Assembly: GCA_963826115.1 (NCBI GenBank) | Contig: CAWGVS010000005.1 | Coordinates: forward strand, 2,061,137 to 2,125,136 | Source: an uncultured Candidatus Rokubacteria bacterium | GTDB taxonomy: Bacteria > Methylomirabilota > Methylomirabilia > Rokubacteriales > DASRDR01 | DNA: 64,000 nucleotides | Reading direction: 5' to 3' | In this document: positions 1 through 64,000 of the stretch, in pieces | Position numbering within the stretch: the stretch's first letter is position 1 | Layout: each line of letters opens with the position of its first letter | Notes under the pieces: generated by a model | The model's input: only the letters and a program-made list of their open reading frames with translations | Database searches by the model: none | What the model was told of the DNA's origin: nothing | Made by a program: the position numbers and the translations under genes

Positions 1-870
1 GGCGCGCCTGATGGAGCGACCCCGGAGCCAGAGAGCGCGGCCCCGGTGGTCCACGCCAAGGGATCCCTCGCTGCCGGTCACCCAGGCCCACTGGAGGCGG
101 GGCAGGCCGGGGGCCGCAATGGAGTTGACCAGCGTCGCCACCGCACCACCTTGGAACCGGACGAGCAGGAAGACCGTGTCCTCGCCTTCGACCGTGGGGA
201 ACAAGTTCGGAGGCGCCTGGGCGAAGATCTTCGCGATCGGTCCCGCCCAGTCCTGCAGGAGGTGCAGGTAGTGGATGCCGCCGTCGATCAGGAGCCCGCC
301 TCCCATCTCGGCGCGCCGGCTCCGCCAGCCCACGGGTCGCCGGTGGCCGCGCGCCGCCACGACGATCTGACGCACCTCGCCGATCGCTCCGTCCCGCAGA
401 TAGCCACGCACCGCGACGAAGCCCGGCGCGAAGTGCACGTTCTCGGCCACCATCAGCACCACGCCCGCCGAACGCGCCGCCGAGAGGATGCCGTCGGCCT
501 CGGCGAGAGTTCGCGCGATCGGTTTCTCGAGCAGGATGGCCTTGCCGTGCTCGGCGGCCAGGCGCGCGTGCGCCTCGTGCAGGTGGTGAGGCGTGCAGAC
601 GACGAGGGCATCGACGCGAGGGTCTGCGGCCGCAGCCTCGTAGGAGCCGAAGGCGGCGAAGCCTCCGAAGCGCCGCCGGTAGGCTTCCGCCCGGTCCGCA
701 TCGCGGCTCGCGAACGCGATCCGCACCGCGCCACCCAGCTGCCGGGCGGCGCGAGCGTGAAACGCGGCGAAACGGCCGCATCCCACGACGCCAAGCCCGA
801 GCGGGCCCGAGCCCGGCCACGCGCGGAGCGGGCGGATCGAAGGGCCACCGCTCGCGTGCGGCACCGCCAT
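1..870 (-). CDS. Gfo/Idh/MocA family oxidoreductase (3' end runs off the window)
   Basis: Manual translation of the minus strand from ATG at 870: ...LGVVGCGRFAAFH...VDALVVCTPHHLH...KAILLEKPIA...DGGIHYL. It has a Rossmann GxGxx motif and the EKP motif. Absent from the ORF track because no stop falls inside the window. Confidence 0.85.
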   Translation of the reverse strand, partial: MAVPHASGGPSIRPLRAWPGSGPLGLGVVGCGRFAAFHARAARQLGGAVRIAFASRDADRAEAYRRRFGGFAAFGSYEAAAADPRVDALVVCTPHHLHEAHARLAAEHGKAILLEKPIARTLAEADGILSAARSAGVVLMVAENVHFAPGFVAVRGYLRDGAIGEVRQIVVAARGHRRPVGWRSRRAEMGGGLLIDGGIHYLHLLQDWAGPIAKIFAQAPPNLFPTVEGEDTVFLLVRFQGGAVATLVNSIAAPGLPRLQWAWVTGSEGSLGVDHRGRALWLRGRSIRRA

Positions 871-925
871 GTCGCGCATCCTACGCACCCTTCCGAGGCC
901 GCGCAACGTCGGATACAATCGGGGC

Positions 926-2086
926 ATGCGAAGGATCGCGGTCGTCGGCGTCGGCGTGACGAAGTTCGGCAAGCACGATCGGACGTGCGCGGAGCTGTTC
1001 GCGGAGGCCGGGCTCGACGCCCTGGTGGACGCGGGAATCCGCCCGCGTCAGGTCCAGGGCGTGTACGTCGGCAACGTCGTCGGCGAGGCCGGCGAGCGGC
1101 AGCTCCACCTCGGCCCGCAGGTCACCTCGGCGCTGGGCATCCCGGAGGTGGCGGCGACGCGGTTCGAGACCGCCTGCGCCTCGAGCCACGCCGCCTTCCG
1201 CCACGCGCTGTTCGAGATCGCCTCCGGCGCGGCGGACGTGCTGCTCGTGGGCGGCACCGAGCGGGTCCTGACGATGTCCACCGAGCGCTCGACCGAGGTG
1301 TTCGCCTACGCCTCCGATGCGATCTTCGAGCAGCCGGCCGGCCTGACGTTCCCGGGCGTCTTCGCGCTGATCGCCCGCGCCCACATGGCGAAGCACGGCA
1401 CGACCGAGGAGCAGATGGCGCACGTAGCCGTGAAGAACCACCGCCACGGCGCGCGCAATCCCAAGGCCCAGTTCCAGAAGGAGATCACGCTCGACCAGGT
1501 GCTGCGTAGCGCCAAGGTCGCGGATCCGCTCAAGCTCTACGACTGCTGCCCGTTCTCCGACGGCGCGGCCGCGGTCGTCATCGCCTCCGAGGAGGTCGCG
1601 GCGAGGACGCGGAAGCCCGTGTGGGTGCTGGGCTCGGCCCAGGCGGGAGACTCCATGTGCCTGCACGACAAGCGGGATCTCGCGCGGGCCGTTGCCACGG
1701 AGCGCGCGGCGCTGGCGGCCTACCAGCAGGCCGGGCTCGGGCCCCGGGACGTGGACGTCGTCGAGCTCCACGACTGCTTCACGATCGCCGAGATCGTCGC
1801 CACCGAGGGCTTGGGCCTCTGCGAGCCGGGCACGGGCGGGATCGCGGCGGAGAAGGGGGAGACGAGCCTGGGGGGCCGGATTCCGGTGAACGTGTCCGGC
1901 GGCCTCAAGGCCAAGGGGCACCCGATCGGGGCGACCGGCGCGGCGCAAGTGGCCGAGATCGCCACCCAGCTCCGCGGCGAGGCTGACCGGCGCCAGGTCG
2001 AGGGGGCCGCGGTCGGGCTCACCCACACGCTGGGCGGGAACACCGCCACCGTCCTCGTCAGCCTCTTCGGCCGCGAGCCGCGATGA
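926..2086 (+). CDS. Thiolase family protein (SCP-x/archaeal-type acetyl-CoA acetyltransferase)
   Basis: MRRIAVVGVGVTKFGK start; ETACASS catalytic Cys; ELHDCFT; SGGLKAKGHPIGATG. Confidence 0.92.
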   Translation: MRRIAVVGVGVTKFGKHDRTCAELFAEAGLDALVDAGIRPRQVQGVYVGNVVGEAGERQLHLGPQVTSALGIPEVAATRFETACASSHAAFRHALFEIASGAADVLLVGGTERVLTMSTERSTEVFAYASDAIFEQPAGLTFPGVFALIARAHMAKHGTTEEQMAHVAVKNHRHGARNPKAQFQKEITLDQVLRSAKVADPLKLYDCCPFSDGAAAVVIASEEVAARTRKPVWVLGSAQAGDSMCLHDKRDLARAVATERAALAAYQQAGLGPRDVDVVELHDCFTIAEIVATEGLGLCEPGTGGIAAEKGETSLGGRIPVNVSGGLKAKGHPIGATGAAQVAEIATQLRGEADRRQVEGAAVGLTHTLGGNTATVLVSLFGREPR

Positions 2087-2490
2087 GCGTGCCGGCCGCG
2101 ACGTCGGACGCGACGCGCGGCATGACCACGCGCGAGTTCTTCGAAGGCGTGCGAGAGGGTCGCCTCGTCGTCCAGCGGTGCGCAGCTTGTCGAGCGCTCG
2201 CGGTGCCTCCCAAGGCGGTCTGTCCGAGCTGTGAAGGCGTCCGCTGGGAGCGTTCGACGCTCGACGGTGACGGCGAGATCGCCTCGTACACGGTGATCCG
2301 CGTCCCGCCCGCCCAGTTCGCCGCCGAGGCGCCCTTCGTGGTGGCCGTCACCCGAATGGTCGAGGGCGTGTCGCTTCTGGGCCGCCTGGCCGGCATGCCG
2401 ATCGACTCCGTGCGCGTCGGCATGCCGGTTCGCTTCGGCGGTTCGGCCACGAGCACCGACCCGCCCGTCATCCTGTTCCGTCCCCGCTAG
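2083..2490 (+). CDS. DUF35 Zn-ribbon/OB-fold protein (thiolase partner)
   Basis: QRCAAC...PPKAVCPSC Zn ribbon followed by GEIASYTVI OB-fold; ATGA overlap with the thiolase. Confidence 0.9.
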   Translation: MSVPAATSDATRGMTTREFFEGVREGRLVVQRCAACRALAVPPKAVCPSCEGVRWERSTLDGDGEIASYTVIRVPPAQFAAEAPFVVAVTRMVEGVSLLGRLAGMPIDSVRVGMPVRFGGSATSTDPPVILFRPR

Positions 2491-2596
2491 CCCGTCGAGC
2501 CTTCTCGCCCCAGGATCATGTCTCCCTCGGCGGTGCATCGAGGGAACTCGCCTCTCGCCCGCAGGGTTGCATAATGGAGAGGAGCGCTGCGGAGCT

Positions 2597-3655
2597 ATGA
2601 CGACTGCGACGCCGCGCTCCAGGAGGCCAAACGTGCAGACGCCCCGCATCGTCGCCACCGGCACAGCCGTGCCCGCCCGGCGCTTCACCCAGGAGGAGCT
2701 CGCCGACCTCTTCGGCTATGGCGATGGGCTTCAGCGCAGCTTCTTTCACAACAGCGGCATCGACGGAAGAAATCTCTACATCACCGCCGCCGAACCCCGG
2801 CGCGAGACCATCGACGAGCTGTCGGCCCGATTCGCGGAGGGCAGCGTGCGGTTGGGCGTCGAGGCCGTCGAGACCTGTCTCGCCCGGGCCGGGCTGGGCA
2901 CGGCGGACGTCGACTTTCTCGTGACGACGACCTGCACGGGCCGACTCGTCCCGAGCCTCGACGCACACCTGATCGGAGCGCTCGGCCTCCGGACAGACGT
3001 GCAGCGCGTTCACGTAGGAGACACCGGCTGCGCCAGCGCGATGGTCGCCCTCCAGCAGGCGTGGAACTATCTCCGTGCCTTCCCGGAGCGTCGCGCGCTC
3101 GTCGTGTCGGTCGAGCTGTGCTCCACCACCTACTATCTGGACGACGAGGCGGAGACCGCGGTGGCGAATGCAATCTTCTCGGATGGGGCCGCCGCGGTGC
3201 TCCTCAGCACGAGCGGCGACGGGCCAGAGGTCCTCGGTCACCGGACGCTGATCCGTCCGGAGTACCTGGATCGCATGGGATTCACCTTCCCGGGCGGCTC
3301 CTATCGCATCCGCTTGTCGCCAGAAGTCCGGCGGATCGCGCCGGCGATGATGGACGAGCTGACCGGTACGCTCCTCAAGGACCACGATCTCACCAGGGAG
3401 GACGTGAGTTTCTGGGTGCTCCACTCCGCTGGCCGGCGGGTGATCGAGAACGCGCAAGCCCTGCTGGGCCTGTCCGACGCCGATGTCGCCTACTCCCGGG
3501 ACGTTCTCCGCCGGCTCGGGAATCTTTCGTCCGCCACCGTGCTCTTCGTCCTCGAAGCGGTTCTCCAGAGCGGCCGGCCGCGGCCGGGCGACGTGGGTCT
3601 CATGGTCGCGCTCGGCCCCGGTTTCGCGGCCGAGGGCGCACTGCTCCGATTCTAG
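2597..3655 (+). CDS. Type III polyketide synthase (chalcone synthase-like)
   Basis: Cys-His-Asn triad in GDTGCASA, WVLHSAG and GNLSSATV; SVELCS; ALGPGF. Start uncertain (2567/2597/2633). Confidence 0.9.
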   Translation: MTTATPRSRRPNVQTPRIVATGTAVPARRFTQEELADLFGYGDGLQRSFFHNSGIDGRNLYITAAEPRRETIDELSARFAEGSVRLGVEAVETCLARAGLGTADVDFLVTTTCTGRLVPSLDAHLIGALGLRTDVQRVHVGDTGCASAMVALQQAWNYLRAFPERRALVVSVELCSTTYYLDDEAETAVANAIFSDGAAAVLLSTSGDGPEVLGHRTLIRPEYLDRMGFTFPGGSYRIRLSPEVRRIAPAMMDELTGTLLKDHDLTREDVSFWVLHSAGRRVIENAQALLGLSDADVAYSRDVLRRLGNLSSATVLFVLEAVLQSGRPRPGDVGLMVALGPGFAAEGALLRF

Positions 3656-3663
3656 GTCTCGTC

Positions 3664-4395
3664 GTGGCGCCGCTGGCCCGCGAAGCCTCACGCACCGAGT
3701 TGATGGATCGGCTCGAGGCGTCCCCCGCCGAGCTCGCCCGGAACCTCGCCGACATCGCCCGTCTGAACCGGATCGGCGCCACCCAGGCCATCCTGCGGCA
3801 CGTCGCGCCGTTTCTCGCGCTGCTCTCCCCGGGCGAGACCCTCCGGATCCTCGACGTCGGCACCGGGGCGGCGGACATCCCGCTGGCCCTCGCGGGATGG
3901 GCCCGGCATCACGGTCATCGCGTGCGGATCGTGGCCCTCGAGCTTCATCCGACCATCCTGCGGTACGCCGCGCGTGCCGCGACGGGCACGCCCGAGGTGA
4001 GCGTCGTCGCGGGCGACGCGCTCGAGACACCGATCCGCCCGGGTTCAGTCGACGTGGCGATCTGCTCGTTGGTCCTCCACCATCTGCCGGAGGAAGCCGT
4101 GGTCGCTCTGCTCCGACGGCTCGCCGACCTGGCGCGCCTTGGCTTCGTCGTGAGCGATTTCCGGCGGGGACGGGTCGCCTGGGCCGCTGTGTGGCTCGTC
4201 ACGCGGGCCGTCTCCCGGAGCCGGATGACCCGACACGACGGGCCCCTCTCGGTGCGACGGGCCTATACCCCGGAGGAGCTGGCGCTCCTGTCACGACGCG
4301 CCGGGCTCCCCGACATCCGGTGGCACCGGGCCCCTGCATTCCGTCAGATCGGCGTCTGGACCCGCGCGAGCGCCGGGACCGGTCATGACGGCTGA
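3664..4395 (+). CDS. Class I SAM-dependent methyltransferase (type III PKS-associated)
   Basis: ELMD N-terminal motif, ILDVGTGAAD, SLVLHH, HDGPLSVRRAYT; real part of ORF 3061..4395. Confidence 0.88.
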   Translation: MAPLAREASRTELMDRLEASPAELARNLADIARLNRIGATQAILRHVAPFLALLSPGETLRILDVGTGAADIPLALAGWARHHGHRVRIVALELHPTILRYAARAATGTPEVSVVAGDALETPIRPGSVDVAICSLVLHHLPEEAVVALLRRLADLARLGFVVSDFRRGRVAWAAVWLVTRAVSRSRMTRHDGPLSVRRAYTPEELALLSRRAGLPDIRWHRAPAFRQIGVWTRASAGTGHDG

Positions 4396-5647
4396 TGCCG
4401 TCATAGTCGGCGCGGGGCCGGCGGGGGCCGCCACCGCGATCTTCCTCGCTGAGCAGGGGCTTTCCGTGGTCCTTCTCGATCGCGCGCGATTTCCCCGCGA
4501 CAAGGTCTGCGGCGAGTACCTCTCGCCGGCGGGGCGCCGGATCCTGGACCGCCTGGGCGTCCTCTCCAGGGTGGAGGCGCGCGGGGCGCGTAGGCTCCGA
4601 GGGATGCGCATCCTCGCGCCCGACGGCACCCTCCTCGTCGCCGACTACCCCACCGATGAACCCTGGCACGGCCGTCGTCCGTACGCTCTCGCCATGCGTC
4701 GTCGGGCGCTCGACCTGGCGCTCGTGGAGCGCGCACGGGAGGTCGGCGTCACGGTCCGCGAAGGGATGCGCGTGAACGATCTTCTCCGCTCAGGCAGGCG
4801 GGTGAGCGGCGTGGTCGCCGAGCCCATCGAGGCCGGAGGACGGGGCCCCGCGGAGCGCGTCTCCGCGCGGCTGGTCGTCGCCGCCGACGGCCGCACCTCG
4901 GTGGTCGCCGAGCGGCTGGGACTCCGGCGCCCGCACCGCTGGCTCCATCGGCTCGCGCTGGTCGCCGACGTGGCAGGCGCGTGCGGCGACCCCGAGCGAG
5001 GCGAGATCCTCCTCGCTCCGCCCCACTACTCGATCCTGAATCCGGTGGCCCCCGGCGTGGGAAACCTGAGCCTCGTGGTCCCGATCGAGGAGGCGCGGCG
5101 GCAGAAGGCCGATCTTGCTGGCTACTTCGACAGGGCCACCCGGGCCCTGCCGGGATTCCGAGAACGACTGCGCGACGCTCGGCGTGTGGGACCGGTCCGC
5201 GCCCTGGGCCCTCTCGCCTACCGTGTCGATCCCCCGTCCCAGGACGGGGTTCTCCTGGTGGGGGACGCCGCCGGCTTCCTCGATCCCTTCACGGGCGAGG
5301 GGATCTACGCGGCCCTCCGCTCCGCCGAGCTCGCGGCGGAGGTCGGAACCCGGGCCCTACGGACCGGCGACGTTTCCGCTGCCGCGCTACGGCCCGCTCA
5401 CGTCCGGCGCGCGGTGGAGTTCGCGGCCAAGACCCGGGTGACCCTTCTCCTCCAGCGTGTCATCGCTCACCGGGCCCTCTCGGTCGCCGCTGCACGGCTC
5501 CTGGCTGCCCGGCCCGCCCATCTTTCGCGCCTGATGGGCGTCCTCGGTGACTTCGTGCGACCGGGCGCCCTCCTGGCGCCGGGATTCCTCGCCGGTCTCC
5601 TTGCACGCCCCCGGTCCCGCCTGGTGCGGTCACCGGAGATCCGCTAA
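4385..5647 (+). CDS. FAD-dependent oxidoreductase (geranylgeranyl reductase/flavin monooxygenase family)
   Basis: IVGAGPAG, FPRDKVCGEYLS, AADG, VGDAAGFLDPFTGEGI. Confidence 0.88.
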   Translation: MTADAVIVGAGPAGAATAIFLAEQGLSVVLLDRARFPRDKVCGEYLSPAGRRILDRLGVLSRVEARGARRLRGMRILAPDGTLLVADYPTDEPWHGRRPYALAMRRRALDLALVERAREVGVTVREGMRVNDLLRSGRRVSGVVAEPIEAGGRGPAERVSARLVVAADGRTSVVAERLGLRRPHRWLHRLALVADVAGACGDPERGEILLAPPHYSILNPVAPGVGNLSLVVPIEEARRQKADLAGYFDRATRALPGFRERLRDARRVGPVRALGPLAYRVDPPSQDGVLLVGDAAGFLDPFTGEGIYAALRSAELAAEVGTRALRTGDVSAAALRPAHVRRAVEFAAKTRVTLLLQRVIAHRALSVAAARLLAARPAHLSRLMGVLGDFVRPGALLAPGFLAGLLARPRSRLVRSPEIR

Positions 5648-5660
5648 GCTTCGGGCCGTC

Positions 5661-6485
5661 GTGGATCCGCGCAGCCGGCTCGTGGCGCTGGCCGGGACGG
5701 TCGATGCTCGCTCGCTCGCCGAGGGAGCGCTCTGGATCGCCGCCGAGGCTTGTCCCGGGCTCGACGTCCCGCACTGGATGGGACGCCTCGATGCACTGGG
5801 GCACCGCGCGTCCGAACGGCTCACGTCGGAGATGGACGTGGACCGGGCGGCCTCCGCCGTGGCCGGGTTTCTCTTCGAGGAGGAGGCGTTCCGGGGCAAC
5901 ACGGAGGACTACTACGACCCTCGCAACAGCTTCCTCAACGACGTGCTCGACCGCCGGCTCGGCATCCCGATCACGCTCTCCGTGGTGTACGTGGCCGTCG
6001 CGGCCCGGGCGGGGCTCGAGGCCGCCGGCGTGGGCCTGCCGGGTCACTTCGTCGTGCGGGCCGAGCGCGGCGGCCGCCACCGGCTTCTCGATCCCTTTCA
6101 CGGCGGCAGGCTCCTCGACCGTGCCGCCTGCGAGGCGCTGGTCTCGCGGGTCCGCCCCGGCGGCGGCCCGCTCGACCCGCGCTGGCTCACGCCGGTCACG
6201 ACGCGCCAGATCTTCGTCCGGATGCTCAGCAATCTGAAGGCCGTGTACTCGGCGCTCGGAGACTGGGCGCGCGCCCTGGCCGCCGTGGAGCGCATCCTTC
6301 TGCTCCTTCCCGACTCACTGGAGGAGATCCGCGATCGCGGCACGCTCAACGCCCGGCTCGGGAACGCGGCGGCGGCCGTGCAGGACTGGGACACGTATCT
6401 CCAGCGCGCGCCGGAGGCGTCCGACGCCCGCGTGGTCCGAAACCGGCTGCGCGCGCTGCGCCAGGCCCTGGCCTCCCGGAACTGA
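5661..6485 (+). CDS. SirB1 family protein (transglutaminase-like domain + TPR)
   Basis: FRGNTEDYYDPRNSFLNDVLDRRLGIPITLS, GLPGHF, DPF, RMLSNLK; C-terminal TPR-like helices. Confidence 0.88.
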   Translation: MDPRSRLVALAGTVDARSLAEGALWIAAEACPGLDVPHWMGRLDALGHRASERLTSEMDVDRAASAVAGFLFEEEAFRGNTEDYYDPRNSFLNDVLDRRLGIPITLSVVYVAVAARAGLEAAGVGLPGHFVVRAERGGRHRLLDPFHGGRLLDRAACEALVSRVRPGGGPLDPRWLTPVTTRQIFVRMLSNLKAVYSALGDWARALAAVERILLLLPDSLEEIRDRGTLNARLGNAAAAVQDWDTYLQRAPEASDARVVRNRLRALRQALASRN

Positions 6486-6599
6486 TCACCACGCTCAGCG
6501 GGACTCTGATCACCTCACGCGGACTCCGGTCGCTCAGCAGCATCGCCGCCTGGTCGTCCATGAGGGCCCGCTCGAGGGCCAGCCTCCGATGATCAGCGT

Positions 6600-6921
6600 C
6601 GAGATTCCTTGCGGCCGGCCGGGGGCGGTCACTGCCCGTCCCCTGGCGCGCCAGGCGAACTCTGGCCGCGATCGCCCGGGGTCGGGCATCCAGAACGGCA
6701 CCGGACACCCGGCCGCCCAGACGCTCCGCCAGGCCGCCGACGAGATCGTAGATCGGCACCCGTCGGCAGCCCGCCAGGCCGAGGACACGCGCCACGCGCA
6801 GAGCCTCGAACGGAGGGATCCGGAACGCGAGCACGCAGTCACCCGTGAGCGTCTCCACGACCAGCACGGCCTCCGCCTCCCGCGCCACTCCTTGCAGACC
6901 ACGCACTCGCACCGGCGTCAT
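6600..6921 (-). CDS. DUF151/bifunctional-nuclease-like protein, apparently truncated or frameshifted
   Basis: AVLVVE...LAFRIPPFEA...RVPIYDL resembles DUF151 (LPIWIG..EA...RP.THDL). Similarity is lost after ~6640 and the end is approximate. Confidence 0.45.
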
Positions 6922-6970
6922 CGTTCGCCTCCAGTCTGCCTCAGCGTGGTTCGTGTTACCAAATATGTAT

Positions 6971-6988
6971 GATTAGGTGACCTTAATC
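6971..6988. promoter_or_regulatory. Imperfect palindrome GATTAGGTGACCTTAATC, candidate repressor operator
   Basis: Lies in a locally AT-rich patch ~50 bp upstream of the 6921 start; TTAGG-N4-CTTAA core. Confidence 0.4.
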
Positions 6989-7040
6989 CATCATCATGTC
7001 AAGACCTTCTTCGAGAGGGACGGGGTGGGCGCGGGAACGA

Positions 7041-7235
7041 CTAGTGCCGGACGAACCGGCGGAGGTTCTTCAGGTAGTACCCCATCACGAGGGTGATCAC
7101 CGCGGAGATGAGAGCGATCACGAGGTGGCTCACCTCGCGCGTCTCGCGATAGGCAAGCGCCTCCCACCCCGTGTAGAACACGCCGAAGCAGATCGCCGTC
7201 CCGATCAAGAGCCGGTGCGCGATGATGATGAGCAT
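7041..7235 (-). CDS. Small membrane protein (64 aa, two hydrophobic segments)
   Basis: MLIIIAHRLLIGTAICFGVFY...LVIALISAVITLVMGYYL; GGAGG RBS upstream. Confidence 0.7.
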   Translation of the reverse strand: MLIIIAHRLLIGTAICFGVFYTGWEALAYRETREVSHLVIALISAVITLVMGYYLKNLRRFVRH

Positions 7236-7252
7236 CGGTCAGCCACCCTCCG

Positions 7253-8044
7253 TCATCCGATCACCCAGCCGCCGTCGACGCGCAGGACCTGGCCCGTCAC
7301 GTAGTTCGAGGCGGGCGACGCCAGGAAGAGGACGGCCTCCGCAATGTCTTCCGCCTGCCCCATCCGCGGGATCGGAAGCTCCTGGGCCGCGTAGGCGTAT
7401 CCACGGGTCATCTCCGTGTCGACACCGCCCGGGGCGACACTGTTGACGTAGATCCCGTTCTGACCCACGTCCTTGGCGACCCAGCGCGTGAACGCGATGA
7501 CACCCCCCTTGGCCGCCGCGTAGGCGGGGCCCGAGCGGCCGCCTCGAGCGTCCGGACTGTCCCCGGACCGTGACACCACACCCCCGATGATCCCTGAGAT
7601 CGACGAGATCGTCACGATCTTGCCGTAGCCCTGGTCGCGCATCACGGGCACCACAGCCTGGACGGCGTGAAAGGTCCCCGTCAGTACCACCTCGACGACG
7701 CGGCGCCATACAGTCTCGGTCGTCTCCTCGAGCGGGTCCCGGTGAATGATCCCGGCCGCGGTCACGAGGATGTCGAGGCGCCCCAGCGTGGCCATCACGC
7801 GCCCGACCACTGCACGGACCGCCTCGGCGTCGGTCACATCCAGGGTGAGGCCCATCGCCCGCCTGCCAGTCGCCGAGATGCCCGCCTCGGCCTCACCGGT
7901 GGGCAGGAGATCTGCCACGGCGACATCCGCACCGGCCCGAGCCAGAGCCACGGCGGACGCACGACCGATCCCCCGAGCGCCTCCGGTCACGAGCGCCACC
8001 TGGCCACGAAGATCGGCCGGACCGCTCGACCGGGGAATCGGCAT
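7253..8044 (-). CDS. SDR family oxidoreductase (FabG-like)
   Basis: VTGGARGIG, YAAAK, NSVAPG, TGQVLRVDGG. Confidence 0.92.
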   Translation of the reverse strand: MPIPRSSGPADLRGQVALVTGGARGIGRASAVALARAGADVAVADLLPTGEAEAGISATGRRAMGLTLDVTDAEAVRAVVGRVMATLGRLDILVTAAGIIHRDPLEETTETVWRRVVEVVLTGTFHAVQAVVPVMRDQGYGKIVTISSISGIIGGVVSRSGDSPDARGGRSGPAYAAAKGGVIAFTRWVAKDVGQNGIYVNSVAPGGVDTEMTRGYAYAAQELPIPRMGQAEDIAEAVLFLASPASNYVTGQVLRVDGGWVIG

Positions 8045-8047
8045 CGG

Positions 8048-10477
8048 CTACCCCTTCCTCCGCGGCACCGCGAGGGCGCCCGGGGCGAATCCCAGGGCCG
8101 ACATGAGAGGCGCCAGCGCCTCCCGATCGCCCGGGGATCCGTCGCGCCACAGACGGGCGACGACGTTCTGGGCCTCCCAGAGATCCGGGGGGGCCTCGAG
8201 CCCAGCCCCGAGCGCCAGGAGCGCGAGCCCATCGGTGACGGCCGTGGCCGTGGCAGCAGCCCGGAGCGCCTCGAGCACGCGCCCGAGGGCCGACTGGATC
8301 GACGGCACGACCTGCTCGGCGGTCAGCTCCAAGGAGATTCCCAGCGACCGCGTCTCGGCGACGAGCTCGCGAAGTCTTTGCGCGGCTTGGGTCACGGGAC
8401 CGCCGGCGGCGAGCACGGCGAGCTCCTCCCTCGCCGCCCGAGCCAGAAGGCGACGGGCCACGTCCGCGAGAGACGGCGGGATGGGGCCCTCCACCAGGCG
8501 AAGCTCGGCCAGGAGCCGGCGGCTGCCGGCGTCGATCCACTCCCCCGCACCCTCCGGGGCCGCCAGGGCACGCTCGGAGAGACGGGCCAGAAGACGGCGG
8601 CGCTCGTCGGGAAAAACGTCATCGGCGCCGTATGACCGGCCGCCGAAGTGCCGGTCGAGCGCGGCAGGCAGGTCCCCCTGCCCTCGGCCCGAGAACTCCC
8701 GCAAGAGCGCGTCCCGAGCGAGCGCGAGCGCCTCCCCCTCCGATCCCGTTCGCACACGGCAGTGGACGTGGCCGTCATGGGCGTGCAGCACGGCCAAGTC
8801 CGCCTCCTCGCACTCGGTCGTGAGGCGCGCGGTCACGCGCACCCGGCCGACCGCGAGCGAAGCCTCGCCCGCGGCCACGCGGGACCACCGGAGCCGCTCG
8901 ACCCGAAACGCGTGGACGTCGGCCGGGTCTCCGTAGCCCTCTGACGGTCCCGCGATCGCGTAGTGGGCGGCCACGCGCGCGAGATCGGTCACGGCGGGTA
9001 ACACGTGGCGCCGCCACACGACGGCGCCGTCCTGCAGCTCGGGAACGTTCGATGGAGCGACCGCCAGACGCCGGACCAGCTCCGCCTCGAGCCCGGCGTC
9101 GCCGCCGAGCGCATTCGCCAGCTGCAGCACGCGCGCCGCGTACCGGAGCACCTGGACCGTCTCGATTCCCGAGATCTCGTCGAAGAACCAGCCGCACGAC
9201 GCGTACATGAGCAGGCGGTGGCGCTGGAGCTCGAGACACCGGAGCGCCTGGACGCGGCCCGCCGCGTCCAGCGGGCGGAGCGCGTGGCGCTCGAGGAAGG
9301 CCTCCACGGACGCGGGGCTCCGGTCGAGGACCACCTCTACGTATGCGTCACGCGCGGCCCAGGGATCCTTGAGCAGCGCGCCCGCTCGCGCCTCGTAGAG
9401 CGCGTCCACGGAGTCGCGCAGCCAGTCGAGCGCCTCGCGGAGGGGCGCCCGCCAGCGCTGCGTCCAGCCGTGATGGCGGCCGGCCCGGCATCCGCAATCG
9501 CCCCGCCACCGCTCGACGCCGTGCGCACAGCTCCACGAGGACCCCTCGACCACCCGCGCCTCCAGCGTGGGGGGATGAGCCGCGAGGAAGGCAGCGTGGT
9601 TGGTCAGGCTCGCGGCGCCGCTCGCCTCGATCCGGGCGGACGCCGCTGCCAGCGCCATCTCGCCGAAGCGATGGTGGTGGCCGTAGCTCTCGCCGTCGGT
9701 GGCGACCTGAACGAGCTGAGGGTGCGCGCCCTCGTCGAAACCGGCCAGGAGGCGCGTCGCCATCGCCTCACCTGATCGGAGAAGTCCGTCGAAGGCGACC
9801 GCGTGGGAGATCGCCCCGTCGTAGAAGAAGAGCGCGAGTGCCCGGCCCTGCCCTCCTTCCCAGCGGTACGCCCGTCGCGGATCGAGCGCCAGGGCTCCGG
9901 GCCGCCACTCCCCATCTGGCTCCCGCACGCCGGCGGCCTGCCCCGGCGCGAGGAGCGTGAAGCGCACCCCCTCCTCGGCCAGCACGTCGAGGGTCTCGCG
10001 ATCCGCGGCGGTCTCGGGAAGCCACATCCCGGCCGCCTCGCGACCGAAGCGGTGCCGGAAGTCGGCGAGACCCCATCGCACCTGAGTGACCTTGTCGCGC
10101 CGGCTGCAGAGCGGAAGGATGGCGTGCCCATATGCCTGAGCGATCGCGTTCCCGTGTCCGCGGTCCCCCCGGCTCACCCGGTCCGCTTCCAGGATCGCGC
10201 GGTAGACGTCGGGACGCTCCCGCTCGAGCCAGGCCATGAGCGTGGGGCCGACGTCGAAGGCGAGCGCGGCGAAGTTGTCGACGACGTCCAGGATCCGGTT
10301 CTGCGCGTCCACGCGGCGCGCGGCCGTGTTGGGCGCGTAGCACTCCGCGGCGACGCGCGCGTTCCAGTCGTGATACGGGGCGGCGGAGTCCTGGGTCTCG
10401 ACGCGCTCGAGCCAGGGGCTCTCGCGGGGAGGCTGGTAGAAGTGACCGTGGATCGCGACGAACCGCGGGCGACTCAT
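8048..10477 (-). CDS. Glycoside hydrolase family 57 / DUF3536 protein
   Basis: MSRPRFVAIHGHFYQPPRE start at 10477; GMWLPET (nucleophile Glu); ATDGESYGHH; SWSCAHGVERW; MYASCGWFFD. Confidence 0.9.
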   Translation of the reverse strand: MSRPRFVAIHGHFYQPPRESPWLERVETQDSAAPYHDWNARVAAECYAPNTAARRVDAQNRILDVVDNFAALAFDVGPTLMAWLERERPDVYRAILEADRVSRGDRGHGNAIAQAYGHAILPLCSRRDKVTQVRWGLADFRHRFGREAAGMWLPETAADRETLDVLAEEGVRFTLLAPGQAAGVREPDGEWRPGALALDPRRAYRWEGGQGRALALFFYDGAISHAVAFDGLLRSGEAMATRLLAGFDEGAHPQLVQVATDGESYGHHHRFGEMALAAASARIEASGAASLTNHAAFLAAHPPTLEARVVEGSSWSCAHGVERWRGDCGCRAGRHHGWTQRWRAPLREALDWLRDSVDALYEARAGALLKDPWAARDAYVEVVLDRSPASVEAFLERHALRPLDAAGRVQALRCLELQRHRLLMYASCGWFFDEISGIETVQVLRYAARVLQLANALGGDAGLEAELVRRLAVAPSNVPELQDGAVVWRRHVLPAVTDLARVAAHYAIAGPSEGYGDPADVHAFRVERLRWSRVAAGEASLAVGRVRVTARLTTECEEADLAVLHAHDGHVHCRVRTGSEGEALALARDALLREFSGRGQGDLPAALDRHFGGRSYGADDVFPDERRRLLARLSERALAAPEGAGEWIDAGSRRLLAELRLVEGPIPPSLADVARRLLARAAREELAVLAAGGPVTQAAQRLRELVAETRSLGISLELTAEQVVPSIQSALGRVLEALRAAATATAVTDGLALLALGAGLEAPPDLWEAQNVVARLWRDGSPGDREALAPLMSALGFAPGALAVPRRKG

Positions 10478-10616
10478 GGAGGCAGGAGACGCTCGGCCGC
10501 CCGGGCGCGTCGCGCGCGCCTCGGGACGGCGAGGTGACTCGCGTACGACCATGCCCAGCCGCTGGCCAGGACCCGTGCAGATCCGGTCAGGGCGATCGAA
10601 GACGAGGTCGCGGAAG

Positions 10617-10952
10617 CTACCAGCGTGGGGGCCGGCCCGAGCCTCCGCGGCCACCGCCGCCCATGCCCGACCCGCCGCGGCCACCGCCACCGCCACCGCC
10701 CGCCCCCTGCGGGTTGGCGAGCTCGACCTTGATCGTGCGACCGTCGAGTCGCTGGCCGTTGAGCATGCTGACGGCCTTCTGGGCTTCCTCGTTGGTCGCC
10801 ATCTCGACGAAGCCGAACCCTCGCGACTGCCCAGAGTATCGGTCGGTGATGACCGTCGCCGACTCCACCGTCCCGCACTGGACGAAATGCTCGCGCAGGG
10901 CCTCGGAGGTAGTCGAGTACGAGAGACCGCCCACATACAGCTTGACCGCCAT
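10617..10952 (-). CDS. RRM (RNP-1) RNA-binding protein with Gly/Arg-rich tail
   Basis: KLYVGGL (RNP2), RGFGFVEM (RNP1), GGGGGGGRGG tail; AAAGGAGG RBS. Confidence 0.93.
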   Translation of the reverse strand: MAVKLYVGGLSYSTTSEALREHFVQCGTVESATVITDRYSGQSRGFGFVEMATNEEAQKAVSMLNGQRLDGRTIKVELANPQGAGGGGGGGRGGSGMGGGGRGGSGRPPRW

Positions 10953-11331
10953 GGGACCTCCTTTGGTGACGGGTCGGAGCGTTCTTAGCCCCGAAGCATA
11001 GCACGGTCACCGGGTCCCGGGTCGAGGGCTCCGGCCACCGGTCATCCCACTCCCGAAACCTCGTGTGGCCGGTCTCGGTTCCCGTCGCCAGGGCGCTCAG
11101 GCGAGTGGTCACGGCGGGGTCGACCGCCCGGCTTCCTCGCGGAGCTTCCATCCGCGACGCTGAGCGTGGGCGGGGGGCCGCCCGGCGCGAGGCTTGTCCG
11201 GCGGGCGTGGAATTCATCCGGGCGGGTCTAGGAAGCCGGACGAGGTCCACGGCCGAGGCGAGCCGGTCCGGGTCGTCGCTCGGGCCGCCGCCGCCGAGCC
11301 CCCGCGCGCCTGCGCAGGAGCAAGACGGCAC

Positions 11332-12705
11332 CTAGCCGAACGGGAGGAGCAGCTTCGTCAGGGTCGCGCGAACCTCGTCGGGCGTCGTGACCCCGACGGC
11401 CCGCACGATCCCCTTCTTGTCGACCACGACGTTGTGCGGCACGCCGCGGAGGCCGAGCCGGGCGATGTACTCCCCGGTCGCATCGATGAGCACGGTGCCC
11501 TGGATGTTGTGGATCTTGCAAAAATGGAGGGCCTCACGCCGTGGATCAACGTGCTCCCACACGTTGACCATGACGATTTCGAGCCCGAACTTCGCGGCCC
11601 GACGACGCACTTCCTCGAGTAGCGGAGCCTCCGCGTTGCAGGGTCCTCACCAGCTGGCGAAGAAGTTCAGGATGTACTTCTTGCCTCGATACTCCTCCGA
11701 CGTGCGCGGTTTCCCGTCCGCCATGTCCGGCAAGCTGAACGACGGGAGGGGCTTTCCGATCAGAGGATGCTGCCAGTCCTTCGGGAGCTCGGCCGGCTCA
11801 CCGTCCAGCCGATCCTGGAAGATGCTCACCGTGCTGGTGGCCGCGTCCGAGACGTACACGGTTCCCGACTGCTGGTCGACAGCGAGGTCCCCGGGAGCCT
11901 TGCCGACCGGAACCCGCGCCCACTCCCGGCCCGTCTGACGGTCGATCACGCTCACCCGCCCCGTCCCCCGGTTGGCCGCGTAGATGCGATCACCCGCGCG
12001 CCCCAGACCCATGCCTACGGGGGCGCGCTCCACGGTGAGGGTGTCCACGACCTCCTGCTTGTCCAGGTCCACCACCGCCACCGTGCTGACCAGCGAGTTC
12101 GCGACGTAGGCGCGCCCCCGCGGCGCGTCGATGGCGATCTTGCAGGGCGCGTAGTCGAGCTTGATCTCCCCGATGGGCTCGTTCGACTGACCGTCGATGA
12201 CGGTCATCGACGCGTCCCCGAAGTTGACGCAGTAGACGCGGTCCCGCACCGGGTCGGAGCCGAGGCTGCCCGCCGCGGTCTTGGCCGGCACGGTCGCGAT
12301 GACCTCCAGCCGGTCGGCGTCGATGACGCTCACGGTGTTGTCCGCCGTGTTCCCGACATAGACCTTGCGACGCTCCGGATAGAAGCCCGCTCCGGCGGGG
12401 TAGTGCTGGACGGGGATCTGCGTGATGGTCTTGAGGGTCGCCGTGTCGATGACGGACACGACGTCCGAGCGCGCGTCGGTCGTGAACACGTGGCCACCCT
12501 GCTTGTCGTGCACGAGCCCGATCGGCTCGCGGCCCACCGGCACCTGGGCCACGACCTCGCGCGAATCGAGGTCGAACACGGCGACGCTGTCGCTCCGCGC
12601 GCACGCCACGTACCCTCGCCGACCCTCGCCATCGACGGCGATGCCCTCGGGCCCGTAGCCAACTGGAATCGCGCCTGGCGCGGGGAAGCTCTCCGACGTG
12701 CCCAT
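11332..12705 (-). CDS. YVTN/YncE beta-propeller fused to TlpA-like redoxin, predicted selenoprotein (UxxC)
   Basis: ORFs 11647..12705 and 11332..11610 are in the same frame and separated only by TGA at 11649-11647. Readthrough gives LNFFASW-U-GPC-NAEAPLL, matching thioredoxin WCGPC. SECIS-like hairpin follows. Confidence 0.85.
11622..11634 (-). promoter_or_regulatory. Candidate bacterial SECIS hairpin GCGGA-GGC-TCCGC
   Basis: Stem starts 12 nt after the in-frame UGA; G-containing apical loop. Confidence 0.6.
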
Positions 12706-12846
12706 GTGCTCTCCTCGAGACCAAACTCGCTCGTGCTAGGTGAGGGCCGGCGTTCCCGGCTCTGAGCCCGGCACACTATGCCCGATCACCCTTGGCGTCG
12801 CAAGTGATTCATGCCTCGTCGAGGGCTCGGCGCAAGGGGGCCGCCG

Positions 12847-13891
12847 TCACCCCTGCCCCTGCCCGCCCGCAGGATCCGCGAGCGAAAGCCGACGTCGACG
12901 GGCCAGCCCCCGGAGGCGCGCCGTCGCCTCGACCAGTCCGCCGGGAAGGAGGAGCACGATCCCGATGAACAGCACCCCGAAGATGAGCAGGTGCAAGTCG
13001 ACCCAGCGCAGCGCCAGATACTCCCGCAGGAAGACGAAGAGGGCCGCGCCGAGGACCGGCCCGTGCACCGTGCCCACGCCCCCGATGAAGGTGATCAGCA
13101 CGGCATCGAAGGTCCACGTCGGGCTGAACGCGTGCTGCGGGTAATAGCTGATGTGATAGAAGGCGAACAGCCCTCCGGCGAGCCCGGCGAGACCCGTGGA
13201 CACGGCCACGGCGGCGAGCTTGACGCGGAAGGCCCCCACACCGGACGCCTCGGCGGCCGTCTCGTCCTCCCGGATGGCCTCCATGGCGAGCCCGAGCCGC
13301 GAGGCGGCCAGCCACGTCACGGCCAGCGTTGTCCCGACCGCGAGCGCGGCCGCGGCGTAGTAGCGGTCCGTGAGCCGATAGGCCGCGATGGCCTTCGCCG
13401 GACAGCGTGGAGATCTCGGGGAGCAGGTTGCCGACCGCGATCCGGAGCACCTCGGCGAGCGCCAGGGTCCCGATCGCGAAGTAAGCGCCGCGCAGCCGGA
13501 ACGCGGCGAGCCCGACGGCCACGCCCGCCACGGTCGCGAGCGCGGCCCCCGCCGCCATCGCGACGGGAACCGCCACGCCACCCGCCCACAGATGGCGCGT
13601 CGCCAGAGCGCCGAGCCCGAAGAAGGCTGCGTGGCCGAGGTTCACCTGGCCCGCCTGCCCGCCCATCACGTTCCAGCTCTGAGCCAAGGCCACCAGCAGA
13701 AAGAACACGACCCCCAGGTTGAGCCAGTCCTCCCGGGTGACGGCGAGAGGCGCGAGCCCGAGGAGAGCCAGGGCCACCGCCGTCCCCGCGGCGCGGCCGA
13801 CCCCGACGCGACGCGCGCCCGCGCTCCACCGGGCCATTCGGGCCCGGCGTGAGAAATCGATCGGACCGCCGGCGGCCTTGGCGGGGGTCAC
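12847..13891 (-). CDS. Branched-chain amino acid ABC permease LivM-like (frameshift ~13400)
   Basis: AQSWNVMGGQAGQVNLGHAAFFGLGA, RLRGAYFAIGTL, AIREDETAAEASG, IGGVGTVHGPVLGA across two frames. Confidence 0.85.
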
Positions 13892-14761
13892 GCGCGCCCG
13901 AACAGGCCCTGTGGACGCGCCACCAGGACGCAGAAGAAGAGGAGCAGGCCCACCACCTCGCGGTACGCGCCTCCGAACACCACCGCGCTCAACGCCTCGG
14001 CACACCCGAGCACGATCCCGCCCACGAAGGTGCCGAATGCGGACCCGAGTCCGGCCAGCACGATCACGATCAGCGCCTTGAGGGTCCACTCGAGCCCGAT
14101 GGACGGGCTGATCGAATAACCCAGGCTCACGAGCGTCCCGGCCGCCCCGGCGAGGGCGGTGCCGATGGCAAACGCGAGCCCGTAGGCGCGGCGCACATCG
14201 ATCCCGACCAGGCTCGCCGCTTCCCAGTCCTCGGCCGTCGCGCGGATCGCCTGGCCCCACCGAGCCCGGCGAAGGAAGGCGTGCAGGAGAGTGAGTCAGC
14301 CCGAGGGCGACGAGGAGACTCAGGAGGCGTCCCAGCGGAACCACGACGCCCCCGACCGCGAGGGTGCGGCCTCGGTAGGCCGTCGTGATCGAGCGCTCGT
14401 CCGCGGTGAACAGCCGGACGGCCAGCGCCTGGAGGGTGAGGGCGAGCCCGAAGCCGACGAGGAGCGAGTTCTTGATCCGCGTCTCCTCGCCGTGGCGCAC
14501 GATGAAGCGGAACACGCCGCCGTAGAGGAGAGCGCCCAGCGCCCCCGCCATCGGGATGACGAGCAGCAGCGCCACGAATGGATCGAGCCCGAGGAGCGCG
14601 ACCAGCCAGAAGGCGCCGTACCCGCCCAGCATGATCAGCTCGCCGTGGGCCACGTTGAGGACCCGCAGGACGCCGAACACGAGCGAGAGCCCTGCGGCCG
14701 CCAGGCCGTAGAGCCCTCCGAGCAGGATGCCCAGGATCAGTTGCTGCGCGAGCGCCGTCAC
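13888..14761 (-). CDS. Branched-chain amino acid ABC permease LivH-like (frameshift ~14290)
   Basis: GLYGLAAAGLSLVFGVLRVLNVAHGE; second frame gives LKALIVIVLAGLGS...RPQGLFG. Confidence 0.85.
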
Positions 14762-14774
14762 GCCCGCCTCGCCG

Positions 14775-15494
14775 TCATGACTCGACCGCCAGCGGCCCGA
14801 GGTAGGCTCGCCGGACCTCGGGATCGGCCAGGACCTCCGCGCCCCGGCCCTGCCCCACCACCCGGCCGTGCTCGAGCAGATATGCGCGGTGCGCGAGGTC
14901 GAGCGCAGCCCGGACGTTCTGCTCGACGAGAAAGACCGCCACCCCTGCCCGGTTGATCTCCGCGAGCACGGCGAGCAGCGATTCCACCACACGGGGCGCG
15001 AGCCCCAGCGAGGGCTCGTCCAGCATCAGGAGACTCGGCTGAGTCATGAGTGCCCGCCCGATGGCGGCCATCTGCTGCTCGCCGCCCGACAGAGCGCCCG
15101 CCGGCTGCCGGCGTCGCTCGGCCAGACGCGGGAAGATCGCGTAGACGCGGTCGAGGGTCGCCCGGCGCCCGGCACGCGCCCGGGAACTGAAGGCTCCGAG
15201 CGAGAGGTTCTCCTCGACCGTCATGTGGCCGAAGAGCCGGCGGCCCTCGGGTACCATCGCCACGCCGCGCTCCACCACCCGGTGCGGCGGGAGCCCGCCG
15301 AGATCCTGGCCCTGCCAGAGGACGCGTCCCGCGCGCGGCCGCGTCAGGCCCGCGATGCAGCGAAGGAGTGTGGTCTTCCCCGCTCCGTTGGATCCGACCA
15401 GCGCCACGATCTCGTCGGAGCCGATCTGGACGCCGACTCCGACGAGGGCACGAAGCTCCCCGTAGGCCGCGTGGAGATCCCGCACCTCAAGCAT
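14775..15494 (-). CDS. ABC ATPase LivF-like
   Basis: GSNGAGKTT, LSGGEQQM, LDEPSLGLAP, VEQN. Confidence 0.93.
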   Translation of the reverse strand: MLEVRDLHAAYGELRALVGVGVQIGSDEIVALVGSNGAGKTTLLRCIAGLTRPRAGRVLWQGQDLGGLPPHRVVERGVAMVPEGRRLFGHMTVEENLSLGAFSSRARAGRRATLDRVYAIFPRLAERRRQPAGALSGGEQQMAAIGRALMTQPSLLMLDEPSLGLAPRVVESLLAVLAEINRAGVAVFLVEQNVRAALDLAHRAYLLEHGRVVGQGRGAEVLADPEVRRAYLGPLAVES

Positions 15495-16254
15495 CCGTCC
15501 TGCTCCCGGTTCTCTTCCCGCTTCCCCCGCGACCTAGATAGGCGTCGACGACAGCCGGATCGACCGCGACCGTGGCCGGCGCCCCGTCGGCGATCTTCTC
15601 GCCGGCGCTCAGGACCACGATCCGGTCGGAGAGGTCGAGCAGGGCCCACACGATGTGCTCCACGATCAGGAGGGTCGTCCCCTCACCGCGGACACGCCGG
15701 ATGACGTCCATGGCGTCGCCGGTCTCGGCAGGGGTCAAGCCGGCCATGAACTCGTCGAGCAGGAGAAGGTCTGCCCCGGTGGCAAGCGCGCGGGCCAGCT
15801 CGAGCCGCCGCCGCTCGATGAGGCTCAGACGGGTGGCCATGAGGTGTGCCTTCCCGCCGAGTCCAACCAGGGCCAGGAGGTTCGCGGCCGCGCGCTCCGG
15901 GTCCCGCCTCTTGCCCCGCAGGCGGCCGTGCAGAAGACCGACGAGGACGTTGTCGATCGCCGTGAGGCCGAGGAACGGCCGCACGTGCTGGAAGGTCCGC
16001 GCGACACCGTCAGCGCAGCGCTGATGCGGCGGCAGCCGCGTGACGTCCCGGCCGCGCAGGCGGATGCGGCCGCCGTCGGGACGGAACATCCCTGCGATCA
16101 GATTGAAGAGCGTCGTCTTGCCGGAGCCGTTCGGCCCCATGATGCCGACGACGCTGCCGGCCGAGACGTCGAGGGTCACGCCCCGAACCGCCTGCACGCC
16201 CGCGAAGGCCTTCGAGACGCCTTCGAGGGCGAGCAGGGGCTCGGCGCGCGTCAC
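15487..16254 (-). CDS. ABC ATPase LivG-like
   Basis: GPNGSGKTT, ARTFQ, LLLDE, VEH, AYLG. Confidence 0.92.
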   Translation of the reverse strand: MTRAEPLLALEGVSKAFAGVQAVRGVTLDVSAGSVVGIMGPNGSGKTTLFNLIAGMFRPDGGRIRLRGRDVTRLPPHQRCADGVARTFQHVRPFLGLTAIDNVLVGLLHGRLRGKRRDPERAAANLLALVGLGGKAHLMATRLSLIERRRLELARALATGADLLLLDEFMAGLTPAETGDAMDVIRRVRGEGTTLLIVEHIVWALLDLSDRIVVLSAGEKIADGAPATVAVDPAVVDAYLGRGGSGKRTGSRTDA

Positions 16255-16279
16255 GCGAGGTTCAGGCGCCGGCCACGGC

Positions 16280-17482
16280 TCACCGCTTGGAATAGGCCGG
16301 TGCCGGGTAGGCCAGCGGCTTGGTGGCGAACTCCTTCGGCCAGACCATCTCCTGCTGGCCGTCGAGCCACTGAAGGAAGGCTCCCTGCACGACGCCCGTG
16401 CCGTCGGCGCGGAACTTCACCGGTCCGACCACGGTCATCATGTCCGTGGCGGCGATGGCGTCGCGCACCTTCTCACGGTCCAGGGCACCGGCCTTCGTGA
16501 GCGCCGCCGTCAGGATCTGCACGCACGCGTACGCCGGGCCGGTGATCGGGTCGGAAGGCCGCCCGATCTTCTTCACGTGCGCGGCGTTCAGCTCGGTCAC
16601 GCCCGGATACTTGAACGCGTGATGCCAGCCCGGGGCGAACACGACGTAGTCACCGTCCTTGCCGAGGTTCTTCGACCAGACGGGCGCGTCGGGCGCGCGG
16701 ATCATGAGCGCCAGCTTGGGATTGAAGTCGAGCTCGTGCATCTGCTTGACGATCGCCATGCCGTCGGGCGGGGTCGGGAGGGCGAACACCGCGTCGGCCT
16801 GAGCCGTCTTGGCCTTCAGGATCAGGTCAGAGTAGTCCTTCGCGCCTGGGGCATACTCACCCTGGACGACCACTTCGTACCCGGCGGCCTTCCCCGTCTC
16901 CACCCACGCCGCGGCCATCTCCCGGCCCCAGTCGGTCTTCTCGAGGAAGAGCGCGACCTTCTTGGGACGCTCGGCGGCCGGAATCGAGGTCAGCATCGGC
17001 ACCATCTGCTGGCCGATGTCCGGCGACTTCCAGAACGGGGAGAAGAGGTATCGGAACCCCTGCTGGTGGATCTTGTGGAGGGCGAAGGCCACGCCAAGAT
17101 ACGGGATCTTGTTCTTCTCGGCCGCAGACGCCGCCGCCGCGTGGAGATCCGAGCCGAACGTGCCCAGGTACGCCACGACACCCTGCGTGGCCAGGCTCTC
17201 GTAGCGGGCCACGGTCTTCGTCGCGTCGGACTCGTCGTCCAGGAGCACGAGCTCGAGCGGCATCTTCGCCCCGCCCACCGTCACGCCCCCGGCCCGGTTC
17301 ACGTCCTCGATTGCGAGCTCGTAGCCGACCCGCACCTGTGAGCCCGGAGCCGCGTACCGCCCCGTCAGCGGCACGACCGCTCCGACCTTGATCGTCTGGG
17401 CGGAAACCGCCCCCGGCCAGGCGAGCCAGCCGGTCGCCAACACCGTCACGAGCCCGCTCAGGATCCATCCTCGTCGCGTCAT
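16280..17482 (-). CDS. Branched-chain amino acid ABC substrate-binding protein
   Basis: Signal peptide MTRRGWILSGL...AQ; IKVGAVVPLTG; LDDESD. Confidence 0.9.
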   Translation of the reverse strand: MTRRGWILSGLVTVLATGWLAWPGAVSAQTIKVGAVVPLTGRYAAPGSQVRVGYELAIEDVNRAGGVTVGGAKMPLELVLLDDESDATKTVARYESLATQGVVAYLGTFGSDLHAAAASAAEKNKIPYLGVAFALHKIHQQGFRYLFSPFWKSPDIGQQMVPMLTSIPAAERPKKVALFLEKTDWGREMAAAWVETGKAAGYEVVVQGEYAPGAKDYSDLILKAKTAQADAVFALPTPPDGMAIVKQMHELDFNPKLALMIRAPDAPVWSKNLGKDGDYVVFAPGWHHAFKYPGVTELNAAHVKKIGRPSDPITGPAYACVQILTAALTKAGALDREKVRDAIAATDMMTVVGPVKFRADGTGVVQGAFLQWLDGQQEMVWPKEFATKPLAYPAPAYSKR

Positions 17483-17758
17483 TGCGCCCCTCTCTTTCGG
17501 TGAGAGCTCCGGGCCAGACGGCGCCGCGCCGAGCGCCCGTGCGTCGGGCGCACCGACCCGGCGCTCGGCGCCGGCTCGTCGTGCCGTGCCTCGTAGAAGG
17601 TGACGTTCAAGAAGCTCGGAGGCGTCGGGGCAACAAGAAGCCGGGCGACCCCGGGCCGACGTCCACCGGTGTGTCTCGCGCCCATCTCCCCGATCAGGGC
17701 CGCCCACCGATCGCGCCGGCGCCCGGACCGCTTGACAGATTCCATCGAATGGTGTGTG

Positions 17759-17788
17759 ACACTAGCGAACCAAGCTTGCCGCTGTCAA
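17759..17788 (-). promoter_or_regulatory. Sigma70-type promoter TTGACA-N18-TAGTGT for the Liv operon
   Basis: Consensus -35 and a TAnnnT -10 on the minus strand, ~275 nt upstream of the SBP start. Confidence 0.45.
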
Positions 17789-18085
17789 CACGCCTGCCGG
17801 GCGCCCAGTCTGCCAGGTTGCTCGGCAAGCGGCGTGCGTCGGCCCGGGCCGGCCCGGGCCGCGAGGGAGGATCGTGGCGTCTGTCCAGTCACACGGGAGC
17901 GGGACGCATCCCGCATCCGACCATGCCCGCGCCGGACCAGCCAGGATCGCCTCCCCCCCACCATCCCGGAGGCGGACCCCAGTAGCTGGCCCAGGCCGAG
18001 CGCGGCAGCGCCGCGCCCCCGAAACCGCGACGGCCCGCGCGAGCCGGGAAGATTCCGGCCCCGCGTGGCGCCAGGAGGTCCCGCG

Positions 18086-19186
18086 ATGACCGCGCCCTAC
18101 CGCGCCGATCAGGTCGGCAGCTTCCTTCGCCCCGCCGGGCTCCTCCAGGCGCGCAGCGACCCCGCGACACGGCCCGAGCGCCTGCGGGAACTCGAAGACC
18201 GCGCCATCCTCGAGAGCCTCGCCCGCCAGCGCGAGCTCGGGTTCGAGATCTTCACCGACGGGGAGCTCCGGCGCTCGAACTTCATGAGCGACTTCTGGGA
18301 CGCGGTGGCCGGCCTCGACCACGGCAACGCCGTGGCCCGGACGTGGCAGGCCGGCGGCGCGGCCGAGGCCCCCGTGAGCCGGGTCACCGGCATCGTGACG
18401 CAGAAGCTGCGGCAGCTCCGACGGCTCACCGCGCACGAGCTCCCGTTCATGAAGCAGCACAGCCCCGGCGCGATCAAGATCACCCTTCCGAGCGCTACGC
18501 AGTTCCCCGCCATCACCTACAAGCGAGGCATCTCCGACCGCGCCTACGCGAGCCCGTCCGAGTTTCTGTGGGACGTCGTGGCGATCCTGAAGGCCGAGGT
18601 GCGGGCGCTCGTCGACGACGGGGTCTCGTACATCCAGATCGACGCGCCCCGGTACAGCTACTACATGGACCCGAAGTGGCGCGAGTGGATCCGCACCGAG
18701 ATGGGCCAGGACCCCGAAGCGGCGCTGGACGAGGCGGTCCGAGCGGACAACCAGTGCCTGGAGGGGGCGCACCGGCCGGGTGTGACCCTCGCCATCCACC
18801 TCTGCCGAGGCAACAACCGGAGCCACTGGTACGCCGAGGGCGGCTACGACGCCATTGCCGAGAAGCTCTTCACCACGCTCGACGTCGACCGCTTCCTCCT
18901 CGAGTACGACGACGCGCGCTCCGGAACGTTCGAGCCGCTCCGGTTCGTGCCCCCTGGGAAGGCGGTCGTGCTCGGTCTGGTCTCGAGCAAGTTGCCGAAG
19001 CTCGAGTCGCCCGCCGAGCTGCGCCAGCGCGTCGAGGCCGCGGCGCGCCACGTCCCGCTGGACAACCTCGCGCTCTCGCCGCAGTGCGGCTTCGCCTCGA
19101 CGATGGAGGGCAACCTCCTCACCGAGTCTGACCAGTGGGCGAAGCTCGGCCTGGTCGTGAGGACGGCGCGCGAGGTCTGGGGCTAG
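18086..19186 (+). CDS. Cobalamin-independent methionine synthase II family (catalytic domain only, YxjH-like)
   Basis: RADQVGSFLRP, TDGELRR, Zn ligands IHLCRGN / LEYD / SPQCGFAS; AGGAGG RBS. Confidence 0.9.
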   Translation: MTAPYRADQVGSFLRPAGLLQARSDPATRPERLRELEDRAILESLARQRELGFEIFTDGELRRSNFMSDFWDAVAGLDHGNAVARTWQAGGAAEAPVSRVTGIVTQKLRQLRRLTAHELPFMKQHSPGAIKITLPSATQFPAITYKRGISDRAYASPSEFLWDVVAILKAEVRALVDDGVSYIQIDAPRYSYYMDPKWREWIRTEMGQDPEAALDEAVRADNQCLEGAHRPGVTLAIHLCRGNNRSHWYAEGGYDAIAEKLFTTLDVDRFLLEYDDARSGTFEPLRFVPPGKAVVLGLVSSKLPKLESPAELRQRVEAAARHVPLDNLALSPQCGFASTMEGNLLTESDQWAKLGLVVRTAREVWG

Positions 19187-19322
19187 TCCCCCCGTCGGCG
19201 GCGCCGCACGGACGCGGCCTTGCCCATCGGGGGCGTAGTCGTCTATTCTGCCCTCGTTCTAAAGCCACCCGGCGAGGACGGCGCCGTGCGGAGTGGCGCG
19301 CGCCTCGCGTAGGAGGGACGCC

Positions 19323-20957
19323 ATGGATCGTGCGCGAGCTCGGTACTCCAGCATCGCCACCCTGCCTGTCCTGTGGGGGCTCGTCGTCACCGTGCTGTCG
19401 GTCGGGCTCGGGAGTGTCGCGCCCGGGCGCGTCGAGGGCGCGGACCCGGTGCCCGGTGGCACCCTCGTCATCGCGCTCGACCAGGAACCCCCGACGCTCG
19501 ATCCCCACGCGTCCCCGTCGGCGGTCACCTATCAGATCATCGCCTCGGTGACCGAGAGCCTCCTCTATCACGGTCGGGACGGCAAGCTCGTGCCGTGGCT
19601 GGCCGAGTCCTGGACCCCGTCGGCCGACGGGCGGAGTGTCACGTTCAAGCTCCGCCGGGACGTCAAGTTCCACGACGGGACACCTTTCAACGCCGCCGCG
19701 GTGAAGTTCAACTTCGACCGGATCGTGGACCCCAACTACAAAGCCGGGGGCTCGCGGGCCCAGCTGGCCGGCTACGCGGAGTCCACCGTGATCGACGAGT
19801 ACACCGTCCGGGTCAGCTTCCAGGCTCCCAACGCCCCGTTCGTCACCTACGCGGGCGCGGGCACCCTGAGCCTCGTCTCCCCGAAGGCTGTGCGGGAGCT
19901 GGGCGACCAGTTCCACACCCAGCCCGTCGGGACCGGCCCCTTCATGGTCAAGGAATACGTGGCCAAGGACCACGCGACGATCGTCCGCAATCCGGCCTAC
20001 ACGCGGAAGGCGCCGTGGAGTGACCGGGCCGGGCCCGCGTACCTCGACGCCATCGTCTGGAAGTTCGTCCCGGAGGCCGGGACTCGCGTCACGACGCTCG
20101 AGAGCGGCGAGACCCAAGGGATCTACCTCGTCCCCGCCCAGGCGCTCCCGCGCCTGGAGAAGGACCCGAACATGCGCGTCGAGAAGATGCCGTGGCCGGG
20201 AGCACCCCGCATCTGGATGCTCAACGTGACCAAGCCGCCGCTCGACGACATTCGAGTGCGCCAGGCCATCAACTACGCGGTCGACAAGGAAGCTTTCCTC
20301 GCGACCGTCTACAAGGGCACTGCGGTCCGCGCAGCCGCGCCGCTCACCGCCGTCATGCTGGACGAGCCAGCGGTGCGTCAGGCGTACCCCTTCGACCAGG
20401 CCAAGGCCAAGGCTCTCCTCGGCGAGGCCGGGTGGCAGCCGGGCGGAGACGGAATCCGCCAGAAGGCCGGCCAGCGCCTCGAGCTCGTGCTGAACGCCAT
20501 CGAGTACGGCGGCGGCGCAGATCCCACGGCCCAGCTCATCCAGGCGTCGCTCCGCGACGTCGGAATCGACCTCAAGATCAAGGCCCAGGCGCGCCCGCCG
20601 TTCTACGAGGACAACTACCGCTGCTCGACCCACGGGCCGGTGATGTTCTTCCGGGCCACCGACCCCGACGCGTTGTTCTCGCTGTTCCACTCGTCGCTCG
20701 TCGGCCAGAACTTCAACTGGTCCTGCTACAAGAGCGCGAAGGCCGACCAGCTCCTCGACCAGGGCCGGCGCGAGTCCGACGCCGCGAAGCGTCGCGCCGT
20801 CTACGTCCAGCTCACGCGGCTCCTCCTCGACGACGCGGCCAGCGTCCCGCTCGTCGACGAGCTGGCGGTGTGGGCGTTCCGGGCCACCGTGCAGGGCACC
20901 AAGTACAACTTCAATGCCTACCCGGTACTGAGCGACGCCCACCTCGTCCGGCGGTAG
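19323..20957 (+). CDS. Peptide/nickel ABC substrate-binding protein (family 5)
   Basis: PPTLDP, LAESW, FKLRRDVKFHDGTPFNA, VGTGPF, VRQAINYAVD. Confidence 0.92.
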   Translation: MDRARARYSSIATLPVLWGLVVTVLSVGLGSVAPGRVEGADPVPGGTLVIALDQEPPTLDPHASPSAVTYQIIASVTESLLYHGRDGKLVPWLAESWTPSADGRSVTFKLRRDVKFHDGTPFNAAAVKFNFDRIVDPNYKAGGSRAQLAGYAESTVIDEYTVRVSFQAPNAPFVTYAGAGTLSLVSPKAVRELGDQFHTQPVGTGPFMVKEYVAKDHATIVRNPAYTRKAPWSDRAGPAYLDAIVWKFVPEAGTRVTTLESGETQGIYLVPAQALPRLEKDPNMRVEKMPWPGAPRIWMLNVTKPPLDDIRVRQAINYAVDKEAFLATVYKGTAVRAAAPLTAVMLDEPAVRQAYPFDQAKAKALLGEAGWQPGGDGIRQKAGQRLELVLNAIEYGGGADPTAQLIQASLRDVGIDLKIKAQARPPFYEDNYRCSTHGPVMFFRATDPDALFSLFHSSLVGQNFNWSCYKSAKADQLLDQGRRESDAAKRRAVYVQLTRLLLDDAASVPLVDELAVWAFRATVQGTKYNFNAYPVLSDAHLVRR

Positions 20958-21016
20958 CTGGCTTGGAGGGGGACTCTCCCCCCACCGCCTTCGACCGTCA
21001 CCGCGGGCGCTCACCG

Positions 21017-21049
21017 GCCGAAGACCGTCGGATGATCGCGGTCTTCGGC
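21017..21049 (+). repeat. 11-bp inverted repeat (GCCGAAGACCG / CGGTCTTCGGC) between SBP and permease; second hairpin at ~21130-21156
   Basis: Seen directly; position typical of SBP-mRNA-stabilising hairpins. Confidence 0.55.
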
Positions 21050-21172
21050 GGCGACAGGGCATCGGGGCGGGGCTCCCCGGCCTGGGGCGGGCACTCCTCC
21101 GTCCCTCGTGATGGACCGGCCGTGAGCTGGGGGACGAGGGCAACCGCCCTCTCCCCTGTGGCCTGACGGTCG

Positions 21173-22096
21173 GTGCTCACGTTCGTCGTCGCTCGCAGCC
21201 TGGCCTGCGTACCCGTTCTCGCCGGGGTGACACTGGCGGTCTTCAGCCTCCTCTTCCTCATACCCGGTGACCCCGTGAAGATGATGCTGGCCGAGTTCGT
21301 CACCTCTCCCGAGCAGGTCGCGCGGATGCGGTCGCAACTCCATCTGGACGAGCCGATCCTCGTCCAATACGGACGCTTCGTGGGCCACGCCGTCGTGGGC
21401 GACCTCGGAACTTCGATCAGGAGCCGCCGACCGGTCGCCCAGGAGATCAGCGAGAACCTCGGGAGCACGGCCGTCCTGGCGACGGCGAGCATGGCGGTCG
21501 CGGTGGTGCTCGGCGTGGCGCTGGGGCTGGTCGCCGCCATCTTCCGTAACTCGTGGCTCGACGTCCTCGCCATGCTCGTGGCGCTGCTCGGGGTGTCGAT
21601 GCCCAGCTTCTGGCTCGGTCTCCTCATGATCCTGGGATTCTCGCTCCATCTCGGCTGGTTCCCCGCAACCGGCGGGGGCGACGCTCGCCACCTCGTCATG
21701 CCGGCGCTCACCCTCGGGCTCATCGCCTCGGCGATCATCGCGCGGCTGACCCGCTCCTCCCTGCTGGAGGTCCTGGGGCAGGACTACGTCCGCACGGCGC
21801 GGGCCAAGGGCCTGGGGGGGTGGAGCGTCATCGTCCGGCACAGCCTCGCCAACGCCCTCATCCCTATCGTCACGATCTTTGGCCTCCAGTTCGGCAACCT
21901 CCTGGCGGGGGCCGTCATCGTGGAAACCGTCTTCAGCCGCCCCGGGCTTGGCCGGCTCCTCGTCGGCGCCATCCTCAACAAGGACTTTCCCCTGGTTCAA
22001 GGAACGATCCTGTTCGTGGCCATCGCCTATGTGCTCCTCAACCTCCTGGTGGACCTGGCCTATGCCGTACTCGATCCGCGGATCCGTCTCCGCTAG
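21173..22096 (+). CDS. Peptide ABC permease DppB-like
   Basis: PGDP, GDLGTS, SMPSFWLG, DYVRTARAKG, DPRIR. Confidence 0.93.
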   Translation: MLTFVVARSLACVPVLAGVTLAVFSLLFLIPGDPVKMMLAEFVTSPEQVARMRSQLHLDEPILVQYGRFVGHAVVGDLGTSIRSRRPVAQEISENLGSTAVLATASMAVAVVLGVALGLVAAIFRNSWLDVLAMLVALLGVSMPSFWLGLLMILGFSLHLGWFPATGGGDARHLVMPALTLGLIASAIIARLTRSSLLEVLGQDYVRTARAKGLGGWSVIVRHSLANALIPIVTIFGLQFGNLLAGAVIVETVFSRPGLGRLLVGAILNKDFPLVQGTILFVAIAYVLLNLLVDLAYAVLDPRIRLR

Positions 22097-22910
22097 CCGG
22101 CTCCTCCGTCACCGGGGAGCGCAGGTCGGCCTCGCGATCCTCGGCCTCCTGGTCGTCCTCGCGGCCGCGGCACCGTGGCTCAGCCCCCACGATCCGATTC
22201 GGACCGCGCCTCGCGACGCCCTGCGGCCGCCGGGCGCCACCTTCCCCCTCGGGAGCGACCAGTACGGACGCGACGTCCTGAGCCGCGCCCTCCACGGCGC
22301 CCGCATCTCGCTCGTCGTCGGTCTCGTCTCCGTTTCCATCGCGATCGGGCTCGGGGCGCCGATCGGCCTCGCCTCGGGCTACTACGGGGGCCGGCTCGAC
22401 CTCGTGCTGATGCGGTTCGTGGACGTCATGCTGGCTTTCCCGGGCATCCTGCTCGCGCTGGCGATCGTGAGCGTCTTGCGCCCGAGCCTGGCCAACCTCA
22501 TGATCGCGGTCGGGGTCGCCGCGGGACCAACGTACGCCCGCCTCGTTCGCGCCAGCGTGCTCGCCGCCAAGGAGCAGCTCTACGTCGAGGCCGCCCGCGC
22601 CGTCGGCTGCCCCGACCGGGGCATCCTCGTCCGCTACCTCCTGCCCAACGTCGTCGCGCCGCTCATCGTGACTGCGACCCTCGGCCTGGGCACCGCGATC
22701 CTGTCCGCAGCGGCCCTGTCCTTCCTCGGGCTCGGGAGTCAGCCACCCGAGCCCGAGTGGGGCCGAATGCTCTCCGAGGGCCGCGACTACCTCCGCGAGG
22801 CGTGGTGGATCGCGACCTTCCCGGGCCTGGGCATCATGGCCACCGTGCTCGGAATGAACCTGCTGGGCGACGGACTGCGCGACGTCCTGGACCCGCGTCT
22901 GCGGGAATGA
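22062..22910 (+). CDS. Peptide ABC permease DppC-like
   Basis: LGSDQYGRDVLSR, YVEAARAVG, LSFLGLG, PEWGRML, GDGLRDVLDP; start uncertain. Confidence 0.9.
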   Translation: MPYSIRGSVSASRLLRHRGAQVGLAILGLLVVLAAAAPWLSPHDPIRTAPRDALRPPGATFPLGSDQYGRDVLSRALHGARISLVVGLVSVSIAIGLGAPIGLASGYYGGRLDLVLMRFVDVMLAFPGILLALAIVSVLRPSLANLMIAVGVAAGPTYARLVRASVLAAKEQLYVEAARAVGCPDRGILVRYLLPNVVAPLIVTATLGLGTAILSAAALSFLGLGSQPPEPEWGRMLSEGRDYLREAWWIATFPGLGIMATVLGMNLLGDGLRDVLDPRLRE

Positions 22911-23057
22911 CCGGAGGCATTCCCGCAGACGCGGAGCAGCTTGGCGTGGGGATTCCGTGACGGCGCAGGGCCGGCCTTCCTCCGCAGGCTCCGCCTCGCA
23001 GGAACGAACGCGTCCCGTGGACACAGCGCGGTTGGCGCGGTGCCGCGGCGGGCCGCC

Positions 23058-24593
23058 ATGGATACCGTCAGGCGCCTTGACCGCCTGCCCACGGTTCTTC
23101 CACACTTGGCGGCAAAGATGATCATCCACGTGAATCACATGGGGCCCGGAGGATCCGGGCCGGCAGCCGTCGACGCGCGGGCCGCCGAGGTCGTCCGCAC
23201 CCTCCTCGGGCTCGTCGCGACCGGCCACGGAGACCCACGCCTCCTGCCGAGCCTCCGCGTCCACCTCGACTGGATCCAGTACCGCGCCAACTTCCGCGAG
23301 CCGATCCTCGTCCGGCGGGCGGCCGACCGCCGGGAGGACGATCGCCCGTGGCCGAGGTCGCCGTGGACGTCCGGCGGGTCGACCCGCCGACCTTGAGCGA
23401 GGCGCTCGCTCGGCGCTCGGGACGCCGCGACCGACGGCGCCGGAGAGCCGGCCCGAACGACGCGGGGCGCCCTCGAGGACGTGGCGCCCGTCCGCGGGAC
23501 AGCGTGATCTGGCGGTTCAACCGGCTCTTCTGGCAGCAGGTCTCGGCCTGGGAGGTCGCGGCCGGCCGCCGCTTCGAGGAGGCCCTGCCCAGCGGCCAAT
23601 CGGACGCCAGCCATCCCGAGGCGGTGGCGGACTCGGTCGCCGACTTCTGGACGCTCCTGCGCGATCTCGAGAAGAAGGGCCACCTCCCGGCCGAGGTGTT
23701 CGCGCTCGAGATCGGCGTGGGCATCGGCGCCACGCGCGGCGCTCTGGCTCGACCGCTTCCGGCGCCCTCGACGAGGAGCGCGGGACCAGCTACTACCCCC
23801 GCCTCCGGTTCCTCCTGGGCGACTACGCGCTCCCCACGCTGAACGGGCCCTGGCGTCCTGGGCCGCCACCGGGAGATCGTCAGCGTGATCCCCATGGACG
23901 CGCTGGATCCGCTGAAGACCCTGTCGTTCCTCCGCTACAAGGTCCTGTACGTCCACCTCACCAACGTCTACGACAACCTGCCGCACGACGAGGTGGTGCG
24001 CCGGGACGGCCGGCTGTACCTGGTGGAGGTGCGAGCCTAGCTTCCGCCGCGAGGACGTGCGAGGGGATCGCCGCCGTCCGGGCTGTCCCGGCCGAGGTGG
24101 GCCCCGAGACGGTGGAGCGGCTGCTCCGGGCCGGGCCGGAGGCGCTCGGCGACCGGCGCGCGGGGGTGGCCTTCTGGCGGGCGGCGTGGGACGGCGCTCC
24201 GGCTGGAGGAGCGCCTGGTCGGCGCTCGAGGACTCTGCAGGTGCCGCTGCCGCCGGGCCTCGAGCAGGCCACCTCGAGGACCTCCTCGCCGGCGCGCCCG
24301 ACGACGTCCGCTTCCACCTCTCCCGCGGCGCGGCGGAGAGCTTCGTCCACACCGTGCCGCTCTTGCACCCGCGCGGCTACCTGCAGGTGCAGGACATCTT
24401 CGTCACCGACATGCACGAGTACCGCCAGGGCTTCCGGGGACCCGGAAAGCTCGACGGCTCGGTGGTGAACTGGGTCAACGGCGCCCTGCTGCGCGCCATC
24501 GGCGCGCGGACGGGGTTCGACGTGCACTTTGCGCCGTTCCGGTATCGCCCGGGATCGCGGACGTCGATCCTCTACACCACACCGCGCGAGTGA
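23058..24593 (+). CDS. Uncharacterised class I SAM-methyltransferase-like protein (several frameshifts)
   Basis: Stitched across frames: LDWIQYRANFREP...IWRFNRLFWQ...ALEIGVG...RFLLGDY...HLTNVYDNLP...LQVQDIF...YTTPRE. LEIGVG and N.YD.LP recall SAM-MT motifs. Confidence 0.6.
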
Positions 24594-24647
24594 GGGGGCC
24601 AGGTCTTGACTCTGCCTTCGACGGCGCGTTCCGAGCCAGGGAGCACG

Positions 24648-25661
24648 ATGTCAAAGTCAAAGCCTGACCCCATCCTGCTCACGGCCGTGGTCGGCAGCTA
24701 CTCGATGTCCGGCTGGCTCGAGCGGGTCAAGAACGACTATCTCCACCGTCGCCTCTCCCGGCACGACCTCGAGGAGATCCACGACGCGGCGGTCAAGGCG
24801 GCGATCAAGGACCAGGAGGCGGCGGGGGTTGACATCGTCTCCGACGGGGAGCTGCGCCGGGACAACATGATCGACCACTTCACGACGCGGCTCCCGGGGG
24901 TGCAGATCGACCACGCGTCGAAGAAGTTCTACTACGACTTCTACGACTGCGCGGTCCGGGGGCGGCTGCCGACCGGGTCGCTCGGCCTGGTCGACGAGTT
25001 CCGATTCCTCCGCCGCTTCACCGAGCACCGTGCCAAGGTGTCCGTGACGGGGCCGCTCTCCCTCGTCAAGCGCATCCGGAACGAGTACTACCCGAGCGAA
25101 GAGGCGCTCGCCCTCGACATCGCCCGGGTCATGAACGTGGAGCTCCGCGAGCTGGTGCGGGCGGGGGCCGCCGACATCCAGGTGGACGAGCCTTACTATT
25201 CGGGCTTCCCCGAGGATCTGCCGTGGGCGGTGCGGGCCCTGAACGCCCTCGTCGACGGGGTCCTGGCGCAGGTGTCCCTCCACGTCTGCTACGGGAACCG
25301 CTACGGAAAGCCGTCCTGGGAAGGAAGCTACCGTTACCTGTTTCCGGCGATCCTCGAGGCCCGCATCCACCAGCTGACGCTCGAGTTCGCCCGGCGAGGC
25401 GAGGACGACGTCCGGCTGTTCAAGGACTTCGCTCCGCAGTTCTCGCTCGGGCTTGGCGTCGTCGACGTCAAGAGCCACGACGTCGAGACGCCGGCCGTCG
25501 TCGCCGAGCGCATCCGGGCCGCCCTCGAGCTCGTGCCCGCCAAGGGGCTGGCCGTCAACCCCGACTGCGGCCTGATGCACCTCCCGCGCGACGTCGCCTT
25601 CGCGAAGCTCAGCGCGATGGTGGAGGGCACTCGGCTCGTGCGCGCGGAGCTCGGCGGCTGA
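24648..25661 (+). CDS. Cobalamin-independent methionine synthase catalytic-domain protein ('core' MetE)
   Basis: TAVVGSY, SDGELRR, IQVDEP, Zn ligands LHVCYGN / LEFA / NPDCGL. Confidence 0.9.
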   Translation: MSKSKPDPILLTAVVGSYSMSGWLERVKNDYLHRRLSRHDLEEIHDAAVKAAIKDQEAAGVDIVSDGELRRDNMIDHFTTRLPGVQIDHASKKFYYDFYDCAVRGRLPTGSLGLVDEFRFLRRFTEHRAKVSVTGPLSLVKRIRNEYYPSEEALALDIARVMNVELRELVRAGAADIQVDEPYYSGFPEDLPWAVRALNALVDGVLAQVSLHVCYGNRYGKPSWEGSYRYLFPAILEARIHQLTLEFARRGEDDVRLFKDFAPQFSLGLGVVDVKSHDVETPAVVAERIRAALELVPAKGLAVNPDCGLMHLPRDVAFAKLSAMVEGTRLVRAELGG

Positions 25662-25744
25662 ATCCACACGCCGCTCCGATGCGCTTCAAGTGTCTATCGT
25701 ATGGCTCTTAACGTGTGGCGCCCTGCCGCGTACGCCGAACTTCG

Positions 25745-25823
25745 TCCGATCGAGGCCGTCCGATCCGCCGAACGTGGAGCCCCAGGGCACCACAAGCTGA
25801 GGGCCATCCGATCGAGGCCGTCC
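25745..25823 (+). repeat. 17-bp direct repeat TCCGATCGAGGCCGTCC (25745-25761, 25807-25823)
   Basis: Two exact copies; the second ends 2 nt before a TAAGAT -10-like box upstream of the MetF start. Confidence 0.7.
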
Positions 25824-25837
25824 TATAAGATGGCCTA

Positions 25838-27464
25838 GTGAGCCCCGCAACGGAGCCGCCGCCCGTATCCCCCCCGAACCCGCTCGCGGAGGCGCTCCGC
25901 GCGGGCCGCTTCTGCTACGTGGTCGAGCTGGTCGCCTCGGGGCTCCAGCGGGAGGCGAAGCTCCTCGAGGTGGCCTCGCGGCTGGCGCGGGTGGCGGACG
26001 TGGTCGCGGGCAGCATCACGAGCTATGCCGGCGGGGCGATGGGGCACGATCCGATGCGGGTGGGCACCGCCGCACGGGCGCGGGGGCTCACCCCCAACGT
26101 GCACGTCACGTGCGTCGGGCAGGACCGCGCGGGCCTCCGGAAAACGCTGGAAGACCTCCAGGCGCTCGGCATCCAGAACGTCTTCGCGCTCACCGGCGAC
26201 TGGCCGCGGGCCCGGCCGGCGCGGTCCCCCGCCCGAGTCGCCGGTCTTCGACCTCGATTCGGTCCACCTGGTCAGGCTGATCGACGAGCTGCGCCGGTCG
26301 GGCCGACCCTTTCACGTCGCGGTCGCCGTGTCCCCATTCAAGTACGTGGAAGGCGACTGTGCGTGGCAGTACCTCAAGCTCGAGAAGAAGGTCGCCGCCG
26401 GCGCCGACTGCGCGATCACGCAGGTTGGGTGGGACTCGGAGAAGTTCCGGGAGCTCAAGCGCTACCTCGAGGAGCAAGGTCTCCGGACGCCGCTGCTCGG
26501 CAACGTCTACGTCCTCGGTCCGCGCGCCGCCGAGCGGATGGCGCGAGGCGAGCCGCCGGGGTGCTGGGTGTCTCCGGAGCTCCTCGAGATCGTGCGCCGG
26601 GAGGCGCGGGGCAAGGACGGCGGGCTCCGGGCCCGCCTCGAGCGCGCCGCGCAGACGGTCGCGGTGCTGCGCGGGCTCGGCTACGCCGGCGCCTATGTCG
26701 GCGGCACCCACGACGCCGACCACGTCGCCTGGATCATCCGGCGAGCGCGGGACCTCGGACCGCGCTGGGAGGAGCTGGCGGAGGGGCTCCGGTACGGACC
26801 CGAGGGGGGCTTCTATCTCTACGGCCCGCCACCCCGGGCAGGCATCGCCCTCGGTGATCCCGCCTCGACGGTCCCGGGCTCGTCAGCGCCGGACCACGCC
26901 CCGGCCGTCGGATCGGTCCCCGCGTCCCTCGTGGCCACGCGTGGGCCGGACCCGGTCCCGGGCTCGAAGCGCTTGGCGGTCCCAACGGACGAGGAGGCGT
27001 CGTGGCGGCGGGGAGTCGCCCGCCTGCTCGACCGCATGGGCCGCCTGTTCCCGGTCACGCGCGATACCGCGCTCCGTCGGGTGCTCGTCAGATTGGCCGT
27101 CTGGGCCGACCGACGGCCGGCCGTCGCTCGCGGCGTCGAGAGGCTCGAGCTGGCGATCAAGCGACCGCTCTTCGGCTGTCAGGCCTGCGGCAACTGCGTC
27201 CTGGGCCATCTCGAGTACGTGTGCCCGGAGACGTGCCCGAAGCACCTCCGGAATGGCCCGTGCGGCGGCACCTACCTCGGCGGCTGCGAGGTCGCCGACC
27301 AGCCGTGCGTGTGGACCGGCGTCCACGCGCGCGCCCGCGCCGAGGGTCGTGAGCGCGATCTCACCGTCTACGTTCCGCCGCCCGACCGCACGCTCCGGGG
27401 CACCAGCTCGTGGATCAACTACCTCCTCGATCGCGACAGCCGGCCTCGCGCGGGTCCCGGCTGA
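25838..27464 (+). CDS. metF: Methylenetetrahydrofolate reductase fused to Cys-rich MTHFR_C (MetV-like) domain (frameshift ~26225)
   Basis: NVHVTC...NVFALTGD, then [22 protein letters not shown]; C-terminal CQACGNC...CPETCPK...GPCGG...CEV...CVW. Confidence 0.8.
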
Positions 27465-27589
27465 ACGTGGGCGCCCGCCCGCCAGTCTGATCCGACCGCC
27501 ACCCGTGGCGTGAGTCGTCGCGGCGGGTCGCGCCATGACGCCTCGCCAGCCGTCGACCCGGTCGCCGCACATGAGCCAGCGTGACGGGC

Positions 27590-28328
27590 CGCGGTCCGCC
27601 CGCTGCGCCTTCCAGGCCTCGTACTCGGGGCGCGCGGCGTCGGAGAGCGGGTAGTAGCGGCGCAGATCGCCGCCCCGCGCCAGCATCTCGCGCGAGAAGT
27701 CCTCCCACTCGTGGTCCTTCCTGGCCCTGGCGATGCACGCCTCGGCGAGGCCGGCCGGAACGACCACCGCACCGTCGTCGTCGGCGACGATGATGTCGCC
27801 GGGAATCACGGTGACGCCGCCGCAGGCGATCGGCCCGTTGACGGCGAACGGCATGAGGTCGGTCTGGGTGTGGAAGTTGGGCGTCACGCCGCGGATCCAC
27901 AGCGGCACGTCGAGCTTCGCGATGTTGGGCCAGTCGCGGAGGCAGCCGTCGATGACCATGCCGGCGCCGCCCTGCCCCTTGAAGTAGGTCATCATCATCT
28001 CGCCGAACACGCCGCTCCGCATGTCGGCGCGCGCGTCGACGACCACCATGTCGCCGGGCTCGACGTGGTAGAGCACGTGGCGGTGGAGCTGCTTCTCGAC
28101 GTCCTTGTACTCGCCCTCGCCGTAGAGATCCTCGCGCTTGGGCATGAACTGGAGCGTGAGCGCCGGCCCCGCGACCGCGCGGCCCTTCGTCCACGCGACG
28201 GGGCCGGTCATGGCGGCGCAGCGGATGCCCATGTGGGCCGAGGTCGCGCTCGCGGTGGCCGCGCCGATCGCGCGGATCGCGTCGACGAGATCGCGCCGCG
28301 GGCGCACGATCTTCGGCGTGTCGGTCAT
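27590..28328 (-). CDS. RraA-like / HMG-CHA aldolase family protein (3' end uncertain)
   Basis: [47 protein letters not shown]. No in-frame stop where expected, probably an indel. Confidence 0.82.
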
Positions 28329-28417
28329 GCGTCGATCTCCCCTGCCGGCGTGGAGCCGGTGCTCATGCTGGGTCACCGAGGCCCGTCGAGCCCGGCGCGC
28401 GGTGCGCGGGCCACGTC

Positions 28418-29518
28418 CTAGGACGCCGCCAGCGCGCTTCCGGTCGCGGCGTCGAACAGGTGCATCTTCTCCTGGTCGAACGCGAGCCAGATCGGCTGGT
28501 TCGGCGCGAGCCGGGCGTGCGGCGGCACGCTCACGACGACGGTATCCGCTCCGAGCCGGACGTGAACGTAGGTCACGTCGCCGGTCGGCTCGACGGTGTA
28601 GACCTGACCCAGGATGGCGTCCGCGACCGATTCCGGCGACAGCCGGAGCGTGCTGTGGCGCGCTCCCATCACCACCTCGGCGCGAGGACGCGGCCAGCGC
28701 GCGGCGCGCGTTGCGGGGGGACAGCGCGACACGCCAGCCGTCCGTCCCCTCCAGCGCGGCGCCGTTCGCGTCGCCGACGACGCGCGCCTTCAGCAGGTTC
28801 ATCGCCGGGCTGCCGACGAAGCCGGCGACGAAGAGGTTGACCGGGTGGTCGAACACGCGCTCGGGCCGGTCGTACTGCTGCAGCACGCCGCCGTCCATGA
28901 CCGCCATCCGGTCCGCCATGGTCACGGCCTCGAGCTGGTCGTGCGTCACGTAGATCACGGTCGCGCGGAGGTCCTGGTGGAAGCGCTTGAGCTCGGCGCG
29001 CATCTGCACGCGCAGCTTGGCGTCGAGGTTGGAGAGCGGCTCGTCCATCAGGAAGACCTTCGGGTCGCGGACGAGCGCGCGACCGAGCGCGACGCGCTGC
29101 TGCTGGCCGCCGGAGAGCTCCCGCGGGCGCCGCTCGAGCAGGTGCCCGATGTCGAGCACCTTCGCCGCCTCGCGGACCCGGCGGTCGATCTCGGCCTTCG
29201 GCGTCTTGCGCATCTTCAGCGGAAAGGCGAGGTTCTTGTAGACCGTCTTGTTCGGGTAGAGCGCGTAGTTCTGGAACACCATCGCGACGTCGCGGTCCTT
29301 CGGGTCGAGGTCGTTGACCAGGCGGTCGCCGATGCGGATCTCGCCCGCGGTGAGCTCGATCAGCCCGGCCACGAGGTTGAGCGTCGTCGTCTTGCCGCAG
29401 CCCGACGGCCCGACCAGCGCCACGAACTCGCCGTCCTCGACGGTCAGCGAGACGCGATCGACGGCCAGCGTGCCGGCCGTAGGTCTTGACCACGTCGGTG
29501 CAGCCTCACCTCGGCCAT
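28418..29518 (-). CDS. Sugar ABC ATPase MalK-like (frameshifts ~29480, ~28680)
   Basis: [45 protein letters not shown]; TOBE tail in second frame. Confidence 0.9.
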
Positions 29519-29550
29519 CGCGCGCCCCGCCGGATCTCGCCGCACCCCGT

Positions 29551-30434
29551 TCACGACTTGACCGCGCCCTCGGTCAGCGCCTTGACGAAGTATTTCTGCA
29601 GCACGAGGAAGAGCACGACCACCGGGACGCTCATGATGAACGACGCCGCCATCAGCCCCGGCCAGTTGCTCGCGAACTCGGTGAAGAAGCGCTGGAGCCC
29701 GACCGGCAGGGTCAGCCGGCTCTTGTCGTTCAGGAAGGTGAGCGCGTAGACGTACTCGTTCCACGCCGTGATGAAGGAGTAGATCGCGGTCGCGATGATC
29801 CCCGGCGCGGAGAGCGGCATCACGACCAGCAGGAACGCCTTGAAGCGCGACGCGCCGTCGATGCGCGCCGCCTGCTCGAGCTGGACCGGGATGTTGTCGT
29901 AGAAGCCCTTCAGCAGCCAGATCGACAGCGGCAGCCCGAAGGTGAGGTAGGTCAGGATCAGCGAGGCGTGCGTGTTCACCAGCCCCATCCAGCGCATCAT
30001 GATGAAGAGCGGCATGAGGAACACGACCGCCGGGAACATGTTGCGGACCAGCACCGCGTAGAAGAGCAGGTTGCGGCCCGGGAAGCGGAAGCGCGAGAAG
30101 GCGTAGGCCGCGGGGACGCCGACCAGCACGCCGAGCACTGTGGTCGCGGTCGAGACCCAGAGGCTGTTCAGCAGGTAGCGCGAGGAACTCGCGCCCGACC
30201 TCGTTCGCCGGCGAGAGCAGCCGGCGGTACTGCTCGAGGGTCGGGTTGCGCGGGATCCACTCGGGCGGGTACTGGACCGCGGCGAACTGCGTCTTGATCG
30301 ACGTGAGCAGCATCCACGCCATCGGCAGCACCGAGAAGACCAGCAGCAGGACGAGCAGCGACGGCGCCGACGAGCGTCCACGGCTCGATCCGCCGTCGCC
30401 CGGCGCGCGCGGTGGCCGGCGTCGCGGCGCTCAT
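29551..30434 (-). CDS. Carbohydrate ABC permease MalG-like (frameshifted)
   Basis: [37 protein letters not shown]. Confidence 0.87.
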
Positions 30435-31411
30435 CCCGGCCTCCGGTCGTCGCCGCGCGTGAGCGCGCGGACGTAGAACTAGCCCATCGCCATCATCACC
30501 ACGAACAGGATCACCGAGTAGGCCGACGCGAGACCGAAGCGGATGCGGCCGAAGGCGAGCTGGTAGATGTGCGTGATCCAGATCTCCGACGCCCCCGCGG
30601 GCCCGCCGCCGGTCATGATCCAGGGAATGGTGAAGCTGTTGAGGTTGGTCACGAGCAGCAGCAGCACGGTGACCAGCGACACGCCCTTGAGGTGCGGCAC
30701 GGTGACGTGCCAGAAGCGCTGCCACGCGCTGGCGCCGTCGACCTGGGCGGCGCGCAGCAGCTGGTCGGGCACGGTCTGCAGCCCGGCCAGCATCATGATC
30801 ATCGCGAAGGGGAACTCCTTCCAGACGTTGACCACGATCAGCGACGGCATCACCCGCGCGCGATTGTCGAGGAAGTTGATCGGCCCGTCGGTGAGCGCCG
30901 AGCGCCACCAGGAGCGCGCCGATGACGCCGAAATCGCTGTGGTAGAGCCAGCGCCAGACGTAGGAGGCGGCGACCGCGCTGATCACGTAGGGCACGAGCA
31001 GCGTGCCGCGCAGCACGCCGCGCCCGAAGAGCTCGCGGTTGAGCGCGATCGCCGCCCCGAAGCCGAGCACGAAGGCGAAGAGGGTCGAGAAGACCGTCCA
31101 GACCAGCGTGTTCCAGGTCGCCTCGTGGAAGCTCTCGGCGGCGAGGATGCGGCCGTAGTTGTCGAGGCCGACGAAGATCTTGTCCTCGAGCGCGAGATTG
31201 GGCGGCGTGTTGAAGAACGAGAGATAGACCGTGAAGTAGATCGGGTAGGCGATGACCAGCGCCATCACCCCGAGGGCGGGCAGGACGTAGAGATAGTCGG
31301 CGCGGTGGCGGACGACGCGCGCCAGCACGCCCGCCGGGCCGCGGACGCGAGGCGGCCGGCGGTCGTGGCTACCGGCCGCTCGCGCGCGGCGAGCGCGTCA
31401 GAGGTCGCCAA
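30431..31411 (-). CDS. Carbohydrate ABC permease MalF-like (frameshifts; internal TAG at 30481-30479)
   Basis: YLYVLP, FVGLDNY, NVWKEFPF, LAGLQTVP, AAQVDGAS; proposed TTG start at 31411 with AAGGA upstream. Confidence 0.82.
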
Positions 31412-31443
31412 GCAGGTCCTTAGAGATCGCCAAGCAGGTCCTT
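31400..31443. repeat. 22-bp tandem duplication at the SBP/permease junction
   Basis: AGAGGTCGCCAAGCAGGTCCTT followed by AGAGATCGCCAAGCAGGTCCTT (one mismatch). Confidence 0.85.
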
Positions 31444-32911
31444 GATCTTCTTCGCCGCGTCGTCGGTCGCTTCGGCCACCGTCATCTTCTCCGTCAGCGC
31501 GTTCTGCATCATGTTCGGCATGACGATGTTCATGATCTCCGCGGACTGCGGCATCACCGGGAAGGGGATGCCGTACGGCAGCATCGACGTCGTCACGTTC
31601 AGGAACCTGATCTGCTCGAGCCGCTGCTTCATCCACTTGGTCCGGAAGCCGCGCAGGTTGCCCGGGTTCGAGCCCACCCACGCCATCTTGGTCGACCATT
31701 CCGGGCCGGTGGCGAAGGCGATGATGGCCTTGGCCGCGCCGAGGTCGAGGCCGCCGTCGACGAGGTCCGGCCGGAAGATGTGCACGTTCGATCCGCCGAA
31801 GACGACCGCGCGGCGCGCCGGGCCCTTGGGGATGAGCCCGTAGCGCATGTTGCTGACCACCGCGTCGGCGGTCTTGCGGTCGTCGCCGGTGGCCTTCCGC
31901 GCGCGCTCGACCATCACCGCGTACTCGCGCGGGATGGGCGATCATCATCGCGAGGTTGCCGGCGATGAAGGGGTCCTGGTTCTCGACCTGGGTGTTGGTC
32001 AGCGCCGAGACCGGCACCGACTTGTCGCGCACGTACATGTCGTAGGAGGCCTGCAGCGCCGCCCGCGTGCCCGCGTTGTTGACGTAGATGGTCTTGTAGG
32101 TCGGGCTGGCCTCGGCCTCGTCGAGCGCGCCGCCGCCGTAGGCCCAGACCTGCGGCATGAAGCGGAACGGCGTGTTGCCGGCGTTGACGCGGGCGACCAT
32201 GCCGTAGCCGTTCTTGCCGGTCTTCTCCTTGATCTTGCGCGAGTAGGCGACGACGTCGTCCCAGGTCGCCGGCGGCGACTCGGGGTCGAGGCCCGCGTCG
32301 CGGAAGATGCCCGCGTTCCAGATGATCGCCATCGTCTCGTTGTTGGTCGGCACGCCGTAGGTCTTGCCCTTCCACGTCACCGACTTCATCGCGCCCGGCC
32401 AGAACTCGTCGGCGCCGTAGCCGACGTCCGCCGGCCCGAACTCGCGCAGCTGGCCCTTGGCCGCGAACTCGACGCCCCACAGGATCGGCAGCCGCGCCAC
32501 CATCGGCGCCGCCTTGCCCAGCGCGGCGGTGCGCAGCTTGTCGAGCATCTCGTTGTAGCTGAGGTTCTGCTTGGTGACCTTGATGTTCGGGTAGAGCTTG
32601 CCGAAGGCGTCCCAGAACTGCGCGTCGAGCTCGTGCTCGATCTGCGGCGAGGCCTGGGTCGGGCCGAAGTACCAGTAGGTCAGCCGGCCGGAGTGGTTGA
32701 GCGGCACGACCTTCGCGCACTCCGCGGCGGTGTCGTACTCGGCCGTGCCGGCGATGCTGGCGATGTGCTGCGGCGTCCACGTCGCCGCGTCGATGCCGGT
32801 CTTGCTCCCCTGCGCGAGCGCCTCGCCCGCGAGGCCCGCGACGGCCGCGCCGGCGGCGCCGGCGAGGAAGGCGCGACGGTTCATCTCGGGACGGCTCTCG
32901 GAATGGGTCAT
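31420..32911 (-). CDS. Tat-exported sugar ABC substrate-binding protein (frameshift ~31930)
   Basis: MNRRAFLAG Tat motif; GKTYGVP, WNAGIFRDAGLDP, PPATWDD; ends KIKDLLGDL. Confidence 0.85.
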
Positions 32912-33024
32912 GGCGTGATCCTCCTCATCGTTCTCGTCGTTGCGCTCATCGCTCCCGTTCGTCCAAGTCGGTCGCGACGCCTCCTGCCGTGCCAGGCCGG
33001 CGCCTGCGCGAGGATGAAGTCGGC

Positions 33025-34225
33025 TCAGTCGAAGAAGGTCGCGTCCTCCGGCGACAGGTGGCGCCGGGCGCGCTCGGGCACGAGCTCGACCCCCATGCCG
33101 GGCCGGTCCCAGACCGTGATGTGGCCGTCCTTCACGATCGGGTTCGGCAGCCCGTCGACGATGTCGTACCACCACGCCGGGTCGCCGGCCGGATACTCGA
33201 AGGCGATGAAGTTCTGCGGCAGGGTCGCGCTGACCTGCACCAGGGCGGCGAGGCCGAGCAGCCCGTTCCCGGTGCCGTGCGGCGCCATGAGGATGCCGTG
33301 GAGGTCGGCGTACTCGGCGATCCACTTGAGCTCGGCGATGCCGCCGACGTCGCACGGATCCGGGCCCGACCACGCGCACGGCGTGACGCTCGATCAGGTC
33401 CTTGAAGTTCTGCCGCAGGTAGATCTGCTCGCCGGTGTGGATCGGCGTCGAGGTGGCGCGGGTGACCTCGCGCGTAGACGTCGGCGTTGACGAAGGGGAT
33501 GTAGTCGCCGGTGATCATGTCCTCGAGCCACATCAGGTTGTGCTTCTCCACCGCGCGCGCGAAGCGGATGGCGTCGGGCACCGTCCAGCCCGGGCCGCAG
33601 TCGAGCGCCAGCCCGATCCCGTCGCCGAGCGCCTCCTTCATCGCCGCGACGCAGTCGAGCACGTGGCCGAGCCCGCGCTCGGTCAAGAGCCCGCGGTCGG
33701 TCCAGGCGTGGAAGGCGCTCGGCACCATCTCGCCGTAGAAGAAGTTCGGGACCTCGTGCTTCATCGGGCTGTGAAAGGCGATGCCCTGCTTGACGATGGT
33801 GAAGCCCTCGGGCAGCGCCTTCATCCGCCGCATCTCGTCGGCGTAGTGCTTCGGGGTCTGGCCGGTCGAGCGGCTTGCGCAGCGCGCCGTTGTAGACGCG
33901 CACGCGGTCGCGGATCTTGCCGCCGAGCAGCCGGTGGACCGGCAGCCCCGCCGCCTTGCCCGCGAGGTCCCACAGCGCCATCTCGATCGCGCTGACCGCC
34001 GACCCGTAGGGCTTGAAGGCGCCGCGCTGGCGGATCTTGAGCATCACCCGCTCGACGAGGGTCGGGTCCTCGCCGATCAGCGCCTCGCGGAGATAGAGCA
34101 CGAAGGGCTTGAGGTAGGGCTTGTACTGCTCGACCTCGCCGTAGCCGCTCGAGGCCCTCGTCGGTGACGAGGCGGACGATCGGGTTCTTGCCGATCACCG
34201 CGCAGCGGAGATCGACGATCTTCAT
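33025..34225 (-). CDS. Mandelate racemase/muconate lactonizing enzyme family (enolase superfamily); several frameshifts
   Basis: [52 protein letters not shown]. Confidence 0.85.
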
Positions 34226-34662
34226 GCGTCGCGGCTCTGGCTCACAGCGGACATTTGGCCTCCGGAGGCTGCGGAGCGGCGAAGATCGGGTCCGACAGTG
34301 GCGACCGTCGGCCGCGCCGCCTCATGATGGCGGGGCAGACGCGTCGAGGCACGGCGCGACAGGGCAGCCGACATCATGCCCCTTCTCGGCCCCCATGGGA
34401 GCCGACGAACGGTGGCGCAACGGTGGAGGTCCTCGGGCCGGAGAGGTCCGGCAGGGTCCTCAGGCGGATCGTAGGAGGGGGCTTCCACCCTGTCAAGGGA
34501 CCGCGTCGGCCCGAGACCTCGGTTCCCCAGGGCTGACCCGTGTCGCAGCGGCAGCAGCGGACGAGCATAGCCCCTTGCGGTGCCCAGCAAGCACGCGCTA
34601 TTCTCGCCCCGCCGCCGGCCAGTTCCTCGGACAGGGACATCAAGCGAACGGAGGAGCACACC

Positions 34663-36267
34663 ATGAAGGGCACATCAGGACGACGCGCACGAGGCATCGG
34701 GATGGCCATCTTGACGGCGCTCTTGATCGCCGCCCTCGGCGCGCCGTCGGTGCAGGCGCAGTCGACCCTCCGGGTCGCCGCCGAGTCGGATCTCAAGTCG
34801 CTCGATCCGATCTGGACCACGGCCGCCATCACCGCGAGCCACGGGTTCATGATCTACGACCAGCTCTTCGCCGAGGACTCGAAGCTCGATGTCAAGCCGC
34901 AGATGGTGGAGCGGTGGCAGTCGAGCCCCGATGGCCTCGTGTGGTCCTTCACGCTGCGGCCCGGCCTCAAGTGGCACGACGGCACCCCGGTCACGTCGAA
35001 GGACGTCGTGCCGTCCATCAACCGCTGGGGGGCCCGGATCGCCTCCGGTCAGCTCCTGATGACGCGCGTGCGCGAGGTGGTGGCCACGGGAGAGCGGACC
35101 TTCGAGATCCGCCTCAAGGACAAGTTCCCCGCGGTGGTGGACATGCTGGGGGCGTCGGCCCAGCCGCTCTTCGTCATGCCGGAGAAGGACGCGCTGACCG
35201 ATCCCTTCAAGCAGGTCGAGGCGACCGTGGGGTCGGGGCCGTTCATTTTCCTGAAGGACGAGTGGGTGCCCGGCAGCAAGTGGGTCTACCGGAAGAACCC
35301 CCAGTGGGTGTCGCGATCCGAGACTCCCGACGGCTACACGGGGGCCAAGCTCCCCAAGGTCGACAGGGTCGAGGTGACGTACATCCCGGACGGCTCGACC
35401 GCCGTGCAGGCGCTGAACGCGGGCGAGGTCGACGTGTACCAGTTCCCGCCGAACGACCTCCTCCCGATCCTCGAGCGAAATCCGGACATCGTCGTGCGCA
35501 TCACGAACAAGTTCGGATACATCCCGATTCTCCGGCCCAACCACCTGGTCCCCCCGACGAACAACGTCAAGGTCCGCCAGGCCATGCTGTGGGCGGTCGA
35601 TCAGAACGCCTACCTGGCCGCCATGGTCGGCAACCGCTCGATGGAGCTCCGCTGCTGGGCGGTGTTCACCTGCGGCAGCCCGCTCGAGTCCAAGGCGGGC
35701 CTTGGTGGCTGGGCCAACGGGCCCAACGTCGAGCGCGCGCAGCAGCTCCTCCGCGAGGCCGGTTACAAGAACGAGCCGATCGTCCTGATGAACCCGACCG
35801 AGAACCAGATGATTTCCGCGATGGCCGTCGTGAGCAGCCAGCTCCTGAAGAAGGCCGGCTTCAACGTCGACATGCAGAACATGGACTGGGGGACGCTCGT
35901 CACCCGGCGCGCGGTCAAGGACGACCCGGCCAAGAACAAGTCCGGCTGGCACGTCTTCCACACCTGGGGGACCGCCAGCTACCTCGCCAACCCGCTCCTG
36001 AACAACACGATCCCGACCCCCTGCGACGGGAAGAACTGGTTCGGCTGGCCGTGCGAGGAGACCCTCGACAAGGTCCGGCAGGAGTACATCCTGGCGAGCT
36101 CCCTGCCGCAGAAGAAGGAGATCACCGAGCGGTTCCAGGCGCGCTTCTACGAGGTCGTGCCCTTCATCCCGCTCGGCCAGTACTACACGAAGAGCGCCTT
36201 CCGCAAGAACCTGAGCGGCGTCCTCGACAACGCGCACCTGGTGCTCTGGAACATCGAGAAGAAGTAG
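34663..36267 (+). CDS. Peptide ABC substrate-binding protein (family 5)
   Basis: Signal peptide; LKSLDPIWTTA, FTLRPGLKWHDG, VGSGPF; GGAGGAG RBS. Confidence 0.92.
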   Translation: MKGTSGRRARGIGMAILTALLIAALGAPSVQAQSTLRVAAESDLKSLDPIWTTAAITASHGFMIYDQLFAEDSKLDVKPQMVERWQSSPDGLVWSFTLRPGLKWHDGTPVTSKDVVPSINRWGARIASGQLLMTRVREVVATGERTFEIRLKDKFPAVVDMLGASAQPLFVMPEKDALTDPFKQVEATVGSGPFIFLKDEWVPGSKWVYRKNPQWVSRSETPDGYTGAKLPKVDRVEVTYIPDGSTAVQALNAGEVDVYQFPPNDLLPILERNPDIVVRITNKFGYIPILRPNHLVPPTNNVKVRQAMLWAVDQNAYLAAMVGNRSMELRCWAVFTCGSPLESKAGLGGWANGPNVERAQQLLREAGYKNEPIVLMNPTENQMISAMAVVSSQLLKKAGFNVDMQNMDWGTLVTRRAVKDDPAKNKSGWHVFHTWGTASYLANPLLNNTIPTPCDGKNWFGWPCEETLDKVRQEYILASSLPQKKEITERFQARFYEVVPFIPLGQYYTKSAFRKNLSGVLDNAHLVLWNIEKK

Positions 36268-36297
36268 CCGGACGGGACGCGACTCGCCTGGCCCGGG

Positions 36298-37188
36298 CTA
36301 GAGCCGCCGGGCCAGGCGAGGATCCAGCGCCGTCCGGAGGCCGTCTCCCACGAGGTTGACCGACAGTACCGTCGCCGAGAGGGCAAGGCCCGGGAAGAGG
36401 ATCATCCAGAAGGCAACCTGGAAGAACGTCCGTCCCTCCGCGATCACGTTGCCCCACGTGGGCACGTGGGACGGCGTGCCGGCGCCGAGGAACGAGAGCC
36501 CCGCCTCGATGAGTACCGCGGCCGCGAAGACGTAGGTCGCCTGGACGATCAGCGGCGCCACCGTGTTGGGAAGGACGTGGCGCGCCAGGATCCGAGGCAG
36601 CCGCGAGCCGCTGGCGACCGCCGCCTCGACATAGGTTCGCTCCCGGAGGCTCAGCACCAGGCCACGCACCAGCCGGACGACCCGCGGGATCTCGGCGATC
36701 GTGATCGCGAGCACGACGTTCCGGACGCTCGGCCGGCTCAGCGCCATCAACGCGATCGCGACCAGGATCGCGGGGATCGCCATCATCCCGTCCATGACCC
36801 GCATGATGATCGCGTCCGCCGGGCGGCTGTATCCCGACACGAGCCCGAGCAGGAGGCCGATCAGGACGCTCGAGACGGCCACGCTCAGGCCGACGAAGAG
36901 TGAGACACGGCCACCGTAGACGGTGCGGCTGTAGACGTCGCGGCCGTACAGGTCCGTTCCGAACCAGTTCTGGGCCGAGGGCGGGCGCAGGCGCTGGATG
37001 GGGTCGATCTGGACGGGATCGGTCGTGCCGAGCCACGGGGCAAGGATGGCGACCACCGCCGTCGCGAGCAGCAACATCAGGCCGAGCGCCGCCGTCGGAT
37101 GGCGGCGGGCGAGCCGAGCGAGGTGGAGCCACCGGCCGTGAGGGGCCGGAGCCGATCCGGGGGCCGGTTCCGCCTCGGGTGCGCTCAT
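36298..37188 (-). CDS. Peptide ABC permease DppC-like
   Basis: WFGTDLYGRDVYSR, YVEAA, LSFLGAG, GDGLRTALDP. Confidence 0.92.
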   Translation of the reverse strand: MSAPEAEPAPGSAPAPHGRWLHLARLARRHPTAALGLMLLLATAVVAILAPWLGTTDPVQIDPIQRLRPPSAQNWFGTDLYGRDVYSRTVYGGRVSLFVGLSVAVSSVLIGLLLGLVSGYSRPADAIIMRVMDGMMAIPAILVAIALMALSRPSVRNVVLAITIAEIPRVVRLVRGLVLSLRERTYVEAAVASGSRLPRILARHVLPNTVAPLIVQATYVFAAAVLIEAGLSFLGAGTPSHVPTWGNVIAEGRTFFQVAFWMILFPGLALSATVLSVNLVGDGLRTALDPRLARRL

Positions 37189-37192
37189 CGCG

Positions 37193-38134
37193 TCAGTAGC
37201 GGATCCTGGGATCCAGCATCGTGTAGAGAAGGTCGACGGCCAGGTTGATGAGGACGTAGACCGCCGAGAAGACCAGCACGACGCCCTGGATGATCGGATA
37301 GTCACGCCGCAGGATGGCGTCGACCGTGAGCCGGCCGACGCCGGGAATGGCGAACACGCTCTCGGTGATCACCGCCCCGCCGATGAGCAGGGCGACGCCG
37401 ACGCCGATGGTCGTGGCGATCGGCACCGCGGCGTTCTTGAGCGCGTGGCCGACCAGGACCCGGACGGCGGCCAGGCCCTTGGCGTGGGCGGTGCGGACGT
37501 AATCCTCGCTCAGCACCTCCAGCACCGTCGCGCGGGTCATGCGCGCGATGAGGGCGATGTAGACGGTCCCCAGCGCCAGCGTGGGCAGGGTGATGCTCCG
37601 CAGGAATGGACCGAGGCCCTGGGCGATGGGCACGTAGCCCTGGACGGGAAACCACCGAAGCTGGACGGCGCCGCCGTAGATCAGCAGGTAGCCGAGGACG
37701 AACACCGGGCAGGAAAAGCCGAGCACGGCCAGGAGCATGATCGCCTGATCGATCCAGGAGCCTGCCTTCCAGGCCGCGACCACACCCATGGGCACCGCCA
37801 GGGACACGGCCACGACCAGGGTCGCCACGCTGAGCGCCAGCGTCGGCTCCGCGCGCTGCCGGATGAGCCGGCTGACGGGGACGTTCGAGAACACCGAGAC
37901 CCCGAGGTCGCCGCGGAGGAGCTGCCCGACCCAGGTGACGAACTGGACGTGCAACGGAGCGCTGAGCCCGAGTCGCTCGCGGATGCGCTCGACGTCCTGC
38001 GCGGTGGCCAGATCTCCGGCGATCAGCGCGGCCGGGTCGCCCGGCGCCAGGTGGAGGAGCGCGAACACAAAGAGCGCCACCACCCCCATCACCGGCACGG
38101 TGGCAAGGATCCGCCGGAGCAGATAGACGGCCAT
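37193..38134 (-). CDS. Peptide ABC permease DppB-like
   Basis: APGDPA, GDLGVS, EDYVRTAHAKG, DPRIRY. Confidence 0.93.
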   Translation of the reverse strand: MAVYLLRRILATVPVMGVVALFVFALLHLAPGDPAALIAGDLATAQDVERIRERLGLSAPLHVQFVTWVGQLLRGDLGVSVFSNVPVSRLIRQRAEPTLALSVATLVVAVSLAVPMGVVAAWKAGSWIDQAIMLLAVLGFSCPVFVLGYLLIYGGAVQLRWFPVQGYVPIAQGLGPFLRSITLPTLALGTVYIALIARMTRATVLEVLSEDYVRTAHAKGLAAVRVLVGHALKNAAVPIATTIGVGVALLIGGAVITESVFAIPGVGRLTVDAILRRDYPIIQGVVLVFSAVYVLINLAVDLLYTMLDPRIRY

Positions 38135-39789
38135 CAGGAGGCCGATCGAGGCGGGGCGGCGGCGGCGGTCAACCGTTCGAGCACGTTTGCCGTCACGCGC
38201 GAGACCGCCGGGTCCACCGGCATCGACGCGACGTAGGTGATCGAGCCGACCGAGAACACGGCGCCGCCGCGCGGGGTGTCCCGGTAGACGATCTCCGCGC
38301 CGCCGTCGTCGGGATTGAGGCCCTTGGCCAGCAGCATGGCCTCCGGGTGCGACGACGGGCTCATCTTGTCGGTCTCGTGGCCGGAGGCGCCACCGGGCAC
38401 GCGCTCGTGCAGGCTGGCCGCACCGAACACGTCGCCGTCCCGGAGACCGGTGCCGGCGAAGATCCAGTGGGAGGCGTCGCGCACCCGGTAGGGCGCGGCG
38501 GTCATGATCCCGGTGTCGGTCGTCACGACGCCGAGGAGACTCGCCTCGCTCTCGAGCGTCCGATGCATGCGGCTCTCGAAATAGATGCGGGGATCCCGGG
38601 GGTCGCGCATGCCGAGCTCACCGTCGACGCTCAGGAGCTGGGTCTTGCACCGCATGGTCGCGGCGTCGAGCCACTCCACCTCGCAGTTGAGCCCGTTGCC
38701 GCCGAGGTACATGAGCCGGCCACCGCGCTCCTCGACCCACGCCTTCACGCCCGTCGTACATGCGCCGTGTCCAGTACTCCGGATGCACGCTGAGGACGAG
38801 CACCCGGTAGGCGTCCAGGTCGAGCAGCCCGTCGTCGAGCTGCGTCTCCGCATAGAGGTCGTAAGGATACCCCTCGCGCTCCAGCCACGCCGAGCAGGCG
38901 CCACTCGGCCGGGGCCATGCCGCAGGCCAGGCGGCCGCGGATGGGGTCCGTCACCTGCATCTCCTCCGGGACGTGATTGCCCATCTCGGGTCGCTCGAAG
39001 GAGAGCGGCGCGTACGCCGCGTCGGGAGCGGCCCACACGTTGAACGCGCCGCTCTCCGTGTAGCGCGGCAGGTCCAGGCGGGCGTTGACGATCGGGCGCT
39101 CGGGCAGCCGGTCGGCGTTGATGTAGTTGCTGCGGCCCCCGAAGTTGTTGTAGGCGTTCCAGGTGTTGTTGGAGGCCAGGACCGCAATCGGGGCCTGCGG
39201 CCGGGCCGGCGCCACGACCCACGGGAACGAGAAGAAGGCCCCCGACCATTCCCCCTTCGCGTGCACGTAGTAGAGCCCGGAGCGCTCCGGGCCGGTCACC
39301 AACTGGGTGTGGTGCGGGTTCCCGTATCCGCTGCCGGTTCCACTGGACGCCGGTCTGCGTGTAGTCGCCGTCCGGCGTGATCTGCATCGTCGGCGCGTGG
39401 CCCGTGCTCGTCGAACCAGCCGATCATGCGCACGAATTCCTTCTGCAGCCCGTAGCGCCACAGCGTCAGCCGGTACGGCTCGACGGAGTGGACGCGGAAC
39501 TCCGACCGCTCGCCCGCGCGGCACCACTTCGGCCACACGTATCCGAGGAGGCGGTCGGCCAGCAGGCGGAACTGGTATGGCCTCCGGGGTCGGCGGACAC
39601 CGTGACGCTCTTCGAGCCGAACCCGTCCTTCGCCAGCGTCACGCGGTACTCGCCCGGCCCGAGATCGGCACGGATGGCGCCGCGAGGCGACGAGCGCACC
39701 ACGGCGACGCTCTGGCCGTCCCGCTCGATCTCGACCAGCGCGTCCGCGATGGCCATGTAGCGTTCGTCGCTCACGTATCCGAGCAGCAT
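38134..39789 (-). CDS. N,N-dimethylformamidase large-subunit-like protein with N-terminal carboxypeptidase-regulatory-like domain (several frameshifts)
   Basis: Stitched: MLLGYVSDERY...GEYRVTLAKDGF...SGLYY...NTWNAYNNFGG...LSFERP...LSVHPEYWT...LMYLGGN...GHETD...VFSVGSI. Confidence 0.75.
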
Positions 39790-39946
39790 CGACAGCTTTC
39801 TCCGGCGCGACGCCGTCGCATCGGTGCCCGCATGGGGAATCGCCGCCATTGGCTCGATCCGGGGCGGCGCAAGGTGGCTCCCGAGGCTACCCCAGGTCGT
39901 CGGCGGCGTTCAAGGTGGATCGGACGGGCCGGCGGCACAGGCCCAC

Positions 39947-41032
39947 CTACGGGCGGCCCGCGTCCAGCTCCTTCGCGAGCTCCTCTCGTTGAGCGCTGAC
40001 CTCGGCGGGGACGTCGCCGTAGACGTGGTCAAACATGTCGATGAGGCGCGCCGCCCGCATTCTCGCCTCGGCGCGCTCGATGGCGGCTCGCACCTCGGCG
40101 TCCACCTCCGCCTCGAACCGAGCATGCAACGCGTCATCGACGAGACCCTTCGTCTCGAGATAGCGGCGGAGGCGCGGGAGCGGCTCCCGCGCCTCCCACG
40201 CCGCGACCTCGGCATCCTCGCGATACTTCCTCGGATCGTCGGCGGTCGAGTGAGGCGTCAGGCGGTACGTCACGGCCTCGATGAGCGTGGGGCCGCCGCC
40301 CTCGCGGGCCCGCGCGACCGCCTCCCGCGTGACGGTGACCATGGCCAGGAGGTCGTTGCCGTCGACCTGGATCCCCGGAAGGCCGTAGGCCAGGGCCCGG
40401 TGCGCGAGCGTCTTGGCCCGCGTCTGCCTCGACCGGGGGATCGAGATCGCCCACTGGTTGTTGACACACACGAAGACGATGGGCGCCTGGAAGCTGCCCG
40501 CGAAGTTCATCGCCTCCTGGGTGATCCCTTCGGAGCTGGCCCCGTCGCCGAAGTAGCAGAGGACGACGCTGTCCTCCCGCCGGGCGCGGGCGGCGCACGC
40601 CAACCCGACGGCGTGAGGGACGTGAGTACCCATCGGGACGCAGACCGGCAAGTCCCGGATGCCCGCGGGGACGGAGGTGCCTTCCGAGAGGCCCGCGTAG
40701 AGGAGGATGAGGCTCTCGAGCGGCCAGCCCCGCCAGACGTAGGCGGCCCACTCGCGCCAGACGGGAACGAGCCAGTCGGTCGAGCGCAGGGGATACACGC
40801 TGCCGAGAACCGCGGCCTCGTGTCCGCGTGCCGGCAGATAGGTGCCGATCCGGCCCTGACGCTGGAGGAGGAGCATGCGCTCGTCGAACCGGCGTGCGAG
40901 CAGGAAGGTCCGGTAGAGGCGCCGGAGGTCGTCGGGTGGGATCAGCGGCTCGAGGTCACGGTCCAGCTGTCCGTCCTCGTCGAGGATCGAGAGGGCGGCG
41001 ATCGGGTCCAGGTCGATTCGCTGGCGCGGCAT
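39947..41032 (-). CDS. pdhA: 2-oxoacid (pyruvate) dehydrogenase E1 alpha subunit
   Basis: LQRQGRIG, GDGASSEG...NNQWAIS TPP motif, VDGND, TYRLTPHSTADDP. Confidence 0.88.
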   Translation of the reverse strand: MPRQRIDLDPIAALSILDEDGQLDRDLEPLIPPDDLRRLYRTFLLARRFDERMLLLQRQGRIGTYLPARGHEAAVLGSVYPLRSTDWLVPVWREWAAYVWRGWPLESLILLYAGLSEGTSVPAGIRDLPVCVPMGTHVPHAVGLACAARARREDSVVLCYFGDGASSEGITQEAMNFAGSFQAPIVFVCVNNQWAISIPRSRQTRAKTLAHRALAYGLPGIQVDGNDLLAMVTVTREAVARAREGGGPTLIEAVTYRLTPHSTADDPRKYREDAEVAAWEAREPLPRLRRYLETKGLVDDALHARFEAEVDAEVRAAIERAEARMRAARLIDMFDHVYGDVPAEVSAQREELAKELDAGRP

Positions 41033-41035
41033 GCT

Positions 41036-41885
41036 CTAGGGCTCGACGGGTACGTCGTCGCGGCCGCCCCATTCGGTCCAGGACCCGTCGTAGACGGCGA
41101 CGTCCGGGCGCCCGGCGAGATCGAGTCCCAGGGCGAGGACGCAGGCCGTCACTCCCGAGCCGCACGACGTCACGATGGGCCGGTCGAGCTTCACGCGAGC
41201 CGCCTCGAACACCCGTCGGAGGTCCGCCTGCGGGAGCAGCGTCCCGTCCGGTCGGAAGAGCCGATCGTAGGGCAGGCTCAGGCTTCCGGGAATGTGTCCT
41301 CCGCGGAGGCCAGGGCGCGGCTCGGGCTCGGTGCCCGCGAAGCGGCCGGCCGATCGGGCATCCACGACCTGCGCGAGCCCCGTCCCCAGGTTGCGGCGGA
41401 CGCCGTCCAGGTCCGTCACGAGCCCGGGATGGAAGCGCGCGGTGAAGTGGCGGCGCACCGGGGTGGGCTCTCCCGCCTCGACGGGCCGGCCTTCCTCCCG
41501 CCATCGCGGGAAGCCACCGTCGAGGACGGCCACGCGATCATGTCCGAACACGCGCAAGGTCCACCACACGCGGGCCGAGGCGGTCAGGTGCTTCCCGGCA
41601 TACACCACCACCCGGTCGTCGTCGCCGATGCCGAGGGCGCCCGCCGCCTCGGCGAAGGCTGCCGCGTCGGGCAGCATGTGAGGGAGCCCTCGCTCCCGGT
41701 CGGCGATCGCGTCGATGTCGAAGTAGACGGCGCCGGGAATGTGGGCCGGCGACGAACTCCGCCCGCGCGTCGCGCCGGAGCTGTGGCATGTACCACGTCG
41801 CGTCCACGATGCGGAGAGCGGGGGCGCCCAGATGGTCGGCGAGCCAAGCCGTGCTCACCACGGGGCCGAAGCTCGTGTCCGTCAT
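41036..41885 (-). CDS. sseA: 3-mercaptopyruvate sulfurtransferase (frameshift ~41745)
   Basis: VSTAWLA, VDATWY, HMLP, RVWW, LDGG, CGSGVTAC active-site loop, YDGSWTEW. Confidence 0.88.
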
Positions 41886-41980
41886 CGCGCGTTCCCCTCC
41901 GGGTCGAAGCGTCACGCCCGATTATGGCACGGAGGTGGCCGCGGCGCGGGCGGCCGCCAGGGTCGCCCGGCGCGCGATGG

Positions 41981-42655
41981 TTAGCCGGCCGGTGCGGAGG
42001 CGAGCAGGCCTCCGAAGATCCGCCGACCGAGCTCGAATGCCTCGGCGAGGAGCAGCCCCGCCCCGTCGCCGTCCGGCGTCTCGCGGCGCCACTCCGCGAG
42101 CTCCTCTTCCGACCGGAAGAAGTTGAGGCGGGTTCAGAGGAAGCCCGAGAGGCGGTCGCCGCCCCATCGACTCCGCTCGACCCACGCGAGGCTTCCGGGG
42201 GGAGCCTGGCGGGGACCGGCCACCGGATCGACGTCGAAGACCAGCGGGGCGCGGCTCCGGTGACAGCGCGACCTGAGCGTCACCGGACTCCCGGTCATCG
42301 GCGCGACGCCGAGGGCGTCGATCGCGCAGCACGCATAGCGCGTGCGGCCACCGGGAAGCACCACCGCGAAGTCGTTCGGCTCGGCCGTGAACGGGTACGC
42401 GAGCGTGACGCGGTCTCCATCCAGCCCGATCAGGTCCGCGGCGTCGAGCGACGCCGCTCGCGCTCGGAGCGCCTCGGGCCCGAGCCCCGCACCAGCCAAG
42501 CACACGGCTTCGAGGGCAACCGGCCCGCCGGCCTCCACGAACTCTCGCCAGATGGCGCGGAGCAGCGGATCGTCCCGCTGTGCCCGCCGGGCCGCCCATT
42601 CCCCCGCCCGCTCGGGCGTGAGGATCTCGGCGGCGGTCCGGATCTCGACTCTCAC
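41981..42655 (-). CDS. MerB (alkylmercury lyase)-like protein, predicted selenoprotein
   Basis: GTG start overlaps the anti-sigma stop; [18 protein letters not shown]. In-frame TGA at 42136-42134 reads through to [20 protein letters not shown]...[10 protein letters not shown] and TAA at 41983-41981. Confidence 0.85.
42103..42122 (-). promoter_or_regulatory. Candidate bacterial SECIS hairpin CTTCTTCC-GGTC-GGAAGAGG
   Basis: 8-bp stem (one G-U) with GGUC loop, starting 11 nt after the in-frame UGA. Confidence 0.72.
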
Positions 42656-44265
42656 GCCCCCGAGCTTCGCACGACGCCGGCCGCCCGGGCGAGCCGTCCG
42701 GCGAGCGCGCCGGCGCCGAGGCAGACCACGGCGACCCAGATCGCTCCGCCCACCAGGGGCAGCACGGTCGCAAGCGTGACGAGGGCCAGGCCGAGCACCA
42801 GCGCCCGCAGCGCGTCGCGTCTCGGGTCGCCGCGCGGCCGGAGCAGCGCCTTCCCGACGGCGAGACCGACCACGATCTTCGCCGCGTAGAGACCCAGGAG
42901 GTAGAGCCCGAGGAGGACCAGCGCCAGCGGAAGGCCGACGAGGGTCACGGCGAGGAGCAGTATCAGGACGGGGCCCCCGACGAGGGTCGCCACACCCCAC
43001 CCGAGGGATCGCTTCCAGCTCCGCACCCCGTTGGCGCTCTCGACGACCAGGCCAGGCACGAACAGGAGCGCGGCCCAGCCAAGGAGCGCCGCGCCAAAGA
43101 AGCTCGTCGCCGCCCAGAACCACGCGCGCGGCTCTCCATACCACCCGGCGGCGCGCGATGCCACGCGCGTCAACACCGGGCCTGTCACGGTCGCGCCGCC
43201 GTCGACGGTCACGGCCGACGGTCGGACGACGTCGGCCCGGACCGTCCCCTCGAGACGGGCCGGCGCCCTCACCACGAGCCGGTCCCCACGGAAGCGGAGG
43301 TCCCGGCGGACGCGGCCGCTCACCTCCGCGTCGTGAGCCACGATCGTCGCGCCGCGTCCGATCTCGCCGCCGAGCGACAGGCTCCGACCGGCGAGCGTGA
43401 GGTCGCCCCCGACGCTTGCGCCGGGCTCGATCACCGTCACGCGGTCGGCGGCATAGAGCCCCCGGCCGACTCGGCCCCGGACAGTCAAGGAGCCGGCGGC
43501 GGCATAGACACTGCCCTCCACCCTGCCGGTCACCTCCACGGTTCGCGCCACGACCACGAGGTCGCCGCGGACCGTCCCGCGCACGTCGACCTGCGCCGCG
43601 GCGACGATCAGGTCACCATCGATCGTCCCGTCGACCCGAACGCTCTCGGCGGCGGCGACCAGCGTCGCGTCGACCGTTTCCCCTGCCGCGATCGCCACGT
43701 CCCTCCCGCTCCGTGTCTCCAGCGCCTCGGCGGGCGGCGAGGCAACCCCCGCAGCGGCTCCGAGAGCCAGCGCGAACGCCGCGAGCGCGCGCGGGGGAGT
43801 CCGCCCGAGGTAGAGCCCGCCCGCAAGGGCCAGCCCGATCATCATGGTGATCGCTCCTGTCGCGAGCGCGAGCTCCAGCGTGGCGGCGTTCGTCACGACG
43901 AAGAGCACGCCCTCCACGGCGAGGCCGATCCAGTCACCCGGAAGGTCGCCCCACCCGGCGAGGCGCCCGACGCCCGCGGCGCCCAGCAGCGCGGCCAGAG
44001 TGAGCCCCCACGCGCCGGCGCGTCGCCCGTTCGTCGGCGCGCCCAGACGCCCGAACATCGACGCGGGCCGCCCCGCCGGCGCGAGCGCCGTCTGCTCGCC
44101 GAAGGCCGCGCCGAGGATCCGGTTCTCCTCGCGAAGCGCCGCGACCAGCGCCTGGCAACGCGTGCACTCGGCCAGATGACGTTCAGCGGCCCGCGCTTCC
44201 TCCGGGGACAGCTCCCCATCCGCATACACCGCACAGGTGAGCTCGCTCAGGCACGTCATCGTCAA
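42652..44265 (-). CDS. ZAS (zf-HC2) anti-sigma factor fused to bactofilin-like beta-repeat region and multi-TM C-terminal domain
   Basis: YADGEL...HLAECTRC (HxxxCxxC); TM segments; repeats VDGTIDGDL / VRGTVRGDL / VTGRVEGSV; hydrophobic C-terminus. Confidence 0.82.
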   Translation of the reverse strand: MTMTCLSELTCAVYADGELSPEEARAAERHLAECTRCQALVAALREENRILGAAFGEQTALAPAGRPASMFGRLGAPTNGRRAGAWGLTLAALLGAAGVGRLAGWGDLPGDWIGLAVEGVLFVVTNAATLELALATGAITMMIGLALAGGLYLGRTPPRALAAFALALGAAAGVASPPAEALETRSGRDVAIAAGETVDATLVAAAESVRVDGTIDGDLIVAAAQVDVRGTVRGDLVVVARTVEVTGRVEGSVYAAAGSLTVRGRVGRGLYAADRVTVIEPGASVGGDLTLAGRSLSLGGEIGRGATIVAHDAEVSGRVRRDLRFRGDRLVVRAPARLEGTVRADVVRPSAVTVDGGATVTGPVLTRVASRAAGWYGEPRAWFWAATSFFGAALLGWAALLFVPGLVVESANGVRSWKRSLGWGVATLVGGPVLILLLAVTLVGLPLALVLLGLYLLGLYAAKIVVGLAVGKALLRPRGDPRRDALRALVLGLALVTLATVLPLVGGAIWVAVVCLGAGALAGRLARAAGVVRSSGA

Positions 44266-44834
44266 GCCCTCTCATCCAGATCCGCGAGCAGCCGGCGCAG
44301 AGCCTGCTTGCCGCGGAAGATCAGGATTGCCACGTGGTTGCGCGTCACCCCGAGCTGGCTCGCGATCTCCTCGTAGCCCAGCTCGCCGTAGTAGCGGAGG
44401 GCCAGCGACACTCGGTACCGCTCGGGCAGACGCTGAAGGGCCCTACGGACCCGATCCCGCCCCTCGTCGGTCAGCACGGTCGCGAGGGGCGACGGCCCGC
44501 CCTCTCCTTCCGCCGCCCCGCCGTCGGCCTCGTCCCACTCCGCGGCGAACAGCCGGGACTCGAGCCGGCGGCGCCGGAGCACGTCGAGGCAGTGGTGGCT
44601 CGTCACGCTGAGGAGCCAGCGGTCGAAGGGGAGGGCCGGCTCGTACCGGCCGATCGCGTGCGGCAGGCGGAGGAATACGTCGCTCCGGGCATCCTCGGCC
44701 GCATCCGGGGAGCCAAGGATGTGGCGGCAGAGACCCAGCACGCGCCGCCCGAATTCCTGGTAGAGCTCGGCGAAGCCCTCGCGCTCTCCGCGCCGGGCTC
44801 GCTCGACGGCCCCCGCCACCTCGGTCGAGTTCAT
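44262..44834 (-). CDS. ECF RNA polymerase sigma factor
   Basis: AEDARSDVF, FDRWLLSVTSHHCLD, LPERYR, LGYEEIA region 4; ATGA overlap with the anti-sigma. Confidence 0.92.
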   Translation of the reverse strand: MNSTEVAGAVERARRGEREGFAELYQEFGRRVLGLCRHILGSPDAAEDARSDVFLRLPHAIGRYEPALPFDRWLLSVTSHHCLDVLRRRRLESRLFAAEWDEADGGAAEGEGGPSPLATVLTDEGRDRVRRALQRLPERYRVSLALRYYGELGYEEIASQLGVTRNHVAILIFRGKQALRRLLADLDERA

Positions 44835-44850
44835 GGTCCTCCGACGAGTC

Positions 44851-44876
44851 TACGAACCGGCCCCCCCGGGAGTTAC
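44851..44876 (-). promoter_or_regulatory. ECF-type promoter GTAAC-N17-CGTA (autoregulatory, sigma operon)
   Basis: AAC -35 / CGT -10 ECF signature ending 16 nt before the sigma ATG. Confidence 0.65.
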
Positions 44877-44928
44877 ACGGGGACCCGCGCCTACGGTCAC
44901 CCGGGCCTCGTGGCCGGCGGCCCCGGCC

Positions 44929-44954
44929 GTAACGGGGCGGGGCGCCCGTCCGTA
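44929..44954 (+). promoter_or_regulatory. ECF-type promoter GTAAC-N17-CGTA (divergent desaturase operon)
   Basis: Same motif and spacing as the minus-strand copy. Confidence 0.65.
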
Positions 44955-45008
44955 TGACTGTACGAGCGCCCGATCGGGGCCCAGCTAGCCAACCAGGAGG
45001 AAACGCGC

Positions 45009-45836
45009 ATGTCTTTCGAACGCATCCTGACGGACTACGGAGAGCCTCTGCAATACGTGACCTATTTCGGTCTGCTGGCAGGACTCGGCGCGATGGAGGC
45101 CGTGGCCCCTCGATGGAACGGCCCGGCGGAGCGCACGCGTCGGTGGCCGGCGAACTTCGGCCTGACGGCGCTCAACATCGTGGTGCTGGGAGCCCTGCCG
45201 GTCAGCGGTCTGGCGGTGGCCGCCATCGCCCGGCAGCAGGGCTGGGGGATCCTCCAGCGCTACCCCTTGCCCCCCGCCGCCACGCTCGGGGTGGCGCTCC
45301 TCGCGCGAAGCCTCGTCTCGTACGCGGTCCACGTGGCGATGCACAAGGTGCCCGCGCTGTGGCGCGTGCATCGTGTCCATCACACCGACGTGTTCCTGGA
45401 CATCTCGACGACCGTCCGGTTCCATCCGCTCGAGTTCCTGATCCAGCTCGGGCCGACGGCCCTCGTCATCCTGGGCCTCGGCCTGCCGCCGTGGACGATC
45501 ATGCTCTACGAGCTGGTCGATACGGCGACGAACCTCTTTATCCACGCGAACGCCCGGGTGCCGGCCCGCCTCGACGCCGGGCTCCGCCTCCTCCTCGTCA
45601 CCCCGGACATGCACCGGGTCCATCACTCGGCCCTCGGGCCCGAGACGGACTCGAACTACGGGGTGGTCCTGCCGTGGTGGGATCGGCTCTTCGGCACCTA
45701 CCGCGCCGCCATCGGCGCCCCCCGGGACACGCGGCTCGGCCTCGAGGAGTGCCAGGATCGGCGGGCATCGTCACTCGGCTGGCTCCTTGCGCTCCCGTTC
45801 CGGGGGCGTCTCGAGCGCGTGGCGGAGCGCACCTGA
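45009..45836 (+). CDS. Sterol desaturase / fatty acid hydroxylase family protein
   Basis: His boxes HVAMH, HRVHH, FIHAN, HRVHHS; RFHP; NYG...WDRLFGT. Confidence 0.9.
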   Translation: MSFERILTDYGEPLQYVTYFGLLAGLGAMEAVAPRWNGPAERTRRWPANFGLTALNIVVLGALPVSGLAVAAIARQQGWGILQRYPLPPAATLGVALLARSLVSYAVHVAMHKVPALWRVHRVHHTDVFLDISTTVRFHPLEFLIQLGPTALVILGLGLPPWTIMLYELVDTATNLFIHANARVPARLDAGLRLLLVTPDMHRVHHSALGPETDSNYGVVLPWWDRLFGTYRAAIGAPRDTRLGLEECQDRRASSLGWLLALPFRGRLERVAERT

Positions 45837-45879
45837 GATGCAACGCTCAACGCCCTGCCCCGTGACGGAGGGTCTCGAC

Positions 45880-46401
45880 ATGCCCCCTGATCCGGTCGCC
45901 CATGCTGGTCCGTCCGCCACGACGAGCGTCGCCGACGACCATCCTGGCGTCGTCGCGCGGCCGCCCCGGATCGCCTACCTCTTCCTGGGGATCGGAGCGA
46001 TCCTGGGATGGGTCAGGCCTCTTGCCCTTTTGCCGCTCGGCTCACCGGCGGCCCTCCGTTACGGCGTCGGCGGCGCGCTCGTCGGCCTGGCCCTGGCCGC
46101 CATGGCCCTGGCCCTCCGAGCCTTCCGGCAGGCGGGAACCAACGTCGAGACGCCCAAGCCGGCGATCGCGCTCGTGACCGGCGGGATCTACGCCTGGTCG
46201 CGGAATCCGATGTACGTCGCCCTCGCGCTCCTCTTCGCGGGCATCGCCGTGCTCGCCGACAGCGGCTGGCTCGCGCTGCTCCTCGTCCCTTACGTGGCCG
46301 TCCTGAGGGTCGGTGTGATCGCGCGCGAGGAGCGCTACCTCGACCGGAAGTTCGGGGCGCCCTACCGTGTCTATCGCGCGAGCGTCCGGCGGTGGCTCTG
46401 A
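45880..46401 (+). CDS. Isoprenylcysteine carboxylmethyltransferase (ICMT/PEMT) family membrane protein
   Basis: LVTGGIYAWSRNPMY, REERYL..KFG..Y..Y...VRRW. Confidence 0.88.
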   Translation: MPPDPVAHAGPSATTSVADDHPGVVARPPRIAYLFLGIGAILGWVRPLALLPLGSPAALRYGVGGALVGLALAAMALALRAFRQAGTNVETPKPAIALVTGGIYAWSRNPMYVALALLFAGIAVLADSGWLALLLVPYVAVLRVGVIAREERYLDRKFGAPYRVYRASVRRWL

Positions 46402-46432
46402 GCGGCTCGGGCAGGTCTAGAATGAGAGGGCG

Positions 46433-46897
46433 ATGCGCGAGTACCAATACCGAGTCGACGCCGAGGGGCGGGTATTCCACGACGGAAGCGAGGTTCTCGA
46501 CCCCCTGACGCTCCGCTTCTTCCTGCGCGCCATGACGCGCACGCCTGAGGGACGCTGGCTCGTGGTGTGCCAGGGGGAGCGGAACTGGTTCGAGTCCGAG
46601 GGCACCCCCTTCGTCGTGCAGCGGGTGCGGCCCGTCCTCCGCGAAGGGGCGCTGGACGGCCTCGAGCTCGTCCTGGCCGGCGACCACCGGGAGCCGCTCG
46701 ACCCGGCCACGCTCGAGAGCGAGGGGGGCCGACTCTGCTGCCGGGTCCGGCGCGGCGCGTTCCCGGCGCGGTTCGGCCGCCTCGCGCTCCAGCAGCTGGG
46801 CGCCCATCTCCGCGACGAGGACGGGCGGCCCGCCCTCGTTCTTGGCGGCGGCCGCCACATCATCACCGACCATGAAAGGACTCCCGAGCTCACATGA
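46433..46897 (+). CDS. Hypothetical protein (DUF1285-like)
   Basis: YRVDAEGRVFHDG, EGTPFVV, CRVRRG.FPARF.R; coupled to the next gene by ATGA. Confidence 0.55.
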   Translation: MREYQYRVDAEGRVFHDGSEVLDPLTLRFFLRAMTRTPEGRWLVVCQGERNWFESEGTPFVVQRVRPVLREGALDGLELVLAGDHREPLDPATLESEGGRLCCRVRRGAFPARFGRLALQQLGAHLRDEDGRPALVLGGGRHIITDHERTPELT

Positions 46898-47679
46898 CGG
46901 ACGCGGAGACCGACCCCACTCCAGGCATCCCTGAGCGCGGCAAGAAGACGCGGACGACGGGCGAGCCCTCACCCCCCGCCCGCGCGATGAGCATCCACGC
47001 CCATCCGGACGATCAGGAGTTCACGGTCGGCGGCACCCTGGCCAAGTGGGCGCGCGCCGGCACTGCCATCGTCACCGTGTGCATCACGCGCGGCACCGGC
47101 GGGTCGAATCGATTCACGCCTCCGGAGATGACCCGGGAGGCCCTGGGGCCGATCCGGGAGGTCGAGCAGCGGAGCGCGTGCCGGGTGCTCGGATCGCGGA
47201 CACGTGGTTCCTCGACTACGACGGACGGGATGCTCGAGTCGACCATCGCGCTCCGCCGGGACCTCACGCGCCTCATCCGGCGCTTCCGGCCGGACGCGGT
47301 CGTGTGCGGCGATCCCACGGTCCGGTACTACGGGTCCACGTACCTGAACCACCCCGACCACCGGGCGGCCGCCGACGCCGCCCTCGACGCCGTCTTCCCG
47401 TCGGCGGGCACGCGGCTGATCTTCCCGGAGCTGCTCGCCGAGGGGCTCGAGCCCCACGAGGTCCGCCAGGTCTACATCCACGGGGCCGAGCGGCCCGACA
47501 CGTACGTCGACATCGCCGGAACACTCGACGTGAAGCTGGCCGCCCTCCGCGAGCACCGGAGCCAGATGGGCGAGTGGGACCCCAAGGAGTTCCTCGTGGA
47601 GTGGGCGCGCGAGCAGGGCGTCAAGGCGGGCCTCGAGGCGGCGGAGTCCTACCGGCGAATGGTGCTGGAGGGACCCTAG
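46894..47679 (+). CDS. PIG-L/LmbE family deacetylase
   Basis: HAHPDDQEF, NHPDH, KLAALREHRSQ; short compensating frameshift near 47190-47225. Confidence 0.88.
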   Translation: MTDAETDPTPGIPERGKKTRTTGEPSPPARAMSIHAHPDDQEFTVGGTLAKWARAGTAIVTVCITRGTGGSNRFTPPEMTREALGPIREVEQRSACRVLGSRTRGSSTTTDGMLESTIALRRDLTRLIRRFRPDAVVCGDPTVRYYGSTYLNHPDHRAAADAALDAVFPSAGTRLIFPELLAEGLEPHEVRQVYIHGAERPDTYVDIAGTLDVKLAALREHRSQMGEWDPKEFLVEWAREQGVKAGLEAAESYRRMVLEGP

Positions 47680-47727
47680 GCAGGCAGGCCGACAGATCTC
47701 AGCGAGCCCGCCCGCAGCCCACCGCCC

Positions 47728-48802
<1,075 letters not shown>

Positions 48803-48810
48803 GAGTGTCC

Positions 48811-49611
48811 TCAGTGCGCCCCGGCGGTCTTGCCGGGGGCCCGGCGGCCCAGCACCTGGATGAGCGCCATGCACCCCCACGTGATCGCGAAGGTCATGAT
48901 CGCCAGCGCGGACGGCTCGTACGCGCGGTTCGCACCGATGAGCTGGATGTAAGGCCCGAACGCGGGGCGATTCAGCAGGCTCGCCATCGTGAACTCACCG
49001 ATGACGATCGCGAACGTCAGGAACGCGCCGCTCAGCACCGCCACCTGCACGTTGGGCAGGATCACGCGAAACAGAATGGTCCCCCAGCTCGCGCCAAGGC
49101 TCTGGGCCGCCTCGGTCAAGGTTCGCACGTCGATGGCGCGCAACCCGGTATCCACGGCGCGGTACATGTACGGCAGCGCCAGCGTGATGTAACTGCACAC
49201 CAGCAACACGTCGGTCCTTCGCTCACTGCCCGTCAGGGGCAGGAGCGAAGAGCTGTTGTACATCCGAAGGTACCCGAACACGATCACGATCGCCGGGATG
49301 ACGAGCGGCAGCAGAGTCACGAACTCCACCACTGGCCGCAGTCTCGGCAAGCGCAGCTGGATCCAGTAGGCCGTCGGCACGATCAAGAGGATGCCCATCA
49401 CGATTGTCGCGATCGCCATGACTGTAGAGTAGAGGAACGTCTCTTGAAAACGCGGATCCGCAAGCACGATGCGATACGCTTCGAAGCTGTACACCCCGCG
49501 CTGGTAGCGGAGCGAGAATTCAAACGTCCCCAGCAGCGGCACGAAGAAGTACACCACGCCGATCATCAGGATCAGCCAGGAACCGAGCCGGCCACGCATC
49601 ATCGGAGCCAT
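48811..49611 (-). CDS. ABC permease PotC-like
   Basis: LPLVIPAIV, LTEAAQSLGA, IGEF. Confidence 0.88.
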   Translation of the reverse strand: MAPMMRGRLGSWLILMIGVVYFFVPLLGTFEFSLRYQRGVYSFEAYRIVLADPRFQETFLYSTVMAIATIVMGILLIVPTAYWIQLRLPRLRPVVEFVTLLPLVIPAIVIVFGYLRMYNSSSLLPLTGSERRTDVLLVCSYITLALPYMYRAVDTGLRAIDVRTLTEAAQSLGASWGTILFRVILPNVQVAVLSGAFLTFAIVIGEFTMASLLNRPAFGPYIQLIGANRAYEPSALAIMTFAITWGCMALIQVLGRRAPGKTAGAH

Positions 49612-50501
49612 CTTTCGCTACGCGCTCGAAGCCAGATGTACACGGCATTCGACAGCCCGGTGATGACGATCATCCCCAGCGCAATGGCATATCCAAGGTT
49701 GGGGTTGTGGAGGACATCACCTCGGATCTGCGCAAACAGGAGGATCGTGATGATGTTGATCGCTCCGCCGGTGAGCGCGTACGCGGTGGCCACCGCACCG
49801 AAAGCATTGGCAAACAGCAGGAGCGTCGCGCCGAGCAGCGGTGGCCACACGATCGGAAAACCGATGTAGCGCCAGTACTCCCATGCGGTCGCACCGAGAT
49901 TGGCCGAGGCCTCTCGCCACTCGCGCTTGAGCCCGTCGAACGCGGGCGCCATGATCAGCACCATCAGCGGAATCTGGAAGTACATGTAGGTCAGCGTCAA
50001 ACCCCAGAAGCTCAGGAGATTGAACCCCGTGCTGTAGATGTTGAACCCGAACAGGTTGACCAGAAGAACGGTGACCAACCCTGTGCGTCCGAGCGTTGCC
50101 AGGAACGCGAAGGACAAGGGAACGCCGGCGAAGTTCGAGGCAACACCGGAGAACGTCATGAGCGTGGGGCGCACCCACCTAGGCAAGCCACCGCCAATCG
50201 CCGCATAGGCGAGGAAGGAGCCGATGATTCCCCCTCCGATTGCCGAGGCCGCGCTGATCTCGATGCTGATTCGGTACGCTCGCAGCACATTGGGCTGGAA
50301 CAGATCGAGCACGTTCTTGAGGGTGAACCGACCGTCGTGATCCTGAAAACCCCCAACCACCAGGAAGGTCGTTGGCAGGATCAAGAACATGAGCGCAAAG
50401 CGAGAAAGGGAACGACGCCCACCCACGCCCAGGACCGACCGCGGAACCATCCGGACGTCACGACGGGCGGGGAGGTGTCCGTTTGGGACTGCGCGCTCCA
50501 T
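49599..50501 (-). CDS. ABC permease PotB-like
   Basis: SNFAGVPL, YFQIPLM, WREASANLGA. Confidence 0.87.
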   Translation of the reverse strand: MERAVPNGHLPARRDVRMVPRSVLGVGGRRSLSRFALMFLILPTTFLVVGGFQDHDGRFTLKNVLDLFQPNVLRAYRISIEISAASAIGGGIIGSFLAYAAIGGGLPRWVRPTLMTFSGVASNFAGVPLSFAFLATLGRTGLVTVLLVNLFGFNIYSTGFNLLSFWGLTLTYMYFQIPLMVLIMAPAFDGLKREWREASANLGATAWEYWRYIGFPIVWPPLLGATLLLFANAFGAVATAYALTGGAINIITILLFAQIRGDVLHNPNLGYAIALGMIVITGLSNAVYIWLRARSERWLR

Positions 50502-50615
50502 GGGGATCGAGGCTCAGGTGAAGTAGCGGCTACCGGAAGCTACCTCACCGGGGTGGATCTCCCACCGCAGCTTCCACATCGGACGATCTCCCTCCTCGGT
50601 CGCGGCTGAACAGAC

Positions 50616-50651
50616 TGGACCCCTCCCCCGCAGATATGGGAGAGGGGTCCA
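50616..50651 (-). terminator. Strong hairpin between SBP and permease (stabiliser/partial terminator)
   Basis: TGGACCCCTCTCCC-loop-GGGGGAGGGGTCCA on the minus strand; no clear U-tract. Confidence 0.5.
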
Positions 50652-50735
50652 CGATCCTCAGTCCAACAGGACCAAAAGCCACCACGTGTGTCGATCACTC
50701 GGTCGCCCGCTCGTGACCTCGCCCAAGAGGGTGGC

Positions 50736-51845
50736 TCACTTCGCCACGTCGGCCCCGACGACAGCATCCCACTGCTTGGTGATGATCTCCTTGGAGCGAT
50801 TCTGCTGCTCGAGAGTCGGAAACACTGCCTTCTCGTACGCATCCGCTGGAGGCAGCTTCGAGAGCATGTCCGCCGGCACCTTCTTGTTCTTCACGAGGTC
50901 CTGGAAGCGGATCGGATGACAGTAACCCTTGAGCCAGCCGAGCTGCCCCTCGTCCGAATACAAGTACTCCATCCACAGTTTCGCCGCGTTCGGGTGCGGC
51001 GCATACGCGCTGATGGCCTGGACATATACTCCCGCAACGACCCCGGTCTTCGGCACGACCACCTCGACCTTCGGATTACCTTTGAGGGTGTCACGGTCGG
51101 TGAGGGCGTTGTAGTCCCAACGGATAATGATCGGCGTCGTACCCTGGGCGAGAGAGGCCACCCGGCCGGTAACTGGAACGAGGTTGCCCGCCTTGTTCAG
51201 GTCGGCAAAGAACTTCAGGCCGGCTTCGCCCGCCTTGTCGATATTGCCTCCTGCCCCAGATAGACCCGCCGCGAACACTCCCTGAATGCCCTGGTTGGAC
51301 GTGCGCGGATCACCGCCGAGGGCTACCGCATTCTTGTACGCGGGCTTAAGCAGATCAGCCCAGTCCTGAGGCAGTTCCTTGACGATGTCGGCGTTGATCT
51401 CGAACGCCAGGACGCCATAGTAGTCGCCGTACCAGAACCCGTCCGGATCCTTCGCGCTGTTCGGAATCGTGGTCCACGTGGACACCTTGTACGGCTGGAT
51501 CAGCTTGTCCGCTTTCGCTGACGGGCCAAAGGACAGGCCGACATCGATCACGTCTGGCGCCTGAGGCCCCTTGTTGTCCTTGTTGGCCTTGATGGCCTCG
51601 ATCTCGTCACCGGAGCCGGCATCCGGGTTGAGCTCGTTCACCTTCAGGCCATACTTCTTCTTGAATCCGTTGATGACCTCGCCGTAGCCACACCAGTCGT
51701 GCGGCAGCGCGATCACGGTGAGCTGGCCTTCCTGCTTGGCGGCGGTGACCAGCTGGTCCATCCCGGTCTGGCCGACCGCGACCCCGATGGCCGCCAGGAC
51801 GACCAGGGTAGCGAGCGAAATCATGCGCAGCGATCGGTGCTTCAT
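50736..51845 (-). CDS. ABC substrate-binding protein (PotD/Fe-thiamine-like family)
   Basis: Signal peptide; AAKQEGQL, APDVIDVG, LPQDWADLL, APHPNAAKLW; GAGGAGG RBS. Confidence 0.88.
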   Translation of the reverse strand: MKHRSLRMISLATLVVLAAIGVAVGQTGMDQLVTAAKQEGQLTVIALPHDWCGYGEVINGFKKKYGLKVNELNPDAGSGDEIEAIKANKDNKGPQAPDVIDVGLSFGPSAKADKLIQPYKVSTWTTIPNSAKDPDGFWYGDYYGVLAFEINADIVKELPQDWADLLKPAYKNAVALGGDPRTSNQGIQGVFAAGLSGAGGNIDKAGEAGLKFFADLNKAGNLVPVTGRVASLAQGTTPIIIRWDYNALTDRDTLKGNPKVEVVVPKTGVVAGVYVQAISAYAPHPNAAKLWMEYLYSDEGQLGWLKGYCHPIRFQDLVKNKKVPADMLSKLPPADAYEKAVFPTLEQQNRSKEIITKQWDAVVGADVAK

Positions 51846-51951
51846 GTGTCCCCTCCTCGGGTTCGGAACAGAGCCTCGTGGCGACGGACTACGATCGGTC
51901 ACCGGTGGTGAGGTTGTCAAGGGCGCCGCCCTGTCCCGGGCGCCACGGTAA

Positions 51952-52878
51952 TCATCCCTCGCCGGGACGCGCGACCGCGTCGATCCAGCCTGGGAAATCA
52001 GGGGAGTCCATCGCCGTTTCGGCGCGCTCCCACCGGGCGGCCCCGTAGGCCGAGAAGTCGAACGCGATCCTCGAGATCGCCGTCTGAATCGCCGCCCAGA
52101 GCGTCCAGCCCACGTCGGAAACGATCATGTGGAGCCTGACCCGCGCCACGAGCGACGCCGGCGCTCGGCCGAAATACGCCTGGCAGAGCTCGCGCACCCG
52201 GGCGTCGTCGTAGTCGAGCTCTCGGCAGGTGTTCCCGAGCTCGAACGCCGGGTCGCCGTTTCCGCTGTATTCCCAGTCCACCAGGCGAAGCTGGCTGGCC
52301 TGCTCGATGTAGTTGTCGGCCAGAAGATCGTTGTGGCACGGGACGCTGGGAAGCGGGCGGACCGCCAGCGCGGCGCCGATCTCCCGGAAGACGGGTCGCC
52401 GAGCCCGGTACCCGGGCGGCATCGGGAAGCCGCGGTGCTCGATCACGGCCCGGTAGCTGTCGGCGAGCCCGAGCATGTCGAAGTCTCGAAGAAACCGCGG
52501 TCCTCCGTGGAGCGCGCGCAGCGTCGCCGCGATCCGCCCGGGCATGCCCGGTTCCTGGAGCGTGGCGTTGGTCATGGGCCGGCCGTGGAGGAACTCGATG
52601 ACGGTGGCGCCGCTGTCCGGGAAGTGGTGGAGAACGGCCGGGCCGATCCCGAGGGCGGCCGCGACCCGGGCGCTGTGGAGCTCGTTCGCACGGTCAATGG
52701 CCAGGAGCTCGGTGGACGCGCCCGGGATCCGCACGACGAACGCCCGGTCCTCCACGTCGACCCGGTAGTTCGCGTTGGTGAGCCCGTTCGTCAGGGGGTG
52801 AATCGAGACCGGCCGGCCGCGCCAGGCGTCGATCCGGTCGATGATCTCCTCGACGGTGACCACTCCACGCTTGCCCAT
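51952..52878 (-). CDS. Choline/ethanolamine kinase family phosphotransferase
   Basis: GLTNANY, VVRIPG, Brenner motif CHNDLLADN, VDWEYSG. Confidence 0.87.
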   Translation of the reverse strand: MGKRGVVTVEEIIDRIDAWRGRPVSIHPLTNGLTNANYRVDVEDRAFVVRIPGASTELLAIDRANELHSARVAAALGIGPAVLHHFPDSGATVIEFLHGRPMTNATLQEPGMPGRIAATLRALHGGPRFLRDFDMLGLADSYRAVIEHRGFPMPPGYRARRPVFREIGAALAVRPLPSVPCHNDLLADNYIEQASQLRLVDWEYSGNGDPAFELGNTCRELDYDDARVRELCQAYFGRAPASLVARVRLHMIVSDVGWTLWAAIQTAISRIAFDFSAYGAARWERAETAMDSPDFPGWIDAVARPGEG

Positions 52879-53243
52879 GGGACCCGTGCGGCGGCTTCCT
52901 CGGCGGGATTCTAGCCCAGGGCCTCGATCGCCACCAGGGTCGCGGCTCGCGGAGTGTCGCGGCTCGCGGAGCGTCGGCATCGGGTGACCCCCCCCAACCC
53001 TAGCAACCGCCGGGATTCCGGACCATCGCGCCCGGATGACGCGACGATGACGGTACGGTCGCGGCGGCGAGGACCTGGACGCTTCCGACGCGCCGACGTG
53101 CGCTTCGAGCTCCCCCTTCCGGCTCGGCGATCTCCGCAGGCTAGGCCGAAGCTTCCGCGGCGGTGATGTCGGGAAAACTCCCCATACATGCGGGCTTTCA
53201 CTGCTACGACCCGCCGCGCCCGACACGTAGGCTGGCCGGCAAG

Positions 53244-56135
53244 ATGAGTACCGCCCTCGAAGCCCCAGCCCGCCCGCGCGCCGTGACGCAAGCGCGCCGA
53301 GCCGTCCGGCTCTCACATGGCGGCATCTGGGTCGCAGCGGCGGGCGGCCTCCTCGCCGCCGTCTTCCTGGCGATCCGGTATCGGCTGGCGCTCACGCCCA
53401 CTCTCGCCGAGACCTACTACGACGAGGCGCTCACGGGGCTCATGGGCCTCGCAATCCTCCACGGTGCTCCGCAGGTCTTCTACTGGGGGGAGCCGTACGG
53501 GGGCGCGATCGGCGACGCCTATCCGGCAGCGCTCGGGTTCTGGCTCTTCGGCCCGTCAGCCCTCGTCTTGCGGATGGCGTCGGCGGTCATCGCCGTCCTG
53601 TGGGCCTGGTCCCTATGGTTCACGGCCCGCCGAGCTGGCGCGGGGCCGTTCGCCTTCCTGGCGGGTCTCCTGGTTGCGGTGCCCCCCATCTTTCTCAGCT
53701 TTGCTCAGCTGTCGACCCACGGAGAGAGCTCCGCGCTGGCCTTCGGCACGCTGGCCCTGGCCAGCGCCGCGTACCTGATCGATGCGCGCGCGATTCGGGC
53801 ACGGGCCGCGGCCTGGGCGATCCTCGGCATCGCCTCGGGTCTCAGCTGGTGGTCGAGCCAGATCGGGACGATGCTGCTCCTCGCTGCCGCCGTCGTGCTC
53901 ACCGTCGCGCGGCCCCAGGTCCTCCGGAGCCCCGGGCCCTATGCGGCTCTCGCGCTCTTCTTCATCGTGAGCTGGCCCTTCTGGCTGTGGAACGCGCACC
54001 ACGACTGGGCCACGTTTCGCCACCTCGCGACCTGGGGCGGACCGCTGCCGCCGTGGCGCAGTCGGTTCAAGATCCTGGGCGAGACGCTCGTCATGAGCCT
54101 GCGCGACTACTTCTGGGACGGAAAGGTGGTGCGGCTGCCGCCATGGGCTCGGCTCCTGAGCTGGGTCGCGCTGTTGGGCGTATACGTGCCGGGTCTGCTC
54201 GTCGCGGTGGGTCGGGCGGTCACGTGGACCCAGCGGATCCGACGGCGCGAGCGGCCGTGGCGGGACGCCCTGGATCTCGTCGTGGTGGCGTTCTGGGCAA
54301 CCGTGGCGGCCCACCTCTTGACCTGGTTCGGCACGTCCACCGTGCTCCGCTACGCGATGACCTTCCAGGGAACCCTGCCGGTGCTCTGCGCGATGGCGCT
54401 GGCACGCCTGGCCACCGTCGGAGGCACCCCCGTCGCAGGTCTCCTCGCGGCGGCGCTCCTCAGCTTCAACCTGGCCACTCACGTCGCCTTTGTGAGGGAC
54501 GGGAGAGCCGAGCCCTGGCGACCCGTCGACGCGGCCATTGGACGGCTCGAGGCGCTCGGAATCCACGCGTGCTACGCGGACGGACGGGTCTCCCAGGTCC
54601 TCACGTTCGAGTCCAACGAGCGGGTCCGCTGCTCCGACTACGTCGGATACCGGGACTATGCCCTCCTCGACGCCGTCGACCGGGTCGACGATCCCTCCGC
54701 CGTGGCGATCGTCACGCATCGCACCCTGCAGCACCCTCACCCCCAGGTCATGGCCAAGGCGCTCGACCTCGCCGGCGCTCGATACGAGCGAGAGAATGTC
54801 GGTGACTACACGATCTTCCACGGCTTCGCGGCCCCGGGCCCCGTGAGGCCAATCGTCCCGTCGGGATGGCTCGCGCGTGCGTCGTCTCGGACCGAAGCCG
54901 CCGGCCTGGCGCTCGACCGCCGCGTGTGGACCCGCTGGACGGCCCCCCAGAAGAACGGCCAGTGGTTCCAGCTGGACCTTGGACAACCTCATCCCGTCGC
55001 GCAGCTGACGCTTGCCGCGGGTCCCTGGCCGAGCGACGCGCCGAAGGGACTCCGTGTGGAGACCTCCGTCGACGGCGCGACCTGGAGGACCGTGGCATCG
55101 GCCCGGGAGGTGCTCGCCGGGCTCCACTGGTGGAAGGGTCATCCCCGGCTCGACGACAGCGGCAGGGTCATCGTCCGCATGGAGCCACGACTCACTCGTT
55201 ACGTGCGCCTCACCCAGACCGAGAAGGGCGACCCCGGCACGGTGTGGAGCATCGCCGAGCTGTTCGTCTACGAGCCGGCCACGACGCCGTGGGAGCCTCC
55301 CGCCGAGGCCGCCGAGGCCGCGACCGCCGCCGAGCGCCAGCTGGACCACTGGATGGACGACCCCCAGGGACCGAACCCGATCCGCGCCCCCGTGACATAC
55401 GAGCACCGACGGGCGCAGGTCCCCTGGAGCGCGGTGTTCGCCGGCACGAGTCGGGCCCTCGCCCTCGCGCCCGAGTGGGAAGGCGCGCACCTCCTCTACG
55501 GCAGGGCCCTCACGCGGGCGGGCTGGTCGGAGACGTTCGATCTCGACGTCGAGCGAGCTGCGGCCGACCAGGCATGGTCCGAGGTCGTCCGCTGGGCCGA
55601 GGAGGCGGAGACCGTCCCGGAGGGGCTGTGGCGCCACGGTCGCCTGGAGCACTGGGCCGAGGCGCTCGACAAGCTCGGCCGAGGCGACGCCGCCGCGGCG
55701 ATCAGGCTGCGATCAGCCCCGGCACCCGATCGCCCCACCAGAGTCCGATTCGGAGAGGCCCTCGATCTGGTCGGTGTGGACCTGCCTCCCGAGGTCCGAC
55801 CGGGTGAAACCGTGACGGTGCGCTACCACTGGCGGCTGGCGCAATCTCTCCGACAGGACTACTGGGTCTTTCTCCACATCCGGGGCCTGAAGGACGCCCG
55901 CAACCACGATCAGCCGATCGGGGCCGGGAACTTCGGCACCTCGCACTGGTCTCCGGGAGAGGAGGTCCGGCAGAGCGTGACGTTTCGCGTGCCGGACGAC
56001 ACCCCGCCCGGCCGCTACCCACTCCACGCGGGTGTCTGGCTACCCTGGACCGGCAAGCAGCTCAGGCCGAGCGCGACCGAGCTCTCCATCGTCCACCGGG
56101 CCGTGGTGGTCGGGAGCCTGACCGTCACCCGCTGA
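53244..56135 (+). CDS. GT-C (ArnT/PMT-like) membrane glycosyltransferase with discoidin (F5/8 type C) and C-terminal Ig-like domains
   Basis: YYDEA after TM1; many TMs; ALDRRVWTRW...QWFQLDLG...SVDGATW...RYVRLTQ...WSIAEL; YWVFLH...GRYPLHAGVW. Confidence 0.78.
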   Translation: MSTALEAPARPRAVTQARRAVRLSHGGIWVAAAGGLLAAVFLAIRYRLALTPTLAETYYDEALTGLMGLAILHGAPQVFYWGEPYGGAIGDAYPAALGFWLFGPSALVLRMASAVIAVLWAWSLWFTARRAGAGPFAFLAGLLVAVPPIFLSFAQLSTHGESSALAFGTLALASAAYLIDARAIRARAAAWAILGIASGLSWWSSQIGTMLLLAAAVVLTVARPQVLRSPGPYAALALFFIVSWPFWLWNAHHDWATFRHLATWGGPLPPWRSRFKILGETLVMSLRDYFWDGKVVRLPPWARLLSWVALLGVYVPGLLVAVGRAVTWTQRIRRRERPWRDALDLVVVAFWATVAAHLLTWFGTSTVLRYAMTFQGTLPVLCAMALARLATVGGTPVAGLLAAALLSFNLATHVAFVRDGRAEPWRPVDAAIGRLEALGIHACYADGRVSQVLTFESNERVRCSDYVGYRDYALLDAVDRVDDPSAVAIVTHRTLQHPHPQVMAKALDLAGARYERENVGDYTIFHGFAAPGPVRPIVPSGWLARASSRTEAAGLALDRRVWTRWTAPQKNGQWFQLDLGQPHPVAQLTLAAGPWPSDAPKGLRVETSVDGATWRTVASAREVLAGLHWWKGHPRLDDSGRVIVRMEPRLTRYVRLTQTEKGDPGTVWSIAELFVYEPATTPWEPPAEAAEAATAAERQLDHWMDDPQGPNPIRAPVTYEHRRAQVPWSAVFAGTSRALALAPEWEGAHLLYGRALTRAGWSETFDLDVERAAADQAWSEVVRWAEEAETVPEGLWRHGRLEHWAEALDKLGRGDAAAAIRLRSAPAPDRPTRVRFGEALDLVGVDLPPEVRPGETVTVRYHWRLAQSLRQDYWVFLHIRGLKDARNHDQPIGAGNFGTSHWSPGEEVRQSVTFRVPDDTPPGRYPLHAGVWLPWTGKQLRPSATELSIVHRAVVVGSLTVTR

Positions 56136-56237
56136 ATCCGAGCGCGACGGGGGCGCCACGCGGTGCGATGCCCGTCGCGACGTGGCTTCGGGAAGAGTCC
56201 GGATTCTGGCCGAGCGGCGCCTGCCGTCCACCCCGCA

Positions 56238-57815
56238 TCAGAGATCGTTGCCCGAGTACGACTGGTTGAACGACTTGTTGCAGAGCGGGAAGTCGGGAAC
56301 GATGTTCTTCAGCAGCGCGTACGACAGCGGACGCCAGTTCAGGAACGAGGGGTCAAAGATCTTGACGCGCTCGAGCCGGCCGCTCCCGTCGGTCATCAGC
56401 CAGTGAACGATCCGCCCGCGCCATCCCTCCACTAGCGCGAAGGCCGGCTCGAAGGCCGGCAATGGGCCCGGAGCCGACTCCAGCGGTCCCACCGGCAGCC
56501 CCCCGACCGCTTGCTCGATCAGCTTCACCGATTCCCTCGCCTCCTGGACTCGGATCAGCGTGCGCGCCTTCACGTCGCCGGATTCGAGCACGGGCACTCC
56601 GAACGACAGCTCCCCGTAGGCCGCGAACGGATGGTCGCGCCGCGCGTCGACGTCCAGGCCGGACGCGCGCGCCACGAAGCCGAGGACTCCGTGGTCACGC
56701 GCGATCCGGGTCGTCAGGCGGCCAGTACCTTCGAGTCGATCGGCCACCAGCGTGTTGCCGAGGCTGATCTCGACGATCTCGTCGAAGTCCGCCAGGGCCC
56801 CGCGCACCTCGGAGACCACGTCCAGCCCACCCGGCAGGTCCGTCCGGACACCGCCGGGATGGAGAGTTCCCCGCAGCAGCCGGTGACCCGTCAGGCGCTT
56901 GTTCAGGCGCATGAGCCGCTCGCGGATCCGGAAGCAGTGCGAGTGAGCCACGCCGAAGCCCGTGTCGTTGGCGATCATCCCGAAGTCTCCGACGTGGTTG
57001 TAGAGGCGCTCGAGCTCGAGCAGCAGCACGCGCAGGTACCGCGCCCGAGGCGGCACGACGGTGCGGCTCAGCGCCTCCACCGCCTGACAGTAGGCCAGCG
57101 CGTGCCCGACGCTCGTGTCGCCTGACACGCGCTCAGCCAGCTCCACCCCATCCTCCGGCGCACGTCCTTCGAAGAGCTTCTCGGTCCCCTTGTGCGTGAA
57201 GTACAGCCGGGACTTCATATCGATGATCGTCTCGCCCACGACGCTGAAGCGGAAGTGGCCGGGCTCGATGATGCCCGCGTGCACCGGTCCCACCGGGATC
57301 TCGTACACTCCCTCGCCGCCGACCTGCCTGAACGGAAAGGCCTGGCCGTCATCGTGGAAATCCCGGGGGACGGCGTCCTTCCGGAGGGGGAAGAAGTCCT
57401 CCGGCCAGAACGCGTGCCGCACCAGCGGCCGGGGATCGGGATGCCCCCGAGCCCCAATGCCGAAAAGATCGAAGATCTCACGCTCGAACCGTGACGCCGG
57501 ATAGTGGAAGGTGGCTAGCGACGGGATCTCGGGTCGCTCGGCGGACACGGCCACCGTCACGTGGACGAACCAGTTCCCGGCACCCTGGCCGAACAGGTAG
57601 TGGACCTCGAACCCTCCGCGATTCGACCGGCAGTCGGCTCCTACCATCAGGATGAGGTCGGCCCCGAAGCTCGAGTGCAGCCACCTCGCGAGCGCCGGCA
57701 CCTCCTCGGCCGCGATCGTGCAGCGAAGCTCCCGAGGCCCGTGAAGGCGCACCCCGGCGACGCGGCCCTGAAACTGCCGACTGAGCGACGTAACCAGGCT
57801 TTCGAAGGCCGTCAT
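56238..57815 (-). CDS. HyfG/NuoCD-like large subunit lacking NiFe-binding CxxC motifs (EhrL-like)
   Basis: ERE..DLFG, VGPVHAGIIEPGHF, HKGTEK; L1 site reads ERVSGDT and L2 site reads PLCNKSFNQSY. Confidence 0.88.
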   Translation of the reverse strand: MTAFESLVTSLSRQFQGRVAGVRLHGPRELRCTIAAEEVPALARWLHSSFGADLILMVGADCRSNRGGFEVHYLFGQGAGNWFVHVTVAVSAERPEIPSLATFHYPASRFEREIFDLFGIGARGHPDPRPLVRHAFWPEDFFPLRKDAVPRDFHDDGQAFPFRQVGGEGVYEIPVGPVHAGIIEPGHFRFSVVGETIIDMKSRLYFTHKGTEKLFEGRAPEDGVELAERVSGDTSVGHALAYCQAVEALSRTVVPPRARYLRVLLLELERLYNHVGDFGMIANDTGFGVAHSHCFRIRERLMRLNKRLTGHRLLRGTLHPGGVRTDLPGGLDVVSEVRGALADFDEIVEISLGNTLVADRLEGTGRLTTRIARDHGVLGFVARASGLDVDARRDHPFAAYGELSFGVPVLESGDVKARTLIRVQEARESVKLIEQAVGGLPVGPLESAPGPLPAFEPAFALVEGWRGRIVHWLMTDGSGRLERVKIFDPSFLNWRPLSYALLKNIVPDFPLCNKSFNQSYSGNDL

Positions 57816-59263
57816 GGCCCCACGATCTCGACGATCTGGGCAAGGAGGCGCGCCAGCGGCGCCGGGACGAACAGACCCAGGACGACCAGCACCGCCATGC
57901 ACAGAACGAGGGGCGCCAGCCGCCAGCGATCCTCCTTCCCGAGGAGCACGCCGGCGGGCGGCGCTCCGTACAGCATCCGGTTCGCGTGGGTCACGAACCC
58001 GACACAGGCCACGGTCAAGAGCGCCAGCACGATCCCCATGAGCCAGGGTCGCCCGACCGCAAAGCCGGCCCGCACCAGCGCGAACTCCGAGACGAACAGG
58101 CCGAACGGCGGCAGGCCCACCAACGCCAGGGCTCCGGCCAGGAACAGCCAGCCCGTTCCCGGCATCGACTGGAGCAGGCCGGTCACGCGCGCGATGTCAG
58201 CCGTTCCGTATCGGCGGAGGACTCGCCCGGCCAGCAGGAACATCGTGGACTTCGCCAGCGTGTGGTTGAGGAGATGCAGCATCGCCGCGATCGTCCCCGG
58301 CGGCCCCAGCGTCAGCCCTACGCACACGAGGCCCATGTGCTCGATGCTCGAGTAGGCGAGCATCCGCTTGTAGTTCCGCTGCATCACGAGGCTGAATGCC
58401 GCGATTGCGAGTGACAGGACGCCCAAGACGGCGAGAAACCGGTTCGGAAAGGCGGCGCCGACGGCAATGCTCACCACCGCCTTCCAGCGGACGATCGCGT
58501 AGAGCGCCACCGCCAGCAGCACGCCCGACATCATGGCCGAGAGGGGCGCGGGCGCCTCGGCGTGGGCGTCGGGAAGCCACGTGTGCATCGGCGCGAGCCC
58601 GGCCTTCGTCCCGTAACCCACCAGGATGAACACGAACGCCAGCTCCATGACTTCGGGGTGGAGCGCGGGCGCGGCGGCTCTCAGCACGGTCCAGTTCAGA
58701 ACCGCCTCCTGCGGGTCGGCCAGCCTCACGAAGTCGAAATACGCGAGCACGGTGCCGGCGAAGGCAAGGGCGATGCCCACCGACCCCAGCAGCACGTACT
58801 TCCAGGACGCTTCGACCGACGCCTTGGTGACGTCGAGCGCGATCAGCATGGCGGAGGTGATGGTGGTGGCCTCGATCGCCACCCACATCAGACCGACGTT
58901 ATTGGTCGTGACCGCACCGAGCATGGTGAAGCCGAACAGGTTGACGAAGATGTGGAAGCGACGGGTCCGCCGGGGCTCGTCGCTCCGATCGAACCCCGGG
59001 CCGAGCCACGTCGCTAGCACCGTGACCACCGAGACGCAAACCGCGAGCAGCGCCGACAGGGCATCCGCCCGGAGGACATCCTGCCACCCCGCCACCACGA
59101 CCTTGTCCGCCAGGACCTGCCGCCCCAGCGCGAGGGCCGCACCGAGCGAGACGAGGGACAGGCCTGCGTTCGTCCAGCCGACGGCCCGCCGGAAGGGCAC
59201 GGTGACCAGGGCGAGCAGCGCCGCCAGCAACGGCGGGCCGAGCAGGAATCCGAAGGTGCGCAC
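57812..59263 (-). CDS. hyfF: Hydrogenase-4 component F-like antiporter subunit
   Basis: WVAIEATT, EASWKY, GYGTKAGLAPMHTWLPDAH, KRMLAYSSIEH. Confidence 0.88.
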   Translation of the reverse strand: MRTFGFLLGPPLLAALLALVTVPFRRAVGWTNAGLSLVSLGAALALGRQVLADKVVVAGWQDVLRADALSALLAVCVSVVTVLATWLGPGFDRSDEPRRTRRFHIFVNLFGFTMLGAVTTNNVGLMWVAIEATTITSAMLIALDVTKASVEASWKYVLLGSVGIALAFAGTVLAYFDFVRLADPQEAVLNWTVLRAAAPALHPEVMELAFVFILVGYGTKAGLAPMHTWLPDAHAEAPAPLSAMMSGVLLAVALYAIVRWKAVVSIAVGAAFPNRFLAVLGVLSLAIAAFSLVMQRNYKRMLAYSSIEHMGLVCVGLTLGPPGTIAAMLHLLNHTLAKSTMFLLAGRVLRRYGTADIARVTGLLQSMPGTGWLFLAGALALVGLPPFGLFVSEFALVRAGFAVGRPWLMGIVLALLTVACVGFVTHANRMLYGAPPAGVLLGKEDRWRLAPLVLCMAVLVVLGLFVPAPLARLLAQIVEIVGP

Positions 59264-59269
59264 CGCTCC

Positions 59270-59926
59270 TCAGTGCCTCAGCCGACTCAGGCGCTCGACG
59301 TCCATGCTCTCGAACGTCTCGTGGATCTGATAGACGAAGATCTGCATGACCAGGAACCCGAGTAGGGCGTCCAGGAAGACGCCCAGTTCCACGATCAGGG
59401 GGATGCCATAGGTGCCGAGAACGGCCAGGAGCGTCAGGCCGTTCTCCAGCATCAGGAAGCCGATCACCTGCGTGATCGCCTTCTTGCGGCTGACCAGGAC
59501 GAACAGGCTGACCAGGATGAGCCCCATGGCGAGCGGCATCCCCGCCCGGGTCGGCAGGCGGCTGAGCGCCACCAGGGGGCGCGAGATTACGTAGCCCACG
59601 AGCACCAGCAGGCCGGCGATGACGAGCGACGTCGCCGTGTTCACATAGGGCTCCAGCTCGCGCTCGGTGCGGAAGCGACGCTCCATGCGCCGGAGGAGCG
59701 ACGGAATCGCGACTCCCTTCACGGCCAAGAGCAACGCGGCCACCCAGTAGAGGTCCGGGCGCTGGCCGTAGTACCCGACGACGGTCGCGACACCAGCGAG
59801 CACGGTCGACTGCCATGCGAAGGCGTTCACGTAGGCCGGGACGCCGCGGCGCCCCAGGACGACGAACACGAAGAGCAGGATCAGGCTCGAGCCGAGGACG
59901 GACAGTTGGGAGAACGTCGCCGTCAT
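59270..59926 (-). CDS. hyfE: Hydrogenase-4 component E-like membrane subunit
   Basis: KGVAIP, QVIGFLMLENG, ELGVFLD. Confidence 0.87.
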   Translation of the reverse strand: MTATFSQLSVLGSSLILLFVFVVLGRRGVPAYVNAFAWQSTVLAGVATVVGYYGQRPDLYWVAALLLAVKGVAIPSLLRRMERRFRTERELEPYVNTATSLVIAGLLVLVGYVISRPLVALSRLPTRAGMPLAMGLILVSLFVLVSRKKAITQVIGFLMLENGLTLLAVLGTYGIPLIVELGVFLDALLGFLVMQIFVYQIHETFESMDVERLSRLRH

Positions 59927-59930
59927 CGGA

Positions 59931-60881
59931 TCACCGCAAGAGGAACGATGATGAGACCGCCAGGAGCGCCAGGACGAAGGAGACGCTCAGAAGCTCCGGC
60001 ACCCGGAAGAGCCGGAGCTTGGCAACGCAGGTCTCGAACCCGGCAACGGTGACCGCGAGGGCCAGCAGCTTCAGCAGGAAGCTCCCGAGGGCCACCAGGA
60101 GCGCCTCCAGGGTCAGGGTGCGGGCCACGCCCCAGGGTACGAAGAGATTGCCCAGCAGGGCGAAGAAGACGAGCAGCTTCGTCGCCGCCGCCCATTCGAG
60201 CAAGGCCAGGTAGCGCCCCGAGTACTCGAGCAGCATGGCCTCGTGGATCATCGTGAGCTCGAGATGCGTGGCCGGGTTGTCCACCGGCAGCCGCCCGGTC
60301 TCCGCCAGGGTGACGATGAAGAGCGCGGCAAACGCCAGCAGGTGCCCCGGGCTCACGGCCCTCGCGGGATCCGCCAGCGTGCTCACGACGATCCGTCCCA
60401 GGTTCGTGGAGCCCGCGCTCAGCGCCAGGGCGAACACCGCCAAGGCGACGGTCGGCTCGGCGAGGGCGGCGACCGTCACCTCGCGGCTCGCGCCCATGCC
60501 TCCGAACGCCGAGCCGGGATCGAGGCCGGCCAGCGCCAGGAAGAACGTGCCCAGGAGAAGCAGGTACACGAGGACGACCAGGTCGCCCATCGCGTCGAAC
60601 GGAAGGGGCGCCGCCAGCACCGGCACCAGGGCCGTCATCGCGACCGTGCTGGCAAAGATGACGAATGGCGCGGCCCGGAAGAGCCAGGAGGCGTTCCGAG
60701 AGACCACGACCTCCTTCCCGAAGAGCTTCCGCAGATCGAGATACGGCTGCCAGAACGGCGCCCCGCGCCGGTTCTGCAGCCGTGCCTTCATCCAGCGAAT
60801 CAGCCCCACCAGCCCGGGAGCGAGGAAGAGCGCCAGGGACGTCTGCCCGACGGCGACCACGTAGCGCATCAGCTCGGCCAT
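59931..60881 (-). CDS. hyfC: Hydrogenase-4 component C / NuoH-like membrane subunit
   Basis: KARLQNRRG..FWQPY.DLRKL, FGGMGASRE, ETGRLPVD, ELTMIHEAM.LEYSG. Confidence 0.88.
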   Translation of the reverse strand: MAELMRYVVAVGQTSLALFLAPGLVGLIRWMKARLQNRRGAPFWQPYLDLRKLFGKEVVVSRNASWLFRAAPFVIFASTVAMTALVPVLAAPLPFDAMGDLVVLVYLLLLGTFFLALAGLDPGSAFGGMGASREVTVAALAEPTVALAVFALALSAGSTNLGRIVVSTLADPARAVSPGHLLAFAALFIVTLAETGRLPVDNPATHLELTMIHEAMLLEYSGRYLALLEWAAATKLLVFFALLGNLFVPWGVARTLTLEALLVALGSFLLKLLALAVTVAGFETCVAKLRLFRVPELLSVSFVLALLAVSSSFLLR

Positions 60882-62914
60882 CGGGACACCAGCAGGAGCA
60901 GGACGAGCGCGAGGATCATGTAGAGGAGGTAGAGGTGAAGCGATCCTGCCTGGAGCCACCGCACGCGGAAGGCCGTCCGGCGCAGGAACGACACGACGGG
61001 CGCGTAGAGGAGCCGCTCGATCCAGGGATGCACCTCGCTCCGGTACGCGATCGACTGGACGAAGTATCTCGATTCGGGGTGGAAGTCGATCGAGAGATCC
61101 TCGGTCGGGCGGTAGAGCTCGGCGAAGACCCGCCGGAGCGGCTCCGCGAACGCGGTCGCGGTGTACTCCATCCGGGGCGTCTGGCCGATGCGGCCGCAGC
61201 CCCAGGTGTCTCCCACACGGAGCCGCCGATCAGCAGCGCCGAGCCGGAACGCCACGCCCACGGCCACCGACACCAGCACGAGCCCGGCCGCCACGGCGGC
61301 GGGCGCGATCGCACCCGCGCTGCCGGGCATCTCGAGCGTCAGCCCGGGCATCTCGGTCGCGAGACCCGCGGGCAGCCCGCCGAGCCCGCCCACCGCCGAG
61401 GCCAGGAGCGGCACGATGAACGAGGGCAAGACTCCGAGGGCCAGGCAGGCGAGCGCGAGCACACCCATCCCGAGCTGCATGGCCAGGGGCACCTCTCGCG
61501 CCCCGGCGGCGTGGACGGTGCGGGGCATGGCGAGAAACGAGATGCCGAAGGCCTTCACGAAGCACGCGGCGGCCAATCCGCTGGTCAGGGCGAGCACCCC
61601 GACCGCGAGCGGCATGAGCACGGCCAGCTCCGCTCGAGGGAGCTGCGGTCCGCCCAGGAGCGCCTGGAACACCAGCCACTCGGAGATGAAGCCGTTCAGC
61701 GGCGGCAGCCCGGAGATGGCGACTGCACCGACGAGAAAGCAAAAGGCAGTCCGGGGCATCCCCTTGATGAGCCCGCCCAACTCCTCCATGTTGCGCGTGT
61801 GCGTTACGTGCAGCACCGCGCCCGAGCCGAGAAAGAGCAGCCCCTTGAAGCAGGCGTGGTTGAGGGCGTGATAGAGGCCGCCAACGAGCCCCAGCACCGC
61901 GAGGGCCGTGAGACCGTAGCTCTGGAACATCATGCCCGCGCCGATGCCAAGGCAGACGATCCCGACGTTTTCCACGGAGGAGTAGGCCAGGAGCCGCTTG
62001 AGGTCCTGCTCCATCAGCGCGTAGAGCACGCCCAGGAGCGCAGAAACGGCCCCCGCCGCCAGTATGGCCCCACCCCACCAGGGAGGGCCCCCGCCCAGCA
62101 GATCGAGGGCGACCCGCAGTAGCCCGTAAACGCCCATCTTGATCATGGCACCGGACATGAGCGCCGACACGTGGCTCGGGGCGGCCGGGTGCGCGAGCGG
62201 AAGCCACACGTGGAGCGGGACGAGGCCCGCCTTCGACCCGAATCCGAGGAGTGCGAGGAGGAACACGGCATTGCGCGCATTGGCAGGCAGCGCCGACGCG
62301 GCGGTACGGAGATCCGCAAATCCCGTCGACGGCGCGCTCGCCGCCATGATCAGGAACGCCGCCATCAGCAGGACCAGCCCTCCGTGGGCCATGGCCAGAT
62401 ACCAGAGGCCGGCCTGGCGGGTCTCCCGCTGATCGGACTCGGTCAGGACGAGGAAGTAGGAGGCGACCGACATCAGTTCCCAGAGGAACAGGAACGTGAT
62501 GACGTTGTCAGCAAGCGGGACGAGACTCAGGGCGAGCAGGAAGAGATTCAGCATGGCCCCGAGCTGGCGCAGGGAGTGCGTCCCCTCGTAGACGCGAGAA
62601 TAGGCCCCGCCAAAGAGCACGCTGGGGATGGCGACGACCTCCACCACCAGGAGGAAGAATGCGCCCAGGCGGTCGAGATGCAGGCTGACCCCGCCCGCCA
62701 TCGCGAGCAACTGAGGGATCTCGAGCCGAAATGGGGTACCCGAGATCAGCGTGTCGAGGCCCAACGCGAGTCCGGCGGCGCCGCTCACGATCGCCCCCGA
62801 CGTCGCGAGGACGCGGGCGCCCGCGCCTCTCGGGGCAAGGAGAGCGCCTCCAGCCCCGGCGACATGGCCAAGAACCATGGTCAGGAAGAGCGGCAGGGTC
62901 GGCGACATGCTCAT
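60869..62914 (-). CDS. hyfB: Hydrogenase-4 component B-like antiporter subunit
   Basis: FLWELMS, KAGLVPLHVWLP.AHP.APS, KRLLAYSS.EN, WGCG. Confidence 0.88.
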   Translation of the reverse strand: MSMSPTLPLFLTMVLGHVAGAGGALLAPRGAGARVLATSGAIVSGAAGLALGLDTLISGTPFRLEIPQLLAMAGGVSLHLDRLGAFFLLVVEVVAIPSVLFGGAYSRVYEGTHSLRQLGAMLNLFLLALSLVPLADNVITFLFLWELMSVASYFLVLTESDQRETRQAGLWYLAMAHGGLVLLMAAFLIMAASAPSTGFADLRTAASALPANARNAVFLLALLGFGSKAGLVPLHVWLPLAHPAAPSHVSALMSGAMIKMGVYGLLRVALDLLGGGPPWWGGAILAAGAVSALLGVLYALMEQDLKRLLAYSSVENVGIVCLGIGAGMMFQSYGLTALAVLGLVGGLYHALNHACFKGLLFLGSGAVLHVTHTRNMEELGGLIKGMPRTAFCFLVGAVAISGLPPLNGFISEWLVFQALLGGPQLPRAELAVLMPLAVGVLALTSGLAAACFVKAFGISFLAMPRTVHAAGAREVPLAMQLGMGVLALACLALGVLPSFIVPLLASAVGGLGGLPAGLATEMPGLTLEMPGSAGAIAPAAVAAGLVLVSVAVGVAFRLGAADRRLRVGDTWGCGRIGQTPRMEYTATAFAEPLRRVFAELYRPTEDLSIDFHPESRYFVQSIAYRSEVHPWIERLLYAPVVSFLRRTAFRVRWLQAGSLHLYLLYMILALVLLLLVSRWPS

Positions 62915-63438
62915 CGCCGCGAGGAACGGGTCGACAGGCGATCGAGCGCCGTCAGGATCCCCCGGAGGATGTCCGCCGGCTCGGGCGGGCACCCGGCCAC
63001 GAAGACATCCACGGGGACGATCTGGTCAACGCTGCCGGCGACGGCGTAGCTTCCCCGGAAGACGCCGCAGGTCTTGGCGCAGTCGCCCACCGCAACCACC
63101 AGCTTCGGGTCCGGCGTCGCCTCGTACGTCTTCCGGAGCGGCACCTCCATGTTTCGCGTGACCGGGCCGGTGACCAGCAGCAGGTCTGCGTGCCGGGGCG
63201 AAGCGACGAAGTGGACGCCGAAGCGCTCGACATCGTACACGGGACTCGTGAGACCGCTGATCTCGAGTTCGCAGCCGTTGCAGGATCCGGCATCGACCTG
63301 CCGAATCGCGAGGGCGCGGCCGAGCAGGCGCCGCGTACTCGCCTCCACCTGCCGCACCAGCTCGACGGTGGTCGCGTCGCCGGGCTCGAGCGGCTCGGTG
63401 GCGAGGCCGATCTTCAGGATCTTCGCGAGAAGAGACAC
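62911..63438 (-). CDS. NuoB/HyfI-like Fe-S small subunit
   Basis: DAGSCNGCELE, SPRHAD, AVGDC, GCPP. Confidence 0.9.
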   Translation of the reverse strand: MSLLAKILKIGLATEPLEPGDATTVELVRQVEASTRRLLGRALAIRQVDAGSCNGCELEISGLTSPVYDVERFGVHFVASPRHADLLLVTGPVTRNMEVPLRKTYEATPDPKLVVAVGDCAKTCGVFRGSYAVAGSVDQIVPVDVFVAGCPPEPADILRGILTALDRLSTRSSRR

Positions 63439-63439
63439 G

Positions 63440-63793
63440 TCAGCCGCGGCGGTGCTCGCGCTCGAGCTCGCGGAGCATGTGCTGCGTTCCGGTGAGCTGG
63501 CTGCTGAAGATCCGGCGCGCGACCTGGAGGAGGTCGCCGACCAGAGGATCGCGCAGGGCGTACCGAACCGTGGTGCCTTGCTTTCGCGCCGTCACCACGT
63601 GGTTCATGCGCAACACCGCCAGGTGCTGGGAGACGCTCGACTGGTCCAGCGTCAGGACGGTCTGGAGCTCCTGCACGGTTCGATCGCGCTCCACCAGCAG
63701 CTCGACGAGCCGGATCCGGATCGGGTGAGCGAGCGCCTTGAAGAACCGCGCCTTGAACGCCTGCAGCTCGCCGGTTGCCTGGGTAGCGTCCAC
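63440..63793 (-). CDS. ArsR/SmtB family transcriptional regulator
   Basis: FKALAHPIRIRL, SVSQHLAVLR. GTG start at 63793 is preferred because the ATG at 63814 lies inside the promoter. Confidence 0.88.
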   Translation of the reverse strand: MDATQATGELQAFKARFFKALAHPIRIRLVELLVERDRTVQELQTVLTLDQSSVSQHLAVLRMNHVVTARKQGTTVRYALRDPLVGDLLQVARRIFSSQLTGTQHMLRELEREHRRG

Positions 63794-63801
63794 GGAGCAT
63801 G

Positions 63802-63833
63802 ATTGTATTGTCATAGTCTAATATGTCAACATA
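63802..63833 (-). promoter_or_regulatory. Sigma70 promoter TTGACA-N16-TACAAT with overlapping near-palindrome TATGTCAACATA (candidate ArsR operator)
   Basis: -35 at 63829-63824, -10 at 63807-63802; palindrome 63822-63833 covers the -35. Confidence 0.65.
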
Positions 63834-64000
63834 ATGCTGCATAGGGAGTGGGGGACGTGACGACTTGGCGGCAAATGTGGCCCGTCGCCCCGGACCAGGG
63901 ATGGCCGTCCGCCATGCCGGGGCATGGACTGGTGCCATCGCGCAGCGCGAGCGGCGCGAGGGACCCCTTGACTCATCGGATCCGCTGACCCCGAGAGCCG

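Follow-up and report, generated by a model that had tools for sequence, protein, structure and literature searches.

On the minus strand of the window (the whole 64,000-nucleotide stretch of DNA that was analysed), the reading frame from 12705 to 11335 is interrupted only once, by a TGA at 11649-11647 inside the motif F-A-S-W-U-G-P-C (codons TTC GCC AGC TGG TGA GGA CCC TGC). Translation of this TGA as selenocysteine (Sec, U) gives a single frame of 457 residues, from the ATG at 12705 to a TAG at 11334-11332, with U as residue 353; 104 codons follow the TGA, and the tail that they encode includes LGLRGVPHNVVVDKKGIVR. These features had been described in a first-pass annotation of the DNA and were read again directly on the minus strand. 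Extension of the N-terminus is barred by a TAG in the same frame at 12738-12736, which precedes the ATG by 11 codons, and the alignment rows of many close relatives have a Met at the aligned start. Judged from its sequence, the locus is very probably a genuine Sec-encoding gene for a 457-residue protein that combines a YVTN propeller with a thioredoxin fold. The elements of the gene are as follows.

11335..12705, minus strand: complete coding sequence of 457 codons, the predicted Sec codon among them; open with TGA read as U, and matched by tblastn over residues 1-457 in relatives
11332..11334, minus strand: stop codon TAG, from the sequence
12711..12716, minus strand: Shine-Dalgarno-like GAGGAG, 5 nt 5' of the ATG, from the sequence
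11647..11649, minus strand: predicted Sec codon UGA, residue 353 of W-U-G-P-C; TGA in relatives, WCGPC in Cys homologues

The internal TGA is conserved across the family. Besides the window itself, it occupies the corresponding column in 100 of 103 related loci (23 of 23 from genomes and 77 of 80 from metagenomes) at 43–96% protein identity, with no Cys codon and no other stop at that position. The three loci without the site comprise two matches that end early (query residues 1-334 and 1-347) and one apparently frameshifted contig. All 17 places covering the site in a phylum search likewise carry one TGA. The frames of the relatives run on for 100–159 codons past the TGA, and 20 columns of the tail after C356 are invariant in the family alignment; the homologues thus do not end at the codon, an outcome that the first-pass annotation had named as refuting. 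The terminal stops of the 93 complete loci are TAG in 56, TAA in 20 and TGA in 17. The tail after the TGA has a median dN/dS of 0.40, and the part before it one of 0.52 (381/2485 pairs), values that are high (0.4-0.5) and weakly discriminating. A comparison at the level of reads had also been proposed; one RNA-library contig and one independent DNA contig across the TGA show no listed difference there. The sequencing runs contained small shares only, at most 0.19 of the words, and the contigs are informative on presence but not on the level of expression.

Homologues of the redoxin domain that use Cys (P0270, P0271, P0272 and P0274, which match this domain only) read NFFASWCGPCNAEAP at the TGA column. 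U353 aligns with the first Cys of their WCGPC motif, which bears out the suggestion that Sec takes the place of the nucleophilic Cys. A full-length Cys form of the propeller-redoxin fusion was not found among about 100 loci and 5.8 billion protein clusters. When the full protein was used for an exhaustive HMMER search, long multi-propeller proteins swamped the results; again no full-length Cys form came up, and the family members that did were truncated ones only (P0148 and P0150). P0260 (473 aa) was considered as a longer form and rejected, its tail being of low complexity and out-of-frame-like. The family includes a Rokubacteria/Methylomirabilota branch, an Armatimonadota branch and a distant clade at 43–51% identity; a search with P0016 against 401 genomes of the phylum of G256, made to place the distant clade, gave 0 matches at E <= 1e-80.

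The same genome contains the Sec machinery whose presence had been named as a check, with matches to selB (348 bits), selA (576 bits), tRNA-Sec (76.9 bits, anticodon tca) and selD that all exceed curated cut-offs. The tRNA-Sec gene adjoins selA and selB, and selD itself holds Sec (GAG-U-ACK). In the five Armatimonadota genomes carrying the gene, selA exceeds its cut-off in all five and selB in four.

In the AlphaFold2 model of the protein (pLDDT 94.2, pTM 0.92), an ordered linker connects a seven-bladed YVTN propeller to a TlpA-like thioredoxin fold, in agreement with the domain make-up first proposed from the translation alone. The domains and conserved cysteines of the protein, the latter counted in an alignment of 59 family sequences, are listed below.

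11815..12675, minus strand: seven-bladed YVTN beta-propeller, residues 11-297; TIGR02276 E 6.7e-48, 28 strands in the model
11758..11814, minus strand: ordered conserved linker, residues 298-316; pLDDT 89-94
11347..11757, minus strand: TlpA/ResA-like thioredoxin-fold (redoxin) domain, residues 317-453, across the TGA; Pfam, and ResA in the PDB (4nmu, E 7.9e-20)
12601..12603, minus strand: propeller Cys C35 (YVAC), end of strand B of blade 1; C in 56/59
12229..12231, minus strand: propeller Cys C159 (YCVN), strand B of blade 4; C in 58/59
12142..12144, minus strand: propeller Cys C188 (APCK), start of strand A of blade 5; invariant, 59/59
11638..11640, minus strand: predicted resolving Cys C356 of UxxC; invariant, 59/59
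11518..11520, minus strand: redoxin-domain Cys C396, helix 388-399; C in 54/59

The N-terminal domain belongs to the YVTN beta-propeller repeat family (TIGR02276, 160.4 bits versus a cut-off of 27.85), and its strands are modelled with pLDDT mostly of 95–98. The nearest solved structures are 1l0q (E 6.2e-53), Lp49, hydrazine synthase beta and YncE; the more specific YncE (NF052280, 101.2 versus 400 bits) and PQQ-associated propeller (TIGR03866, 126.8 versus 287.3 bits) models both stay below cut-off. Residues D298, L300, P304, H313 and P314 of the linker are nearly invariant, and the domain that follows opens with an invariant G317. The C-terminal domain is a member of the TlpA-like/redoxin thioredoxin-fold superfamily (PF08534, cd02966). 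The Pfam Redoxin match covers residues 317-443 and spans the TGA (E 1.1e-19, 71.1 bits versus a cut-off of 26.6); the model has a strand at 343-349 before the TGA and a helix at 354-373 that starts directly after U353, and residues G421, V422 and P423 of the conserved Pro loop are invariant in the alignment. The equivalog models for ResA, DsbE(CcmG) and TlpA are below their cut-offs (60.4/170, 61.3/123 and 42.5/230 bits), and the protein is without their signal peptide or anchor. The WAxxUGC_long selenoprotein model (NF041054) is matched with 47.6 bits versus 300, the motif here being W-U-G-P-C. All five cysteines of the protein and Sec are conserved in the family, among them the three propeller cysteines to which attention had been drawn (C35, C159 and C188).

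A signal peptide would not fit, because the first propeller strand begins at residue 11 and a longer N-terminus is barred. Kyte-Doolittle scores of the N-terminus did not separate the family from signal-bearing controls, so that this assignment, which agrees with the cytoplasmic location suggested before, is based on the start position and the model.

The hairpin GCGGA-GGC-TCCGC occupies 11634-11622; its start is exactly 12 nt beyond the TGA, the distance given in the first-pass annotation. Sec insertion would probably be guided by SelB binding to this element, as judged from the following features.

11622..11634, minus strand: putative SECIS apical hairpin GCGGA-GGC-UCCGC, 12 nt 3' of the UGA; codon constraint, folding, likeness to selD
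11613..11642, minus strand: possible longer form of the SECIS, with a 3-bp lower stem (CCU/AGG) that encloses the hairpin; present in the MFE fold of the 40 nt 3' of the UGA, with no covariation support for the lower stem from RNAalifold

[quoted passage not shown] The hairpin fits this model, with a 5-bp stem, a GGC loop 17 nt from the UGA and an energy of -9.6 kcal/mol in the 40-nt context (-5.6 kcal/mol alone). The SECIS of selD in this genome is arranged in the same way (UGA, 12 nt, 8-bp stem, GGA loop). Synonymous sites are constrained in this region: among 160 degenerate columns with an invariant amino acid in 24 sequences, the only four that are also codon-invariant lie in the hairpin, and in 71 sequences GCG is used for A358 and CCG for P361 at a frequency of 0.96 each, versus 0.39–0.46 for the codons of G354 and P355. 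The 71 nt after the UGA fold with z = +1.55, 195 of 200 shuffles being at least as stable. The consensus that RNAalifold derived from 82 sequences is weak (-1.84 kcal/mol) and differs from the hairpin, and covariation of the hairpin itself is near shuffle level (84.4% versus 83.7% of cells paired, with a double change in only three cells). The A-U closing pair is lost in the distant clade, and the outer pair is absent in 14 of 81 sequences. Rfam gave 0 matches at gathering score across the window, and two chance-level matches around the site.

Two further properties were noted in the hairpin region. The invariant stretch contains GGAGG, and pairing with the anti-Shine-Dalgarno sequence could explain part of the conservation. 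In addition, A-E-A-P is a protein-level motif in the Cys homologues too, a caveat on the constraint in this region.

No conserved partner gene that would hint at a substrate was found among 62 flanking ORFs scanned at 21 loci, which encode a sigma factor, PEP mutase, Ada/AlkA, MutL, MFS and AMP-binding proteins, and others; the neighbours in the window itself are Liv-type permeases, an RRM protein and a GH57 protein. Metal-handling neighbours were found neither among these flanking ORFs nor beside the gene in the window, and promoter-like or terminator-like sites were not found. A crude scan of the window for other in-frame TGAs of UxxC/CxxU-like type gave 221 hits, mostly spurious. The TGA at 56238-56240 was rejected as a recoding candidate because a NuoC/D-type hydrogenase-like subunit naturally ends there, and two other TGA read-throughs that were checked have no Pfam match.

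Were the TGA a real stop, the gene would encode only a propeller of 352 residues, and the downstream frame would be either a remnant in decay or a small protein with a start of its own. Existing gene calls follow this reading: 26 of 26 examined database entries for the propeller-redoxin family terminate at ...FASW, the named ones carrying only the label 'YVTN family beta-propeller protein', and in the window a GTG 12 codons past the TGA, with GAGGAA just 5' of it, opens a 92-aa ORF. Such a stop would, however, split the thioredoxin fold between its strand at 343-349 and the helix that follows. The 92-aa product would be without the UxxC motif, and in the column of this GTG the distant clade carries the Leu codon CTG instead of a start. 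Moreover, 93 complete loci keep the tail open and conserved, with an internal codon that is always TGA and true stops that vary, and the dN/dS of the tail is not above the upstream value; termination at this codon is consequently regarded as highly improbable. Read-through without Sec, by near-cognate insertion of Trp or Cys or under a reassigned code, is scarcely credible either, with no specific point in its favour. The code is not reassigned, because TGA ends 17 of the 93 complete family genes. A dedicated tRNA-Sec gene next to selA and selB, the hairpin resembling that of selD and the position of the codon at the nucleophilic Cys of WCGPC all speak for Sec, and Sec/Cys pairing is classic for UXXC redox selenoproteins (PMC1088965).

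With the UGA at 11649-11647 decoded as selenocysteine, the product would be one cytoplasmic selenoprotein of 457 residues. The ordered linker would hold the propeller against the TlpA/ResA-like domain, with W-U-G-P-C at the start of helix alpha-1. Sec353 would be the attacking nucleophile in thiol-disulfide (selenol-sulfide) exchange, and Cys356 would resolve the intermediate as a selenenylsulfide. The propeller may recognise the substrate, a putative ligand-binding role already suggested in the first-pass annotation, and conserved residues of its B-C and D-A loops, C35, C159 and C188 among them, could form a binding or relay site on a face that would contact the redox centre; the direction of electron flow, like the substrate, is inferred. 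This cooperation is modelled on that of the thioredoxin-like domain and NHL propeller in NHLRC2 and SOQ1. A mechanism in which the propeller serves as platform for an external substrate appears somewhat likely.

Two other activities were weighed for a selenoprotein at this locus. The Sec/Cys pair might exchange internally with the three propeller cysteines, as a switch, a relay or a metal/metalloid thiolate/selenolate site, and no separate protein substrate would be needed. The conservation of every Cys is in line with this idea; C35 at the end of a strand B and C188 at the start of a strand A would lie on the same face by general propeller topology, and the high pTM and the ordered linker of the model suggest a fixed geometry. 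Against it, external disulfides are the normal targets of CxxC/UxxC thioredoxin folds, and no metal-handling genes were found in the neighbourhood at the loci surveyed; internal exchange is considered rather unlikely. Still less probable is a peroxiredoxin-like peroxidase with Sec as the peroxidatic residue. The AhpC-TSA family of Pfam is matched well (E 1.2e-18, 67.7 bits versus a cut-off of 26), as expected from the shared fold; however, the active site N-F-F-A-S-W-U-G-P-C is of thioredoxin type and not PxxxTxxC/U, the Sec-peroxiredoxin motif being PxxxTxxU (PMC13188914), and the solved structures that match best are those of ResA-, CcmG/DsbE- and TlpA-type reductases.

Predicted UxxC selenoproteins of TlpA-like, redoxin and Prx-like type are listed in Table 1 of PMC13188914 and in PMC1088965. 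The protein encoded here shares with them the thioredoxin fold, a predicted Sec as first residue of UxxC, a putative SECIS within the gene and CxxC homologues. It differs in that those proteins are described, in the available text of these sources, by their redox domain alone, whereas here that domain is the C-terminal third and follows a YVTN propeller of about 300 residues; it also lacks a signal peptide, and no full-length Cys form of it was found. The propeller fusion is absent from the 2026 catalogue (PMC13188914), and the word 'propeller' has 0 occurrences in this review, the BSepDB paper and the deep-Sep paper, as far as their accessible text extends. Within the same bounds, the literature on bacterial selenoproteins agrees with the earlier remark that the architecture is uncharacterised, the UxxC redoxin kind itself being long known.

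The closest solved sequence relatives of the thioredoxin fold are Bacillus subtilis ResA, Bradyrhizobium TlpA and CcmG/DsbE (PDB codes 4nmu, 1st9, 1jfu and 1kng; E 8e-20 to 5e-11), which have the CxxC position and the invariant G-V-P loop in common with it. In contrast to the propeller-redoxin protein, they are membrane-anchored, extracytoplasmic, Cys-using and single-domain. The seven-bladed YVTN fold is shared with the Methanosarcina surface-layer protein (1l0q), E. coli YncE (3vgz) and hydrazine synthase beta (5c2v), which have no redox domain; the three conserved cysteines come from the propeller-redoxin family's own alignment.

The best model for how the two domains might work together is given by human NHLRC2 (PMC6107167) and the lumenal domains of plant SOQ1 (bioRxiv 10.1101/2021.03.16.435614), in which a thioredoxin-like domain is stably joined to a beta-propeller. 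In both, the redox motif sits where the two domains meet, in a cleft or interface, and the adjacent surfaces bear conserved residues. The likeness is architectural, and homology is not established. As these proteins are described in the available text, their thioredoxin-like domain comes first, their propellers are six-bladed NHL, their motifs are Cys-based (CCINC in NHLRC2) and both have an extra C-terminal domain, whereas the protein described here has its seven-bladed YVTN propeller first, carries a predicted Sec and has no third domain. Membership in the NHLRC2/SOQ1 family was rejected on these grounds, and the two are treated as functional analogues only.

More speculatively, the family might be Sec-only, with a three-Cys propeller rigidly docked to the Sec-containing TlpA domain as a new cytoplasmic redox enzyme that has its own substrate (for example, a specific protein disulfide or persulfide, or a chalcogen or metalloid species) and has been passed between soil Rokubacteria and Armatimonadota; this is possible, if doubtful.

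Recognition of the gene corrects a systematic annotation error, since calls that stop at the Sec codon leave the redox domain and the selenium dependence invisible in databases. It also extends the bacterial selenoproteome by a multidomain architecture, in a phylum (Methylomirabilota) from which one metagenome-assembled genome has a predicted 63 selenoprotein genes, a record (PMC13188914). The family is a useful case for asking when Sec, as opposed to Cys, is indispensable, and it offers a compact bacterial counterpart to NHLRC2 and SOQ1 for studying the cooperation of a propeller with a thioredoxin fold.

The minus strand of the window reads TTC GCC AGC TGG TGA GGA CCC TGC, and the TGA that the first-pass annotation had placed inside a W-*-G-P-C motif is present. 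When this codon is translated as selenocysteine (Sec, U), a single frame of 457 residues results, in which U353 is followed by 104 further codons. The downstream hairpin described in that annotation was also found; the main features are as follows.

12705–11332, minus strand: propeller-redoxin gene, from ATG 12705 to the stop codon TAG 11334–11332
11649–11647, minus strand: in-frame TGA
11634–11622, minus strand: hairpin GCGGA-GGC-TCCGC, 12 nt after the TGA

Translation table 11 splits this stretch into a 352-residue ORF with the C-terminal end ...NFFASW and a separate 92-residue ORF from a GTG 12 codons beyond the TGA. The start is well defined, with an in-frame TAG 11 codons 5' of ATG 12705 and a GAGGAG 5 nt 5' of it. 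All 26 inspected gene calls of the family terminate at ...N[FV]FASW, and those found by protein search at 42–69% identity span just ~75% of the query.

Homologues with TGA at this column, for which the first-pass annotation had proposed a search, were found in two scans. The genome scan, restricted to one genome per species, gave 23 loci with 64–96% identity, which belong to Rokubacteria/Methylomirabilota and Armatimonadota (Chthonomonadaceae) according to their record titles; TGA followed by G-P-C occupies the Sec column in all 23. For the metagenome scan, the seed pattern covered only sequence 5' of the Sec codon, which made the scan blind to Sec versus Cys. It returned 80 loci, among them a distant clade at 43–51% identity; the column holds TGA in 77 and a Cys codon in none of the 80, and the motif is absent from three (two matches end short of the site and one contig is apparently frameshifted). 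Within the window's phylum, the gene is present in 16 of 251 genomes, all from one family, including 15 of the 20 other genomes of that family, and each of the 17 places covering the Sec site holds exactly one TGA. The internal codon is always TGA, whereas the terminal stop varies (TAG 56, TAA 20, TGA 17; n = 93). Past the TGA, the tail stays open for 100–159 codons in every complete locus and contains 20 invariant columns after C356 in an alignment of 59 sequences. The median dN/dS is not higher downstream of the TGA (0.40) than upstream (0.52), as calculated from the 381 of 2485 pairs with moderate dS; the ratios are high, which is probably an effect of a GC3 bias that holds dS down, and taken alone they lend weak support.

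Inspection of other sequence data, also proposed earlier, yielded two independent contigs that keep the TGA, one from a soil metatranscriptome (151 nt, 2 differences) and one from a sediment metagenome (1.2 kb, 78 differences), with no difference listed at the TGA in either. A local sequencing error is therefore ruled out, and the metatranscriptome contig hints weakly at transcription. Cys homologues of the redoxin domain, which have other N-terminal parts, read NFFASWCGPCNAEAP at the site; thus, Sec stands for the first, nucleophilic Cys.

The Sec machinery that the first-pass annotation had wished to see confirmed is encoded in the window's genome (6.24 Mb, 12 contigs), where selA (576 bits), selB (348 bits) and tRNA-Sec (76.9 bits, ARAGORN anticodon tca) are clustered on contig 8. 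The selD gene contains one in-frame TGA, reading H-G-A-G-U-A-C-K, at the position where SelD proteins usually have Sec or Cys. This gene (contig 5, 561687–562604) is itself a selenoprotein gene with a strong SECIS, the RNA signal for Sec insertion, that consists of UGA, 12 nt, an 8-bp stem GGGCCAGA/UCUGGCCC and a GGA triloop (−20.5 kcal/mol). Among the five Armatimonadota genomes that carry a homologue, selA is over the cut-off in all and selB in four, the fifth having a partial match.

The 13-nt hairpin alone has a folding energy of −5.6 kcal/mol, and the 40 nt after the UGA fold at −9.6 kcal/mol into the hairpin plus a 3-bp lower stem. These values agree with the model for bacterial SECIS elements that a 2026 review quotes in its section 5 (PMC13188914), namely a loop of 3–9 nt with a G within the first two positions and a stem of 4–16 bp, 16–37 nt from the UGA, with MFE ≤ −7.5. 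When the window is aligned by codon with the 23 genome loci, the codon is invariant in only 4 of 160 amino-acid-invariant degenerate columns, and these four are the consecutive GCG GAG GCT CCG that form the hairpin. Among the four-fold codons of 71 sequences, A358 is GCG and P361 is CCG at a frequency of 0.96 each, compared to 0.39 and 0.46 for the upstream G354 and P355. The layout of UGA, 12 nt, stem and GG-starting triloop is shared with selD of the same genome. Codon invariance is stronger evidence for a SECIS than the energy criteria. Other results speak against a SECIS: the 71-nt stretch 3' of the UGA folds no more stably than shuffled sequences (z = +1.55), the RNAalifold consensus does not recover the hairpin, covariation barely differs from that of shuffles, with just three cells changed from A-U to C-G, and no Rfam family matched the window or the Sec-site region. 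In addition, the hairpin of the distant clade is GCGGAGGCGCCG(C/U/G), with a 4-bp stem and an AGGCG loop, and the outer pair is absent in 14 of 81 sequences. Part of the constraint may have causes other than a SECIS: GGAGG occurs in the invariant stretch, and the Cys homologues also conserve A-E-A-P as protein. The hairpin is a small but plausibly real SECIS candidate.

Domain searches with the read-through protein gave the following matches.

Residues 317–443: Redoxin (Pfam), across the TGA, E 1.1e-19, 71 bits against a cut-off of 26.6
Residues 316–436: AhpC-TSA (Pfam), across the TGA
Propeller part: YVTN repeats (NCBIfam), E 6.7e-48

The NCBIfam models for DsbE, ResA, TlpA, YncE and the WAxxUGC selenoprotein family were each below threshold. 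An AlphaFold2 model, calculated from an alignment of 59 full-length read-through sequences, has a mean pLDDT of 94.2 and a pTM of 0.92. It contains 28 strands at residues 11–297 that make up seven four-stranded blades, where we read strand 11–14 as the probable closing strand of the last blade. The redoxin domain has a thioredoxin fold with a strand (343–349) before Sec and a helix (354–373) directly after it. The pTM is high and the linker is both ordered (pLDDT 89–94) and conserved, which favours a fixed placement of one domain relative to the other. The 50 matches that a Foldseek search of the PDB listed are all to the propeller (1l0q, Lp49, hydrazine synthase beta, YncE), with a query TM-score of ≤0.60, and none of these is a chain spanning both domains. 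The nearest solved redox domains by sequence are ResA, CcmG/DsbE and TlpA.

The protein contains five Cys and one Sec, all conserved in the 59-sequence alignment.

C35: 56/59
C159: 58/59
C188: 59/59
U353: 59/59
C356: 59/59
C396: 54/59

Further invariant propeller residues (R37, E60, P61, D87, Y102, N161, F162 and R246) sit at strand-B ends or strand-A starts. In propellers generally, these positions line one face round the central channel, and by this topology the invariant residues would do the same here. The first strand begins at residue 11 and an earlier start is impossible; therefore, the protein lacks a signal peptide and should be cytoplasmic, in contrast to ResA, TlpA and DsbE. A Met at the aligned start is common to close relatives. 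Distant-clade members carry an additional acidic stretch of about 25–80 residues at the N-terminus, often with one Cys; in gene calls P0006–P0019 of this clade the Cys lies in a G-P-x-C-x-V-[DP] context conserved in most members, and the window's protein lacks this Cys.

No conserved gene neighbours of the family were found. The window has Liv-type permeases upstream and, downstream, a small glycine-rich RRM-type RNA-binding protein (10617–10952, minus strand, 380 nt from the selenoprotein gene) and then a GH57/DUF3536 enzyme; the latter is also downstream in L026, the one close relative with scanned flanks. A second copy in the window's genome (L131; contig 11, 51788–53158) has 89% protein identity and keeps the TGA. 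It lies in a block syntenic to window positions 9694–17658 (83–84% DNA identity over about 7.6 kb), with a ~4.5-kb insertion downstream, and may come from a co-assembled related population rather than be a paralogue, given an estimated contamination of 5.3%. Another copy, 90% identical to the window's protein, is in a MAG titled uncultured Actinomycetota bacterium and reflects either mis-binning or recent transfer; a distant-clade protein had no match at E ≤ 1e-80 in 401 genomes of that phylum. Elsewhere in the window, a fused NuoC/NuoD-type (group-4 [NiFe]-hydrogenase-like) large subunit (56043–58196, minus strand) ends at TGA 56238–56240 after ...SYSGNDL. The frame is open beyond this codon, which nevertheless looks like a natural stop rather than a Sec codon because no domain match lies past it.

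The protein combines a UGA recoding signature with a UxxC centre of thioredoxin type, placed where helix α1 begins, and a propeller held beside it. The propeller would bind a substrate whose disulfide (or sulfenate or persulfide) is attacked by Sec353; C356 would then resolve the adduct as a selenenylsulfide, and a cytoplasmic reductant would recycle the enzyme. In a serious rival to this scheme, the Sec/Cys pair would instead work with the conserved propeller Cys themselves, forming an internal relay, a switch or a metal(loid) site. The closest working analogues are NHLRC2 (PMC6107167) and SOQ1 (bioRxiv 10.1101/2021.03.16.435614), in which, as these sources describe it, a thioredoxin-like domain is stably associated with an NHL propeller and the redox motif is in the cleft between them. 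The window's protein does not belong to that family: its domains come in the opposite order, its propeller is of another type with another number of blades, and it lacks the third domain.

Predictions of UxxC selenoproteins of the Prx-like, thiol-disulfide isomerase-like, redoxin and TlpA kinds date back to 2005, as PMC1088965 records, and such proteins are included in Table 1 of PMC13188914. The word 'propeller' does not occur in that review, the BSepDB paper or the deep-Sep paper, and full-text searches for a link of YVTN or beta-propeller plus thioredoxin-like domains with bacterial selenoproteins gave nothing relevant; homology-based catalogues may already list these genes simply as redoxins. 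Word-indexed searches of 5.8 billion clusters, a region search and an exhaustive HMMER search all failed to yield a Cys form of the complete fusion, which is unusual because almost every selenoenzyme is outnumbered by its Cys homologues, as stated in PMC13188914. The evidence for recoding is robust, and this is very probably a real, mis-annotated selenoprotein gene in which the domain fusion is new and the UxxC kind itself is already known.

Follow-up and report, generated by a model that had tools for sequence, protein, structure and literature searches.

The window, a 64,000-nt stretch of DNA from an uncultured Candidatus Rokubacteria bacterium, was found to contain a gene for a MerB-like protein whose reading frame crosses an in-frame TGA. 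The crossing itself, which was first pointed out in a first-pass annotation of this DNA, proved to be real. Sequence comparisons confirmed a mis-truncated but real gene, predicted to encode a mercury-lyase-like enzyme with selenocysteine (Sec) in place of one of the two metal-binding cysteines, and the gene very probably encodes a genuine selenoprotein. The best overall explanation, and a likely one, is a full-length 224-residue Sec enzyme with the MerB fold that acts as a lyase of the organomercurial type, its site made up of Cys, Sec and Asp.

Reading frame and MerB family assignment

The frame comprises 224 codons and crosses one TGA, at codon 174 (Table 1). The residues ...DRLSGFL precede the TGA and 50 codons follow it, so that the continuation to 224 aa proposed in the first-pass annotation was recovered in full. 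The two motifs that it had singled out, YACCAID (residues 107-113) and GFL-U-TRLNFF, were both present in the translation. The N-terminus aligned with those of homologues from residue 1.

Table 1. Coordinates of the MerB(Sec) gene, its predicted functional elements and its neighbours
Feature	Position in window	Strand	Description and basis
MerB(Sec) gene	41981..42655	-	GTG start 42655-42653, TAA stop 41983-41981; translation, Pfam, AlphaFold
First active-site motif, C109-C110-A-I-D113	42317..42331	-	C110 = MerB Cys96 and D113 = MerB Asp99 (alignment to 1s6l and 5c17)
C131, invariant cysteine	42263..42265	-	Invariant alignment column
In-frame UGA, codon 174 (Sec)	42134..42136	-	Equivalent of MerB Cys159; homologue column, 5c17 alignment
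SECIS-type hairpin	42103..42122	-	CUUCUUCC / GGUC loop / GGAAGAGG; codons N178-E184
Putative anti-sigma factor	42652..44265	-	Pfam zf-HC2 (N-terminal) 33.4 bits, Bactofilin 40 bits
ECF-type sigma-70 factor	44262..44834	-	Pfam Sigma70_r2 and r4_2; TIGR02937 93.7 bits vs cut-off 42.9
3-mercaptopyruvate-sulfurtransferase-like tandem rhodanese (downstream)	41036..41885	-	Pfam Rhodanese; NF008557 208 bits vs cut-off 250

The proposed membership in the MerB family was borne out by both sequence and structure searches. The Pfam model PF03243 matched residues 89-215 with 82.6 bits (cut-off 27, E 2.9e-23), and the match covered model positions 1-126 of 126, running through the TGA. The sequence matches in the PDB were MerB2 5c17 (1.8e-8) and MerB 1s6l (2.6e-7), with U174 placed on a catalytic Cys. 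The AlphaFold model of the 224-residue protein reached a pLDDT of 89.1 and a pTM of 0.88. Eleven PDB matches were obtained with Foldseek at E <= 1e-3, all of them MerB or MerB2 (E 5.5e-12 to 9.1e-8), with target-normalised TM scores of 0.71-0.75 and rmsd values of 2.5-3.0 A.

The essential residues of E. coli MerB are given as Cys96, Asp99 and Cys159 in the accessible text of PMC8261052. In the window protein C110 and D113 were kept, and the equivalent of Cys159 was the UGA (Sec) codon, which stands for a chemically analogous residue, not the defining Cys. The UGA aligned with the single Cys of MerB2 5c17 and, in E. coli MerB, fell at the pair C159/C160; moreover, 10 Cys-type homologues carried Cys in that column, in agreement with the earlier placement of Sec at the second catalytic Cys. 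Positions C110, A111, D113, A114 and G116 showed no variation in 48 aligned sequences. We take the invariant C131 to be the positional counterpart of MerB Cys117. The vicinal Cys pair C109-C110 was present in most Sec forms, and a CHHC motif was added outside the genus of the window.

Conservation of the TGA column and of the sequence beyond it

In an alignment of 50 homologues, 40 TGA codons and 10 Cys codons occupied one column, a ratio that is not a frequency because ten of the rows were selected for having no stop. The UGA was thus aligned with Cys and the flanks were conserved on both sides, a combination that is a criterion for bacterial selenoproteins. A count over the 71 genome matches at E <= 3.6e-25 gave 67 with an in-frame TGA; the other four were three full-length sequences without TGA and one fragment. 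The best 150 representatives at 50% identity were also classified by pairwise BLASTP: 88 had Cys at position 174, 28 ended at the TGA, 27 were fragments and 7 were other cases.

Immediately before the TGA, L173 was present in 32 of 36 Sec forms. Beyond it, W189 and G198 were invariant, as expected from the earlier claim that the post-TGA segment is conserved. Codons in this segment varied synonymously: G198 was written with four codons (8/12/13/3), and A199, R187 and P194 with four to five each. Judged from this pattern, the 50 residues after the TGA are under selection as protein.

SECIS-type hairpin and selenocysteine machinery

A bacterial SECIS element is a stem-loop shortly 3' of the UGA, with a G in its apical loop. 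Such a stem-loop was found 11 nt after the UGA (spacer ACCCGCCUCAA). The stem strand CUUCUUCC (42122-42115), the loop GGUC (42114-42111) and the closing strand GGAAGAGG (42110-42103) form 8 pairs, one of them G-U, exactly the 8-bp GGUC hairpin that had been described from the letters. Among 36 Sec forms, codons 178-183 were nearly frozen at synonymous sites (N178 AAC 35/36, F179 TTC 36/36, F180 TTC 36/36, R181 CGG 36/36, S182 TCG 34/34, E183 GAA 31/36). The mean top-codon fraction was 0.897 for the 8 hairpin codons versus 0.651 for 50 conserved codons elsewhere, and part of this conservation is at the protein level because the hairpin overlaps the conserved peptide NFFRSEE. The GGUC hairpin was broken or absent in 10 of 10 Cys forms. 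Two distant Sec forms (L074, L075) had another stem (UGCUC/GAGCA) with the identical GGUC loop.

The folding energy of the hairpin was unremarkable (z = -1.34; 21 of 200 shuffles folded equally well), RNAalifold gave covariation at 0 of 6 consensus pairs, and a search of 41900-42300 against Rfam at E <= 10 returned chance-level matches only, none to a SECIS family. The support above chance for recoding comes from conservation, namely the TGA column, the synonymous sites and the Pfam match across the TGA, and not from hairpin energy.

The machinery for Sec incorporation was present in the genome. The genes selA (576.5 bits), selB (347.8 bits) and selD (393.2 bits) and a tRNA-Sec (76.9 bits) all scored over their cut-offs; the tRNA was called as tRNA-SeC (tca) by ARAGORN, and selD has an in-frame TGA of its own. 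The co-occurrence of selA with the TGA form was not discriminating, because selA occurred widely in the phylum (173 of 201 genomes) and some MAGs with the TGA form showed no selA (G033, G042, G097, G092, G144, G186).

The MerB(Sec) locus in the window and its genus

The TGA stop of the putative anti-sigma gene overlaps the start of MerB(Sec) (GTGA), and the apparent unit runs from the sigma factor (first) through the anti-sigma factor to MerB(Sec). The anti-sigma neighbour recurred at loci of the same genus and at the paralogous locus of this genome. A scan of 41000-45200 for sigma-70 promoters and terminators returned 0 of each. In this genus MerB(Sec) comes third, after the genes for an ECF sigma factor and a zinc-finger anti-sigma factor, so that induction by envelope or thiol stress, not by MerR, is probable. 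An ECF sigma/anti-sigma pair also lies upstream of the Sec-MerB of locus L078 in another genus. Orthology between the two pairs was considered and rejected, since identity between the sigma factors is only 28% and the motif H-x3-C-x2-C is all that the anti-sigma factors have in common; the two appear to be analogous arrangements only. A PDH E1 alpha gene was also among the neighbours. The downstream rhodanese is noted as context, with a putative functional link to MerB(Sec) at most.

The window had been described as free of merA, merR and merT. In line with this, no mer family was detected by family models in the 36 ORFs of 34-50 kb, and none of the MerA-like matches of the genome fell inside the window. 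Genome-wide, no MerA exceeded the NCBIfam cut-off (the best scored 388.6 vs 454 and had no C-terminal Cys pair), and tblastn with the MerR, MerF, MerC and MerE of relatives returned nothing at E <= 1e-3. The statement that the gene stands outside any mer operon therefore held for this genome. However, it did not extend to the clade, which occurs in compact mer-like loci of other genera.

Clade members in mer-like loci of other genera

The window protein belongs to a separate clade, apparently of Methylomirabilota/Rokubacteria, that is neither canonical MerB nor SaoL. Its relatives in public databases are named Rokubacteria/Methylomirabilota; of the 201 genomes sampled from the phylum, 110 contained P0001 relatives, and clustering at 50% identity divides the clade into at least 28 groups.

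A MerR-type regulator adjoined the Sec gene at nine distinct loci (L037, L043 = L079, L045, L050 = L080, L054, L055, L081, L068 = L082 and L070 = L083). For six of the seven regulators scanned, the best NCBIfam model was the Hg-MerR model TIGR02051, with 118-134 bits (cut-off 150.85); the exception was the second regulator of L037, which matched CueR best. MerF was found in L080 and L081, MerE in L078 and MerC in L077. Moreover, a canonical-like Cys MerB adjoined the Sec form in L078 (189.9 bits) and L044 (176.6 bits; cut-off 193). In L077 and L078, genes for Sec-MerB, a Sec-glutaredoxin (UxxC) and a Sec disulfide reductase (CxxxxU, class-I flavoprotein) stood in a row, and Sec-MerB and Sec-glutaredoxin were consecutive in L082. 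In the first-pass annotation the protein had been read as an enzyme for organometal or electrophile chemistry, not necessarily mercury. The lyase-type reading stands, while the presence of the same clade in loci with MerR, MerF, MerE, MerC and canonical-like MerB makes mercury likelier than was then allowed.

Weak matches marked '1 TGA' (E 1e-4 to 1e-7) were also considered as a second Sec family. This idea was rejected for L078 and L044 because these are canonical-like Cys MerBs in which the TGA is the ordinary stop.

Comparison with SaoL, canonical MerB and Cys-type homologues

Sec-containing MerB-like proteins of sao clusters, to which the first-pass annotation alluded, are indeed published: SaoL of the SAO locus is described in the accessible part of Haft & Gwadz (bioRxiv 10.1101/2022.07.06.499078). 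As far as that text goes, SaoL and the window protein share the MerB fold (PF03243), a Sec at the position of MerB Cys159, some 50 residues from the C-terminal end, and database entries that routinely end early at the UGA. The window protein, in contrast, scored 35.2 bits against the SaoL model NF040728 (cut-off 140), over residues 67-139 only. It has L173-U174-T175 and no CU dipeptide, with the vicinal Cys at the first motif (CC-A-I-D) instead. The SAO locus, in that description, has nine genes (among them the SaoB/P/X ABC transporter, SaoC, SaoE and SaoT), whereas the neighbours in the window are the ECF pair, the rhodanese and PDH E1 alpha, and relatives of the window protein have MerR, MerF, MerE and Grx neighbours. 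The hosts of SaoL are given there as exclusively anaerobes; the relatives of the window protein are Rokubacteria/Methylomirabilota.

With canonical MerB (E. coli R831b 1s6l/3f0o, Bacillus MerB2 5c17) the window protein shares the fold and the catalytic positions C110, D113 and U174. It differs in having Sec in place of Cys159, in an identity of about 22% in structural alignment, and in its scores against the canonical models (NF009710, 52 bits vs 193; NF033555, 40.6 bits vs 200). Unlike the case of the canonical operon, merA, merR, merT and merP were not found nearby or in the genome by the searches run. The Cys-type members of this clade and of its sister clades (e.g. L057-L059, L060-L066, and the Cys class among the 150 representatives) are 30-45% identical to the window protein over the full length and share with it the motifs A-x-C-A-[IV]-D-A-L-G and [CU]-x-x-[LI]-N-F-F. 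They have Cys for Sec and VC or LC, not CC, at the first motif in the 10 examined.

No report of the clade was found in the literature on selenoprotein MerB, alkylmercury lyase, SaoL, Rokubacteria/Methylomirabilota or groundwater selenoproteomes. A study of groundwater MAGs by Deng et al. (ref 66 of PMC13188914), as far as it is described there, includes one Methylomirabilota MAG with 63 predicted selenoproteins, and the family may already be listed in that study or its supplements. The clade would represent a large, so far unlisted branch in soil bacteria of a family in which the use of Sec was previously known from gut and sediment anaerobes only. It would also be a second, probably independent, acquisition of Sec at the catalytic site of SaoL, in bacteria of quite different lifestyle. 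Surveys of MerB that require Cys96/Asp99/Cys159 (e.g. PMC8261052, judging from its accessible text) and gene callers that stop at UGA would miss the clade. The demethylation potential of soil and groundwater bacteria of the Rokubacteria/Methylomirabilota type is therefore probably under-counted. Natural Sec/Cys pairs of one lyase could be used to test the effect of selenium on C-Hg protonolysis and Hg(II) release.

Proposed mechanism and alternative readings

In the proposed mechanism, UGA codon 174 would be decoded as Sec by SelB and Sec-tRNA(Sec), guided by the GGUC hairpin. The active site would consist of Cys110, Asp113 and Sec174, corresponding to Cys96, Asp99 and Cys159 of E. coli MerB, with Cys109 vicinal to Cys110. 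An organomercurial (R-Hg+) would be bound through its metal by the thiolate and the selenolate, Asp113 would protonate the carbon, and RH would depart. Hg(II) would then be held on S/Se until taken by a thiol or selenol partner. Selenolate is expected to bind Hg(II) very tightly, so turnover in the absence of a partner could be poor. In the genus of the window, MerB(Sec) would work without MerA, MerR or a transporter, the partners that accompany its clade in other genera. Organomercurials are somewhat favoured as the physiological substrate.

A more elaborate and doubtful proposal is that the clade provides the lyase of a selenium-based mercury relay without classical MerA, of which the window genus keeps the lyase only. 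In such a relay, Sec-MerB would split the organomercurial and keep Hg(II) on its Cys/Sec site. Removal of the metal, or re-reduction of the site, would fall to a dedicated Sec-glutaredoxin (UxxC), in some genera with the aid of the CxxxxU disulfide reductase. The window genus would have been rewired from MerR control to a thiol-sensing switch of ECF sigma factor and zinc-finger anti-sigma factor. The change from Cys to Sec at the C159 site of MerB would, under this proposal, have at least three independent origins: SaoL, the window clade and the L074/L075 lineage.

The protein may instead be a genuine selenoprotein whose physiological target here is not mercury. It could act on another organometal(loid) or a soft electrophile, or bind or scavenge metal. 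This reading is unlikely, if still worth weighing: it would account for the lack of a detected MerA, MerR or mer transporter in the genome, for an ECF sigma/anti-sigma pair in place of MerR as the regulator, and for scores far under the cut-offs of the canonical MerB models. Neither the vicinal C109-C110 nor the CHHC motif found outside the genus occurs in E. coli MerB, and the accessible text of Haft & Gwadz (bioRxiv 10.1101/2022.07.06.499078) raises an equal caveat for SaoL. However, neither the Cys/Asp/Sec triad nor the MerB fold is disrupted, the clade occurs elsewhere in MerR/MerF/MerE/MerC contexts adjoining canonical-like MerB, and the neighbours suggest no alternative substrate.

If the TGA were an ordinary stop, the product would be a 173-residue protein and the 50 downstream codons untranslated remains. 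Of the best 120 database entries, 117 are annotated in this way, stopping at residue 170-173 (the TGA), and the other 3 are fragments. However, in a 173-residue form the MerB fold would be missing its final helix and strand, and the metal site its second ligand. The downstream frame is open and conserved as protein, with synonymous variation, to about 40% identity, the Cys-type homologues run unbroken through the TGA position, and a recoding hairpin accompanies the gene in a genome equipped with the Sec machinery. We regard an ordinary stop as very improbable, and the full-length Sec enzyme remains the preferred reading.

The sequencing data were also consulted. In a search of public sequencing runs with sequence words no RNA run was found, and the best word share was 0.23, none reaching half. 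Four metagenome runs were compared at the contig level, and none of the 40 differences listed (there were 106 further ones) fell on 42134-42136. A one-base insertion near 41750 in the adjacent rhodanese gene, seen in this assembly only when the frames were compared with those of relatives, makes local errors or decay conceivable. That the TGA arose as an error of assembly or sequencing, or through recent pseudogenisation at a Cys codon (TGC/TGT), is nevertheless hardly credible, being contradicted already by the comparative data: the genome carries a paralogue (C11; 74% identity) with the identical TGA, and dozens of independent genomes and contigs from metagenomes share it.

Domain and fold of the read-through product

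The first-pass annotation had read the Sec-MerB frame through its TGA for 50 more codons, and the frame was recovered as such, giving a 224-residue product with the TGA at codon 174 (U174; table). The product matched Pfam MerB (PF03243) at E 2.9e-23 over residues 89-215, covering all 126 model positions with the TGA inside the matched span, in agreement with the proposed MerB-like identity. The best matches in a PDB sequence search were MerB2 5c17 (1.8e-8) and E. coli MerB 1s6l (2.6e-7). In these alignments residue 174 faces the one catalytic Cys that MerB2 has (...GGTCKQIHYF...) and, in E. coli MerB, falls at C159/C160, so the proposed Sec would indeed occupy the second catalytic cysteine. 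Cys96, Asp99 and Cys159 of the E. coli enzyme, cited in PMC8261052 as essential residues, have C110, D113 and U174 as their counterparts by alignment. Invariant columns were C110, A111, D113, A114, G116, C131, W158, position 174, F180, W189 and G198. An AlphaFold model computed from a 48-sequence alignment reached pLDDT 89.1 and pTM 0.88. Its 11 Foldseek matches in the PDB at E <= 1e-3 were all MerB or MerB2, superposed with TM 0.71-0.75 (target-normalised) and rmsd 2.5-3.0 A, an NMR model being left aside.

Features of the Sec-MerB locus, its paralogue and related loci (window positions unless a contig or extracted locus, L, is named)
Feature	Location	Strand	Remark
Sec-MerB, before TGA	GTG 42655-42653 to TGA 42136-42134	-	173 codons
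Sec-MerB, after TGA	to TAA 41983-41981	-	50 codons
Recoding hairpin	42122-42103	-	begins 11 nt past UGA
ECF sigma factor	44834-44262	-	upstream of anti-sigma gene
Anti-sigma-like protein, zf-HC2 + bactofilin domain	44265-42652	-	stop overlaps Sec-MerB start (GTGA)
3-mercaptopyruvate-sulfurtransferase-like tandem rhodanese	41885-41036	-	about 95 nt past Sec-MerB
PDH E1 alpha	41032-39947	-	after rhodanese
Sec-MerB paralogue (L027 / L076)	contig 11, 36890-37555	+	74% identity, same TGA
selD (L011)	contig 5, 561687-562604	+	own in-frame TGA
Glutaredoxin/NrdH-like, P-G-U-x-x-C	L077:6365-6598, L078:6856-7092	-	78 residues; PGUAGC, PGUGAC
Sec-glutaredoxin, T-U-Q-S-C	L082:5089-5370	-	directly downstream of Sec-MerB
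Class-I flavoprotein disulfide reductase, C-L-G-T-G-U	L077:4917-6254, L078:5174-6514	-	446 residues
Mu-transposase C-terminal domain	L079:9201-9605	-	
Phage-integrase-family gene	L081:7575-8414	+	
Second selenoprotein candidate	11335-12735	-	TGA at 11647-11649

The TGA as a selenocysteine codon

Homologues were detected by six-frame search in 110 of 201 genomes of the phylum, counts that include four genomes marked unpublished (G101, G151, G058, G029); alignments, tree and locus descriptions were all made without these four. In this search an in-frame TGA was counted in 67 of the 71 matches at E <= 3.6e-25, the other four being three full-length genes without TGA (G038, G071, G010) and one fragment. 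Of 51 extracted loci (the 30 best of the search, the genome's own paralogue twice and 19 hand-chosen, 10 of these picked for having no stop), 50 were aligned after one duplicate was dropped, and the suggested TGA/Cys alternation fell in a single shared column, TGA in 40 rows (Sec forms) and Cys in the other 10 (Cys forms, with contexts SSI-C-LTLNFF and SR-C-PDINFF). In protein databases, 117 of the 120 best matches stop at residues 170-173 and the remaining 3 are fragments. The 150 best representatives at 50% identity comprise 88 with Cys at 174, 28 ending at the TGA, 27 fragments and 7 others.

The segment after the TGA proved to be conserved (consensus of its latter part, ...P...GAG....EAF.LG..IFGGLL). 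W189 and G198 are invariant and their neighbours are spread over 4-5 synonymous codons, with GGG/GGC/GGA/GGT used 8/12/13/3 times for G198; this codon pattern indicates that the segment is under protein-level selection. Metagenome contigs of four runs had a depth maximum exactly at 42089-42142; among the 40 differences listed, none lies at the TGA, and 106 more differences stand outside that list.

The GGUC hairpin reported in the first-pass annotation, CUUCUUCC-GGUC-GGAAGAGG, was located at the expected distance from the UGA. Its free energy is unexceptional (z -1.34; 21 of 200 shuffles fold equally well), and compensatory change was seen in 0 of 6 consensus pairs. Codon usage was measured in 36 Sec forms with a mutual protein identity of only about 40-50%. 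The codons there are frozen: N178 is AAC in 35/36, F179 and F180 are TTC and R181 is CGG in 36/36 each, S182 is TCG in 34/34 and E183 is GAA in 31/36, in contrast to R187, for which five codons are in use, the top one at 30%. The mean top-codon fraction was 0.897 for 8 hairpin-region codons versus 0.651 for 50 conserved codons elsewhere. The hairpin is missing from 10 of 10 Cys forms, and the distant Sec forms L074 and L075 carry another stem (UGCUC/GAGCA) with an identical GGUC loop. From sequence comparison, a conserved recoding signal is thus recognised downstream of the UGA.

The Sec machinery was found complete for the genes sought in the window's genome (G000). selA (576.5 bits) and selB (347.8 bits) are neighbours on contig 8 beside a tRNA-Sec (76.9 bits; ARAGORN call tRNA-SeC, anticodon tca), and selD (393.2 bits), having an in-frame TGA, would encode a Sec-type selenophosphate synthetase. 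Because comparative data, post-TGA selection, recoding signal and Sec machinery agree, Sec-MerB is very probably a genuine selenoprotein. The only other PF03243 gene in G000 is the contig 11 paralogue, whose locus is a segmental duplicate containing anti-sigma, Sec-MerB, intact rhodanese and PDH E1 alpha genes.

Relationship to SaoL and canonical MerB

Sec-MerB scored below the cut-offs of the canonical MerB models NF009710 (52 bits; cut-off 193) and NF033555 (40.6; 200) and of the SaoL model NF040728 (35.2; 140), placing it by profile in the MerB superfamily as neither canonical MerB nor SaoL. That Sec-containing MerB-like proteins occur in sao clusters, as stated beforehand, agrees with the available text on SaoL, which describes a CU dipeptide with Sec aligned to C159, a nine-gene SAO locus and only anaerobic hosts (Haft & Gwadz, bioRxiv 10.1101/2022.07.06.499078). 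SaoL is the sole MerB-like selenoprotein in the accessible parts of reviews of 2022 (PMC9312934) and 2026 (PMC13188914). At the metal site SaoL has C-U, whereas Sec-MerB has L-U-T. In its first motif Sec-MerB has the vicinal cysteines C109-C110, as do 38 of 40 Sec forms; the 10 Cys forms examined read VC or LC at this place.

A quick FastTree was built from 138 rows, excluding fragments, representatives starting at or after query residue 45, and L027, L030 and L034. The window's protein fell in a 61-row clade (local support 97) of 56 Sec and 5 Cys forms, and L074 with L075 formed a separate Sec lineage nested in a Cys clade. The tree calls for 5 or more Sec/Cys changes, or for 2 when just the well-supported branches are trusted. 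For an independent origin from SaoL the evidence is the HMM scores, the tree having been built without sequences of SaoL or canonical MerB. G010 (L059 / L086; completeness 98%) is the only main-clade Cys-form carrier in which selA was not found, a pattern that would fit a return from Sec to Cys once the Sec trait had been lost; selA is present in G038 and G071, which likewise carry Cys forms.

The Sec clade comprises at least 28 clusters at 50% identity, has members in most of the genera sampled from the window's order, and is uniformly cut at the TGA in public gene calls. The few named homologues ('Candidatus Rokuibacteriota', 'Methylomirabilota'; 'organomercurial lyase' or 'hypothetical protein') are all 170-173 residues long. 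It differs from SaoL in motif, partners and regulators, and its hosts are of soil and groundwater type. Sec at the MerB C159 site is already known from SaoL, and this appears to be a second, new, large clade; no description of it was found in the literature, and a groundwater-MAG selenoprotein study cited by PMC13188914 might list it.

Gene neighbourhoods

In G000 the gene lies outside any mer operon, as noted at first, between sigma/anti-sigma genes and a rhodanese and PDH E1 alpha pair. The order is identical in same-genus loci and at the contig 11 paralogue, and the overlap with the anti-sigma gene is operon-like. The rhodanese gene has one extra base near 41750 relative to same-genus L028 and the paralogous L027, splitting it into two frames; the shift may be genuine or an indel introduced in assembly. 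A C-terminal Cys pair is a MerA hallmark. No MerA above cut-off was found in G000, the best candidate (388.6 versus 454) having no such pair. No counterpart in G000 was found by tblastn for relatives' MerR, MerF, MerC, MerE, canonical-like MerB and Sec-reductase, apart from disulfide reductases of the ordinary Cys type (35-38% identity), one glutaredoxin with Cys and, at another place on contig 5, a distant one of the Sec type.

In other genera a MerR-family regulator adjoins the Sec gene in 9 distinct loci (L037, L043=L079, L045, L050=L080, L054, L055, L081, L068=L082, L070=L083). It was seen in 6 of 21 short loci first scanned and in 5 of 5 extended loci from other genera of the window's order, which were hand-picked, so that the count is no frequency estimate. 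For 6 of 7 regulators scanned against NCBIfam the top model was Hg(II)-MerR TIGR02051 (118-134 bits, just below the cut-off of 150.85), with CueR a close second; for the seventh, the second regulator of L037, CueR was top. Each of the six has three cysteines, which, judged by eye, appear to be at Hg-MerR metal-ligand positions. Near the Sec gene were also MerF (L080 39.3, L081 47.9 bits; cut-off 24.3), MerE (L078 40.7; 22.8), MerC (L077 28.1; 27.6) and a canonical-like Cys MerB (2.5 kb off in L078, 189.9; directly downstream in L044, 176.6; cut-off 193).

In L077 and L078, from two related genera, Sec-MerB is followed by two further TGA-containing genes, one for the glutaredoxin/NrdH-like protein and one for the flavoprotein disulfide reductase (Sec-reductase). 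A UxxC glutaredoxin gene lies directly 3' of Sec-MerB in three genera (L077, L078, L082), scoring near, yet under, the YruB and Uxx-star cut-offs. The Sec-reductase of L077 and L078 reaches 346 bits with the lipoamide dehydrogenase model and with the MerA model alike, under either cut-off, and lacks a Cys pair at its C-terminus; its family was not found in the accessible text of the 2026 selenoproteome review (PMC13188914). Upstream of MerE and Sec-MerB, L078 carries genes for an ECF sigma factor and a zf-HC2-type protein. As its sigma factor shares only 28% identity with that of the window, the arrangement is called analogous rather than orthologous. A transposase domain (L079) and an integrase-family gene (L081) lie within 2-3 kb of MerR/Sec-MerB in two genomes, a hint of mobility for the small mer-like unit.

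Proposed function

The mer-like context in other genera shifts the functional reading of Sec-MerB toward mercury. In MerB, Hg is bound by Cys96 and Cys159, and the leaving carbon is protonated by Asp99. By analogy, R-Hg+ would be bound by the C110 thiolate and U174 selenolate; D113 would deliver a proton, RH would depart and Hg(II) would stay on S/Se. Compared with a thiolate, a selenolate is the better nucleophile and binds Hg much more tightly, so Sec should quicken capture at low substrate and delay release of the product. Plausible partners for release or re-reduction are the recurrent Sec-glutaredoxin and, in two loci, the Sec-reductase; C109 could serve as an internal exchange ligand. 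In the window's genus these partner genes would have been lost, leaving Sec-MerB behind the ECF sigma/anti-sigma pair. Sensing of thiol or redox state is the classical role of anti-sigma factors with a zinc finger, and it is therefore a reasonable guess that thiol-reactive stress, such as that from organomercurials, would induce the unit.

The first-pass annotation had held the substrate to be not necessarily mercury. This caution survives in part: action of the window's protein on another soft metal, organometal or electrophile is a possible but less likely reading, while organomercurials are put ahead as its somewhat favoured physiological substrate, by analogy with MerB.

The second selenoprotein candidate of the window is a beta-propeller (YNCE/NHL-like) fused to a Redoxin/TlpA-like domain with active site FFASW-U-GPC; Pfam Redoxin matched residues 327-453 (71.1 bits), with the in-frame TGA within the match.

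Follow-up and report, generated by a model that had tools for sequence, protein, structure and literature searches.

The window, the whole 64,000-nt stretch of Rokubacteria DNA analysed here, carries an ECF sigma factor gene, an anti-sigma factor gene and a MerB-like gene one behind the other on its minus strand, with genes for membrane enzymes divergent from them. The locus raises the question of whether all of these genes make up one sense-and-respond unit, as originally predicted. We consider it about 65% probable that the locus consists of two adjoining units, a conserved ECF sigma/anti-sigma module and a selenocysteine-containing MerB (Sec-MerB) that is its passenger. All coordinates are given in window numbering.

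The sigma factor, its promoters and the divergent genes

44262..44834, minus strand: ECF (group 4) sigma factor, 190 aa (Pfam Sigma70_r2 and r4_2, NCBIfam TIGR02937)
44851..44876, minus strand: putative ECF promoter for autoregulation, GTAACTCC...TTCGTA, 16 nt ahead of the sigma ATG
44929..44954, plus strand: putative ECF promoter facing the divergent genes, GTAACGG...CCGTA, 54 nt ahead of the ATG of the FA-hydroxylase gene
45009..45836, plus strand: FA_hydroxylase / sterol-desaturase-family membrane enzyme, 275 aa (Pfam, 105.8 bits)
45787..46401, plus strand: PEMT/ICMT-family membrane methyltransferase, ORF from TTG 45787 (Pfam)

The sigma protein matches Pfam Sigma70_r2 at 48.5 bits and r4_2 at 53.9 bits, with r4 matched as well, and NCBIfam TIGR02937 (sigma70-ECF) at 93.7 bits (cut-off 42.9). 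Its ~190 residues hold sigma regions 2 and 4 only, as expected of an ECF (group 4) factor, and its closest relatives of solved structure are SigW, sigma-H and SigE. Also in keeping with this class, an anti-sigma gene lies directly downstream and an AAC/CGT-type, putatively autoregulatory promoter motif lies upstream. Just two nucleotides, CG, separate the sigma stop TGA from the conserved anti-sigma ATG; the ATGA overlap claimed for this junction is an error, and taking the TTG at 44265 as the anti-sigma start would be the one way to obtain a TTGA overlap. These observations support a tightly coupled sigma/anti-sigma pair.

Each strand of the 174-bp region between the sigma and FA-hydroxylase genes has one copy of GTAAC-N17-CGTA. 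The whole 6.24-Mb assembly contains 8 matches, against ~23 expected from base composition, and four of the 8 are the two sites of the window and the same pair on a contig of a co-binned congener; the pairing of motifs at this locus is far beyond chance. Of 15 intergenic regions examined, 14 have one match per strand to the broader form [GT][TA]AA[CG]-N15-18-CGTA, for which the background is 75 matches in 12.5 Mb (0.0024 per 200 bp); the remaining region (L124) is cut by a contig end. The sigma-side copy is kept in all 15. Because matching ECF-type motifs are conserved in both directions, as the original prediction had anticipated for a single promoter motif, they fit autoregulation by sigma together with a divergent membrane-enzyme target; it is from motif conservation that we infer the use of these promoters.

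The two divergent membrane-enzyme genes are likewise present as predicted. The FA_hydroxylase protein scores 68 bits with the OlsE model, below its cut-off of 475. Its gene is tied to the sigma module within the window's genus only, is missing in genome G002, and was not found beside the out-of-genus orthologous sigma pairs examined. The methyltransferase ORF has an alternative ATG at 45838, 1 nt past the hydroxylase stop, and its product matches the Pfam profiles PEMT (53.9 bits, cut-off 25) and ICMT (25.1 bits, cut-off 24). The NCBIfam isoprenylcysteine methyltransferase equivalog scores 34.2 bits, below its cut-off of 160.

The module, made up of the sigma and anti-sigma genes with their pair of back-to-back promoters, occurs in one genus, and also in three other genomes (two from sister genera, one from another family) and on two metagenome contigs. 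The sigma and anti-sigma orthologues outside the genus (G019, G016, G024 and the contigs L142 and L143) are 57–64% and 37–48% identical to those of the window, respectively. The divergent gene is PEMT/ICMT-like in 4 of the 5 lineages in which it can be read; in G019, G016 and L142, the gene that points away from sigma is an orthologue of 40–56% identity. Judged by sequence, sigma, anti-sigma and the PEMT/ICMT methyltransferase are a conserved unit of soil Rokubacteria.

Architecture of the anti-sigma factor

42652..44259, minus strand: membrane anti-sigma factor, 535 aa from the conserved ATG (Pfam, 11-sequence alignment, AlphaFold2, hydropathy)
Residues 1–54: ZAS anti-sigma domain (Pfam zf-HC2)
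44155..44178, minus strand: codons of the zinc-binding (ZAS) motif H28-x3-C32-x2-C35 (11-orthologue alignment)
Residues ~80–177: three to four predicted TM helices (placed at 80–171 by hydropathy and AlphaFold2 model)
43162..43722, minus strand: bactofilin-like beta-helix, residues 180–366 (pLDDT, phmmer, Foldseek)
Residues 379–528: predicted five-TM tail, DUF8173 (hydropathy, AlphaFold2, PF26514)

The anti-sigma factor has the make-up originally proposed: a zinc site, TM helices, bactofilin-like beta repeats and a multi-TM tail. It matches zf-HC2 at 33.4 bits (Pfam cut-off 22.2), and H28, C32, C35 and the upstream C3 are invariant in 11/11 orthologues, which makes C3 the likely fourth ligand of a domain predicted to bind zinc and sigma. 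The Bactofilin profile (PF04519) is matched at 40 bits (cut-off 27.9), and the beta-helix matches the bactofilin BacA (2N3D) by phmmer with an E-value of 2.8e-5 and 6rib by Foldseek with a probability of 0.96 but an E-value of 0.38. The AlphaFold2 model has a mean pLDDT of 65.9, with the beta-helix at about 90 (~82–96 in 10-residue blocks) and residues 52–178 below 50, so that the TM region is weakly modelled and its topology is that suggested by hydropathy and this model. To judge from the positive-inside rule, the beta-helix probably lies outside the cytoplasm. The PF26514 (DUF8173) assignment comes from matches precomputed on database homologues.

The N-terminal H-x3-C-x2-C domain is common to this protein and the ZAS anti-sigma factors RsrA, ChrR, RsiW and DdvA (E-value of 0.002 with DdvA 8rlz; Foldseek probability of 0.99, at an E-value of 0.88, with ChrR 2q1z), whereas the C-terminal sensor part is here a bactofilin-like beta-helix with a five-TM DUF8173 tail. 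A full-text literature search found no description of a ZAS anti-sigma factor with these two elements. Residues ~155–530 do match stand-alone Bactofilin/DUF8173 membrane proteins of ~380–420 aa from many Rokubacteriales genomes (28–37% identity), as well as Atlas clusters with PF26514 DUF8173 and Bactofilin (score 0.90), but the stand-alone proteins are without a ZAS domain, and no sigma gene adjoins them in the 9 loci examined. A membrane protein of the bactofilin/DUF8173 kind with a ZAS domain fused to it is a well-defined candidate for a new type of sensor.

Among characterized systems, sigma-L/RslA of M. tuberculosis likewise combines an ECF sigma factor with a membrane-bound ZAS anti-sigma factor and is autoregulated, and the conserved PEMT/ICMT-like target found here echoes the sigma-L regulon. 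The N-terminal domain of the anti-sigma factor matches RslA (3hug_D) with a Foldseek probability of 0.99 and 31% identity over 58 columns, but with an E-value of 1.0. In contrast to sigma-L/RslA, the methyltransferase gene here is divergent from and adjoins the sigma gene, RslA is without the bactofilin/DUF8173 part, and the sigma factor is not especially near SigL.

Relation of MerB to the sigma module

41981..42655, minus strand: MerB-like selenoprotein, 224 aa, with C110, D113 and U174 (Pfam PF03243, alignments)

The anti-sigma stop and the MerB start share a GTGA, an overlap that was claimed correctly, and co-transcription of the two genes is plausible from this arrangement. MerB comes immediately after the anti-sigma gene in 10 of 13 loci of the window's genus, and the stop codon of the one often overlaps the start codon of the other. 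Outside the genus, MerB adjoins 0 of the 5 orthologous sigma/anti-sigma pairs; what follows those pairs is VIT1, an AMP-binding enzyme, a LuxR-type regulator or small ORFs. In the other 3 of the 13 genus loci, the sigma, anti-sigma, FA-hydroxylase and PEMT genes are lost or degraded and a TGA-bearing MerB is intact: all four genes are absent from G003, and G010 and G004 retain MerB beside degraded modules. The original prediction had made linkage of MerB to this sigma pair in relatives, along with co-transcription or sigma dependence, its own test; on the linkage half it fails outside the genus, where the two are unlinked in all 5 pairs. Of the proposed sense-and-respond unit, the sigma/anti-sigma pair and the two-way promoters thus stand, and MerB as a conserved output does not; by comparative sequence evidence, MerB is joined to the module only in the window's genus, although its position in 10 of the 13 loci means that it may have been functionally recruited into the regulon there.

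In the two-unit reading that we prefer, the anti-sigma factor, with its cytoplasmic ZAS domain and a beta-helix flanked by transmembrane bundles, would hold sigma at the membrane until a signal, more likely from the envelope or membrane than a cytoplasmic metal, frees it, possibly through proteolysis of the anti-sigma factor. Free sigma would then fire two back-to-back promoters of the form (G/T)(T/A)AAC-N15-18-CGTA, one serving its own operon and the other the PEMT/ICMT-family membrane methyltransferase, preceded in the window's genus by the FA-hydroxylase-family enzyme. The module probably serves to modify a membrane lipid or a lipid-like molecule. In the window's genus, where MerB follows the anti-sigma gene immediately and shares a GTGA with it, MerB would probably be transcribed by read-through from the promoter that depends on sigma, carried along as a passenger and not a defining component.

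A competing view, which we regard as unlikely, is that MerB is merely adjacent and does not depend on sigma at all, being transcribed from a separate promoter within the 3′ end of the anti-sigma gene. It draws on G003, in which MerB survives with ~140 bp upstream, including a remnant of ~100 nt of the anti-sigma 3′ end and a GGAGG-GTG start; unless MerB is silent there, a promoter must lie within these ~140 bp. A stop/start overlap usually indicates co-transcription, however, and a scan of 40900–47800, weak for this phylum, found no sigma-70-like promoter.

More doubtful still is one integrated system, in which a thiophilic metal or organometal would hit the ZAS zinc site and free sigma, with Sec-MerB and the membrane enzymes as co-evolved outputs. 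The GTGA overlap, the prevalence of MerB behind the anti-sigma gene in the genus and the invariant ZAS ligands are in its favour, as is an operon in G015, a genome of a sister genus. There, a different, non-orthologous ECF/ZAS pair heads a mer-like operon with MerC/T-like, MerE-like and Sec-MerB genes and a MerA-like reductase whose redox motif contains Sec, and no MerR was seen within 3.3 kb. Against it stand the absence of MerB from the out-of-genus pairs and the genus loci that dropped the module and kept MerB, and an ECF sigma gene lies within 3.3 kb in only 3 of 23 out-of-genus Sec/Cys-MerB loci, in one of which an opposite-strand gene separates sigma from MerB. Further, no MerA in the assembly scores above the NCBIfam cut-off (best 388.6 bits against 454.45). 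Many ZAS anti-sigma factors are neither redox nor metal sensors, which also counts against metal sensing here, and sensing of thiophilic metals by the ZAS site, as originally suggested, found no support.

Because its pair is not orthologous, the G015 operon suggests that the pairing of ECF/ZAS with MerB may be a recurring theme, and raises the possibility of mer-like genes run by an ECF sigma factor instead of MerR. The broadest version, to which we give little credence, is that ECF/ZAS pairs and not MerR sense soft-metal or organometal electrophiles in Rokubacteriales, one of them having captured Sec-MerB in the window's genus and the G015 operon being a second, independent case; if so, a single signal would co-induce carbon–metal bond cleavage and membrane-lipid remodelling in the window's genus.

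MerB as a selenoprotein

42134..42136, minus strand: TGA codon 174 for selenocysteine, aligned with Cys159 of MerB
42103..42122, minus strand: SECIS-like hairpin CUUCUUCC-GGUC-GGAAGAGG, starting 11 nt past the UGA (folding)

The MerB-like protein matches PF03243 at 82.6 bits over profile positions 1–126 of 126, across the in-frame TGA. Like MerB (R831b, PDB 1S6L/3F0P; MerB2, PDB 5C17), it belongs to the PF03243 family and has counterparts of Cys96 and Asp99 (C110 and D113), whereas Cys159 is replaced by Sec, with U174 aligned to the catalytic Cys of MerB2 (5c17). It remains below the NCBIfam MerB equivalog cut-offs (52 bits against 193 and 40.6 against 200), and Pfam and NCBIfam searches of the window found none of the usual mer partners MerA, MerR and MerT/P. 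Codon 174 is TGA in 34/36 loci and Cys in the other two (L075 and L077), which read C-x-T-L-N-F/L-F in the same register, and the TGA is kept down to 39% identity. A MerB-like match is present in 41 of 61 related genomes, a tally that takes in two unpublished genomes (G055 and G038), and nearly all of the matches have one in-frame TGA.

The hairpin, with an 8-bp stem and a GGUC loop, resembles, we presume, the E. coli fdhF SECIS. Of 32 complete TGA loci, 31 carry the pattern TTCTTCCGG[TG][CG]GGA[AG]GA at one fixed offset, and both Cys loci lack it; the folding z-score of the 71-nt stretch with the hairpin is by itself non-significant (0.29), and Rfam gave no match. The Sec machinery of the genome is complete, with SelB (347.8 bits), SelA (576.5 bits), tRNA-Sec (76.9 bits) and SelD (393 bits), whose gene lies on the window's own contig and itself contains a TGA. 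With coding sequence conserved downstream of the UGA, these features indicate, in line with the original reading of the TGA, that the MerB-like protein is a genuine selenoprotein with Sec at the MerB Cys159 position. It is very improbable that translation really ends at the TGA, or that the TGA is the mark of a pseudogene, with the last 50 codons left untranslated: gene callers do finish the protein at 173 aa, where its database entries end, but the end-to-end profile match, the deep conservation of the TGA, the Cys homologues, the conserved hairpin and the complete Sec machinery all speak against it.

A MerB-like selenoprotein, SaoL (NF040728), is part of the SAO locus. It shares with the protein here a MerB fold, a Sec that replaces MerB Cys159 and lies ~50 residues from the C-terminus, and truncation in databases (Haft & Gwadz, bioRxiv 10.1101/2022.07.06.499078). 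Identity with SaoL was rejected: NF040728 gives 35.2 bits against a cut-off of 140, over residues 67–139 only. The motif is L-U here and C-U in SaoL, the hosts are aerobic-soil Rokubacteria here and anaerobes for SaoL, and no SAO neighbours were seen at the locus, where the neighbours identified are sigma, anti-sigma, rhodanese and E1-alpha genes. Unlike SaoL, relatives of the Sec-MerB in other genera are in mer-like contexts, with MerR, MerF, MerE/HMA, MerA-like reductase, MetE-like, luciferase-like or LigD genes as neighbours. The Sec-MerB is a member of a large soil-bacterial clade distinct from SaoL.

Setting the conserved regulatory unit apart from a neighbour that seemingly belongs to it keeps a false "system" out of annotation. 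The Sec-MerB clade, for its part, whose members are systematically truncated in databases, is of importance for mercury and organometal cycling in soils.

Gene content and junctions of the locus

We searched the locus, where G+C is ~70–75%, with profile models, and recovered the whole gene set described in the original prediction.

Features of the locus (window coordinates)
44262–44834, minus strand, ECF sigma gene (Pfam Sigma70_r2 and r4_2; TIGR02937, 93.7 bits)
42652–44259, minus strand, anti-sigma gene (Pfam zf-HC2, 33.4 bits; Bactofilin, 40 bits)
41981–42655, minus strand, MerB-family gene (Pfam MerB profile, 82.6 bits)
42134–42136, minus strand, one TGA codon within the MerB reading frame
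45009–45836, plus strand, divergent, FA_hydroxylase-family gene (Pfam)
45787–46401, plus strand, divergent, PEMT/ICMT-family gene (Pfam)

The three minus-strand genes had been described as chained by ATGA and GTGA overlaps. The GTGA overlap, formed by the anti-sigma stop and the MerB GTG start, is real. The claimed ATGA overlap between sigma and anti-sigma is instead a 2-nt gap, in which the sigma stop is followed by CG and ATG, because this ATG is a conserved start that is kept in 11/11 anti-sigma orthologues. A Sigma-70 promoter scan found no promoters, and a terminator scan found one terminator-like site, which is intragenic and not above shuffles. A search for sequencing runs listed 24, all of DNA or of unknown type and with a word share of 0.17 or less, and no RNA run carrying the locus.

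Downstream of the MerB gene, a 3-mercaptopyruvate sulfurtransferase (rhodanese) gene (41036–41915, minus strand) contains a 1-nt frameshift near 41730–41745, leaving its N-terminal ~60 codons in one frame and the remainder in another. The orthologues form a single ORF in all five readable congeners, and the frameshift, in a long-contig MAG, is possibly an assembly indel. At 46433–47679 on the plus strand, a gene for a 154-aa protein overlaps the start of a PIG-L/BshB-like deacetylase gene. The 154-aa protein matches no Pfam or NCBIfam family, with only a weak hint of DUF4505 (E 0.04). We place this pair outside the module because it is still in place in the congener G003, from which the sigma module is deleted.

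Contig C11 (238,819 bp), from the same assembly, also contains the entire sigma/MerB block. We rejected a paralogous origin for this copy, since C11 is collinear with the last ~215 kb of the window's contig C5 (1.909–2.125 Mb) at ~80% nucleotide identity, and we therefore assign C11 to a co-binned congener and not to a duplication. Contamination of the assembly is 5.34%.

The MerB-family gene and its in-frame TGA

The proposal that the MerB-like gene encodes a selenoprotein is borne out by a conserved TGA, Cys homologues, a conserved hairpin and selenocysteine (Sec) machinery. The Pfam MerB profile matches across the TGA, from position 1 to 126 of 126. Of 61 related genomes searched with read-through, 41 gave a match, and in nearly all of these the frame holds a single TGA; the 61 include the unpublished G055 and G038, which were used for this tally only. 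Of 36 loci compared, 35 of them fetched and one the window itself, 34 have TGA at the aligned codon and two have Cys (L075 and L077); the Cys lies in the same register as Sec, ahead of the L-N-F-F motif. In public protein sets, the MerB-like protein is cut off after 173 aa in nearly all the 120 best matches listed.

The predicted hairpin comprises 8 bp, CUUCUUCC-GGUC-GGAAGAGG, and begins 11 nt past the UGA. Among the 32 TGA loci not truncated at a contig end, the string TTCTTCCGG[TG][CG]GGA[AG]GA occurs at a constant offset in 31, the exception, L076, having a one-base variant, and it is absent from both Cys forms. The first Glu codon of the hairpin may be GAA or GAG, and GAA is rare relative to GAG in 11 nearby genes (16 versus 158). 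The 71-nt fold alone is no better than shuffles (z 0.29), and an Rfam scan of 41000–47800 returned no match at E up to 1; the case therefore rests on conservation and not on folding energy.

Genes for SelB (347.8 bits), SelA (576.5 bits) and tRNA-Sec (76.9 bits) lie together on contig C8 of the assembly, and SelD (393 bits) is encoded on the window's own contig. The SelD gene, located outside the window (G000:C5:561687–562604), itself holds one in-frame TGA, which makes its product a Sec-containing selenophosphate synthetase.

The candidate Sec residue, U174 of the 224-aa protein, is aligned by phmmer to the catalytic Cys of MerB2 (PDB 5c17), and alignment with R831b MerB places it, with a gap of one residue, at the Cys-Cys pair that precedes HVHFF. 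In addition, the Cys and Asp of the YAWCALD motif are the aligned counterparts of C110 and D113. The MerB active site is described as Cys96, Asp99 and Cys159 (Haft & Gwadz, bioRxiv 10.1101/2022.07.06.499078).

Sec-MerB is neither SaoL, the known MerB-like selenoprotein of the SAO locus, nor canonical MerB. Specifically, it scores 35.2 bits against the SaoL model NF040728 (cut-off 140), and 52 and 40.6 bits against two MerB equivalog models (cut-offs 193 and 200). The motif also differs, being L-U in Sec-MerB and C-U in SaoL. The MerB-like selenoproteins in the tables of two selenoproteome reviews are of the SaoL type only.

The ECF module and its putative promoters

Alignment, hydropathy and structure prediction together support the composite architecture proposed for the anti-sigma, namely a Zn motif, TM helices, bactofilin-like beta repeats and a multi-TM tail. 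H28-x3-C32-x2-C35 and C3 are invariant among the 11 orthologues aligned. An AlphaFold2 model built from an 11-sequence alignment (mean pLDDT 65.9) is confident for the N-terminal helices (1–50) and for a beta-helix at 180–366 (pLDDT ~90), with low pLDDT for residues 52–178 (below 50) and the tail 379–528 (52–67). Hydropathy places TM segments near 110–152, 158–177, 381–403, 418–468 (two) and 482–525 (two), and Arg/Lys-rich loops follow residues 152, 410 and 470; the positive-inside rule would put the beta-helix outside the cytoplasm.

A Foldseek search with the whole model returned no PDB match at E ≤0.001, with only weak domain-wise matches. Database homologues combine PF13490, PF26514 (DUF8173) and PF04519; JGI names them "anti-sigma factor RsiW" or "cytoskeletal protein CcmA", and only 84 proteins in a large protein set match at E ≤1e-5. 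Residues ~155–530 also match stand-alone proteins of ~380–420 aa in many Rokubacteriales genomes, but these lack the ZAS domain, and a sigma gene is adjacent in none of nine loci examined.

The matching ECF promoter motif reported ahead of the divergent genes is present and conserved. Specifically, [GT][TA]AA[CG]-N15-18-CGTA occurs exactly once per strand in 14 of 15 sigma-proximal intergenic regions, and the fifteenth (L124), which is cut, has it on the sigma side only. Across the whole assembly, counting both strands, this pattern is found 75 times, a background of 0.0024 per 200 bp. For the stricter GTAAC-N16-17-CGTA, composition predicts ~23 occurrences in the assembly and 8 are observed, four of the 8 at the window locus and its C11 counterpart. 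By comparison across loci, these putative promoter sites are good evidence that the sigma is autoregulated and has a divergent target. Outside the window, two further strict-motif sites lie on the minus strand, one (G000:C5:1675939) 37 nt upstream of a gene for a Tat-signal DUF3500 protein and the other (G000:C10:266949) ~100 nt upstream of a gene for an MBL-fold (Lactamase_B_2) lipoprotein; both genes are possible further regulon members.

We found no paper describing the module (an ECF with anti-sigma and bactofilin, or with ICMT or phospholipid methyltransferase) in the literature searched. The M. tuberculosis sigma-L regulon, four small operons as described in a review, is a parallel close in kind, in that it joins a sigma and a ZAS anti-sigma to an ICMT-like methyltransferase and an oxidative enzyme, but the module's sigma resembles SigL in sequence no more than it does other ECF sigmas.

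Linkage of the MerB gene to the sigma pair

The original prediction placed sigma, anti-sigma, Sec-MerB and the divergent membrane enzymes in one stress system. To follow the linkage, we mapped the window's proteins onto 35 MerB loci, each fetched with ~6 kb of flanking sequence in both directions. The syntenic block of the window's genus reads E1alpha - rhodanese - MerB - anti-sigma - sigma // hydroxylase - PEMT - unknown-154 - PIG-L, and MerB directly follows the anti-sigma in 10 of 13 genus loci (the window, G014, G013, G008, G012, G002, G001, G005, G011 and contig C11). G003 lacks sigma, anti-sigma, hydroxylase and PEMT and keeps a TGA-bearing MerB; ~100 nt upstream of it, including the GGAGG-GTG start, can be aligned to the anti-sigma 3′ end, indicating a secondary deletion. 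G010 retains only anti-sigma residues 289–537 and PEMT residues 106–204, and in G004 the module is reduced to scraps. None of the 13 loci keeps the module with MerB lost.

Outside the genus, the linkage holds in none of five orthologous pairs. With the anti-sigma protein as query, 251 genomes from the phylum yielded full-length orthologues in G019 (52% identity), G016 (46%) and G024 (40%), and two metagenome contigs added L142 (39%) and L143 (37%). A sigma gene (57–64% identity) adjoins the anti-sigma in all five, and MerB in none; downstream are instead a VIT1-family gene, an AMP-binding enzyme, a LuxR-type regulator (twice) or small ORFs. In G019 and G016, Sec-MerB is on contigs other than that of the sigma pair. 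A PEMT-like gene (40–56% identity) is divergent to sigma in G019, G016 and L142, as in the genus, while L143 has an RTX-like secreted protein at this position and the G024 contig ends short of it. The hydroxylase gene is found beside the sigma pair in the genus only, and is absent in G002.

The neighbours of the 23 out-of-genus MerB loci vary, and include MerR (L064, L072), a second MerB with MerF (L064), MerE with an HMA domain (L081), a MerA-like reductase (L060, L063), MetE-like genes with ABC-transporter binding proteins, luciferase-like monooxygenases and LigD. An ECF sigma lies ≤3.3 kb from MerB in three (L063, L075, L076). We rejected L076 as a sigma-MerB operon, since an opposite-strand secreted-protein gene intervenes, and the ECF/ZAS pair of L064 as a MerB regulator, since the genes that follow it are DUF3179 and TlpA-like and MerB is accompanied by a MerR of its own.

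Three other observations concern selenoproteins and a possible fusion. First, at L063, in a sister genus (G015:C3:51117–63773, ~4057–9679), a minus-strand row comprises, in order, an ECF sigma, a ZAS anti-sigma (215 aa, HLETCADC), a MerC/T-like membrane protein (LCCLFPL), a MerE-like protein (CPC), Sec-MerB and a pyridine-nucleotide disulfide oxidoreductase, whose redox motif (GTCLGRG-U-IPKK) contains an in-frame TGA and which lacks a C-terminal CC pair. Divergent from this row is a canonical Cys-MerB, and within 3.3 kb we saw no MerR. The row is possibly a mer-like operon under ECF control that encodes two selenoproteins; L060 (G017) resembles it up to its contig end. Second, at L064 (G042:C142, 7140–7709, minus strand), an AhpC/TSA-like (TlpA-like) gene, adjoining DUF3179 (a known selenoprotein family) and the ECF/ZAS pair, is in two adjacent ORF pieces and possibly encodes another TGA-interrupted selenoprotein. 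Third, a 634-aa database protein (P0177) has a MerB Pfam domain and matches 43% of the anti-sigma at 62% identity; it represents an anti-sigma-MerB reading frame of some relative that is either a fusion or a calling error.

In the window's organism, MerB is likely co-transcribed with the sigma operon, judging from the gene arrangement. A role of the ZAS site as a metal sensor is unsupported. Taken across loci, the comparisons indicate that the claimed system is two: an ECF module of ordinary type with an unusual anti-sigma, and a Sec-MerB gene that became part of the module's operon in a single genus.
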